A DNA stretch of 64,000 bases from Oopsacas minuta. Taxonomy: Eukaryota; Animalia; Porifera. The stretch lies in NCBI GenBank assembly GCA_024704765.1, contig JAKMXF010000335.1:62001-126000 (forward strand), written 5' to 3'. Positions 1 through 64,000 of this stretch are shown in pieces (within the stretch, counting starts at the first letter, position 1; every line of letters starts with the position of its first letter). The position numbers were made by a program, and so were the translations under genes. The notes below the pieces were generated by a model. It was not told the DNA's origin and did not search any database. It saw only the letters and a program-made list of their open reading frames with translations.

Positions 1-1673
1 CGGGCGGTGAGACAAATACAATAAAATTTAACATTGCACAACTCACGAATTTTGTCTCCAATTGATTCACTTCACGATTACACAGTTTCAAGCACTTTTG
101 AGAGAAGGCCAACACTTGGGAAGTCGAGGAAAATGGGACACTTATATACGGACGTATATTAGATCACAATTATAGTGTTTAGACTTGATTAGTGTGAACG
201 AGAGCATTTTGGGCAAAGAAACATAAACACTCTAACAAATTGATTTATGCTCATTTGGTTCTGTTACAAAGTATGTTGCTGGAATGTATAGCTGAGTCCT
301 ATAAAATTATAATGTTGTGTGAAAAGAAATAAAAATATACGTGAATCTTCATTGATATTATATTTGAATATATTTTGTTTTAACTATGTGTAGGTATTTA
401 AGTGCATAAATACCAAATATTCAAAAAGTTTAATAATTTTCTGCTGAAAGTATCAAAATACTCTATTCACGATACTAATTTTCGTATTGGCAATGATTAT
501 TAGTATCAATTCAGAAATCCCTCAACTTTCCGATAGCTTCCTTTAAGGGAAATGCAGAATATAGTACCGTAGAATCTACTATTAGCTTTCTACGTCTTGA
601 TTTCGCTAGTGATGCTAGAAGAGAGACTACAATCCTACAATATGATATTTATCCATCCAATCTGAGACTACAATGTGATATTTTATCCATCAAATCTGAA
701 ATGACTAGGAATTAGAGTATTAGCCTCGCTAGTGAAAAGGAGAATGAAGCTTAAATCAATACGGATGGTGTTTCCATTAACACTTCCTCTTACAGGGTTG
801 TATTAGAGATGCGACGCTAAAACGCCAGTATTGGTCGGATCTGATCCGTTCCTTGTTTAAGTTCAAAGGATACGGGATTGGACCGAACCGTCCTTAATTA
901 TTATTAGCCGTCACAACTATGGGTCATACCAAGGTTCTCATCAACTTACGATTGCCGGACCGAATAAATATGTGACCAGTGTTTGAATATGTCTATAATT
1001 CATCGAGTGAATTGTTCTGTAATTCTCGCTATTCAGGCGAATTGAATGACAATTTCAGTTAGTGTATTAAATTTCTATATCTGACTTAATACACGATGGT
1101 GATTTCAAGAATGAAGATAGAACGCGATTCAGTCAACACTGTAAAACTAAATTAATATAATCCAGCAAAATATATAAATACAAAAATTAGACATTCCGAA
1201 GAAATTAATAATTGTAATATATCTGTTTAATTATGACAGAAATCTTCATACTGTTGCCTATAACTATGACCCATTGGACTCTTGAACTCTCTATGACTTT
1301 AAGAGAAATTCAGAAATATTTATTTAATTCGGTATTACGTTTTAAAATTGTGCTGGCAGTTGCAAAGCACGAATAATGGACAAGGTTGATTCAGTGGAAA
1401 GTTCAGCGATGCTTTGATCACAAAAATCGAAATTGACATTATCAATAAATAATTTTACAAAATTAGCAATGATCTATAGATGTATGAAAATTTTTCAGTT
1501 CTCTAGAGAAAAGTATATTTGTCAATAAATACAAATCAGTTCACTACTTAAGTCATCTGGTTTAATGTTATATGTTGCATTTCGGAGAATTCCATAATTT
1601 GAACTAACAATTTAGCATATTTTGCAATATTCAAAGATAAATCTCTGAAAAACAAAATATACAAGTACTATGC

Positions 1674-1808
1674 CAGCGGCACGTGGTCCACAGAGGACAG
1701 CAGGGATCCACGGATCAAAGAATTTGCATTACAGTCTATGGGAGGGATTCACAGAATGTGATATAATTAGCATAGGGGTCTACTGGCGAAAATGGTTGGG
1801 AACCGCTG
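1674..1808. mobile_element. hAT-type MITE, internally deleted copy
   Basis: Ends in ...GGTTGGGAACCGCTG. The internal gaatttgcattacagtctatgggagggat matches, in reverse, the interior of the complete copy at 40870-41052. Confidence 0.55.
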
Positions 1809-1872
1809 TACTATACGTATGTCAGATATGAATTATACAATATTTGTTTTTATTAGCAGCTATTCTCTCCAG

Positions 1873-2539
1873 ATGAACAGCATTATTAGACCAGTGATAA
1901 TATTATTGATTTTGTATTATACAACAAACGCAGAGTTCCCAATCCTCTCAAAAGAGTTATTCCTTTGAGGTAATAGCTAAATACGTAGTAAGAGATCTGA
2001 CTATGACATATTTACCCTATAACGTTGCTCACGATAATGAACGCAAACTACAAACTCTAGAAACAACTGTAACCATATTAGATGATACAGTTATGGGATT
2101 CACTCTAGCTAGTGGATTTGATAATCAAACATATGTGTTCAACAGTTCACGTAAATCAAGTGATGAGTGCACGACTAAACCTTTGGCACCAGTTTCTTTC
2201 GCACTTAACCCCGATCCTTGGGATATTTTTCTTAAGGCCAATGAAGATCCAGAAGGAACATTTACCGTTATCATTTCTGAGGTAACATATATACTTGTTG
2301 TTGAGGATGGACTGCCAAAAACTTGCAATGTTACAATTGGCACTGGAGCTGATCAGATAGATATGCCAATATCTTATATTCGCTACGATAATCGACCACC
2401 TCCATTCTATATGTTCTCACTCCCAGAAGCATGTCGCAGGTATACTTGTAACGCATGTTACAGTTCAGCTGTTAGTATAACTAGTAGCTTACTATTGTTG
2501 GTGTCTGCTCTAGTTATGTTTCTGCTCTCTACAGTGTAA
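1873..2539 (+). CDS. Secreted, probably GPI-anchored ependymin-related (EPDR/LolA-fold)-like protein, split by a +1 frame offset
   Basis: ATG 1873 gives signal peptide MNSIIRPVIILLILYYTTNA and stops at CTT-TGA (1963-1968). The +1 frame is open from 1910 into ORF 2003-2539. EPDR-like motifs: NVAHDNERK, CTTKPL, YDNRPPPFYMFSLPEAC. The hydrophobic C-terminal tail resembles a GPI signal. Confidence 0.5.
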
Positions 2540-2956
2540 TACAACTACTGTAAAGATATTGATGGCTCTGACGTCTGTTGAGAAGATATATTTATTAGCG
2601 ATTAAATAATCAATGCTATGTGATGGTTACTAATGTATCAGCTAGTATATTTGTGAACTTGTAATTTACTCAAGGATTTAATATATTTATCTTCCTGTCT
2701 ATTAGAAACATAAGTACGCATATTCTGAAATTCGAAAAATTGAGGAATTAACATAAAAGAACGCGCTCCATTTATGATTCAGTAACAGAAGTTGGAGCGG
2801 TGCTCCTTTCTCAGGCCAGCGCGGAGCGAAACTGCGAAAGCGAGCTAACAAAAAATGTCGAGCAAAAATGTATATGATTACATTTAACTATTCCACCTCA
2901 CTCTACCTTAAGGCCTAAAAAGTTATTCTATACAACCTATAAACACAAATATGTAG

Positions 2957-3463
2957 TTAGTCCATTTTGTAATCAATGAATATCTGTACGATTGCTTCAT
3001 TAACTACCTCCTTCCCAACAGTCTGGAAATCTCCACAAAGGCCCTTCAGATTATCTTTCATCGTAGCTTCGTATTGAGGCAGACATCTCCCAGTATTTAT
3101 TCCATGATACTGAATTTGGAACTTTTGTAAAATATTCCAGACATCTGTTTTCCAATCAAAATTACATAATTTACCATGGTTACAACAACAGCAGTTTTCT
3201 TTTGAACTTTTCGAATCATGGGAATTATAATTCGGGAAATCTCCGTGTGGGGGTGCATCATAGATATGTATGATAACGTTCCTAACACCTGGTTTGAGTT
3301 CCCAATCACATTTAGTAGCTGCATTTGCTAGGCCATCTAACACTGCCTCTGGGTAATCTCCACCTCCTTCAGGCTTAACATTTTCAAGGAACTGTTGTAC
3401 ACTCCTATGTTGAGTAGTGAATTTCTTGTTATCTGATAGAGAATAAGAACATACTTTTAACAT
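2957..3463 (-). pseudogene. C-terminal half of a vWA domain (vwkA/alpha-kinase-associated type)
   Basis: FLENVKPEGGGDYPEAVLDGL and IYDAPPHG motifs are present; the N-terminal DxTxS MIDAS strand is absent. Confidence 0.7.
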
Positions 3464-3665
3464 AATCCGTCTTTGCCATATAAACTACTTCTTGTTGATA
3501 TTGATCATCAGATTCCTGAATTAACCTCAAGGCAGATTTGTAGCATGCTCTCCTCTTGATAATATCTTGTAGCAGATATACAAACCAGAAAGTGAATGTG
3601 AATGTCAACACAAAATAGCCTATCCCCTTGAAAATTATATTAATTAAAAATATTAATCCTTCCAT
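3429..3665 (-). pseudogene. N-terminal fragment of an orphan multi-pass (7TM-like) family gene, truncated against the vWA fragment
   Basis: FWFVYLLQDIIKRRACYKSAL...KTDYVKSMFLFSI aligns by eye with FWCVYLLDVIRRKIKYYKTSL...RTEVVKYVYLFLI of 8974-10071. Confidence 0.7.
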
Positions 3666-3896
3666 TTTTTTGAATACTTGATCAGTATACTGAGTTACTT
3701 ATACTTATACTTTAACTCTACCGGTATACATAATACGAATTTACAGTATCAGATGACAACACAATCCAAACGGTCATCAATTTCTATAATTGATGGCTAT
3801 CGGGATAATATCCTATGTTTCCATAATGTATAATAAGCATTAATTCAGAGAATAAAATTAGATTTCGTTTGATTTTTCATTAGAGAATACCTAATG

Positions 3897-4091
3897 CATA
3901 CTTACCAACTCTTTGAAACTATCCCCCTGGATACAGTTCTCGAAATTCATGGATTTCTAAATTTCTATGCAAAAACTATGAATATTTCCTTCTTTTATGA
4001 GAAAAAATCCAGAAATATCCAATATTTCTCCTGGATTTTGCCATTTTTTCACTGGATCATATGTCAAATCCCTAGATGGTTGGTAAGTATG
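3897..4091. mobile_element. MITE with 13-bp perfect TIR and 6-bp TSD
   Basis: TIR CATACTTACCAAC / GTTGGTAAGTATG; CTAATG duplicated at 3891-3896 and 4092-4097. A decayed copy lies at about 27018-27188. Confidence 0.85.
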
Positions 4092-5192
4092 CTAATGGTA
4101 TGTATGATGTGTGCTTATCCGTCTGTCTCACTAACCCTCGTCCGTAAGGAAGTGCGAGATCTAACAGTACGATGAGCATAAAAATTGCCACATATATTAC
4201 ATATACAATTTGGACCAGAAATTTACACCTGAGGTATGAATTTTCTAAAGTGTATTAAGGTGTGTTACAGTGTATACTATGTGAAATATATTGACCATGG
4301 ATGCAAATATTATAATACTGTTGAGTTTGTTTCTGTATTTATGATTAGCTATATATATTCAATCAATTTTCAAAATCTATCCAGTGATTGATTTTGATTA
4401 TTTTCTTAAAATACATTTGTACTACTTTATGTAGACATCCGTTATTTCGAACCACAGGAGAAATCAAAATCTGATATTCAGAAAGCTGATGTCTAAATTT
4501 GGCTCCACATGAAATGAGTACACAGCATACATACTGGAAAATATGGTCTCCAATTCTCAATGAATGATATTATTTTCTTACCCAGAATACTCACGGGTTT
4601 TTTAATGAATATAATCACGTTTCATACACAACTCGTCAATAGCTGAAATATGTACAAATATTGAGTTGATATAAATTGATTCTATTTTTAATTCACAAAA
4701 ATATTATTCATTTTCAATAATTCATTGTTATTACAGGTAATCTTCTAATGACTTAGATTAATAAGAATTTCTAAGTGGGAATTATGTTATAATTGAGAAA
4801 ATGAAATGATTAGATTCCAAATTGTTTTGCTGTAATTTTGCGAAGGATTCACCCGTATTTTTCCAATAACGTTTTTGCATCCAGGATGCATAGATCTACA
4901 GATTGTACATAATTCTAATTCAACTTGGCCAAATTATCAAATTTTGAAGCATAAATATTAGTAAGCATAAACCTGAGATTCAACCTCACGGTTTCATGCA
5001 TACATACAGCCTTGGATCAGAGGCATAGCTACTATTTCTCTTCGAGGTTGCGAATGAGGTGCTCAGCAACTCCCTAGCCACGCCTATGATTATAAACAGG
5101 TTAATTGGGTTTAAGTTTGAAATTTCGGAATTTCAATAAAACACATATTATGTAACATATTAACTTCGTTCTCACATGTATAGCGTAATACC

Positions 5193-8144
5193 ATGGAGAA
5201 AACTTCCACTTCGCCAGAGCAAAGCAAATTTGTCGGTTCAGAAACAAGCCCTTTGATTTACTACAAATCTCCTCAGAAAAAATCTAATGTATCATATGTA
5301 AATTACGAAACAGGGATGTTTGAAAGTTTCACCAGAAGATGTCGCCCATATGTATATATCTGGGCTTCTGCATATATTGCATGTGTATGTGGATTACTAT
5401 TTGGATATCAATTGGCAATCATAGGAGGAGCATTATTGCAATTGAAAACCCAGTTTTGTTTGGGAATCCTACAGAGTGAAGTGAGTATTTGAATGCTGTT
5501 ACATGTATATTGGAAATGAGTATTGAAAATTTGAGATTTTATTGCTTCCAACAATTAATCAGAACATGAGTATTATTTCTTTGTTAGAAGCAAATCACAT
5601 ACTATATACGTTCATATACAATTGATAGAAAACAAAATCTTTGGAAGCTACGAATATTAAAAGTTTACTGTGTATATCAATTTTTACCATTTGCTTCGGT
5701 ATATTACAATTTTGAATATCATACTTGACAACCCTGAGTGAAGAAAAAAGGGGGACAGAAGGTATAAATTTATCGGGATATCGCGGCACGTAGCATATTT
5801 ATATTAGACTGGACTACAAAAAATTGGGAAATACCCCCAAACACGGGACAGTTGCCAAGAATACAGTGTAACACCCCAAACGAGGTGCAGGACACCGAAA
5901 AATTCTACCTCGTTTCTGCCGATTTCACCGTTTGTGGAGGTTCATTTGTATGAAACTAAGAATTCACTTTATTTATTTCCACTCCGTTTCCAGAAGTTTC
6001 CCGTTTCCATAATACCTGTTTATGGTTTTTCACTGTATTTCCATCCAACACAGTGTGTTTTAGCAAACTACTAACTAGTAAAGCTCCACTCTAGGTTGTG
6101 ACCAGCTCAACAGTCGTAGGATCTTTTATCGGTTCCATGACAGGTGGGATCCCAGTAGACTATCTGGGCAGGAAAGTTTCAATAATAATTGACGCAATAG
6201 TATTCATAGTAGGAGCCCTGATACTTCTATTCTCAGTTAATTATTGGATGCTTGTACTTGGCAGGCTAATTGTTGGTTATGGTATATCACTCAATGTTAC
6301 AGCAGCTGTTGTATATGTTAGTGAGATATCACCTGCAAAAAATAGAGGCCTACTTGTGGGAATGAATCAATTTGGGATTTCTCTTGGCGTTGCAATTGCC
6401 TTTCTTGTTAGCAATATTTTCGTTGGTGAGTTATTAAATACTTGTTGAATGATATATGTTATGTCGCGGTCTGCTTGATTGAAACTATTCTTGATCAAAA
6501 TTGTAAATTCCTGAAAAAACTTCAAAATCCGAAATTATATTAGAATACTCGAAATGAAATTGAACTTTGAAATTTGAATATAAATTAATAATAACGAAAT
6601 TTCGTTCCCATTGTATATTAGAACAATCTTTCTATAAAAAACAATATGCTAATATCATTTTGAGCAATTAATATTCCAATTTGTCTTTACTACATTCATG
6701 AAACTTTAGATGTAGAAGAAGGCTGGAGATACATGTTTGGCTTAAGTATTATTCTAGCACTATTACAAGGTATATGCACACTGTTCCTACCTAGGACACC
6801 TCGCTTTCTTCTCATAAGAGGGAAAGAAGACCTCGCTCTTAAGACCCTACAGAAGATCAGAGGCTACGAGACAGACGTAAGTGATGAATTCAATGAAATG
6901 AGAACTGCAATTCTGGAAGAAAGAAGATATCATTGGTATGAGCATAAATAAATTCAAAACTATAATTTGTGAAAAATTAGACAAAACAACCCTCAAGGAT
7001 ACATAAATAGAGGAAACGGGCGAAGGAAGGCATTTTGCAATATTAAGAGTTAGATTAAATTGTAATTGTAGCAACATTTCCCATGACAACTCATTCTTTT
7101 CGATTGCAAAAGAGTGACACAAAGAGGGAAGGTCAAATCGGAATTTTCGTTACGTAACGCTCGAATGACCGCCAAATATAGGGGAAGGCAATTACATTTC
7201 CACTTCCAATTTCTCTCGATACAATTTCTATTTGAACTCCTTAAATATTACTGTTTCCAAATCTATAGGCAAAGCCAAATTTTCCTAACAAAGTGTCCTG
7301 TGTATGATTTAAAGTATACATGTTGTAGTATTAATGGAATTGCATCCTTACTTCTGTATGCAGGTGGGATTTATTCAGATTCAAAGACCAGATGATAATA
7401 CGGATGATAATTGGTTCTACGATTGCACTATTTCAACAGTTAAGCGGTCAAAATTCCATATTATTCTACGCACCAGTACTCCTCAAAACATTAGGATTTA
7501 CTTCAAATTCTACAGCTACACTGGGAACAATATGTATTGGTACCATAAAATTTCTTTCGTCAATAATCACATTCTTCACAATAGATAAACTAGGTCGTCG
7601 TCCTCTATTACTAATCGGTATTTCTCTACTGGCTATCTCAATGTTGTTACTGGGCAGCCTATCTGTTGCATTTATAGATCCACATCTAATATTATCTACA
7701 AACTCGATGCACCTCTCAAACTGTGACAATACAACTCTCACAACTCAATCAGAATACATATTCCCTAGTGACGTAACATTGACTAAATCCGAACACTTAT
7801 CATTCACTATGACCAAATGGGTATCTCTTATTCTTTTACTGATCTATATAGGAGCATATGAAACAAGTTTCGGTACGATTGCATGGTTAATTTTAACTGA
7901 AATGTTCCCTCCATCAGTGAGAGGTCAAGCAGTGTCTTTAGCATCTACTGTCAACTGGGCAATGAATTTCCTTATCTCAATAACGCTACTGAGTATGTAT
8001 AATGCAGTTCTCGGCTACACCTATATCATATATGGTTCTTTTTGCGTAATAGCTGGCATATTTGTGTTCTTTATGGTTCCGGAAACAAAAGGTAAAAGTT
8101 TGGAAAGGATCTCAAAAGAATTAAAAGAAAAAAGATTCTGCTGA
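5193..8144 (+). CDS. MFS sugar porter, class III GLUT (GLUT10/GLUT12-like), 4 exons, 541 aa
   Basis: Exons 5193-5480, 6095-6425, 6710-6935 and 7364-8144 have GT-AG ends and consistent phases (1626 nt). Motifs DYLGRK, YVSEISP, PRTPRFL, FQQLSGQN, DKLGRRPLL, PETKGKSLE. Confidence 0.92.
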
Positions 8145-8973
8145 ACTAATTACTATGATAATTACTTATTGCTCATTCTCTTATAGTGCTCTAAAAATAT
8201 GAACTAAAACTGTCAAATTATTAGTACATATTTTATAAAAGTACAAGGTATATCAATATATTTGATGACTAGTCTTTCTAACATGAATTAATATGGAAAG
8301 TGGTTTGCGCATATCAATATTGTCCTCCTGCGAACTCATATAACTCACTTTCATATAATACAACATACGTTTTGTGGGAGATACGAGTTGCTCTAAAATA
8401 CATAATAAAATAGTTGTGCATTATAAATTGCAACATAGCAAAATCCTTAATGACAGTCAGCAAATGCTCTGGGTTCGCATATTAATATTCTACACTTCGT
8501 GCTAATAGAATTACGTACAAAACATAGCAGATTTACAAATACACTAACAGAAAATTCTTCTAATATAAAATTCGAATTTCCATGCACTAAAAAGATCAAT
8601 TAAAACATTTTAGCTGACTCCGCCTAATGGCAGGTGAACTGACACATTTAGGTGACACAAGCGCCTAGAAAACCCTGAATAGAACCATTGATTAGTGCCA
8701 ATTTGTACAAATAAAACTCATAATACTTGTACTTTTGTAATAGGATGTAATAAGAACTCATCTGTAAGGTTCGTAGTGTATTTTACTGTCATTTATCACC
8801 AACCTACTTACTGTTCAGGTGTTGTGACGACTTAAGACTACAAATACGAACAAAATGAAATAACTTAAATACAGTTCGTAAGTACTACAACCAAGTAAGC
8901 AATATAGATATAGTGCGAATTGCTATTGAAAGTATACAACTGTCACTAGATTTCAGAAAGCAGTAAGATGTGA

Positions 8974-10096
8974 TTAGATGAGAGGAGCATATAAATGGTT
9001 CCGAAAGTGTGTTCTGTATCCAGTCTTACTCTTATATAAATTCCATAGTATGAAATACATTGTGGCTAATCCACACCCCGTATAAGGAATGAAGATAGTC
9101 AAACATCCGATTATTGCGAGTGGAATATACACCCATGATAAAATAGTGATAAGATTGTGTTCATCAGGATAGTAGTACGAATTCTCACATACGGATAAGT
9201 AGAAAATTGAGGTTTCATTTTTCCGGAATATTATTTGAATTGTCTGTGATATAGAATCAATGAATTCAGCTGTCAATAGAATTAATACTCCTATCAAGAT
9301 GATAGCAAATGTTACGGTGAAAACTCTGTTCATTCGAGTCTGTTTCGCAAGTAAATTTTTCCTTTGCATCACTTGCAAGTCGATAATAGTCCAGTTAATG
9401 ACCATCTTTAACTTCTTGTACTGTTTGAATGCAAACATTAATGCTATTGACATCAATAATATATCAAACCACAAACCAATGATGTGGATATAACAGATAG
9501 ATACCATAATCTGTATAGCAATCGAGCATGGCAGGAATATACATATTATGTGGGGTATTCTGTTTGCTTTAATCCAACTTTTTTGTGCTTGTCTTGCTGA
9601 TAAATACATACATAAACATCCAATAAGTACTAAACTCACAACTATACAGAAATTATCATAATCTGGTAGATTGTCACCACGTAATATCATATGGTGCACG
9701 TTATTAATGGAAGAGTGATTATATCCTCGCATAAATGGGACAATAGTTGACACAATTCCAAAAGTAGCTCCAATCCATTCAATAATATTTATAAGGAAAA
9801 GATAAACGTACTTTACTACTTCAGTTCTGGCATTATAAGCTGTCATTTGCTGATGGAGATCATGTTCTCCTTCTAGGCACTCTAGGGAAGTTTTGTAATA
9901 CTTTATTTTACGTCTTATAACGTCAAGCAAATATACACACCAAAAACAGAACACAATAGTAAACAAACTATATAAAATGGATATTAGTGTAAAAAATACA
10001 ACTTTTGCCACAACAAGCCAAAATTCTAACAAATTAACAGTTTTTGAATGTCTGCTGATATATAATCTCAATATTTATACTATTTAGTATATCCAT
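8974..10096 (-). CDS. Orphan intronless multi-pass (about 7TM) membrane protein; the ATG at 10096 is one base out of frame with the main ORF
   Basis: About seven hydrophobic segments in ORF 8974-10071, which opens on TTG. The upstream ATG frame MDILNSINIEIIYQQTFKNC stops at 10034-10036. A paralog fragment is at 3429-3665. Confidence 0.7.
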
Positions 10097-11072
10097 AAAT
10101 TGATTACTAACCTATACTGTACTTTGATTAGTTCCTAACCTTACAGCTCTTTCAGAGTATGTTTTATCAGTAATATGTCAAGTAATTATGAAATAAATTT
10201 GTAGATAGGATGGAATGGATTCAATAGAATAGAAAGGTAGATAGATACGGTAGTGTTTGCTTATCAAAAACTTGGATTTTGCAACAAAAACAGTTGCAAT
10301 TATGTGAAAGTTACTAATAATGGAACATATTTAATATAAATGCTTTCATTAGTATCAGTATAAAGCATATTATTTATCCTTTTCCTAAAAGATACGTATG
10401 CAACTGTATTATTTTAGGAATTATGCCTTAGACCCTTATGATATACAAATGAAACTTTCTTAATATCTTTGTGTGCCTTATAATCATGAACTGTGTAAAT
10501 TATCAGTCTCCCTTTGATTTTCTGACATAAGAACACTCAGCAGGGTCAATCTATATTTCCTGTTAACGGCCGTGCTTTGAAAGTTCACTTCCATCGGGCC
10601 TTTATCATCCTCATGTCCCCAATAATTCTTCCACGTATAGTACTTATAAGTGGTTATACACTATTAGGTTAGTAGGATTGTACATTTTTTGCCGCTACTC
10701 ACTCGGAGTATTGCGATTAATGGAGAATAACTCAGAGACTGAACCTATTATATACATTACTTGGCATATAGAGAACTGAGAAATTATCGTATTTTCGGAA
10801 TTTCATTTGAATTGTTCCTAATGTTTACCCATAGAAACTCGAGGCTAATATAATTAACATATAAATCAATATTCATCCAAATATTATCGTAAATATACGT
10901 TGTGCATTCGAATCTGTTTCATTACCAACTTTTTCCAATCATCATTCCCCCTATATCTTCACAGAAGCCAAGCTTTCTGCCATACGTACTTCTAACTCAC
11001 CCAAAATTGCATTACTTATTAGAACTAACACATTATCAATTATACAACAAAATAATATGTATATTTTCTGAA

Positions 11073-14000
11073 ATGTTACGGCTCTGTTGTTTACCTTCAT
11101 TTTATCGTACTCTGATTATTCGCGGTTTATCATCCGTTCCAAGAGGAAAACAACTAATTGGAGTTACGCATCAAACCGATAATGAACCTTTAGGATTATT
11201 TCGTATACCTGGCTTGATAACTGCTAATGACTTCATGAGATTGAGTAGAAATAAGATAACGAATGCTCAGGAAATTGTGAAAGATATTATCAGCAGTCCT
11301 ATTGAAAGAGATCCACTACAGATTATATACAAATTCGATAGGTTAGTTCTTTCAATGTGTTTTTTACTGTGCCGCTATACATTATTAGTATAATGCCTCA
11401 ATATGTATTCAAACAGTTAACTTAGATAAATTTAATTTACCCTAAGTTCTAGCTATATAGATTCTACGAGATGATTACATATAAAATATTGCCAAGGAAT
11501 GATAATAGTTTCGATGAAATTATGACCCTAAAATTGAATGCCATAATTTGCAAGAATAATTCAATATTGGAAATCTCCTAATACAAGTTATGGTGTAAAC
11601 GCTGGTCAAACCAGTATTTTGCTGGTCACTTGGTATACTTATATTGTTTTCCTAAGTATTTATTGCCTATCTCAAAATATAGTATTTTGGGAAAAATTCA
11701 ATATCAATTGTTTTACTCTAGATTATCAAGTGAACTTTGCTCCATAGCAGACCCTTGTAACTTCCTTCACATAACTCTAACTACTCCAGAAATATACCGA
11801 GCAGCAGAAACAACAAGCTTAGCAATAACTTCCTATGTAGAGACTCTCAATACTTATCCTCAGTTATATTTAAAACTGAAACAGTGTGTAGATAAGTTCT
11901 CACATATGTGGAGTACTGAAGAGAATAGAGTTGCAATGTTGTTACTGAAAGACTTTGAAACATCAGGTACTGTGTTTACAAGCAAAATAGTATGTATTTA
12001 TACAATTCATTACAGCGTGTATATTTTACTAAATCCGGACATAAGATGTCTTTCTAACGTACTTAACGTAATTCCTGAATCTGTAATCTAAGGCGTTACG
12101 CATTTTGTATTATAATAAACACAACTGTATCTGTAACACATTAGGTCATGTAAACTAATATACTTGATTATCATCCTCACGGGAACCTCTCACCCGTTCG
12201 CGGGTGCCCCAAATATTTCATGTATAATATCGTTTAAAAATTAATATTCGCAGATGAGCATTTAATAACAATCTGTAATTAGCATCAAATACTGGAAACT
12301 TAAACAATATCTCTCAGGTGGACTACTAAATTGCTCTTTAGTCAATACTGCTACAATATATAACTATCAATAATTACAGCTCCTCCCAGTTTGCTATAAA
12401 ATCATAGATGAAAACAAATAAATAACTCTATATAGTTGTATGTACCTTCCCTTTATTTTGATAGCGTTACGTCACGTTTGAATGACACATTAGCTAGTTT
12501 AATCGAGGCATATTTGTTATAGGTGTACATTTGCCAGAAAAACATAGATCACAAATATTACAGCTACAATCTAAAGAGACGAAAGTTGGAATGGAATACT
12601 TTTCCCAAGCTCTATCCCCAGCACACGTTGGGCAATGGATAATTGAAGATGGATATACACTTAGCTTGCATTCGCATATCCGAAAAACTGTATACAAAGC
12701 GTATTACAAACTTGATGTGAATAATCTCGCGAAGTTACACGAATTACTCAATACTAGATACAAACTTGCTAGACTTTTGGGTTATCAATCTACTGCACAT
12801 AGATCGATAGCTGATTCAATGGCTAGAGAAGTTGGTAATGTTGAAACTCTTCTAGAAAAATGTTCAGAAAGTTTGCGACCAATTGCATTAGAACAAGTAC
12901 AACAGGCAAGAGAAATTGCACTCAGTTTGATTCCTAATATTAAACCATCGAAACCAGTTGATTCGAATGGAATGCGGGCTTATGATGGAGCATTCTATAT
13001 AAACTACGCTCGTAATAATATTTGGAAGAAACAAACGGAATCCCTTGAAACAAGCACAAGTCTTCTTGCTGCACTTTCTGAGTATTTTCCACTTAGAAAT
13101 TGTTTAGAAGCAATCAATATAATCTGCCAATCTCTTTACAAAATGAGTTTTGAGCCTCTTGCAATTCAGCCAAACGAGACCTGGCATTCTTCAGTTATCA
13201 AAGCCGGTCTCGTTAATTCTGAAGGTTTACAGGGTGTATTATACTTAGATCTTATGAATAGACTGAAAAAAACTGATATAGAATGTCACCAGCAAATCCA
13301 AGGCAGTAGAAGAGATGAACAAGGTAGATACCAATTGCCAGTAGCTGCACTAGCCTGCAATTTCATTTCCCCTTTAAATGACGATAATACGCTAATTAAT
13401 CCTATAAATTTGAATAGCTTCTTTCATGAGATGGGCCATGCATTACACTCTGTATTAGGCAATACTACATTTCAGCATGTAGCTGGTACACGATGTCCTA
13501 ACGATCTAGCAGAAATACCATCGAATCTAATGGAGTTATATTTATTGGATCCTAGATTTGTAAAAGTATTTGCTACTCATTACAAAACTGGTAATTCTAT
13601 TTCAGATCTCCTTGTACAGTTACATATACAGAGATCTACAATATTTGGTGCATATTCTACACATGTACAAGTGTTGTACGGATTATTAGACCTAATGCTG
13701 CATAAAAATGAGTTCAAAAATGAAAATGATATTTTGGAACTTGAGAAGCAGTTATACAAGAATCATTGTGTATTTTCACAGGAAGAAAACACCTCGTGGG
13801 CACTTAGATTCAGTCATCTCACAAACTACGGATCTAAATATTATTCGTATACCTGGGCAAAGGCATTTGCTTCGCTTTTTTGGAGTAAAAAGTTCGCTAA
13901 AAATCCACTTTGCCCTATCATCGGCGCGGAATATAGAGAGAAATTTCTTTCTCATGGATTTGGAAAAGATCCTTGGGAGATGGTCAAGGATTTTTTAGGG

Positions 14001-14138
14001 TTTAAACCTTCAGTAAATGACCTTTTGGACTCTTTATTGCATGATGTGAAGTCTGATAGAAGCTCTGTGCATGAGCGCTCATCTTTGCCTACTTTAGATT
14101 ACAAGTTAAAATGGGATAAATGGAGAATGTCTCATTAG
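11073..14138 (+). CDS. MIPEP: Mitochondrial intermediate peptidase (M3 family), 3 exons, 709 aa
   Basis: Exons 11073-11341, 11722-11966 and 12523-14138 (2130 nt, phases match). Arg-rich presequence, FFHEMGHALH zinc motif, VAGTRCPNDLAEIPSNLME, YGSKYYSY. Confidence 0.95.
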
Positions 14139-14763
14139 ATTTGATAAGCCTATACTGCATGCTATTTGAGATTGTATTTCTATAATCGACAATTCAATTG
14201 TATAACATCTACTTGGTGTATGTACTGAATTGCTTTGTTTTTGATATTTTTCTTAGATTAGTATTTTGTACTTTCTACAGTTGTATACTTACTTGAATCA
14301 AAGGGAACACTTTATATGATAAGTTGAGATTATGTACCTCGTGGTGGAAGTAGGCAGTAGCATCTGAGCCTGGATGGGCTTGGTCGTATAAATTATTGTT
14401 TTCAAGTATATAACATATTTGATTGCACAATTTGAGAAATTTGGGGAGTAAGGTAGAAGGTACCTCTATATGTGCACTATAACCAAGGTTCCTTTAGAGT
14501 TTAAACACGACTTTTATTTAGAAAAGGGAAGATCAAGACGATGTTTCAACTAAATTGTTTAGTGAAACCGGCTTGATCATATAGTACAATTGTTTTTACT
14601 AAATGCAAACCATACTCTATAATATCTACGTATATAACAGCTTTTGAAGCTATAGCATACTGTAACATATTGTAATTGTAGAAGCTTAACATTTGTAAAA
14701 TAAATACAATAAATACAGTAGACTGAACATTTGTATAATTGTTTCTCGTTGATAAAGTACATA

Positions 14764-14952
14764 CAGTGAAACTTCGGCTCATAAATACGAACATGGTTAA
14801 AATACGAATTTCCGGATAAGACGAAAAATGTTTACACATAATCAGGTCCCTACAGTAGACATCCAATTGGTTTTGCTCCGGATAATAAGAACTCCGTATA
14901 AGATGAACACATTTGACCGTCCATTTGTATTCGTATTAACGAGGTTCCCCTG
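14764..14952. mobile_element. Tc1/mariner-type MITE
   Basis: TA flanks with imperfect TIR CAGTGAAACTTCG / CGAGGTTCCCCTG. Related CAGT...ACTG elements recur at 39177, 42569 and 55894. Confidence 0.7.
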
Positions 14953-14989
14953 TATATATAGTTGCTAAAACTATTATTGGAGGTACATT

Positions 14990-16103
14990 ATGCTAGTGTG
15001 TTGACTTAGATATAAGCACTAATCTGTGTATCTCTGCACTCTGCTTCCTGATTATTATCAACTCGAAAACATTGGCTTACTCAATCCAAAAATGTTCTAC
15101 TAACAAAGGAAATGACGTAATGAGTATTGAACCTTATTATGTACGAGAAATAGGAGGAGAACAATTAATTATTGATTTACCATGTCAAACCAAAGTAATT
15201 GATGACACAAGTGTTAAATGTAGATTTGAATCTTATCCTGAGAATATCGTTGATGGAGAAAGGCTGGGAGAGAATCAGATAGCTTGTGTTACACCTGTAC
15301 ACATCTATCTCGGTATTCATCAGGTATATGTGTCTGTTGATAATGGCAGCTCGTTTGATTATGTGGGTAGGTTCTATGCTGAGAGTGAGTACATTTTGGA
15401 GCCACATCTTGTTATTGAAAAGTTTGATTCAGCTATTTTACAGGATTTTACCACTGACATGGAAATAACATTATTATGGGACAAGAGTATGATCTCAAGT
15501 AAATTTCTAACTTTGAATTTAATGATGATTATTGATCCGTTCTCAGAATTGAAGAGTTGGGACGAGAGCACTGTTCTTATTGAAAAAGTAGAGAATAATG
15601 GGAAGATTTCTTTCAAGTTGTCAAAAGTCGTTACAAAAGAATTTCGCGATGGATTTGACCAAGTGCCAATAACAACTGGCACTTATCAACTAACTGATCC
15701 AAATTCAAACAAATACATAGCTGGACCTATAGCTATATTTACGTTTTCAAATATATCATTCGCGATATGCAAGCAGTTTTACCCCCTTCTGGAAAAAGAA
15801 CCGAAAGGACTCATACCGCCTACTTTGGAGCTTTTTCCATCCAGGTGTTGCTATATGCTACAGATCGGTACCTACTGAATACGGCTCAAGGGAACAATTT
15901 GTTATAATTATGACGGGACAATTAACGTAGGCACTGATGGATCTGGAACTTCAGATACATACAGCCCGGAAGTTTGCACCCCGCTGCATATTATCTATGA
16001 CATAATACCCTGGTTAGCTTGTTGTAAAGTAGCACAACGATGTGATTACTACGCTATGTACAGGCCAGGTGATGATTGTTGCCATTATAAACCTACTATG
16101 TAG
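14990..16103 (+). pseudogene. SUSD2-like TIG-AMOP paralog A with disrupted AMOP domain
   Basis: The signal-peptide-like frame lacks an in-frame ATG. Against the paralog at 17680-18843 there is a deletion of about 50 nt near 15820 (CPCNTTQA region lost) and a 1-nt loss near 15899. The AMOP remainder reads in shifted frames to TAG 16103. Confidence 0.8.
15106..15623. repeat. Left arm of a 518-bp near-identical inverted repeat
   Basis: Reverse complement of 18229-18746; one mismatch seen (TCA GAA vs TCA AAA, FSEL/FSKL). Confidence 0.92.
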
Positions 16104-16392
16104 CTATATGAAGGTTAATTGATATGTGTGTGTATGTGTTTAGTAGCTCATTTGACTAACATTTGAAGCGGAAGTATTCCATTTTGTTTGATTTATATAG
16201 TGTATAATGAAAACTAGATTTAGTAATTTACAACAAATGGTAAAAGTATCTCTAAAAGTAATAATTACATGCATAACATGAATAATTGGCAAATAACAAG
16301 ACTTTGAATTATACTAGTGTGTCCATTAATGGTACAAACTTAAAAGGGGGAGAAGAACATTAAAGTACATATCTTAAAGATAGATAGATTGG

Positions 16393-16818
16393 TCATTTTA
16401 CGTTAATATATCTTGTATTCTCAGGTATCATAGGTGAAGAGTCAGGGAATAACAAATTTGAAAGAATTTTTGAATGATGATCAATTTTTGGTTTGAAATC
16501 CTGCATTTGATCCTGAGGTTGAGCAAATTCACTAACACTCTGATAGATTGGTTGAGTGTTACCAACATTTTCGTGATTCAGGGGTTTTAATAGCACATTT
16601 CCTACCATTTTCAATTTATTATTCTTTCTAATGAAGCAAATTAGTAGAACGATTATGATACAAGTTTGTAATAACACTACTAAAGTAAATGGTATAGCGA
16701 TAATGATGAATATTTCATATGGTGTTTGTTGATCAACAGTCGTATTAGCTATTGAAATATTGAACCCCCCTTTGCAAGCAAAGTTTACCCAACCACTGGA
16801 TTTAAATTGGCCCCTCAT
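16393..16818 (-). CDS. Transmembrane helix and cytoplasmic tail of the SUSD2/EGF-like surface protein
   Basis: Hydrophobic IFIIIAIPFTLVVLLQTCIIIVLLICFI followed by RKNNK. It overlaps the EGF ORF in the +1 frame at GAGGGGCCAATTTAAA. Confidence 0.7.
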   Translation of the reverse strand: MRGQFKSSGWVNFACKGGFNISIANTTVDQQTPYEIFIIIAIPFTLVVLLQTCIIIVLLICFIRKNNKLKMVGNVLLKPLNHENVGNTQPIYQSVSEFAQPQDQMQDFKPKIDHHSKILSNLLFPDSSPMIPENTRYINVK

Positions 16819-17323
16819 CTACCAAATCACATTGTATTTCATCCTGACAGCTAGCCACGTTATACAATTGATACCCATACTCACAATAACACTGGAAAGA
16901 ACCTATGTAATTTATACAGCCAAGTTCACATCCTCCATTCATTTCCTGACATTCATTGATGTCAACACAATCGTATCCATTACTTGCTAGCTGATATCCT
17001 TCTTTACAAGTACAATGAAAAGATCCTTGTGTATTTTCACATTGATGTTGACAGTTGTTGAACCCAGAACATTCATCAATATCCTCGCATGTATCCGATT
17101 TGTTGATAGATTTGTAACCCATGTCACAACCACAAAAATATCCTTCTCTTATATCATGACATAGTTCATTGCTGAGACAAGTAATTTCATTATCAAAGCA
17201 TTGGTAAGATTGTGTTTGGGTACAATTGATATAGATACTTTTATCAGAAATAGTGTCACCATTTGGTTCTGAACAGTTCCCGCCGATAATCAAGATATCA
17301 TAACTCTCAAGGATAGACACGCA
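16802..17323 (-). CDS. Tandem EGF / calcium-binding EGF repeats (probable exon)
   Basis: DIDECS...CENTQGSFHCTCKEGY and DINECQ...CINYIGSFQCYCEYGY. A phase-0 acceptor aacatag|TGC lies at 17324/17323. Confidence 0.85.
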   Translation of the reverse strand, partial: CVSILESYDILIIGGNCSEPNGDTISDKSIYINCTQTQSYQCFDNEITCLSNELCHDIREGYFCGCDMGYKSINKSDTCEDIDECSGFNNCQHQCENTQGSFHCTCKEGYQLASNGYDCVDINECQEMNGGCELGCINYIGSFQCYCEYGYQLYNVASCQDEIQCDLVDEGPI

Positions 17324-17454
17324 CTATGTTAAGATTATTCTTATACATATTTTAATATTTAAGTTTTGATCGACAATAACCTAAATTATATACACTAAGG
17401 ACCAGGGATATCCGCTTTTACTCAGTCGATAATTGAAATTATTACCCACTTAGC

Positions 17455-17587
17455 CAGAGACGGACCCAGGATTGCTCAAAGGGAGGGGTGACTAAGCCTG
17501 AGCTTTGCGAGTGCGAGAACTTTAGGGTGTCTAGGTAATTGATATGGTATGTATTTTCAGCCCCCTTTGCCCCTAGATCCGCCCCTG
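17455..17587. mobile_element. GC-rich MITE (Harbinger-like termini)
   Basis: Imperfect TIR CAGAGACGGACCCAGG / CCTAGATCCGCCCCTG. Confidence 0.65.
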
Positions 17588-17679
17588 TTGGTCCGATAAA
17601 ACATTGTATATCCTTGTATGGTTAAATAAATAATTATCATAAACAAATCGTCAAAGAACAAGCAAATGAAGAGTTCTTT

Positions 17680-18843
17680 TCAAATCTCTTCTACTGGTTT
17701 GTATGTACTACAGTCATCAGAAGGTCTATACTTGTAATAGTAATCACATCTCTCGAACATCCTGCAGCACACGAACCATGGTAAAACGTCAAACACATAG
17801 TGCTTAATAGTGCTAACTTCCGGGCTGAATGTATCCGAAGTGCCCGCGCCATCTGACACTAGGTTAAGACTGCCATCAGAATTGTAACAACATTGTTCAC
17901 TTGAACCGTAAGCGCTGGGCACTGATCTAAAACATGAATCTACTCCTGGGTGGTAGAAAGGTTCTACAGGCGGTTCTTGATTGAAATATTTGTCAGTCTT
18001 TGCTTGAGTTGTATTGCATGGACAAGGGAGAATATCTACAGGCATTTGCTCCAAAATGGGTTCAAACCTGTCACAGACTGAATATTGTATTTCCGTAAAT
18101 GTAATCAATATAGTAGGGCCAGCTATATATACGTTTGTATTAGCGGCTGATAGTTTTAACACACCATAGGTTATGGGTATTGTCATAGAGCCAATAATAT
18201 CATTTGAAGCGACATCTGAAACGACATCTGACAACTTGAAAGAAATCTTCCCATTATTCTCTACTTTTTCAATAAGAACAGTGCTCTCGTCCCAACTCTT
18301 CAATTTTGAGAACGGATCAATAATCATCATTAAATTCAAAGTTAGAAATTTACTTGAGATCATACTCTTGTCCCATAATAATGTTATTTCCATGTCAGTA
18401 GTAAAATCCTGTAAAATAGCTGAATCAAACTTTTCAATAACAAGATGTGGCTCCAAAATGTACTCACTCTCAGCATAGAACCTACCCACATAATCAAACG
18501 AGCTGCCATTATCAACAGACACATATACCTGATGAATACCGAGATAGATGTGTACAGGTGTAACACAAGCTATCTGATTCTCTCCCAGCCTTTCTCCATC
18601 AACGATATTCTCAGGATAAGATTCAAATCTACATTTAACACTTGTGTCATCAATTACTTTGGTTTGACATGGTAAATCAATAATTAATTGTTCTCCTCCT
18701 ATTTCTCGTACATAATAAGGTTCAATACTCATTACGTCATTTCCTTCTGTGTCGGCGGAGCATTGATCAACTGAGAGAACATAAGTAGTGAAACTCAAAA
18801 TGACAAAACAACAGAATGTAGAATTGTAGATAGTGTTGTGCAT
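17680..18843 (-). CDS. SUSD2-like protein B: signal peptide, TIG/IPT and AMOP domains, no intact vWD domain
   Basis: IGGEQLII..PC and ACVTP (TIG); LPCPC, YHPGVDSCFRS, EQCCY, DVLPWFVCC, YYKYRPSDDC (AMOP). The stop falls where vWD normally begins. Confidence 0.85.
   Translation of the reverse strand: MHNTIYNSTFCCFVILSFTTYVLSVDQCSADTEGNDVMSIEPYYVREIGGEQLIIDLPCQTKVIDDTSVKCRFESYPENIVDGERLGENQIACVTPVHIYLGIHQVYVSVDNGSSFDYVGRFYAESEYILEPHLVIEKFDSAILQDFTTDMEITLLWDKSMISSKFLTLNLMMIIDPFSKLKSWDESTVLIEKVENNGKISFKLSDVVSDVASNDIIGSMTIPITYGVLKLSAANTNVYIAGPTILITFTEIQYSVCDRFEPILEQMPVDILPCPCNTTQAKTDKYFNQEPPVEPFYHPGVDSCFRSVPSAYGSSEQCCYNSDGSLNLVSDGAGTSDTFSPEVSTIKHYVFDVLPWFVCCRMFERCDYYYKYRPSDDCSTYKPVEEI
18229..18746. 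repeat. Right arm of the 518-bp inverted repeat
   Basis: Reverse complement of 15106-15623. Confidence 0.92.
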
Positions 18844-19772
18844 TTCTAAGAAAATAATAATCTTTGCAGATATTTTTGTGCAGACGGCCCAAAGAGTATA
18901 TGCAAGATACTTGTAAGTTGGAGAGAATAGCGAACAATTGAATATTCTGAATTAAATAAAAGTGTATTCTTCATTATAGGTGTAGTTGAATGGCTTTTAA
19001 GTATCATTATAATACAACCATAACATTAGTTGAAATATTAGATATAATTATTCTGGTAATATTAACTCAGTTGCTTTACATAAACTACAAATTCTTCATA
19101 AAACTAAACTACAGGTAAGTTGGCATTCATGCCTTGGTGTTTCCCAACACCTTATATTAAAAATAGAGATTTCCTTATTACCCTCGTCCTCCTCATTATA
19201 TTTGGACCTTTGTTGGTGCTCTGTAAGTATTTTTGAAAACAGGATTGCCTTTTGATAGAAGTAAACTCACTTAGCGAAATCGATTTTATCTAAAAGATCC
19301 GTCATTCAGACACTTGCCAACCTGAGTGAAGAATGCTATGGTACTGGCTTATACCTGCTTGGTGTTTTCGCGTCTAATTTTCCCTCATTCTATTTACAGA
19401 CGAACAAACACTATAATAAGTGTATTAATCAATTGATTCGAGTAAGATTTTGATAACTTTATTTGGGTTCGTTCAAGTGGAGAAAAATCGCTGTAACATG
19501 CATGAAAAAATTAAATTTGCTGCAACCCTTAACATACGCAGTGTAACAAATTTGCCCTCAAAATTCCAAAAAACAAGTGTAGTATCATGCATAGACAGCT
19601 CTAATATCCAAAATAAATCTGAATAAAATACGGATAATAGAATATAAAAATTATGAGAAATAGAATCTAAACGCAAATTCATAGTCTTGGCTTAGCAGCT
19701 ATCATGCAAACCTAACATCAGCAATCTATGGCAAGAGTAAAATTCTTAAACTCGCGAAAAAAACAAATATTA

Positions 19773-22562
19773 CTATTTCTGCATGAGACAGTATAAGACA
19801 ACATTATCCATGACCTCATCAATAACAGTCGAATATACTGAATTCTCCTTAGATACAAATCCTCCTTGATAGTTTCCAGGAGATAATGTCAGCATTGAAT
19901 CGTATATAACAAAACCAGGGGGTGAATTATCAAATGAAAACAAACTGAAATGACCACAAAACATAGAATCTCCTCTACAATCAACGCTTGACATATTTAT
20001 CAAAGATGATAGCTTCCAACCTTGAGGTAAAACCTTAGGAAATTGATCTGTATTCTTTATTATAACGTAATTAGCTGATGATAAATTTCGCGTAAAATCC
20101 TCCATCGATGAGTAACACAAACAAGGGTAATCACCTACTTTCGAGATTTCCTCCCTCACCAGTTGAATAAAATCACACGGACTACATTCTCTTGTAAATG
20201 AATAACCAATTGCTTTAAGAATATCCATCAATTTTTGATATTCCTCCTTCAATATTTTTCGCCATTTCAAACTACTATTGTCTTGATTAACCCATACATC
20301 TATAACTATTGACAATTGCGTGAGTAAAATAGAAGCATTCACATCAGATTTGAAGGTCAATAAACATTCTTTCAAGGGTCTGATTGAGATCATAAATGCG
20401 ATAGAAACATCCAACCAACAGGTGTAGTTGTTGCTATCAATAACAGCACCCCTCAATGCGAATTGTATACAAGGATCGCTAAGCGAGGGAGGAGATTTGG
20501 CTAATGGCATTCCTATAGATGTTTCTAGCATATTTCTGAACGGAAAATCCCTCAAGTTATATGAACAATTTTTATGAAATTTACTAGGTAAATCAATTTC
20601 GTTTGAACTCCCTCTCTTAGGTGATGCAGATTTGAATTCTTGTAGCAGTTTAGCAGATTGATAGCGTGTTAAAATACCAGGGTAATTACTTCTAATAGAT
20701 GTGAATTTGAATAATGAAGAATCTACTTTATGCGAGAAACCTCCAACTTGTTTCGCTTTACACTTCATTTGTGAGCCACTGGGAATTGGCAATGGTACGT
20801 CAACCTTTTTCATTGGAGCCTGTTGTACGGAGGATGTATCTCTCTCTTCTACAGCAACGAAACTATTGTATTTCGTAGCTAGAGAGTATGCTAATCCTAG
20901 CTCGATAACTTTCTTTTTCAGGTTCAGAACAAGATCAGGTTTTGCCGTCAAGCTCATTTCTTCCATTTCCTGTATTAGAGCTCTTGCAGCTAGCTTCTGT
21001 ATTATCTGATCAGATGATTTTGTATACATATTAGTAGCAGCTGATAGTTTCACTTTATATTCAACTTCCTTTTTGTTTGGGTCTATAGCACTTAGTGTAA
21101 CTTGAATGTTATCAAGATTTCCAGTGAAGTTAGGCTCGCTAAACGCATATACAATATATTGCTCAAGATTGAAGATAGGAGGTAAAGTACTAGGGGCTAT
21201 TTGGTTAATATCAACCCCAGTGAATTTTATCTGTGTATCTGTCATAGCTGGTTGTAAAGCAGCCTGTAGTTGGCTAGAAATAATACCTTTCATATCAGTG
21301 ACGTCACGGATAAACACAGCCTTACCTTTACCCAAACGCGCGATACCTTTCACTAGAGCTTCTGACACGCCTTGACCAATACCAAACGAGAATACTCGTG
21401 TAGAATTAGAATTTTGATGAACTGTGGTTTTCACTTCCTCGGTGTTACCTACTCCCCCGTCAGTTAATACGAAAATATTCCGTGGTGTACCAGGGATTAG
21501 TTTCTGAGCGTAAATATGTTTAAACGGAGGGAGAATGTCAGTACCGCCTAGGTTAGCCCCTATTTTTTTCGCGTGATCAATAGCTCTTTTGAGCCAGGAT
21601 TTGTCCGCTCGTTGTGATGATTTGAATAGAGATATAAAATCCGATCCAAATCCTATTATATTGAATAAAACAGAGGGTGGGAGAAGTTCGAGACATGTTT
21701 TCAGAGCTGCTCTCGCTTCTAAGATAGATTTCCCTCCCATGGAGCCTGAACGATCTACAACAAATATTATCTCAGTTGTTAGCTCTTTATATTGTATATT
21801 AGGGTAAGCTACTAGCATAAGGGCTACACTATTGTCTGGACGTTTCTCACTCCAAATCCTTGGTTTGTGAGGTTCCTTTAGGTATATTTCTAAGCTATAA
21901 CCTTTGTTCACTACATTCTGTGACCTTTTCTTCACAGATACTTCTACCTCATGAGGCGACGTATAGTTAACATTACAATCATGTGTGTTGCAATGAACTT
22001 TATCGATTTTACAATGCATTTGAGCTTTAACACGAGCATTGAATGTGTAAGTAACTTTTGAATGTTGAAAATCGGGTCCAGGCGTAGAAACTGAGCTATT
22101 AGGAGGTGTGTATGGCTTCATGATGGTAGTAGGAATGTTGAATAGTACATGAGGTGATTGTTCTTTCCCTGAGCCAGCGAGTTCACAAATATAAGAAATC
22201 TCAATTGTAACCTCAGTCTTAGGAGGTAGATTACCAACAGACATGGTGAACATATCATCTGAAGTTTGCTGTAAGAGATACGCACCGTGTCCAGATGAAA
22301 TAGAATCATCATAGATTTCTTTCGCTTCTTCATTTTCTTTGACTTCTGCACGGATAATTTTATCGTTTATTTTAGCTGTGAATCCTGTTATAGCAGAACT
22401 ATCTGTTATTGGGAAATGGTAGTTGGCTTCAATTGGTTCAGTAGATGAGTTGTTGTATGTTTGTGTTAGAGTAACAGACGCTGAGTAGTCAGTTATGTGG
22501 ATGTCAGCTGATATTGAAGTTAGAGGAACTTCAAATCCTTTATCAGTTTGAAGCATAGACAT
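19773..22562 (-). CDS. VWA5A-like VIT-vWA protein with a C-terminal USP-like cysteine protease domain, intronless, 929 aa
   Basis: VIT: YHFPITDSSAITGFTAKINDKIIRAEVKE, FTMSVGNLPP. vWA: IFVVDRSGSM, FNIIGFGS, FVLTDG, FSFGIG. C-terminus: SNNYTCWLD, CGHFS, VIYDS. Confidence 0.9.
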   Translation of the reverse strand: MSMLQTDKGFEVPLTSISADIHITDYSASVTLTQTYNNSSTEPIEANYHFPITDSSAITGFTAKINDKIIRAEVKENEEAKEIYDDSISSGHGAYLLQQTSDDMFTMSVGNLPPKTEVTIEISYICELAGSGKEQSPHVLFNIPTTIMKPYTPPNSSVSTPGPDFQHSKVTYTFNARVKAQMHCKIDKVHCNTHDCNVNYTSPHEVEVSVKKRSQNVVNKGYSLEIYLKEPHKPRIWSEKRPDNSVALMLVAYPNIQYKELTTEIIFVVDRSGSMGGKSILEARAALKTCLELLPPSVLFNIIGFGSDFISLFKSSQRADKSWLKRAIDHAKKIGANLGGTDILPPFKHIYAQKLIPGTPRNIFVLTDGGVGNTEEVKTTVHQNSNSTRVFSFGIGQGVSEALVKGIARLGKGKAVFIRDVTDMKGIISSQLQAALQPAMTDTQIKFTGVDINQIAPSTLPPIFNLEQYIVYAFSEPNFTGNLDNIQVTLSAIDPNKKEVEYKVKLSAATNMYTKSSDQIIQKLAARALIQEMEEMSLTAKPDLVLNLKKKVIELGLAYSLATKYNSFVAVEERDTSSVQQAPMKKVDVPLPIPSGSQMKCKAKQVGGFSHKVDSSLFKFTSIRSNYPGILTRYQSAKLLQEFKSASPKRGSSNEIDLPSKFHKNCSYNLRDFPFRNMLETSIGMPLAKSPPSLSDPCIQFALRGAVIDSNNYTCWLDVSIAFMISIRPLKECLLTFKSDVNASILLTQLSIVIDVWVNQDNSSLKWRKILKEEYQKLMDILKAIGYSFTRECSPCDFIQLVREEISKVGDYPCLCYSSMEDFTRNLSSANYVIIKNTDQFPKVLPQGWKLSSLINMSSVDCRGDSMFCGHFSLFSFDNSPPGFVIYDSMLTLSPGNYQGGFVSKENSVYSTVIDEVMDNVVLYCLMQK

Positions 22563-23121
22563 TACAATAGTATTATGATGTGCTAATAAATTCAGAGAAT
22601 ACTCTCGTTGAGATTAAAGTTAGAAGCAATTGGATATAGAATAAGAGAAGTAGGCACCAGAGTGCCCAGTGGTAGGAAAATTAAAAGATTAATAATTGTG
22701 AGTATACTTAGCAACCTCCTTGACAAATCTTAGAGTGGATCATGGACTTCAATTGGGACTAGCATATTTGAACTGAAACGCTTAAAGAATCTGCGAAAAA
22801 TGCAACTAATGAAGTTGGTACAAAGGTTGCGGATAAATTTCTGAATTTTGTAACCATAAAAAGTTCTGTGAACTTTCTTTCGAATATTGTACGTCTAATT
22901 CGCTTTGCCTACGTCCTGCAATTTTGTAGTTTTAGTTTTTCAGTTATGAATATATTAGACTAAATACTTTAGGACTTCCTGATTCACGGAACGGAACCGA
23001 GTTTTCCTTAGTAAAATTCGCTTGACATATATTTACCTTGAAAATCACAAAAAAGTGATAGAAACAGTTGTCAAGCATTTGTTATAAGATTTCATGTCGA
23101 TAGTAATTAGTATGTCAAATT

Positions 23122-23238
23122 CAGACCCGGCGGCAAGGATTTAGAAGTGGCCGGTTGGATACCCACTGTCCACAGAAACAGTACTTACTACTAACAGCAC
23201 CAAAAGTGGTCCAGTTAAAATCCGTGGCGCCGACCCTG
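23122..23238. mobile_element. Small GC-rich MITE
   Basis: Imperfect TIR CAGACCCGGCGGCAAGGATTT / AAATCCGTGGCGCCGACCCTG. Confidence 0.65.
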
Positions 23239-23305
23239 GTCAAATTGGAACCATTTGTACAATACGTATTACATTAATTCTGCTTAGAAACTTTACGGTA
23301 TAAAG

Positions 23306-23695
23306 GAGGATCAGCTATTCTAAAAAGTGGTAAAAAGGCAGCTACAGAAACAGCTAGAGTAATGACTAAAATGGAGGCAAAGCTATGGCAAAGCAAGTTG
23401 GAAAGGTTTGTGGCAAGCAAATTTGTTCCAAAATTATTATAAGGCCAATCAAATGAAGTAACACAAAAAAACAAAATGTTGTTCACCTTCACCCCATTTC
23501 AACATTTTGTAATGCTAAAATGGTAGGAGGAAGCCGCATGTGACATTTACAATTCTTCATCCGCTTTGTATAAGTTTAAAATACCCAGTATAGTATACTT
23601 AAATGTTACTATTATAATTTATATCCTTCAAGATGTTACATAAATATTACCTCCAACTGCAATAATTAAATTACGTAAAATTCGATTCCGTCGAA
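23306..23695 (+). pseudogene. Deleted inverted copy of the 27863-28800 unit (CDS fragment plus 3' flank)
   Basis: GGSAILKSGKKAAT vs GGLGILNSGTKAAT. Flank blocks ggccaatc(a/g)aatgaagta, ttgtaatgctaaaatggtag, atatccttcaaga and ttacctccaactgca match the reverse complement of 27863-28130. Confidence 0.85.
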
Positions 23696-23978
23696 ATGTT
23701 TATATATAATTCAGGATGAAATATTGACGGATCGATAACATTGCTACTATTGGGCCTGTTATTATATACTTTTGTTTCTTAGCCAAAAAAAGGTCAAAAA
23801 CCCCAAATATTGCATATCCACACTTCATAATATCTTATACGTAGAGGGGAAATACAAACGTATATCTATAAACAAAACAAAAATATAATCAATCTGATAA
23901 CATGACTATTGGCTAAGGACAATTGTAGCACACACACAAACACATCTAAACTACATACAATTTGTCTGTATTAGAATC

Positions 23979-26948
23979 CTACGGTTTCGGCTTAACATGC
24001 ACAGGTATCATTAAGCTTCCAGACATGTAGAATGTTAGAGCATCATAATCATAACCTCCTACCCAGAAATCTATGTACCATTCTTGATCTATCAGGAATT
24101 TAATACGAGATAGATTTTCGTTATCACTCGTGTTTTCAATCACCGAAAAGAGTTCCTCATTCGTTTTCAATGGTGCATTCAATGGTATATGATAAAAGCA
24201 TTGGAAAGGTGAATTCTTAAATTGATGACTAATCTCATACGTAACGTTTAAGTATCTAGTACATAGATAAGCAAGCTTATTCTTATCTTCAGGGCCAAGA
24301 TTTATCATCAAAGCTAGGGCAATAAGTTTCGCTGCGGGATAATGCTCTAGGAATGGTATTATTAATTTTGCTAATGGATCTGCTTGATACCTTGGAATGT
24401 CAAGAATTTCCTTAATATCCTTCATAATTGCATCAGATCGCAATTTATAAGTTGTATAGAAATCATCAAGACATTGCCCTGCACCACATTTCGAATTCAT
24501 AAGATTTGTATTTGCAAGTAATCCATTGATTGTATTGAATGTACTATCCCATTGGAGATATCCCCCGCTCTTAGCCGTACGAGAATCAGTTATATCAGAA
24601 TACACACCGAATGTTTTAGAATATTTTGTGCACGCTGAGTCGTAATCAACAACTTCGTTCTTGTCATTGTATATAAGATTAGCTCGTTTAACTTTGAAGC
24701 TTTTTGTTTCGAAACCAACATTTATTGGGTCTATACCCATTTGCCTGGATAATGCCTCATTCAGTTGTTGAAATTTTGTGTTATATTCAACGCCATGTAT
24801 TTTCTGATTATAGAAACAAAAATCGTGTAATTCAGGATTGCCAAAAAATTCTTCTTCTACAGCTTTTTGAACTTCAAGAAAATTGGTTTCACATAGCTGT
24901 GCATCGGTCATATAACAAGGAGGAATTAATTTCGCAGAAGTTATTTTAACTCCCTTATAGTTTTTCTCGGGGATGTAGTCTCTCTTGAATGGATTATTAC
25001 AATTCTTAAGAGTATTTTGGGTGTAAAATTCGTCCGTGAAATTTGGGTCTTCACTGTATTCAAACATGAATTGATGGCCAATAAACCCTCTCGTTTCATA
25101 GGTAGGATCATAATCAGTTGCCATACTATAAATAGCATATCCATCAAACTCAATATTTAGATAAAATTTGTCCTTAACTTCTTTCATAGGTCGCGGAGGC
25201 TTCGGCTTTGTTTTCGGTTTAGGCGGTTGAAGTGGTATTCCATTAGAAAATCCTTCATGGAGAATTTCAATACTTCGAACAACATGATCTAATGTATATT
25301 TCACTCGATTGACAATCGTTTTTCGTGTTTCATTATCAGTGATCCAAATTCCTACACATTTATCGAAGTCATTATAGCATTCCTCTTTAAATTTAGCACT
25401 GTCTATCTGAAGCTTTTCTAAAGCATTTACGACAGCCATAAATTTTTCAAATGGATGAGTAGTTAGATCTTTCGCTGACTTAGGTTGTGGCTTGGTTTGG
25501 AAAGGGAAGCCAGCTGTTTTATCCGGCTCCTCTTCGCTTAGCATAAAATAACTCAAAGTCTCGCCCAGTGGGAAGATCAATATGGACATTATTGGGTAGA
25601 ATCTAATGCTATTATATCTCGCAGTTATTTGATATAATTTATCTTCAGCTTCCGGAATTTTAATTATACTTCCCTCTAGGATCATTAACAGTATTTGATA
25701 TGAATCATTGGTCAAATCGACGAGTCTTTGTGTAATTGGATGATATGCATGGCCCACACCAGGTCTTGGGTGTGATGGACGAGAAACTATAGGCGCGAAA
25801 TTATCGTTTTTACTATCAGTTGATTCATTTAATGTGGAAAAATTCAAAATCATCATCAAAAATCTTGCCCAATGTGATGGTTCAATTGATTCTAATTTTA
25901 GAAATTCATCCTTACTAACTGGGAGATCTAGACCTGTAGATTTTTCAAATTCCGATATGAGAGCAATCAAAAGACCAATATCTGGAAGCAACTGTTCCAA
26001 ATTATCTAATTCGGATAAGATTTTATCGCAAAGTTCTACTATTTTTTGCTGTAGTTCATTATTAACATCTCCAGTTACCTTTTGAGATTTGACCCAATCA
26101 CGAGTTAGTGTAATAACATCTTTGAATAGAATTCCACCCATTTCACCTTCTCCTTGTGTTTCTATTATTCTTATATCATCATGAACTTTCTTAATAGTAG
26201 TATAGCGCTGAGTCATGTTTGTCATATGTTTATTAAGTTCAAATAAAGAATGGCCCAGTTTATGATGTACAACTGTGAATCCTTTATAAATAGCTTCGTA
26301 CAGCTGTGCAATGCTATAGTATTGGAAATGTTTACCCAGATTAGGAGGGATAATTGTCAAAGCGGGATGCTCCGAATGAGGATATGGTTCCTCATTCTTT
26401 GCAAACATGTATAAAGCTTTCAAATTTAGTCGAATTAAATCTGCGTCTTCTTCATCAACGCCTATTTTAGATGGAAATTGTACTTTTTGCAGATTTGGTA
26501 TACCGCCAATAGAAATCAACATATCAATGGCCATGCTCATATGTTGCATTTCTTGGATACAAATAAGCATCAGCTGGGTCTTGTATTCTCGCCTTATTTC
26601 CGAGTTATATGAATTTAAATCTTTGCCGATAGAACTGTTGACCTCGTCAGAATTGTTTATTATGCTGAAACATGCGAAAAGGTACTCAAACATGACCGTC
26701 ATTTCCAATTCTACTGCTATTTGCAATGCCGTTTTTAGTTGTTGCTTAGTTTTGATATTAGTCAAATCCTTTGCTTCTTGGCTTGTCAAAAGAAATCGTA
26801 CGGGACTTTTATTGCTTATTTCGTCAGAAACGCCGGTAACCAAATGAGAATGGCTGTCATTGACCTTGTCAAAAAGCTTTGAAATAAAAAATCCATCTTT
26901 TTCAAGTTTCGCCCTTAACGGTGAGCCTATAAAGTGTATTAGTGTCAT
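23979..26948 (-). CDS. Bacterial-type ferritin-like domain protein (PF12902 / VioB-RebD family domain) fused to an uncharacterised C-terminal domain, intronless, 989 aa
   Basis: LQIAVELEMTVMFEYLFACFSI, IQEMQHM..AIDMLISIGGIP, YSIAQLYEAI, IETQGEG, SHWARF, NDSYQILL, IFPLGETL..TAGFPF. A Pro/Lys linker precedes the second domain. Confidence 0.85.
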   Translation of the reverse strand: MTLIHFIGSPLRAKLEKDGFFISKLFDKVNDSHSHLVTGVSDEISNKSPVRFLLTSQEAKDLTNIKTKQQLKTALQIAVELEMTVMFEYLFACFSIINNSDEVNSSIGKDLNSYNSEIRREYKTQLMLICIQEMQHMSMAIDMLISIGGIPNLQKVQFPSKIGVDEEDADLIRLNLKALYMFAKNEEPYPHSEHPALTIIPPNLGKHFQYYSIAQLYEAIYKGFTVVHHKLGHSLFELNKHMTNMTQRYTTIKKVHDDIRIIETQGEGEMGGILFKDVITLTRDWVKSQKVTGDVNNELQQKIVELCDKILSELDNLEQLLPDIGLLIALISEFEKSTGLDLPVSKDEFLKLESIEPSHWARFLMMILNFSTLNESTDSKNDNFAPIVSRPSHPRPGVGHAYHPITQRLVDLTNDSYQILLMILEGSIIKIPEAEDKLYQITARYNSIRFYPIMSILIFPLGETLSYFMLSEEEPDKTAGFPFQTKPQPKSAKDLTTHPFEKFMAVVNALEKLQIDSAKFKEECYNDFDKCVGIWITDNETRKTIVNRVKYTLDHVVRSIEILHEGFSNGIPLQPPKPKTKPKPPRPMKEVKDKFYLNIEFDGYAIYSMATDYDPTYETRGFIGHQFMFEYSEDPNFTDEFYTQNTLKNCNNPFKRDYIPEKNYKGVKITSAKLIPPCYMTDAQLCETNFLEVQKAVEEEFFGNPELHDFCFYNQKIHGVEYNTKFQQLNEALSRQMGIDPINVGFETKSFKVKRANLIYNDKNEVVDYDSACTKYSKTFGVYSDITDSRTAKSGGYLQWDSTFNTINGLLANTNLMNSKCGAGQCLDDFYTTYKLRSDAIMKDIKEILDIPRYQADPLAKLIIPFLEHYPAAKLIALALMINLGPEDKNKLAYLCTRYLNVTYEISHQFKNSPFQCFYHIPLNAPLKTNEELFSVIENTSDNENLSRIKFLIDQEWYIDFWVGGYDYDALTFYMSGSLMIPVHVKPKP

Positions 26949-27017
26949 GGATATAGTTTCGATTTGTAATAAAGATACGTTGTAGTTTGTATATGGATTC
27001 TCTAATCTAATTGCGAC

Positions 27018-27188
27018 CAGTTACCAACCCCTTGTAACTGTTTCCTTGGATATTTTCCTTGAAATCCCTGAATTTTTAATTCTTTAGGCAAATAATATGA
27101 ATTTTCCCTCTTTTATGAGAAAAAATAGCCCGAAATAACCAATATTTCCCTGAATTTAGCAATTTCCCCCTGAATAGTAGCAAGTATG
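27018..27188. mobile_element. Decayed copy of the 3897-4091 MITE family
   Basis: Shared ttttatgagaaaaaat...aatattt interior; ends in GCAAGTATG. Confidence 0.65.
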
Positions 27189-27628
27189 CAATTATATATT
27201 ATTTTGTAATTTAGCAGTAACATAATTAACGAATGTGAAGTAACAGTTCTCATATTTTCAGGGTTGCCGTGGTTTCCACACATGATTTCTGTGGGAATTC
27301 CCATGAGGTTTTCCCATACAGATTTCGAAAGTTCTGATAAGCAGGGAATTACCTCAATGCTCAACCTCTTCGCACAAATATATTTTCGTTGGATAAAATT
27401 ATATGATAAACATAATCAATCACATAAATACAGCTGTTTACGGTGTGTATTAGTAAATTATAAATTTTACATATTTAATTAAAATATATCAAAAACTCAC
27501 CTAAAAATCCAGCCCCTTCACTTCCAGAGGCTGTTGCCATTCTTTAATTTCCTAGAAAAATATGTGAATAATATTTTAAGAATCCTATGGATATAGTATT
27601 GAGTATTCCTAAAACAATTTGTAGATAG

Positions 27629-27720
27629 TTAAGTTAAGAACTTACTTGATTTCTTTGCAATTTCAATCTATTCAAACGATAATTTTCACTTCCAATTACA
27701 CCCCGATTGATATTAGTGGA
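27629..27720. repeat. 92-bp direct repeat, copy 1
   Basis: Matches 29335-29426 with 3 mismatches. Confidence 0.92.
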
Positions 27721-28317
27721 TAAACTAAAGCAATTATTACTCTGAGCTTCTAAGCTTATTTCCGAATTTATACTCCGTCTCAATTTCCAGCATCTCTTAA
27801 TTAAGGGTCAAACTACGTACATGTTATTGTAATTTAATCCTTTGACTAATTATTTGGGTAATCGACTGAATCGATTGTATTAAGTAATGTAATGCAGTTG
27901 GAGGTAATATTTGTATTTATGTAAATTCTTGAAGGATATATATTCATAATTATATTTATGTATCTATTATATACTGGGTCTTTTCAATATTATGCAAAGC
28001 TGATAAAGAATTTGAATTGTTACATGCAACATGCGGCTGTCTGCTACCATTTTAGCATTACAAATGGTGATGTAGGAAGAGGGTGCACACCAACTTCGGT
28101 TTTTGCGATACTTCATTCGATTGGCCATATGATAATATAAAAATATTACTTAATGACAAATATTAACAAATTACAAATAGTTTCAGTAGGTTACCTAATA
28201 AGGAACAAACAAAGTATCAAAAGACGAATTAGTAATATTAATTAGCTAATTATTCTAAATAGTACATTAATTGAAAGAATATTCAGGATGTAGGAACTAG
28301 GAAGATGCTAACAGTAA

Positions 28318-28970
28318 CTAAGTAAGGTTTTTATCCACTACTATTTTTAATATCAATGTTGCTCCCTCTAATACTGTATAATATTTCACGACATTTTTAC
28401 CACTTTCTTTTACAGCTTTTTCCGCAACTTCTTTAAAAGCCTCTTTCATAGCCTCCTTGGTAGCTTCTTTCCCGGTATACTCAAAAATAAGTTTAATGAC
28501 ATCTTGCCCCACTTCTTCGGTAATAAACTTCAAATTATTGCCTTTCAAGGTCATCGCTAAAAAAATTCTAAGGAGGATATTTTTTACTCCAGGTTTAATT
28601 GCTGCTTCTGCTATTTTTTTAAACTCTCCAGTTGCAATTCCTTTAGCTATTTGTCTGCCATATTCCTTTCCAACTTTCTTTGCCATAATTTTGCCTCCTA
28701 CTTTTGCTGCTTGTTTAACTTCTTCTTTAGCTGTTTGTATGAGAGCATTTTTACCTGTGTAGCTGCCTTTGTACCACTATTTAGAATACCTAATCCTCCT
28801 AAACCGGCAAATACAAAAGCTGTGCCTACTACTGCTGAAGAATAATCCCCATTGTACGCGTTGTATAGAATTTCTCCACCATCCATTAATATTCCAGATC
28901 CTGGAATAAGGATACACACTCCTGTCTTGATGACTGTTTTCGCTACTATTCATTCCCAACTGGAGGTCAT
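28318..28970 (-). pseudogene. Gly/Ala/Lys-rich amphipathic helical protein with a pre-toxin-TG-like N-terminus; disrupted
   Basis: ATG 28970, in-frame TGA at codon 7 (28950-28952), and a 1-nt loss near 28755 joining the 73-aa and 122-aa ORFs (KAAT/GKNALIQTAKEEVKQAAKVGG). Confidence 0.65.
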
Positions 28971-29334
28971 TATAAGAGAGTTTCCAAAATGTACTTATTA
29001 TACTTGAGTGATTAGGCTATGTGTTAAATATTCTCCCTATTATGTCATGTAATATGCTAGAATAGTACAGACCAATACCCGTATCTATAGTTAATTAGTA
29101 GTCTATTAAAGTGTTCCCACTAAGCAATTCCGGCGATTTTTCACCGGAAAATATCAAACTTCAGAAGCTAAATTACCGGAAATTACAGGGCTATAGGAAG
29201 TTTATTACAAGGATTATTTAATTATTACAAGAGTGAAGTTAGCAGCGAGTAATAAGCACAACTTAACACATAATAATTCAGTCAATTTCCCATCAATTCA
29301 CTTGAAATTTGTTGAACGTTTTATTGGTTTATAA

Positions 29335-29426
29335 TTAAGTTAAGAACTTACTTGATTTCTTTGCAATTCCAATCTATTCAAACGATAATTTTCACTTCCA
29401 ATTACGCCCTGATTGATATTAGTGGA
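29335..29426. repeat. 92-bp direct repeat, copy 2
   Basis: Matches 27629-27720. Confidence 0.92.
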
Positions 29427-29780
29427 AAAATACAGCAGGTTACCTTCTCTGTATCAATATAATTACTTTCCTCTTCTACCTTCTCTTCCTTACAATTCAA
29501 CAGGAAGATAAGTGGAGGATGGTCAAATTCACGTCCAAACATTAGATGAAAGGGGCTATAGCTGGTCGCCCCTTTCAAATGGATATTGGCAGAAAGGCAC
29601 GCTGGTTGTAGTTTGCTAGGCCATTCAGTATCAACATCAGGTACAAATTGTGAGATTAACTTACATCCATTACCGTTTTAATTATTCAGTTAGAGTAAAC
29701 ATTGGAAGTAATTTCCGCATATATATCAAAGAAGTCATATAACAGTGGAAAGCAATTCTGACACGCACATGGCCAATACG
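29402..29780 (-). mobile_element. Gypsy/Ginger-type integrase (rve) relic
   Basis: The open frame 29677-29402 reads LISQFVPDVDTEWPSKLQPACLSANIHLKGATSYSPFHLMFGRE, matching the integrase C-terminal W...YN...T..SPF.L.FGR motif. Confidence 0.65.
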
Positions 29781-30576
29781 TACTGTTATTGCAATTTGAT
29801 CTGACTAATTATTTGCATAATTTCCCAGTAAGTGTTAGTAACTATTGAAGAGAAATTTAACTAAGACGCCTTTTGTTCCATTTTTCGTTTGAATGTACAT
29901 TCTAACTAAAAATTTCATTTCACTAATTGCCTAAAAATCCTCACAAATTGGACTGCGATCCAATTTACATTGATTGCTGTGATTTTAAAATGGAATATTA
30001 TATCATTAAACTAGTAGTCATAAAATAGTCCTAATACGGAAATCCCACGCACCACTATGGTTTCTGGGTTGGGGGGGAGCAACCCCCTCCCCAGGTGCGA
30101 TTTCATCTGATTATCCCTAAGCTTGGTGCCTTTGAGGACAGAATTACAATAGAAGTTCGTTTTGTTGCATTCATTAATATATAATTGTATTTGTATTAGC
30201 TATTAGCCATTAGCCATTGCTTATATCATACAACCATGAATTCAACTATTATAGATAGTCTAAAGTGATTTCGTTGACATTTTATTTGTTCTTTTTATTT
30301 TCTGCTTTTAATGATTTTTCCCACCATACGCCTGTTTGGGTGCGATCAGGGTCGGTCTGTCATGTGAACCAGCCAAGCTCAAAATTGATATGATAATCTG
30401 TATCTGTCCATATTCTCCTAATAGCTTACTTCCGTAAATGGGTGTGTACGTACTCACACGATTCACTTTTGGCACCTTTCCTACTGGTGGACAAATATGT
30501 GTTGAGTTTTGGAGGCAAATTATCAACCGGAAGTGTGAATTGATAGTAAATTTTCTTGAATTTATAACTAAATTAG

Positions 30577-31548
30577 ATGGCAGAATTCTTCGGACCTCCT
30601 AATGAGAAACCCTGGGGTATAGTACTAGACAAGAATAACAACAGTGTTGTATGGCCTTCAGAACTTTCTGATGGTGATGACATGAGGCTAGAACTGTCAC
30701 AGGCTACGCTAGGAGCAGGCGCTAAGTCAGGAGAACGTAACATCGTAGAGCTCAAGATTATCTCAGAAGAGAATTTAGAGGAAACACAATCATTCCCGGT
30801 AGTCAGTCTAAGAGAAGGTTTATCTGAGCATACACTACTCAATCTAACTCTAAATCCGCCTGTTAGCTTCAAACTGGTAGCTGGATCAGGGCCTATATCT
30901 ATAATGGGAGTACAGCATAATGTAGGTGGTGATGAGACGAGTGAAAGTGATAGTGATGATGATGATGGAGATCAACTTGTAAAAGCAGAGAGCACTACTT
31001 CTAGTAAGAAACGGAAACGTGAGTCTCCGGTTAGTGAAGCGAAGAAATCAAAAGTTGAGGCTGAAAAGACCACTCCAGTTATTGCTAAGAAGGATAAGAT
31101 CGATACAAAACAGGACGCGAAAGATAAGATTATGAAAATGATGGGCGGTGAGGATTCAGGCGATGATTCTAACGATGAGATGGATGAGTTTACCCCCTCT
31201 GATTCAGATGATGATGACGAAGGGAAAAATGGACTTGATTTGGATGATTACAGTCTCTCAGATGAATCTGTAGAGAAAGTAACTAAACCTAGTCCAGTAA
31301 AGAAGGATAAAACGCAAAAAGCGACAAAACCCAAGCCAGCAGCTAAACAGGTAGACACGAAGCCACAAGCGAAAATCGGTAAAGTAAACCCTGAAGCAAT
31401 GGAAGCGATCAAAGCAAAAATTAGAGCTAATAAATCTCTCCCAAAAACTGAAGATAAATTCAAAAATTATATAAAATCTATGAGAGTTTCCGATGCAGGA
31501 CAGATATCAGAACTTTGGAAATTTGTCCAACAAATTAGAAAGCCCTAG
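30577..31548 (+). CDS. NPM1: Nucleophosmin-like protein (nucleoplasmin core, acidic tracts, NPM1 C-terminal three-helix domain), intronless
   Basis: Core LELSQATLGAGAK.ERNIVE...PPVSFKLVAGSGPISIMGVQ; D/E tracts; NLS KKRKR; C-terminal LPKTEDKFKNYIKSMRVSDAGQISELWKF. Confidence 0.88.
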   Translation: MAEFFGPPNEKPWGIVLDKNNNSVVWPSELSDGDDMRLELSQATLGAGAKSGERNIVELKIISEENLEETQSFPVVSLREGLSEHTLLNLTLNPPVSFKLVAGSGPISIMGVQHNVGGDETSESDSDDDDGDQLVKAESTTSSKKRKRESPVSEAKKSKVEAEKTTPVIAKKDKIDTKQDAKDKIMKMMGGEDSGDDSNDEMDEFTPSDSDDDDEGKNGLDLDDYSLSDESVEKVTKPSPVKKDKTQKATKPKPAAKQVDTKPQAKIGKVNPEAMEAIKAKIRANKSLPKTEDKFKNYIKSMRVSDAGQISELWKFVQQIRKP

Positions 31549-31730
31549 ATTCCCTCTCCATCATTATAGTAGAAATTCTCTCAATTTAGCTTTTGATTAT
31601 AGTTAGCATACTTCGATACGACATTCTATTTCTCTTGTCTTTAGAACTATTTTCTGATCCCTTTTTTGATTGTCTCTTTAAATAATTTCTCATTATTACG
31701 TTTCAATGTTGATCAAGGGTCTGGTATCAT

Positions 31731-31826
31731 CAGGGTTGCCGTGGGAATCCTGAAATTCCATATGAAATCCTATGGGAATACCCATAGGATAACTACGATT
31801 CTCATCCCATTCCCACGGCAACCCTA
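31731..31826. mobile_element. hAT MITE with 8-bp TSD
   Basis: TIR CAGGGTTGCCGTGGGAAT / ATTCCCACGGCAACCCTA; GGTATCAT at 31723-31730 and 31827-31834. A partial copy starts at 27259. Confidence 0.92.
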
Positions 31827-33924
31827 GGTATCATACAGTGGAACCTGTATGTACTGACACTCGTTGCGACATTCTGTCGTAGTTTACAGGTGAATTTGTA
31901 TTGTCGGAAGCTGTTTCAGATCAGAAGCAGTGTCGGATTAAGAAGTCTCCGGATTCTACAGGTGTTGGTTTATGCAGGTTCCACCGTACCTGGAAGATAA
32001 ATTTTGGTCACTGTGTACCTGAAAAGTTACGCAAAGTATCAAGACCTTTTCTTATTTATTTATTTGTGCCCATATGTTTTTATGGGAATATTGGTCCTCG
32101 ATTATTTGACTATCATCTTTTCTGTTTAAGATTTTTTCAAACTGAAAATTCCCTAACATGTCACCTCACAATAATGTTTTACTCTACTATATTTGGAATG
32201 TCACACTTTACATAGCAGTTAAAACCAAGGACTCACTGATTTTTAAATTCATATTGCTCTGAAGTCTATGGATAATACTGCTAGTATTCTTGTTAATAAC
32301 AATTATCCCTAGCCCTTACCATTGGGTAATGCAATAGCAATATAATCCATCATATGTAAGCTGTATATTCCTCTCTATAAATGTGATATTTAAGTGTCAA
32401 ATAGTGAACTGTTCACTAATATGTTATCTCATATAGCTAACGATAGTTATCACCCCAACGTCTCACCACGTAATACTCTAACGGAATTATCTTTAAACTT
32501 TGCCATAGCAAATCATATTCTCATAATAAGTCCTTACTAACAGACAGAACCATTGAAAACTAATCATAACTGAATATATTCACCTTTGCCTTAATTTCTA
32601 TGTAATCAATATTATAATATTGTTATTCTCATTATGATGAAATGTTCAGCTGATAGCCAGAAAAAATCCGTTCCTTCATAGTTATATGTATATACGTTTT
32701 CATAGATTAGTTTTTCTTTGAAGAAGATGAATCCATTAGTGTTCGCCTAATGGCAAGTATTTTCATTATCTCATAGTCCATTTTGTATTGTAAATAATTC
32801 CACTAATAGTAAGTAATTAGCATGGGAAATTCGTTCAAAACACGACTTGCATTATAACGCCAGTGCCTTAGGATTCGTCAAATTATTCCATGTATCATCA
32901 CTCCATGTACGAAGATAGATCAGGTTGCAACTGGACCAACATAATTGTATCTACTACAGACCTCTGTCTTTATGAGCTAATCTACGCATATTATCTCAGT
33001 ATTCTTGTCATGCAATAGGTAACACAACAAATTTGCAAAAATTTCCATTTTGGTAACTGTACAATAACAAACTCATTATACAGAAACCTGAATTGATGAT
33101 AGATCTTCTAATCTATCTTCAATGCAAATATTTGCCTCATATTATTAAAATAACTATGTCATTGATAGTATTACTGCTCGTATCTATGTATATACCAATA
33201 CATAATCGAATCCCCACCCATCTCGCGAGCTAAGAACACTATCTAAGGAATCCCGTGATAATCAATATACAAATAAACTGATAATCTAACTTAATTAAAC
33301 ATACTATGTATTCAGCTCGAGTTGTATTCGTTATCATATTCTCTAGAATTCGCTAACAAATTATTTGCAGATTTTACTGGCAATGTCATTCGTCGATTAT
33401 TGTGAAATACCATCTTCTACGAGAAATAGGGAAGCCACTTTTATCTCCGTGATTGTGTCAGGAATTTTGCCGTTAGAAAACCTTTCAAGCTCAGGACCAG
33501 ATGTTCTCTAATTTCTTTTGGGAGCATTCCTCTTATGATGGGGCTTGTATTTTGTTTATTTTACTAGATTAATTAAGGTTAATGGGAAATTGTGCAGAAA
33601 TTTGTATGTTTTGTAAATGTATTGACATCATTTCATAGACATTAACTGTAATATTTCTAGCAATGGCTACATGACTATATAAGGGCATGAATATATATTT
33701 ACATATATCCCAGAAATTCGTATTCCCATGTTCGTACTGAAGAGGTTCTACCGTATGTCGATTATTCATAAAATTGTAAATAAATGTATTATTAGTTTAC
33801 CCACATTAATGAATTCTATCAAGTTTAATATCGTTTAATTTTCATTGATCATTTCCAGCTGTTGCCTTTTGAGATTTCTACACTCATGTGCAATCTGTAA
33901 GAATAAGTAAGAATTTAGAATACA

Positions 33925-33985
33925 ATTGATATCAGATAGTTGTGTCATTTAAGATAATAGAATGACACAACTATCTCACATCAGT
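33925..33985. other. Compact hairpin (16-bp perfect stem, 11-nt loop)
   Basis: AGATAGTTGTGTCATT (33934-33949) pairs with AATGACACAACTATCT (33961-33976); pairing extends imperfectly outward. Confidence 0.85.
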
Positions 33986-36900
33986 ATTCATCTTGTAAGA
34001 GATGGTTTGCAATGAATCAACTTCAATTAATGATTCACAACATAATGTATAAGACTATAAGCCTTCTTCTTTTGTTAATTAATTGTTACATACGTGAGTA
34101 TTATAAATTTTTCTGGGGTATCATTTTGTAACTAATGCTGATCCTTGAGGCTAGTTTGATATTTCAAGATGTGCTTCATTGAACCTTTATTTGTACTGCT
34201 ATTGTGTCTACACTTTAAAATTTCTCCCAAAATTGTCCTGTCCTGACAACCACTGAGTTTCCTAGTGCAAGGAAGAAACTCACCCTAACCAATGGCAGTT
34301 GCGACATTTATGATAAATATAACTTCGAAGAAATATAGCTACTCTAAGATATACAGTTGTTGGTATCCTTAGTTAATGACTTAATATTATAATGATAAGA
34401 TCCTTTAATATCCATACATGCCATCAGAGTGAACCATGGCTAGACAGATTTGTTGTATTCTACCAGGCTATATTTGGCTTAGGACGGTACATCGCATTTT
34501 AATATGTCCAGCTTACTAAAAGGCCTTAAAATCCGATTTTTGTAGTTTTTTCCTTTCTTTTCACAAAAGTATCAGCATGGATGATGTTTTAATCAGCGTT
34601 TCTATATATTAGAAATACTATATGCTATTCACATATTGCTACAACTGTCTGAGATTTTTATGAAAATTTAGTGTGAATTAAATCGAATCGTATTTTCACC
34701 AGTTTAGTTGCTTTTACCATTTATTATTATAAATAATATATTAATCCTTTCATTAAACATCAAACGATTTCAAAGAAATATTCAATAAACGTATGATCAG
34801 ACAAATGATATTAGAGGGAAATTCATTATGTTTTTCTCTATACTTTTCCTCGTAGAAACCTCACCATAATAATCAATACTGAGATTGTGTGATATTACTT
34901 ATTAGTGGATAGAGTAAAGCCATATTTAACTTATGATATATTATTTGGTGACTAAAATGATTGGTTTCGTTTGTTTTCAGACTGTTTGTATGTAATTTGA
35001 CAGATGTTTGTTTTTTGTAGAAAAAGAACAATGCACTAATTAATCAGTGTAATTTTGATGTGTAGTTTTATTGGATTTGTGATGTATAATTTGGAAATTA
35101 TGACTCTCATAGATTAATTAACTGATAGTTAGGTTTTTGCGAAATTTGTGTATTTCTTACTAAGACTGTTTGTAAGTTTATATGAATACTTGTACTTTGG
35201 ACATCAATTGAATTGCAATTCATTTTCGACTTGTAAACTTACACAATACGCGAGTAACGCCCACTTTTGAGATTCTTGACCGCACCAAACATGTTATAAA
35301 GTGGAATTTTCCGATTGTTCTGTGGCCAGACTGATAATAATATGCAAAGTCCCGCAAAAATTACTTTCACAAAATGACTATCCAAGAATGTCTGTTTTTA
35401 TTTTATCGTAGTTTACCATGTCTTTGAATAAATTTTAGTTGATTGATTGATTGATTTTAGTCAAAAGTTTTAAGGATTTACACAATGTTATGTTCTAATA
35501 ATCGAGTGCGTAACAGGTTCAATGATCCAACCAGATTAATAGTGTTTATTGACATACTGTGGATGTTACCAGAATTACAGTAAATCCTCCAATTCAATGA
35601 AATAGATTGAATATTCCAAATAGCTCTGGCCCCTCTATTATAAGAATATCTGGAACAAAATTGTATCTTTTCAAAATATTCAGTAAATTCAACATTTATG
35701 TACTTTTATAATGAGGCGACAAGCAGTTATTGGCTCTAAGAATTTATATGTACAAATTTTCTCCCAAATTCCCGATGGTGTAACTGTAATATATCTCGGT
35801 CTTCATTTTCCTATCTAATCTGATTCCCGAATCCAGCTTTGTTGTGTGTACAAAGTTTGGACATATTATGTCTTTATGGATAGCGATAATTCAAAGGATG
35901 AGGGTAATGAGACCATAAAATTAGGACACAGGACTAAACATGCGCTATGGCTCTCTTTTACGGGGCTCCTGGACATATATGGAAATTTTAAATCAAAGGG
36001 CCAAAATAGATTTCAACTAAATCGGAAAGGGAAAATACGTATTGAAAAAAGGAATAAATCTATCTAATTTTGTTTCATTTTGGCATATCATTTGTTAAGA
36101 TAATTGGTTACTAGCGAAATAGGTTGAGAACTACAGAACTAGCGTTGGCCTCTAGTGATAAAATGCCACGAACACACTTAACTGCAACTTGTTTGTTCTG
36201 GGTAATATCACTAATATGTTCCGATTTAACAGAGTTCCCGTGTTATTCTTATTCAGACACAGCAAGAATCCTTCCTGGAGAGTTGTCCCGATCAAGAGGA
36301 GCTAGGAGTTGACTGTTAACAATTTTCCATCCTTCTATAAAACACATTAAATATTCTCCAACATTATAAGTTTGATTGTTTGATATTTCATAGTTGCAAT
36401 TCTAACGCAATTAACCACAACTCTATTACTTCATATTATCCTTAGTTTGTAAGTTTATCTTCAAATTATTCGCCAATGAAACCATACAAATAGCTTTAAT
36501 AAATATCAAACACAGACAAAACAAAATCAATTATAATCGCCACATAATTTAACGAAACCTTAATAGCAGAAAACCACAGTGCTATCTCTCTTTGTTCTAC
36601 CCCAATATAGGTGGCTAATAGTAAGCCAAAGCCTTACTGATTTGTAACATAGTTATATGTGAGTTTCTGAGGTTACATTAATGATGAGACCAAATATTTT
36701 TATAGACTTCTTCCTTATTTCAATGTATTCGAATTTGTATTAGCTGGCTTTGATGATTGGCAGAGCATTGAATTCTAAATGCCCCAACACTTCTCCAAGG
36801 AAATACATTTGTTACAGCTGTGTAAAGTTGAACTGAGTGCTATCATCTAGAAATATTGTCCAAATAATTATTTACGTTTATAACTTTAATATTATGAAAA

Positions 36901-38596
36901 TCCTTTTCTAACCGTCACACAATTTTTTGCAAATTATACAATCTTGAACTATTTCCTTATTTGAGCTATACATTCATTACCATCTGTTTGACAACATAAT
37001 TATAAATTTATTTGTGAGTGTTTGTATTTACAGTCGTTTTGTTGATGTCCTGTCGCTACATTTGGGAAGTGGCAAGGCACCGTAACGAATTGATAGGATT
37101 TCTCATACAGATTAATGTCTCAACTGACTGATAGACAGTTTGCCTTATACTTATGAAGGCTAAATATTTCCACGAAAATATTAATAACATACATTCGTAG
37201 CAAGTCATACAAATTCTAATTTCTAATCACTCACTAGTGAACTTACATTGATTAGCTATGAGACTTTCTGTCGTATTTTATATTTTGTATAATAATAGTA
37301 CCAATTGTGACTCTACAAATATTTTATGGGTAACATTATCATATGACGTCATTGAAGTAATCTACAATACTTCTACAGTGTAGCCTCAACAAACGACGGA
37401 ATGGGGTAGCATTTTTCATTGTCTCTGGTACTTCATTTGTGGAGGTTACACTCTATGCTAAATCTATGTTGTCACCTGTATATCATACGTATTTACCGAT
37501 TTTCTGCTCTAATATCTCCTCTTCACAGACAGCAAAACTAATTACCAAAAGGAACCACAAAATTTTGAAAATTCATTTACCGCAAATGGTTAGAGAACAT
37601 TCTTTAAAGGTACTATATTTAGTTAATAAACTTGAACTGTCTAACCACACTCTCACAGCTTAAGGTGATTCCTATACGAAATTATATGACAGATTATGTA
37701 GTAATTGTTAATATATTTCATGGAATAACACTAAAATAATATATTATTAAGAATCAATATAAATTAGCAATTAAAATTTTGGGTTTTTATCTAATTTACA
37801 TTTGTATTGGTATGACAGTTACCAAGAAGTTTAAATTCCGGAATATATCATCTGATCCATGAAGACAAATGTTGTGAAAATAGCTATACCAAAACAGCCC
37901 CGTAGCAGGCACTATTCAATTGGCCAGGTTGTCTTGCTAACTTCTGGTTCAAGCCTGACCAACTGGACTGTCTCCCAAGGTCGCGAAATGATGTATTAAT
38001 TTCATAAATTTATCAAATCATCTATGTTAAGCAAACAACTCAAAATTATCAAAATCTCAAACGTCTTATCAATAAAGCATTACATAAGGCTCGAAACTTC
38101 AGAATCCTAAACTAAATGAATTATTTAACCTATCTTAAATCTGTAGCCAAGTTTCCCTCTAAACTGTAATATATTTAATTATCAAATAATTGTGTCAATT
38201 CGTCAGTTAAATCTGATACAAGTAAATTTTCCGAATAATCCATTAATTACGCTATCGTTAAAACTCAGTTTTTCTAATCACTAGCTTTGCCTGCCATTGA
38301 TGACAATAATGGATTGGAATTTTTTCTGAGATACAATCCTAAACAAAGAATAGGGCTTCGATTTTTGAATTTTTGAGCTGACATTTTACTGTGTCGATAA
38401 AATATTGTGTACGCATAAGATTAGAGATAAAAACACATTGTAAGTCTAAATTCAAATGAAATTAGCTTATCATTAATTAAATAAATATATAAGAAGTTTC
38501 ATCTTGACGTATACTTGTCATATACGTATACGGTAAAATTCATACTTCTTTTATCTGGAATCAATAACTGAATTAATGTTTATTTAGAAATAGATA

Positions 38597-38745
38597 CAGC
38601 CAACTCTCCGATATATTGAAGTATAAAAGTGTACAAATATGGTCCCAAACGGTTTAAGTAACGGAAATGTCATCGATAAATATCGAACTCCGCTTATATC
38701 GAATAATAGCGGTCCCTTGAGCTTCGATATAACGGAAGTTGACTG
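38597..38745. mobile_element. Tc1/mariner-type MITE
   Basis: TA flanks; TIR CAGCCAACTCTCCGATATATTGAA / TTCGATATAACGGAAGTTGACTG. Same family as 47598-47697. Confidence 0.8.
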
Positions 38746-40869
38746 TATGCTTTGAGTTACGTCGATTTGTGTTAACGAGCTTCTACTGTATTTACCTGAT
38801 TTAACGGATTGACAAATCATTGAAAATATTTATTTTTTATAGCTATGAACTAGCATGAATCCTTCCTCGACCTCAACTAGCGATAATGGGAGAAATTCTA
38901 ATATGATTATATCGTGTTAATAGCAACGTTACAATCACAGCTGAAAATATCTTGTAATTATGAGTCGCTTATATCTTCTATGATCACATAATAGGAACTA
39001 CATAACTATGTGATTAGTGTACATAATCTATTAAAGATATTTGATAATGCACGAATATTTTAATAATATTTCTTTGCATAAGATCTGTTTATTACTTATT
39101 ACCAGATTCTATAGCTTGTTTAAAAATTTGGGATAGTTTATGGATATAACTTTTAGAGTTCCACAAACTACAAATACAGTAGAGTCTCGTTAATAAGAAC
39201 ACGGTTAAGGCGTAACTTCGGATAAGGAGTACAAATTTTGGTAGTCCCCTCGTGTACGTATTAACGAGAGTCTGATAATTATTTCTTCAGAAGAATTACT
39301 CAAATACTCGTTCTGCATTAATATACCTTAATAACTATGTAAATGCTCTCTAAATATTGCATTTGAAGCGATCTAGAAAAGATTAACATACACTTCATTT
39401 GTTTAGACATTATTGAAAGATATACGTATATGGTTACGTACAAGTCTTGTTGCGGTAAATTTGAGTTTATCTATATATAATGTCTGTAAACGTAGCTTAT
39501 GCTCTGCGCGGCTCGCAAACACTAAAAAGGATTAGATTAATAAGATAATATTAGCAAAAATCAGTTTACTTCTCTGGCACAAACAAGTCTTTCAGGATTG
39601 TAGTTGAACCCTGGATAGAACTGAACCAAAGACATCATGTAAATGCTAAATATTGCTGCCTGGGGCGAGTTTAGTACAGTTTCATTAACTTTAATCTCAA
39701 CATTAAACTTTCACAAGTATTTTGGCATAAAACATTACCATCGTGCTAAAGGATTCAATAAAGCAATCTCGTTATATCAGAATATTCATAAGGACTCCCA
39801 TTGTTTCTGAGTATAGGAAATTGCTATTAAATTTATCACAAAGCGATTCGAATTAAAATAGTTAGAAACCCTTAACTATACGTCGAAGTTCTCAAACTAC
39901 AAAAACGTTAAATTCATCTATCTCAACGGGTTCGCAGAGATCAAAGGAATGCTATAACTAATTGTATTACATCTTTTAGGATATAAGATTTTATGTATGC
40001 TAAACAGTTAGGATATTATTTGTTATGTCTTTTCCTTATGGGGTGTACACTTTTACATTGGTTGAAACAGTACTCTCATGTTCAATTAGGGTGATGTTGT
40101 ATTTTGTAACTGTAGAGAACTAACAGATCATATAGCCCAATATTTCCGTCTGTCTGTGTATTGCACATATGGGGACGGGCGGACATGACGTCAACTTTGG
40201 CCTGCCCAAATACGTGAGCTTTGTTACTCCTATGTGTACAACTACTAATATAATAAAGCATGGTTGGAACAGGTCAAAACAACATTATATAAACTGTAGT
40301 ACAAACACCCGAAGGATTTTGACAAATAAAGTTTCCATTGAACCAGCACATCACATATACAGCCTGCTATTATACATGAGGTTTGTGATGGAATGTTTCT
40401 ATTCATTGGAACATTGTATGAATAGAAATTGTTAATAACAGCATCTGACAACAAACCAAGGTTTCTCCAGCAAATTAATTCATCTATTGATGATCATGAT
40501 AATTCCAGAATTTTACCTAAGTATACATATTCTCTCGTAGTAATTATCACTGGACATATGTGCGTGTAGTTCTATTCAATTCTACTGAATACGTGAATAT
40601 GAACATGATAATGATACAATACGTGATTACATTAGTTTTTGGATAATAATCTTTATCGCAAGATCATCTCATATTGTGTACATTAGCAGTCATAGATGGA
40701 CTTCCAATGGGTATTTGGATCATAAATTGGATGATGTAGGGAAATTGAAAAGGTTTGCATAATGAAATATGTCATGAGCTATAAAAAATAATGATTATTA
40801 TATTGACGAAAGTGAAATAATTGTCCTTCAAAAATTGGGAATTTTCAGCTTTTATAGTAATATTTAGAT

Positions 40870-41052
40870 CAGCGATTCCCAACCTTTTTCATCCGTGAGA
40901 CACTTTTCCAATTTTACCAGCTTCACTGATTCCCAGATTCCATCCCTCTCATAGACCCTAATACAAATTTTATATACTTGTGGACCTCCTGTTGCCCTGT
41001 TGTCGTTCCTGGGCCACCAAGAGATCCATGGAACACAGGTTGGAGACTGCTG
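40870..41052. mobile_element. hAT-type MITE
   Basis: TIR CAGCGATTCCCAACCT / AGGTTGGAGACTGCTG; near-perfect 8-bp TSD ATTTAGAT / ATTTAGAA. Confidence 0.85.
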
Positions 41053-42568
41053 ATTTAGAAATACGTATTTCAAAGCTGGATCAATACAATGGTTACCTGT
41101 AAATGTTTGGTACACTTGTATAGTGTCGGTAGATAAGACAGTTTTTTACCGTTCGATTGTCTATCATAATCAATCGTAGCGGTCACATATACTTGATGCT
41201 CACTTTTGGCCAGTAATTTGCTGTTATAGACAGGTTTGATACATACACAAATTGAGGGCGGATAGATCATGGCACGATCTTAAATTATTCATTTCCTTAT
41301 GACTAACATTGTTGGTGGGAATTATAATTAAATTGTCTGGACAATTTGTAAACTTTTGAAGATTAGAGGCTTCTGTCAGTTAACTACAAGCGTGAGCATT
41401 GAGTTAATAACAGGAATAACAATTGAGGTCATAACAAAATTTCGCATATTTATTAACAGTTAACAATATGTAAATTGGGTTTGCATGTGCTAATCATACT
41501 TCTAAGTAAATTAATGAATTATTACGTAGAATGTCAACCTCAAAATTAGTATAGTAGACTCTGCTTAATAGAACCACTGGTTAATCAGGAGACTACTGTG
41601 GAATCTACTGTATTTCATTAAATATTTGTCAGAAATCTGCTCCAAATAGCGAAATTTTATTCCCTAAAATTTCAGGTTTCATCTTGTGTTAGTTTGAGCT
41701 TCACTACGGTGGTAGTATTTATTATAAGAACACTTGGAGGATTTTAATCTGTCTTAGAAAGGTTTTTCAATGGTTTTTGGACCGAAATATTGGACTTCCA
41801 ATCTGCTTTGCCAGATCCAAACTTGTAATACCAACGATATTTCCTATAAATTTATTAAAATCCTAGACAAGATAACTTGAGAGATTGGAATTCAGTGTAA
41901 AGCCTTGAAGCCTGGCATAATTAACCAAATATTACTCGCAAGCTAATTTCCAGTAGTACAATACAGATACAGTATAGCTAGAAGTGTATTGCCACTCTAA
42001 TCATAAGTAAACCATATCTTTGTATCGCCTTATTTGGAAATGATAATGATAGTCAAGTTATATGTTCTCATCCAAATTCCGATATTAACCCTTGTAACTA
42101 TAGAATCGTATTTGCCAGTTTGTTTCTAGGAAAAGTAAGTATTCTCGTGTGGAGATGATGATGATATTCATAGTGAAGAATTCCAAAAATTCTATTTTGA
42201 AAATGTGAATTTGAGTTTAGGAATTTATTATGGGATTTTCTTCAAATTTTGTTTCACCACTAAATATGGCGAATTCGAGGTAGATATTCCTATTTTCCAA
42301 GTATATTTCTATTATTTTCTTGGAGTTGGATGGAAATAGTTTAGACATGGCTTTGGAAAATATTTCCCGAACAAACTCCACACCAATTCATTTCGTGTTT
42401 ATATTTACACTATGATACTATGGTGAACTTTCGTCATACGATGTGTTCTGGCCCCCTGTTCAATTCGTCATAAGCCGAGTTAAATATTCCAAGCTATAAG
42501 GGGTAAAGAATCACTTCGTTCCGTTATATCCGACTTGGTTATAACTGGAGTTTACTGTAATTATTTTA

Positions 42569-42664
42569 CAGTGAAACGTCCGTGGACCACCAGTTAGTGA
42601 ACACCTCGATATCGTGAACATAAACTTCGGCCTCGAAGGTGTTCACAATAGAGAGATTTTACTG
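42569..42664. mobile_element. Tc1/mariner-type MITE, adjacent to another ending at about 42557
   Basis: TA-CAGTGAAAC...GATTTTACTG-TA. Confidence 0.65.
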
Positions 42665-44616
42665 TATATGGCAACAAGCTAGATCAATGATACATTTGAA
42701 TGATTCTACAAATAACTGATATTATTACTCACAATAATTAAACAATATTCGATTATCTTTTATCTTGCTTACTACATAATTTAGTGTAGGCTGGCGAATT
42801 TATATCTCAAATAATGGTATAATAATTGTTTTTGACAAAATAACATGACTGATATTTATCTACCTCAGCGTATATTTAGTCTACTAATTCCAATCTCTAC
42901 GTAATGCTGTAGACTGACAAAACATGAAAAGTGTCCATTACAAATACATTGACGCTTTCATATCTTATCATATATTTGAAAAGAATATTTGACAAGGTCA
43001 AGGTTGTTTGAATATATAAAGAATAATATTTATATTTATTAGCCTCGAAAATATTGTAAACAAGTCATATAGTTCCTATTCAATTATATTCTATACATTT
43101 TTGTGATGTCATTCGTTGTTAAAATTTGAATTACAATTCAAAGTAACAACGCCTTGTGTATTAAAGCCATTTTATTAATTGATTACTGTTAATACATTTG
43201 TTCTATGTTGAAGTGTTATTAAGTTAAATTATTAAAATATAATTGTGTAGTACATTCCTTCTTTGTTAATAGTTTGTCATATATTATGCATAACTTATAG
43301 TCTCTGATTAATTGGGACACTTTATTACAGACAGTTTGGCTAGATTAATAATTATACAGAATGAACGATCGCTTATAGTAAGACTTGCTTATTATGAAAC
43401 AAGTCGGTGGGTAAAAAATCAATTCTCATAGGCCATATGGAGGGGCATAAGCGGTCGGCAGGTACAGGGAGGACGTTCTTAGCCAATCGGTCATCAAATT
43501 GCAGGGGTTTGGTACATGTATATCAAATGAAAAGCTTAGTATACACTCATCCATGAGTAGTATAAGCACCTGTCAAGAAATAAATACTCATTGATGTTAC
43601 GGCCTTGCTGTAGCACTTTTTAATGAATGCGAGCCCCTTGCCATAACATTTTGAAATAAACAGATTCCTTTAAAATAATTTAATGTTTTAAGTAAAATAG
43701 GACAGTACTTGAGCAAAATAATCAACATTTTACTGTTTTAAATAACATTCAAAGAAACTACTTAAAAGACTTGAAAGATCTGCGATTTTAAGTTATTATA
43801 TGCAAAATAATGTCTCTGAAATCATAAATTAACTGAGAAACATTACACTGGATTGTACCGGCAAATTTGAGGATTTTAAAGCAATATTGAAAGGATTTAG
43901 CTATGATTTTCGATAAATAACTTTATGATTAATAATAATATTTCGCTTGGCACACAAGGCAATATTTTCACAAATATTTTATTCCAAATTCTATTTCAGG
44001 AAAATTACTGCGTCAAGTAATTGGCCCTGTTCTCATAAAGCTATCGTAATATTGTGTTAAGAACAAATAAATCATTAGCCGTGATTTATCAATATATCCT
44101 TGGAAGTAGAATATAGAATCGATTCTTATTTCATGACGGCAGATAAAGTAATAGAGTTAGACAGATAACTTTGTTAGGCAATTTTATTATTGACTACTAT
44201 AATTCTTGTGTTACATATGTGTAGTTATGGTAGAATAATAGTTATCCAAGGAAATGGTAGTATATAACAATAATTGGGATTTCCTTTGCTTATTAAATAA
44301 TTCAATTTGACTGCCAGATTTTAACAAATTTCAATGAACATAAACTCCGGCATTATTTTCTGAGAGATATTGATGCACACATTTCAGACAGATAATGCCT
44401 CGGCCCTCGGGATATGAGAAAATTCGTATTGTTTTTCATTGAAAGTGAGTGAATATTTGGATTGTCGTGCTTGTATCTCCTAAAATTCAGAATATCATAT
44501 AAACCCCCCTCGGCTATGTTTAATAATACGATGTACCAGTTTTGGCCTTTTTCGCATTTCTAGTTATATATTAATGGCCTCTGTAGGGAAATAATACCAC
44601 TAAATAATATTCTACA

Positions 44617-44776
44617 CAGCTGTTCCCGAACTTTTCTCCCCGTGGAACCCCTATGCAAATACACCTGTATACTCCGATGTCCCAACGAGTGTCGCTTGGT
44701 GCAGTTCCACCGTACCAATATTAACAAATTCCGTGGACCACCAATGGGTCCATGGAGCCCGGGTTCAGAACAGCTC
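44617..44776. mobile_element. hAT-type MITE
   Basis: TIR CAGCTGTTCCCGAAC / GGTTCAGAACAGCTC. Confidence 0.65.
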
Positions 44777-45188
44777 CCTACAGGTCGACCATTACTAACT
44801 TTATATTTAATTATAATAAAACTAAAGATATAAGAGAATATGTTTATTTAGACCTCATTAATATAAATCATGATCTAACAAAGAAGTACAAATATAAGTG
44901 AACACATGCTAATGCTAATTCAATTCAGAGACAATATATCATAAAAAAATGTATGTGTTTATTATAGCAATATAAATGATAGTATAAAAGTATTAAGTGA
45001 ATTTAAAGGTGAATTATGACACCAGATTGCTAACAATATATCTTATCTAAGAGGTCATTTATATATGCGAGTACTATATATACACAGAAGGGAGCGTTTC
45101 TTCATATACACAAAAGTGTTAGGTGATATTCGTGTCGAAGTGTAGCTTAAAAGTGAATTGCGCCTTTTTGGGTTGCGCGTTTTAGAAA

Positions 45189-53103
<7,915 letters not shown>

Positions 53104-55893
53104 ACTTTTGTTGTAATTTGAGTAGAATGAAATTGATTTGATCTAAAATAATAAGTCAAATATGAAAGTATTATATGCAATTGAATTAATAATTATACGA
53201 GAAAGATGGTAAGCAATTTTGTTGTAACTTGATAATTATAGTAAAGCAAATTTCAGGGAGAAATTCATTTCAATGAAGAAATAAGTATGTTTAGGGCAGA
53301 AAAAATGCATTCTATTATTATTTGAATTCTGTGAAAATTCAATTTTTGTTTCACATGAATGATAAACCTATTTTATGTTTGTAATTACCTCTATTGAGAA
53401 TTGTATGATGCAGGATAACAATTGTGATGAGAGAATGGAGGGAAAATATAGTAGATTAGTCAATCGTTGTTAGATTGATTCTCACATCACTATTTATACA
53501 AAGCAATCTAAATTGTATTATATAGCATAGGACCATGGATGCAGTAATAATACATGCGACAATTATTGCATTGAGAATCAGTTCAAATCAAGTTCAATCC
53601 AATGATTACATAATGACTTCCAAACTGTGATATGAATTTTACGAAAATTCTCTAAAGGGATAATGCAATTTATAACTCATAAAAGATTGAAAATTACAAA
53701 ATATACTCCCAAAAAATACATTAATTCTCAGAAAAAACAAATTTGGGATATTTCGTAAGGAACAGAATTACTGATATGTATATAAATAGTCATTTTCAGA
53801 TCCAGATAATTTTTATGATGTCAGAGTTCTTTCTGAGTAAACTCAAGTCCGATTTTTTGCAAACTAATTTACACAATTGTTGGAGACATTGAATTTGCAA
53901 GTTGTTAGAATTTCTTGTTTTTCACAAGTAAAACAATTACTGATTAGGAAATACGCGTAAGGCATAGTTTACTTTCAGCGTTAGGAGAATAAAACTCTTT
54001 CTGAGAAATTTGGAAAAATATTCCCGATTTTGAGATTTACTTCATTTATTTGTAATCATTGTATATTTGATATTAGGTAATAAATAAATAGAGAATTAAG
54101 AAATATTGTTTGAAAATGTAAGCATAATGATTTAACAGTGAATTATACCAAAAAATTTTAATTCGTAATCTCTATATTTGCAATTTCAGGAATTGATAAT
54201 TTTGTTACAAACAATAATGCAATAAAAAGTTTTCAAATTTGTAAGATATTGAATATTTATTTAATGCATTTTCTGAAAATTTGACAGAGGTATTTTGATT
54301 TTCTGTAAACATTAATCAATACAATAAAACAGGAGTAATATTAAATAAATTTTACATGGATATAAATAAATTCTTAAAAAACTTTGAGTATAAGAAGCCA
54401 AAAACAGAAAAACCCATTTCGAATGGTATACGATGGATTCCGCATTATTGAGCCAAATCTGATATTTCTTTCAAAAATATTCTATAGTATTTCTTATATT
54501 AATTCTGAGATTAGTTCTGCTTCGGTTACTTTTAGGTTCTAAATTGTTAATTGTGAAACGAAAAATTCCATTTTCCTGCCTTATAGGTACAATAAAATAT
54601 GTTCCAATGCACAGTCGTAGAATGTATTTGCATACCATTGTGTGTGGCCTGCGAAATAAACAAACACGAGTTAAATCCGTCAATAAATCAGCCACAATAC
54701 AAGGATATTATCTATTGTTATAATGGTCACATTAGTATACTACCAAATCACTCATTGTTTTGTAATTGATTTAATGTACGTATATTGAATATAGGAATTA
54801 AATTACTGAACAATTTAATTTGAATAACCACTCACTCGATTGTGTGTATACATTTATATGGATTCCCATTTTATCTGTAGAAATATATTTTATTCAAAAT
54901 GATGGAGAGCATATTCACTCAATCATAGCCAACACGTTATATTCATTGTGTTGTACCATATGGACTGTTAGAATGTAATTTATAAGCCATGTGACTGTGT
55001 GTATATTGAATACGTATATTGTAGGGAGCAGATAAGGGGACATCAGTAACAAATTGAAGATTGGACACGAAAAAGTAAATGAATGAACTCTCATTAAATG
55101 ATACATAGAGATTGATGGGAAAATGAATATTTGAATATCGGAAAGAAGCATTTCTATCATTTGTTAATACAGTGCACATACGTAATTATTGAACGGTTGA
55201 GATCTTGGGAAAATCCTGGGACCGGGAGGGTTAACAATTATGAGTGCAACCTACTAGAATCATTCTACAGAACAGCTACTTGTATTTAACATCCAGTTTT
55301 AAACTGTTAGTGAGGGCTCTGATTAACGTTAACGAGGGTCTACTGAATATACTTAAGAAATTGATGAACATGACCAATCATGGCTGTTCGGGGCTATAGG
55401 GGTAGGCCAGTTAAAAAGGACAATGAGAACAGTGACATAAATATCATTCCTTATTGCAGTCAATATTATTAGAAGCATGTAAAGATTTCAAAGGTGTTTT
55501 TAAATTATTTTGTTTTTGAACAGAATCTCACATTTGGTGTTATTGTTATTTTATTCTGTAATTATTATCTTACTTAACATGACCAATCATGAGACACAGC
55601 ACACGAGATAAATACTATAATTACTTGAGATTACCTATTTTAATTTCATAATGTATTTCTGGAATACATCATTATTGATAAATTGGGCCCTGGAAACTCC
55701 CTGTAAATGCTTACATAAATTAGATCAACCACATAGGATTATGAAAGCTTAGCTGGCAATTGTATTTTAAGATGCAGAATTACTAGAGATTGAAATATAA
55801 ATAGAATACTCCAGTGTGTATTAAGAAGTGTTAAAATTAATAAAAAATCGGTACATAATACATAATATAGTTATACGCTTATAGGATTTAATA

Positions 55894-55981
55894 CAGTCAA
55901 AGTCCTGTAATTCGAACGCCCCGTTATCTCCAACAAATTTTGATTCCCTGACCAGAGGGTTCGAGTACTGGGTATTAACTG
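55894..55981. mobile_element. Tc1/mariner-type MITE
   Basis: TA-CAGTCAAAGTCCTGTAATTCGAAC / GTTCGAGTACTGGGTATTAACTG-TA. Confidence 0.65.
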
Positions 55982-56745
55982 TACTCAATTTTTTGGGAAG
56001 AATGACATTTCAATGATTTTTGTCTTGATAATTTTGAAATAATATGGTTAATTTCAAGTGGCCCGCGGGTGAAAAAAGGTTAAGAACCACTGAGATAGCG
56101 TAAGAAACACACCAGGGATTATATAATCTGTAATCCTCTGTATCAACCAAAGTAATCGTAAATTAAAAGCATTGAATTCTCCCAAAATAAGTATATAAAC
56201 ATTGACTAGCGATTCAAAGTCTAATTTCAGATTAAAAGGGATTAATTATACATACATAAGTTCGAAGCAGTCAAAATGGCGTAGGTCTGGAGAAAATAAT
56301 GGTGCTGACTTTGTCTATTAATAATAATAAATAGATCACACGAATTTCTGAGACATCTCTATTGTAAATGCAACTCAATATCGATCTTATGATTACACAA
56401 GTCAATATATTAGTTGTAGATGAATAGTACTATTTTCGTATATCTTACATCAACAATATTATTTAGCTAGCTGGTAAGTAATGTTTTGGGTTAGGACATT
56501 ACGGACAAATAATTCTCATCAATACCCTCTGTGTATTTCTCAGAATATTAAATATTATGATGTAAAGTTAATAATAGTAATGCTTAGGCAATAAACAAAT
56601 AACTGGGAATGTGTGTTTATAACAAATATCATTCAATATACAGATTACTTCATAGAAAATAGAAATATTTACTATATTAGAATTAGCAAATACGGCTAAG
56701 CCATGACTTGAAAATGATACTTTTCAGGTACGTCATTTCTATACT

Positions 56746-56867
56746 CGAGCGTAACTGCCATTGAGGCAGGGGAGGCAGTTGCCTCATCTCCCTATTTTGA
56801 TCGCCATTATATTGAGGTAAATATCCATCCTTGCCTCCTCGCTCTAGGACCTCTAGTTAGGCCCCAG
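56746..56867. mobile_element. GC-rich Harbinger-like MITE
   Basis: gcgtaactgccattgaggcagg...ttgcctcctc...ctagttaggcccc terminal symmetry. Confidence 0.5.
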
Positions 56868-59800
56868 CAATAGATTAGTTAGAGCGATAGGACAATACGA
56901 CACATTCAATATTGATTTAAGCAAAGAGGTACAGCAATTGCCAGCCTGATCGATTCCGCCAGCCCTGATTCTTACACACGTACATATCAGGGTGGAGAAA
57001 ATAACGGCCAAAGGTGAACTGTTGCTGGATTTTGGTTTTTGGCTGGACATAGCATGTTTGTAATATTATTGTTATCATCATGTGACAAGTCCGTTTTTGC
57101 AAGACAATACACTCAAAATATGCCCGAAAAAGAGAGACAGTTTAATCATGGATAATAAGACAGTGTAAAGTAATCAAATAGTATTTTTACAACAGTCAAT
57201 GACACTAAGTTGAATAATATACAAGCAGTGCAAACTCTATAATTGGGGACCCAATAATAAGGAACCTCGATACTCGGGCCAATTGTGGTCCATATTCGCT
57301 CATTTCCATAGGAACGAACCTCTACAAGCGGGGAGTGGAAAAGGGGACACTGGCTTACATCATTAAAATCAACCTCTATAGAATGGGGAATTTGCAATAA
57401 GGTTCATTGAAATATACAAATTTGGAAAATGTTCACTTAAGCATCCCTATGACCATTTGAAATATTTTGATTTCTAAGAATAAATATTTTCCATATTATA
57501 TTTTCAACAAATAAACCTAGAAGATATTATAAAAAATTGAATTATTGAAGAAAGTCATTAGAGGAAGTGGCTATAGAAATTGACTCAAAAACTCTCATTA
57601 AAGGATACTTACCGTTGAAATTATATGTGGGGAATGGGGGCATATCCGAACTTTTTTAGAAATTTGGTAGACCTGACGGTCTGTATTTATCGGATATCAC
57701 AGTTTCTGGCTACAAAAGAACATTTTCCATCTGCTGGAAATTGTTCGGCGAGCAAGAAACTTGCATCCTGTATGTGTATGGCGGGCTTAACAAAATTTTA
57801 TCTATTCCAAAAATTTGAACCAACATTTCTCATCAAATTTTAATCTATTAGTTAGTCTATTACGTAGGTTAAACATTACTCGAGCAAATGCGTATACAAT
57901 AAAGTTTGTCAAGTCACTTCAATAAGAAAAGTATAGAGTAGAAATCATTTTCAGAGAAAGTAGGCCGGATTGCAGCATATACTTATTGGAGATATAGATC
58001 CAATAATGTATGGTAATTGAACAGTTACGTAGCAAAAACTGTGAATATTAGTGAAGATTGCATAATTTTGACATCCAAATAATCCGAAATGATATTTTAA
58101 GAATCAACAGAATTTTGTAAAAATTGTGTGACGTCCTATTCACCCAGTTTCCTACGCCTTGTAATACAAATTTATATGTAATATTATGATCTATTTGAAA
58201 TGCAACAATAATTTCTTGAATTACGAATCGAAGTTTAAGAAAAATGCATGAAATCTGTGAAAATCTCGTCTCGTGTCCCTCCACAATGAAAACGTATTGA
58301 CGATAATGTTATCAATAATTGATATGAAAAATAATTGGATCTTAACTAGAAGATAAAAGCCATAATTTCACCAAAAATATTTTCAAGAAATTATTCAAAT
58401 TATTGATTTAATGAAGCTAATCAGATTATAAATATTATAGTATTATCTCTCTTCATGATGAAAATACAAAATCCCAGAGAGCATTTATTATATTTCATTA
58501 TACAATAGAACCTCTATATTAGAAAATTAAAACAGCAGTTAGAGTAGCTTAATATGAAATTATGAACCAAGCCAGCGGGATATGCAAAACTCAGCTTTAA
58601 TTAAATAATTTTGTCCTCTACCTGTCATATGATTATTACATCATTATAAAACATTATTGGATTCTTTTACGTCAAATATGTGAACTCAATAATTTATGTA
58701 AATATTTCTTTCAATACGTAGAAAACCTTTCAAATAAGTTACTCAGAAATGAATAACATTAACCAATGAACCTTTATATTATTGCTCCCTTGCTGTCATA
58801 AATATTAATTATTGATCATCTTATGGAAGTATGGAAGTATGTATCTACGTGTATCTTATCTTAACATATATATTTTTTCAATAATTATCGAGTTCTAACC
58901 GCAAATTTAGCAAAGTGACTGTAACAACTTTTTCGTGCAATGAATGTGTTCAAAAGTATCCAGTTTTTACTGTAATTGAATGTTCTGAGAAGTTTAATTA
59001 CGAAATTTTAGTAGAAATATTCGACAAAAGTCGCTATTTAACCGAAACAAGTTAAACATTGCATAATGACGTCATATTCGACAGAAATTGTCTTTTGATA
59101 ACTATGGTTGATGAAACGGTAAAATTTCCAAAATTATGGCCGCAATCAGCTTGGTCAGGTATCAACCGAACCAACATTTGAATTTCTAACAAAAATATTA
59201 TTTGTCAACCGAACCAAATTTGGTGGTTCATATATTCTGTATGGGTCACCTGACCAATTGAAATCTGCCTGCAAAGAACCTGAAAATGACATTTGAGCTC
59301 TTTAATTGAATTGACAAATTCTAAGCTAACCAACTTAAATTTTGAGAATAATCACTGTGTTAGTTTGCACTAGATTTATGTTGGGAAATGTCGAATGCTA
59401 GACAGAATTACCTCACGTTAACTTCTTCAGTTTCATGTACTCTTTTGCAAACTAACACATCAATTAGCGGTTTACCACACTAAATATTTTCACAAATAAA
59501 ATCTACACAATCAGACTTCTCCAACGAAAATATCTCTATCGTTTTACACTGAACAATATAACTACATTGTGATTGTATTGTGGTTGTAGTCAGGTGATTA
59601 TAGCACGTGCGTGTGAGAATGAATCATAGTCACTATTAGTACACATTTCATACATGAACTTTGTGGTAGTACGAATTACACAAAGATTTGAAGTAATACA
59701 TATTGTCGAATTCTGTAAAATAACACATTATAGGATATTCTAAGTACAACTCCTATAGCTATAGATGGGGATGTCCTATTGGCGTGGGAGATGTACTGCG

Positions 59801-60976
59801 TTCGTATGTCCGTCCGGACGGTTGGAAATCTTTTGAACAGGTTCTCATTTTGTTCACTCACTTAACTCAATTGCATTTTGCTTCATCGACGTCACTAATT
59901 AGTAATAATTAGTTTTCTACTGTTATAGATTGTGTATCATTTATATTTATCAGAATTATGGTGATTATAATTTTATGCCCGTATAAGGATTCATATACTG
60001 AACGAGTGTAAATATTTAGAAATAAGATATATGCGTCAATTAATCATGATGGAACCGTTCAGATTCATAGCATAGCGGCAATGTTTTAAACTAGTGTTAT
60101 TAAACTTTTCAGTAATTACACCCCCTTGATATTCTGAATCAATTATTGCACCGCCTTTTGGCTTCACAAATTCACAGTAAGGTAATGTCTGAGTAAAGGA
60201 AATAGGAAATATTTGCATACAAGTCATTGAATTCCACCAGATTCATAGACTAACAAGAGGGTAATCAATTAATGACTATGGATAAATGGGTAAATACAAT
60301 CGCAAACATCCTTGTAGACTTTAAAGTCATTACTTAGTGTAAATTGATGTAAAATTTTAACCAAGCGAATGGTGAACCTTGGATCGGGCTATACTTGTAA
60401 CTACAAATGTAGCGAAATACTATAGAATATGAATAATCTGACACTAGTTTGGACATCAGAGCTGTCAGGTTTTGCAGTTTCCACTGTCTCATATTTGCAC
60501 CAAATATTAACATACTTTCCAATTCCCGATACAACACTAAATATCCATGACAAAGATTGCAATTACGTCATATTGAAGGACACTATAATCTGTGAAAACC
60601 TAACACAATCAAATTCATTCGACATTTTTAACACTTCAACAATTAGGAATTTTTCTGATTCTAAAGGTAACCACATAGTTCAATAAGAAATAATATTATT
60701 CAACGAACTAAAACATTTATATATGATTCGGTAATTTCTAAAAACCAAATTTCCAATAAATCTTACAGCAAACTCTATTTAAAGTAATTATATAACTCTG
60801 TATAATTAGTCACACTATCGAACTATTAATAATAGTTAGATCAACTGATTCAAATTGCTAATTGTCTACACACACACTTTATGCTATCGATATGCTAATA
60901 ATAATACCTCATCTATTTAGCTGTAGGCGCTGAGCAGGAATCTCACAGCAATCGAACAATCAAGCATATTTAAGAC

Positions 60977-62041
60977 ATGAATAATAGCGCAGAAATACAA
61001 ATGTATCATTTAAAGTTTATTTCTACAAATATTGTTGAACGTTTACAGAAAACTTTCAATGCATTTAAGTCAATTAATATTCTATCTGTTTTACAGACAG
61101 ATTTATACAGCAAATTACAGCAATCTCTCTCCGTAGCGATTAACCTTACAAAATGTGAGTTTATAAGTAAAATGAATACAAAAATACAAATCATGCTATT
61201 CGAGGGGTTTCAACAGATAAAACAAGATTTCACACATACAGCGTCCTCAAAACGCGCGTTAATGAGGTTAAAACTTGGATTATACCAGCCAGTTAGCGTG
61301 GTACTACTCAATGAATGCACTTCTTTTCATTTCGAGATTGTATCGCTAATTTTCGCATTCTTAGATAACGAAAAGATAATTTACAAACTGGCGAATTTGG
61401 GCATGTCAACAATCGTGAATACAATTATAGAAACATTGATACAGTTTCATGTGATTATTAGTATCAGTTCTGATGAAGCAATTGTTAGCGCATTTCATGA
61501 AAAAGCCGCGAAATGGGCGCTAAATCAACTACAAGCACCGCTACACGATCTTATGTTGATGATAAAAATGTCAAGTGAATATCATGGGAATTATCTTTTC
61601 AATTGTGAGTTCCTTTGTCGTGAAGGGGTTCGTAGAATCAATACCAATATGTATCCTGAATTAGATGCAGGCATGAAATTATGGCTGATAGAATTGGTTA
61701 ATGGAATCAAGAAAGATATTAACAGTTCTCCTATTTGGGCTTTCAATGAAGATTTGAATGAATTGGAAACTGCGTTTACTAATATGCGGAAAATTTCGGA
61801 GAAAGAGGTGGAAGGATGGATAAAATTCGCAGTTGATTCTGAATCTAAAGTTGGTAGCTATATGCCGCGATATATCACTGAAAAAGATAGATCGGATTTC
61901 CGTGCGAAATTCAAAAATTATATCAAAGAATTCAAAAGAGAATTGTTGAAGACGAAATCGTCCGGGAAAGATGGATCTAAGCAAGAACCAAAGATAATTG
62001 AGAAACTTGAAAAACCAATTCAATTACTTGAAAATTTATAA
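60977..62041 (+). CDS. Uncharacterised 354-aa protein, predicted largely helical
   Basis: 1065-nt ORF in very AT-rich DNA; no motif recognised. Confidence 0.65.
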   Translation: MNNSAEIQMYHLKFISTNIVERLQKTFNAFKSINILSVLQTDLYSKLQQSLSVAINLTKCEFISKMNTKIQIMLFEGFQQIKQDFTHTASSKRALMRLKLGLYQPVSVVLLNECTSFHFEIVSLIFAFLDNEKIIYKLANLGMSTIVNTIIETLIQFHVIISISSDEAIVSAFHEKAAKWALNQLQAPLHDLMLMIKMSSEYHGNYLFNCEFLCREGVRRINTNMYPELDAGMKLWLIELVNGIKKDINSSPIWAFNEDLNELETAFTNMRKISEKEVEGWIKFAVDSESKVGSYMPRYITEKDRSDFRAKFKNYIKEFKRELLKTKSSGKDGSKQEPKIIEKLEKPIQLLENL

Positions 62042-62878
62042 TATTATTTTAATTATTGCAAAAGTTTTGAAATACTATAAGAATTATGAATTTTGATCTC
62101 TTGAATTTTGCTAATACTTAATTTCATTAATGGTTTAAAGACATATTTGCCACATTCCAACACATTCTTGCGTTGCTATGGAGAATAAGGCTAGATCAAG
62201 GATCAATTTGTAATTGAGGATTTCAATAACCTAATATTCTAGTTATTCTATACTTTTGATATTTATCCAAAGTGGTTATAACCCAGAGCCTTATTAGGTA
62301 TCAAAGCAATTATTTACAACACAAGAAGTGGAATAAATAGCTAACATATACACGAACACAACTGCATTAACAAACCTGTATCTGAAGAACAAACAGTACA
62401 GATTATATAATACTGGATAGGTGAGTTGAATTCTTCATTCAATATCTGAGATTCATAGTAAACCAATTAAGAGTAATTTCGACATTGTGTTCAAATCCTG
62501 ACACTATAATAAAAGTAGAAAATGTCTACAATTACTACAAATAATTCTTATAACTTTCCGTGGTTTGTTATGACCAAAAACTGGCCTCTCTATAGTAGTT
62601 ATTCAACCATGGATGGTGGATATAGTTTATCTGCTTGGATGTTGTTTCTTGGTCATTTTGAGGCTCTCTTCGCTTAGTTGGAAGGGAATTTGAATAAACT
62701 AAATTCACCATCCATGGTTAAATAACTGATAAGCATTTAGGTGGACTATTTTCGTCATAGCAGCACTTTTCAAATCTATAAGCCCAATACTCAAAATGAA
62801 ATAATCCATCTATAATATAATCGTCATAACTAATATTATCAAAAGATATTATTTCTTAAGATACAAATAAGTGAATAA

Positions 62879-64000
62879 CTAATTACTATTTGGAGTTTCA
62901 ACTAATAACTGAGCAATAGCCTCAATAACTTTCTCATGTACATCAATATCTAATCCATCTACTCGTAGTCCCAATTCTTTACTCATTCCATCTCGAATAC
63001 CTAACTCACACATGACTGATAATAATTTCCTCTGTTCAGTTTTCGAAAATAAATCCTGAGATTTATGAGTACATATTTGATATCTAACCCCATTCATTAC
63101 ATATCTTCTATGTATTATACAGTTTCTCGCGGCTAATATTCCCGCAGCAATTGCGTAACCTCCCCAGTTAGAAACGCCAGCTGATACCAAGAAATCCGCG
63201 ACATTTGTATTCCCAATTAAATCCCCCTTATCAACATATTTAGTCACATTCTCACTTACTTTACCCATGCCCCATTCATTGCCACCATCTCCAACTGATA
63301 TTGCCTTTTTGAATAACATTTTCCCGTTTATTTCAGTAACTAGCTCGCCACAGTATTGAGTAATGTCAACACCTTTCATTGTATAATATTTCCCATCTTT
63401 CGCAGGTCCACTGTGTTCAATGGTAAGTAAGCAGTCGTATGGATTATCATTTGAAATAGATGATGCCATAGAAGCGAGAGATTTCAATTCAATTCCCTTT
63501 TCACTCCATTCAAATTGTGCCAAACATTTGCTTAGAATATCCCCCATCAGTTTGCGACTGTAGAGTAAAGTTACTTTCTTTCCGAGACTAGACAATACCT
63601 TAGCAACCGCAAAGACACCTGGAATTCCGTCAGTTTCATAAGGAACTTCGAACTCGAAATGACATGGAAATTCACTAATAATAGCTACGGTATCAGAGTG
63701 AGATAAATAGAGACATGATTTCAAGAGATCACCTTCAACGACTAAATTAGTCATACCGCGATTATTCAAATCATTTGAAATCAAAACCTGTAGTTTATTG
63801 ATGACGTCAGCTGTTTGTGATGATACAAAGGATACAGCTACATTTGGTGGATTGTTAAATACAACCATTTCACTGGGAGCAATTGGCTTAGGCTCAGTCT
63901 GTATATCACTGATGAACATGTGACCAGGGTAATGACTGAATACTCTATCGATTTTAGCGGACATGATAGCATTCTGTGTTGTAACACCACACCCCCAAAA
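62879..64000 (-). CDS. DGLUCY: D-glutamate cyclase (end of DUF1445 plus DUF4392); 5' part beyond the window
   Basis: The frame is open to the window edge: FWGCGVTTQNAI..FSHYPGHMFISD. Also ETDGIPG, GDGGNEWGMGKV and AGVSNWGGYA. Confidence 0.9.
   Translation of the reverse strand, partial: FWGCGVTTQNAIMSAKIDRVFSHYPGHMFISDIQTEPKPIAPSEMVVFNNPPNVAVSFVSSQTADVINKLQVLISNDLNNRGMTNLVVEGDLLKSCLYLSHSDTVAIISEFPCHFEFEVPYETDGIPGVFAVAKVLSSLGKKVTLLYSRKLMGDILSKCLAQFEWSEKGIELKSLASMASSISNDNPYDCLLTIEHSGPAKDGKYYTMKGVDITQYCGELVTEINGKMLFKKAISVGDGGNEWGMGKVSENVTKYVDKGDLIGNTNVADFLVSAGVSNWGGYAIAAGILAARNCIIHRRYVMNGVRYQICTHKSQDLFSKTEQRKLLSVMCELGIRDGMSKELGLRVDGLDIDVHEKVIEAIAQLLVETPNSN

Follow-up and report, generated by a model that had tools for sequence, protein, structure and literature searches.

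A spliced and abundantly transcribed glass-sponge gene that probably derives from a fused prokaryotic two-gene module

The gene and its place in the sponge genome

The window analyzed here, a stretch of 64,000 nucleotides of Oopsacas minuta DNA, carries on its reverse strand a gene that is real, spliced, and abundantly transcribed in this sponge (Table 1). An uninterrupted open reading frame (ORF) of 989 amino acids (aa) at positions 23979 to 26948 had been reported in the original prediction, and we found both the intact frame and all six of the motifs quoted from its translation (AVELE..EYL, QEMQH, YSIAQLY, TQGEG, SHWARF, and AGFPF). The same prediction called the gene intronless, which is wrong: the ORF corresponds to the second of two coding exons, and the full gene, which encodes 995 aa and has the same structure in the NCBI model KAI6647921.1, begins with an exon of only 13 codons, separated from the second by a 574-nt intron with GT..AG ends. 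The earlier ORF start, at 26948, falls 22 nt within this intron. Exon 1 agrees with the N terminus of KAI6647921.1, and N termini akin to it occur in a Vazella pourtalesii transcript (P0024) and in an exon predicted in a second sponge assembly (L001).

Table 1. Features of the gene, its encoded modules, and two neighboring genes (window coordinates; residues follow the 989-aa ORF)
Feature	Position	Strand	ORF residues	Remarks
Transcribed 5' leader	27541..27800	-		From X4 depth; reaches at least 27800
Coding exon 1	27501..27540	-		ATG, 13 codons, and first base of a Gly codon (MATASGSEGAGFL, then G); read from the sequence
Spliceosomal intron	26927..27500	-		574 nt, GT..AG, phase 1
Coding exon 2	23979..26926	-		Includes stop codon, 23979-23981
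Module A, first half	26127..26768	-	61-274	PF12902 ferritin-like helices; E82, Y89, E133-x-x-H136, E186, Y217, E267
Helical insert	25884..26126	-	275-355	Conserved among sponges; profile-match coordinates skip 275-355
Module A, second half	25344..25883	-	356-535	H359, M454, P460, E463, G480
Pro/Lys-rich linker	25173..25241	-	~570-592	Variable, gappy columns in alignment A1
Module B	23982..25166	-	595-989	Beta-rich core and helical insert
3' untranslated region	23880..23978	-		~100 nt; from fall in X4 depth
MIPEP-type peptidase M3	12531-14138			Animal neighbor gene, same window
NPM1	30577-31548			Animal neighbor gene, same window

The spliced joint, from 26925 to 27500 (cut +1, with ends CT..AC on the forward strand), occurs in four contigs, all of them from run X4. 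Depth in this run is 12,000 to 26,000 over the exons and ~8 to 16 over the intron (an exon/intron ratio of ~1000), and in the DNA runs X1 to X3 it is flat across the gene. X4 is not recorded as RNA; we infer this from its depth pattern and the spliced joint and refer to the run as RNA-like. Transcription extends beyond the coding sequence at both ends: X4 depth in the 5' leader is 2626 at 27548 to 27688 and 720 at 27689 to 27800, compared with 8 to 16 in the intron, and at the 3' end it falls from 4373 (23882 to 24022) to 175 (23741 to 23881) and then to 20 (23600 to 23740). No canonical AATAAA was seen in the ~100-nt 3' untranslated region. Expression of the family elsewhere is documented by Trinity transcripts from Vazella.

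In its composition the gene resembles its host, as had been predicted. Its GC content is 0.352, its GC3 (0.296) lies inside the range of the neighboring genes (0.285 to 0.332), and its relative synonymous codon usage (RSCU) correlates with that of those genes at 0.78, within a control range of 0.60 to 0.81. The eukaryotic genes said to lie on both sides are present, namely, MIPEP-type peptidase M3 and NPM1, and the window also contains AMOP, VIT-VWA, and D-glutamate cyclase genes. The physical link to the flanking animal genes, on which the prediction had been made to depend, is seen in DNA contigs, including an 8364-nt contig from X1 that spans the gene and continues leftward across VIT-VWA. 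The host MITEs described beside the gene did not hold up: none bounded by inverted repeats was found next to it, and all that turned up were a dispersed direct repeat of 108 nt and, within the intron, points at which contigs branch.

A PF12902 domain in a long uninterrupted ORF appears bacterial at first sight, as if the sponge assembly were contaminated with bacterial sequence or misassembled. However, the GT..AG intron is spliced, GC content (35%) and codon usage are host-like, DNA contigs extend from the gene into neighboring genes, the same gene order is found in an independent assembly of a second species, and relatives of the gene sit on Mb-sized contigs with animal genes. Contamination or misassembly is already refuted by these observations, and we assign it next to no probability.

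Two modules and their relationship to VioB

The encoded protein comprises two modules, A and B. The ferritin-like domain claimed for module A is clearly detected, with residues 75 to 270 matching PF12902 over profile positions 1 to 200 of 221 (E = 6e-21; 75.8 bits, against a gathering cutoff of 22.3). Its two halves together correspond to the whole prokaryotic A protein and to VioB positions 598 to 991. The helical insert between them has no counterpart in the ~420-aa prokaryotic A proteins, and in this region of model m96fe4d839060 helices are predicted at 221 to 296. Modeled on its own (pLDDT, 86.0; pTM, 0.81), module A is predicted to adopt a ferritin-like helical-bundle fold resembling that of the sole solved relative, CC_0557 of Caulobacter vibrioides (PDB 3hl1), which is its best structural match (Z = 22.0; rmsd, 2.9 Å; 251 of 282 residues aligned; model residues 10 to 430) and stands above all other ferritin-like folds (Z = 12 to 14 for bacterioferritin, Dps, and Mn-catalase). 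The likeness to 3hl1 extends to the sequence profile (E = 1.7e-09) and to common QEMxH, GEG, and H-x-x-RF motifs, but 3hl1 is a stand-alone protein of 317 residues without module B, and it comes from structural genomics, with no function assigned to it.

Module B has as its prokaryotic homolog a ~290-aa protein whose gene lies immediately downstream of that for A, and it belongs to no Pfam or NCBIfam family; the original prediction had not identified it as the product of a distinct bacterial gene. Its model (pLDDT, 86.3; pTM, 0.87) appears to have no clear solved fold: the best Foldseek match in the PDB had an E value of 0.1, the highest Z among 48,161 chains compared with VIA-align was 5.6 and concerned nothing more than a helical hairpin, and the ESM Atlas returned a TM by query of ≤0.27 when searched by shape and no usable match when searched by features. 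A profile search of PDB sequences with A plus B and with B alone likewise gave nothing significant.

The original prediction placed the gene in the VioB/RebD family, an assignment that is correct for the domain and fails for the enzyme. VioB, RebD, and StaD carry a heme cofactor and couple two indole-3-pyruvate imines. Like them, the sponge protein falls in PF12902, and its module A is the counterpart of the last 400 residues of VioB; bacterial A proteins match the VioB equivalog model TIGR04492 at E values of 1e-17 to 1e-25 over positions 598 to 991. In VioB, the ferritin-like module is C-terminal and follows an unrelated part of 600 residues, whereas in the sponge it is N-terminal, beginning at residue ~60 with no equivalent of that preceding region, and is followed by module B. 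Given the homology of module A to VioB and the UniRef name of the protein (“iminophenyl-pyruvate dimer synthase domain-containing”), one could propose a working VioB/RebD/StaD-type enzyme that supports bisindole (violacein- or indolocarbazole-like) chemistry in the sponge. Yet the sponge protein scores 20.9 bits against TIGR04492, for which the cutoff is 1250, and does so over 43 residues only (61 to 103, aligned to model positions 596 to 638). For module B, no similarity to VioB or to any family was detected, neither it nor its bacterial homologs matching TIGR04492 at E ≤ 0.01, and the window showed no VioA/C/D/E-type partners. The TIGR04492 tests thus appear largely to refute this reading, which we regard as extremely improbable. 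The automatic label calls for caution, as it implies violacein-type chemistry for which these tests give no support.

Sponge relatives, prokaryotic counterparts, and origin

Full-length relatives of the gene, 13 in number and 40 to 57% identical, were found only in sponge-type assemblies and in the Vazella transcriptome, where they form two transcript groups. The order VIT-VWA, gene, NPM1, D-glutamate cyclase is kept in L001, in which the neighboring genes are 81% and 64% identical to those of Oopsacas. L001 has the phase-1 intron at the same position, and two further sponge loci (L002 and L003) have acceptor sites. The dN/dS ratio is 0.08 between Oopsacas and L001, a comparison in which dS is saturated, and 0.34 for a tandem pair in L002; ~160 columns are invariant across the whole length of the sponge-family alignment (A1). 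Judged from these comparisons, the gene is duplicated within glass sponges and appears to be under purifying selection. Its assignment to glass sponges only is based on Oopsacas, Vazella, synteny, and a neighbor gene whose sole named relative is that of Oopsacas, and applies to databases that contain few sponge genomes. Given the conserved intron, paralogues, synteny, purifying selection, and abundant transcripts, the gene clearly matters to these animals.

Prokaryotes encode A (~420 aa, with PF12902) followed directly by B (~290 aa), often with touching stop and start codons. We scored 44 loci in which the two genes lie side by side; a minority of bacteria have a single fused protein. GTDB genomes contain >588 loci, distributed among Actinomycetota, Acidobacteriota, Bacteroidota, Planctomycetota, Myxococcota, Pseudomonadota, Chloroflexota, and Verrucomicrobiota and, in the archaea, Nitrososphaerota. 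Both halves of A and both ends of B are matched by the sponge-family profile in fused as well as split prokaryotic forms, and the B profile detects fused bacterial proteins at E values of 1e-63 to 1e-98. Sponge and prokaryotic modules are homologous over their whole length and have the same order, and they share invariant residues in A (Y89, E133, M134, H136, E186, Y217, H359, M454, and P460) and in B (G603, D614, G621, G624, N730, P741, W957, D967, D969, and G977), but their identity is just 17 to 22%. The fused forms, of 680 to 1190 aa, include P0038 (locus L004, close to a Chitinophagaceae MAG) and P0142 (locus L006). Only the sponge gene has the insert at 275 to 355, the Pro/Lys linker, the 5' exon, and the intron, and only it is an animal nuclear gene. 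Approximately 10 proteins from Solirubrobacterales and other Actinomycetota (900 to 1100 aa) combine module A with a different C terminus and lack B.

When 1.84 billion representatives were searched exhaustively by profile, only four matches fell below 1e-30, all in the sponge family; the next real matches were bacterial, at 1e-26 and weaker, and no A-B relative was found in other eukaryotes. A beetle sequence (P0037; E = 1.8e-27) was rejected as a relative, being a 27-fold tandem repeat with an inflated score, the single units of which reach ~8e-5. When a word-based protein search was run for a second time, using an alignment that mixed sponge and bacterial sequences, it again returned the sponge family and nothing else. 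Broad vertical eukaryotic orthologs, which the original prediction had named as contrary evidence, were thus not found in these searches, and the relatives outside sponges are prokaryotic and remote.

We built two trees, both of them unrooted “quick” searches in which the tool warned of long-branch joins, leaving out the ~10 A-only Actinomycetota proteins and four duplicate loci. In both, sponges are monophyletic (support, 100) and fall in the part of the tree that holds the main clade of fused bacterial proteins, apart from a 48-row, mostly split clade (support, 93 and then 96). The sponge stem measures 2.7 to 2.9 substitutions per site. The most likely source of the sponge gene is a bacterial gene in which the two modules were already fused, and the best explanation is that it was acquired by transfer before the sampled glass-sponge lineages diverged. 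A prokaryotic two-gene module would have given rise to a fused bacterial gene, and this would have reached the glass-sponge ancestor, after which the 5' exon and spliceosomal intron would have been gained, host codon usage adopted, and the gene duplicated and held under purifying selection.

Alternatively, the gene could be an old eukaryotic or animal one that descended vertically and disappeared everywhere but in glass sponges, its prokaryotic likeness then reflecting common ancestry. Some fungi do have PF12902 domains (PMC4417212), the intron is an old and conserved feature, and the sponge clade, with its very long stem, is not nested with strong support in any named bacterial lineage. Against such descent, the exhaustive search produced no A-B relative in any other eukaryote, its one eukaryotic match being a repeat artifact; the ancestral-looking state is an operon feature, the touching stop and start codons, spread over eight bacterial phyla and one archaeal phylum; and very many independent losses would be needed. 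We consider vertical descent very improbable. The domesticated horizontal transfer originally proposed is well supported by intron, splicing, codon usage, synteny, purifying selection, and distribution, and a prokaryote-derived fused gene kept in glass sponges, with module A working through the putative oxidative metal site discussed below, is overall the account that we find probable.

Sponges lie near the base of the animal tree. Because the sponge carries, splices, and transcribes a gene that in prokaryotes is usually two neighbors, we see in it an old, kept transfer into an early-branching animal. To our knowledge, well-documented functional gene transfers from prokaryotes to animals are few, and this one, in which two operon genes became one animal gene, is unusually well supported, with an intron, paralogues, synteny, purifying selection, and abundant transcripts. 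Other prokaryote-to-sponge transfers kept in the host similarly involve bacterial-type genes that reside on animal chromosomes, have host-like composition, are common to related glass sponges, and are expressed; what differs here is the fusion of two operon genes, the gained intron, and a family without known activity. Our search of the literature on PF12902, the accessions of the gene, and horizontal transfer in glass sponges found no description of this gene.

Conserved residues and possible function

E82, Y89, E133, H136, E186, Y217, and H359 are 100% conserved across sponges and prokaryotes, and E267 and E463 are nearly invariant. Two altered ligands had been predicted. The change from EH to EM is borne out and uniform: at position 83, 27 of the 29 prokaryotic relatives have His, and all 11 sponge proteins have Met or Leu; the change from EE to QE is no deviation, since Gln is the commonest residue in prokaryotes as well (19/29). 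Prokaryotes hardly vary at H83, R131, and R459, yet no sponge copy has kept any of these three residues. Considering these replacements together with the very long stem, the sponge protein probably has a different substrate or a changed metal site relative to its bacterial ancestors. The second half of module A lacks the canonical ExxH, so a classical diiron site is no more than a possibility.

We know of no cofactor, activity, or substrate for any member with the A-B architecture. Most likely, module A provides a putative four-helix-bundle metal site (E82, E133-x-x-H136, E186, H359, and E463) that would activate oxygen or peroxide and so oxidize a small molecule or a peptide side chain, with module B as the possible obligatory partner or substrate-binding domain of A. 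The diiron/heme oxidative or defense-chemistry enzyme of the original prediction is, likewise, something that may be inferred from sequence. PADLOC defense models gave no match for the sponge protein, for split A and B, or for a stand-alone B (P0114); a weak match of the fused P0038 to the JetA model (E = 0.0004) was taken as chance.

The Glu/His set and the oxidase-rich neighborhoods of the bacterial genes would fit an oxidative metalloenzyme. The neighbors include tyrosinase (L004 and L006), BBE/FAD oxidase (11 of 83 loci), a lanthipeptide synthetase, and a B12-radical SAM enzyme, within neighborhoods that are heterogeneous and in which the commonest neighbor is a regulator, not an enzyme. 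In the sponges, searches of the window and of the flanks of L001 to L003 revealed neither a tyrosinase nor a BBE gene. A bacterial tyrosinase and the sponge protein gave a short BLAST alignment (E = 8e-4) that the profile did not support and that we put down to chance. A bolder proposal is that the sponge itself, and not a symbiont, uses the module as a tailoring enzyme in host natural-product chemistry and that A-B constitutes a new metalloenzyme family whose partner fold is unseen among solved structures; we think this improbable. With a family that lacks a known activity and a module B that lacks a recognizable fold, the abundant sponge protein is a good entry point to the role of the A-B module.

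Without H83, R131, and R459, the protein may have lost its catalysis rather than changed it. With the same origin, the protein might now be an abundant structural, scaffold, or metal-binding/storage protein in the tissue of glass sponges, in keeping with the replacement of these residues in all sponge copies, the very long sponge stem branch, the very high transcript depth in X4, and the faster evolution of the gene compared with its neighbors (56% versus 64 to 81% identity). Its abundant expression raised the question of identity with a known glass-sponge silica protein. Hexaxilin is a 359-aa MBL-fold protein, perisilin is a Cys-rich, CAP-like protein of 265 aa, and glassin is His rich with His-Asp-rich repeats (PMC10772126); we rejected all three, as size, domains, and fold differ, and the supplements of that study mention neither of the Vazella transcript identifiers and none of the accessions of the Oopsacas gene and protein. 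Not being a known silica protein argues against a nonenzymatic role, as does the retention of E82, E133, H136, E186, H359, Y89, and Y217 across sponge proteins only 40 to 58% identical. We judge such a role unlikely, though it deserves some weight. An oxidative enzyme remains our preferred reading. The invariant acidic and Gly motifs of module B are also retained across the sponges and, together with the Glu/His/Tyr set, form the pattern expected of an active site that has been kept.

Structure, transcription and genomic setting of the sponge gene

The target gene contains an uninterrupted ORF of 989 aa, read from the window at 23979..26948 on the minus strand (residue numbers below follow it), and its translation carries every motif listed in the original prediction. 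The protein is KAI6647921.1 (LOD99_8382) of the glass sponge Oopsacas minuta, and the NCBI gene model of 995 aa differs from the ORF solely at its N-terminus. A first coding exon is separated from the rest by an intron, and the ATG at 26948, previously taken as the start, falls within that intron. By eye, no signal peptide or membrane segment was obvious. Hexaxilin, perisilin and glassin were considered as identities for the protein and rejected.

Four public sequencing runs from one sample (X1 to X4) were mapped onto window positions 23600-27800. Three have a flat depth of 60-150 across this interval and are DNA. In X4, summed depth is 12,000-26,000 on exon 2, 2,600-6,400 on exon 1 plus leader (27407-27688), 720 at 27689-27800, 8-16 across the intron and 20 past the 3′ end. 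Furthermore, four contigs, from X4 only, contain the joint 26925->27500, which reads CT..AC on the plus strand and thus GT..AG on the strand of the gene. From the depth pattern and the joint we infer that X4 is RNA, which the run record does not say; with X4 so read, the exon-versus-intron depth and the spliced joint show that the gene is transcribed and spliced and its transcripts abundant, although contig-summed depth is not an expression rank and does not order this gene against others.

An 8364-nt DNA contig from X1 spans 23600-27123 and then extends about 4.8 kb leftward across the neighboring VIT-VWA ORF. Besides the genes in the table, the window holds an MFS transporter, a peptidase-M3 (MIPEP-type) exon and an AMOP-domain ORF. 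GC3 is 0.296 for the target gene and 0.285-0.332 for its neighbors, and its RSCU correlates with that of the pooled neighbors at an r of 0.78, within the control range of 0.60-0.81.

Coordinates of the target gene and neighboring genes in the window
Feature	Position	Strand	Remark
VIT-VWA protein, 929 aa	19773-22562	minus	one uninterrupted ORF
Exon 2	26926 to stop at 23979	minus	read from sequence
Intron, GT..AG	27500..26927	minus	574 nt, phase 1; read from sequence
Coding exon 1	27540..27501	minus	MATASGSEGAGFL + one base; read from sequence
NPM1	30577-31548		
D-glutamate cyclase-like protein	62879-63964		

Several other features of the window were recorded. Among NCBIfam models, the VIT-VWA gene best matches “marine proteobacterial sortase target protein”, at 281 bits and so under the cut-off of 551. 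A 108-nt direct repeat (93% identity) lies at 27617-27724, inside the target gene's transcribed 5′ leader, and at 29323-29430, upstream of a small ORF (28318-28686, minus strand). Contigs from the DNA runs branch at 27724 and, within the intron, at 27090-27126; these are therefore dispersed genomic repeats. Two 530-nt segments, 99% complementary and 2.6 kb apart (15106-15635 and 18217-18746), form an inverted duplication overlapping an ORF at 15072-15878 (plus strand) and the AMOP-domain ORF at 17680-18843 (minus strand). Neither strand has an ORF of at least 130 aa between 31548 and 60977, the ~29 kb from NPM1 to the next long ORF, which may hold intron-rich genes or repeats.

A prokaryotic two-gene module in fused form

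Pfam scanning assigned residues 75-270 of the target protein to PF12902 (Ferritin-like) at 75.8 bits (cut-off 22.3; E 6e-21) and gave no further match in the remaining 700 residues. The sole NCBIfam match was the VioB equivalog, over 43 residues and at 20.9 bits against a cut-off of 1250. When 1.84 billion cluster representatives were searched exhaustively with the profile, 750 matched at E <= 1e-3, and the four below 1e-30 all belong to the sponge family. The next match, a 6458-aa beetle protein (P0037, Brassicogethes aeneus), was rejected because its summed score is inflated by repetition: it consists of 27 tandem 229-aa units, each weakly matching the first ferritin-like helix (52 profile positions, ~8e-5). 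The matches after it are bacterial, for the contigs inspected.

Domain re-scoring resolved three matched blocks: positions 61-274, which are PF12902; 360-530, which co-occur with the first block in ~420-aa proteins; and 595-680 plus 946-984, carried both by 680-1190-aa proteins and by stand-alone ones of ~300 aa. Scanning GTDB with a single genome for each species gave >588 loci. In 80 fetched loci subjected to ORF calling, the N-terminal ferritin-like part (module A, ~340-520 aa) and the C-terminal part (module B, ~260-320 aa) are usually adjacent genes, A first and B within a few bases. Forty-four loci were scored as split pairs, and true fusions with B number four loci plus twelve representatives. 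Split pairs occur in Actinomycetota, Acidobacteriota, Bacteroidota, Planctomycetota, Myxococcota, Pseudomonadota, Chloroflexota, Verrucomicrobiota and Vulcanimicrobiota, and also in archaea (Nitrososphaerota). Since A and B are adjacent prokaryotic genes and a bacterial A protein aligns with positions 598-991 of the VioB model (E 1e-17 to 1e-25), the sponge protein is a fusion of this two-gene module; a permuted VioB was rejected. Module B matched no NCBIfam or Pfam family. A third family architecture was seen in loci of Solirubrobacterales and other Actinomycetota (L065, L067, L070, L072, L074-L076, L082 and L085), whose 1040-1100-aa proteins begin with module A and carry a different C-terminal part in place of module B.

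The structure model of module A (residues 55-560; pLDDT 86.0, pTM 0.81) has as its top solved match CC_0557 (3hl1), a ferritin-like protein without assigned function (Z 22.0, rmsd 2.9 A, 251 residues aligned; Foldseek probability 1.00; sequence-profile E 1.7e-09), whereas bacterioferritins, Dps and Mn-catalases score far lower (Z 12-14). The module B model (residues 587-989; pLDDT 86.3, pTM 0.87) has a beta-rich core with a long helical insert and no convincing match in the PDB or ESM Atlas.

Sponge relatives and likely origin

A word-based protein search found 13 further full-length relatives at 40-57% identity (950-1034 aa; one of 762 aa). Two, both transcript groups, come from the glass sponge Vazella pourtalesii (EukProt EP00800); others are encoded on contigs of 0.1-2 Mb. 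On one such 1.69-Mb contig (locus L001), the order VIT-VWA, NHL, target gene, NPM1, D-Glu cyclase is that of the window, but the target gene alone (10001-13027, against 23979-26948 in the window) is inverted relative to its neighbors, indicating a local inversion of one gene. Identity between the two loci is 81% for VIT-VWA, 64% for NPM1 and 56% for the target gene, which thus evolves faster than these neighbors. In L001, a TTTTAG acceptor at the Oopsacas codon position is preceded, 765 nt upstream, by a candidate first exon (MATSTGGKGPHGLT, donor GTAAGG) closely similar to the N-terminus of Vazella transcript P0024. Acceptor sites occur at the matching place in L002 and L003, and the intron is thus old. 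L003 is surrounded by eukaryotic transposon genes. In L002, two copies lie 3.5 kb apart, adjoining a prolyl 3-hydroxylase gene whose sole named relative is from Oopsacas (58%). These copies are convergent (10001-12985, plus; 16519-19530, minus), with a Transposase_1 fragment between them and ~98% protein identity (dN 0.017, dS 0.049), and are a recent duplication in that sponge.

Across 12 aligned sponge sequences, mean column identity is 56%, with ~160 invariant columns over the entire length. dN/dS is 0.08 between Oopsacas and L001, where dS is saturated; for the young tandem pair it is 0.34.

Two unrooted trees (72 and 71 rows, ~720 columns; LG+C20 PMSF, quick search), with split pairs entered as concatenated A and B, recovered a monophyletic sponge clade (support 100), whose stem measures 2.7-2.9 substitutions per site. 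Both place it on the same side as the main fused-bacterial clade; all 44 split pairs fall in a 48-row clade divided from that side with support of 93 in the first tree and 96 in the second. The direct sister of the sponges differs (protein P0146, then P0058), and the tree tool gave a long-branch attraction warning for both. These trees, affected by long branches, point to a fused bacterial gene as the likely source and to no particular donor lineage. Within the sponges, the window gene is orthologous to Vazella DN4314 and the L001 gene, and the split between the two Vazella paralogues predates the Oopsacas-Vazella divergence.

That sponges acquire genes by transfer is already known; what is new here is the A-B module in an animal, fused, intron-bearing and abundantly transcribed. 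We found no description of the gene in the literature on the family, gene and protein accessions, glass-sponge horizontal transfer or the Oopsacas genome paper, a coverage that is incomplete and leaves absence unproven.

Conserved residues and putative function

Invariant in both sponges and prokaryotes are Y89, L90, S95, E133, M134, H136, E186, Y217, G268, H359, M454 and P460 in module A, and G603, D614, G621, G624, N730, P741, W957, D967, D969 and G977 in module B; E82, E267 and E463 are nearly so. The Glu/His set kept on the ferritin-like bundle points to a putative metal site, and the fact that A and B are tightly coupled in prokaryotes suggests an enzyme of two parts. Oxygen-using or tailoring enzymes abound in the bacterial neighborhoods of A-B genes, among them a tyrosinase immediately upstream of two fused forms that belong to different subclades and a BBE/FAD oxidase immediately downstream at 11 of 83 loci. 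From these three lines we favor, by inference, a putative oxidative metalloenzyme that would act on a small molecule or peptide. The main rival, a non-catalytic role of the sponge protein, seems to us unlikely.

Three positions are replaced in the sponges: H83 (His in 27 of 29 prokaryotes) is Met or Leu in every sponge copy, R459 (Arg in 26 of 29) is Tyr or Phe in every copy, and R131 (Arg in 26 of 29) is mostly Ile or Val, His in one and Arg in none. The EE-to-QE change once read as a further deviation is not one, since most of the prokaryotes carry Gln there. Both the three replacements and the length of the stem suggest that the specificity of the proposed enzyme may have been altered after transfer.

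Two bacterial neighborhoods hint at peptide natural-product clusters: beside the fused gene for P0047 (L089, 8592-11827) lie a class III/IV (RamC/LanC-type) lanthipeptide synthetase and two small ORFs, and upstream of that for P0046 (L090, 2453-4771) lies a B12-radical SAM enzyme gene, itself preceded by a 79-aa ORF. The commonest neighbor is a cyclase/AAA_16-type regulator (27 of 83 loci).
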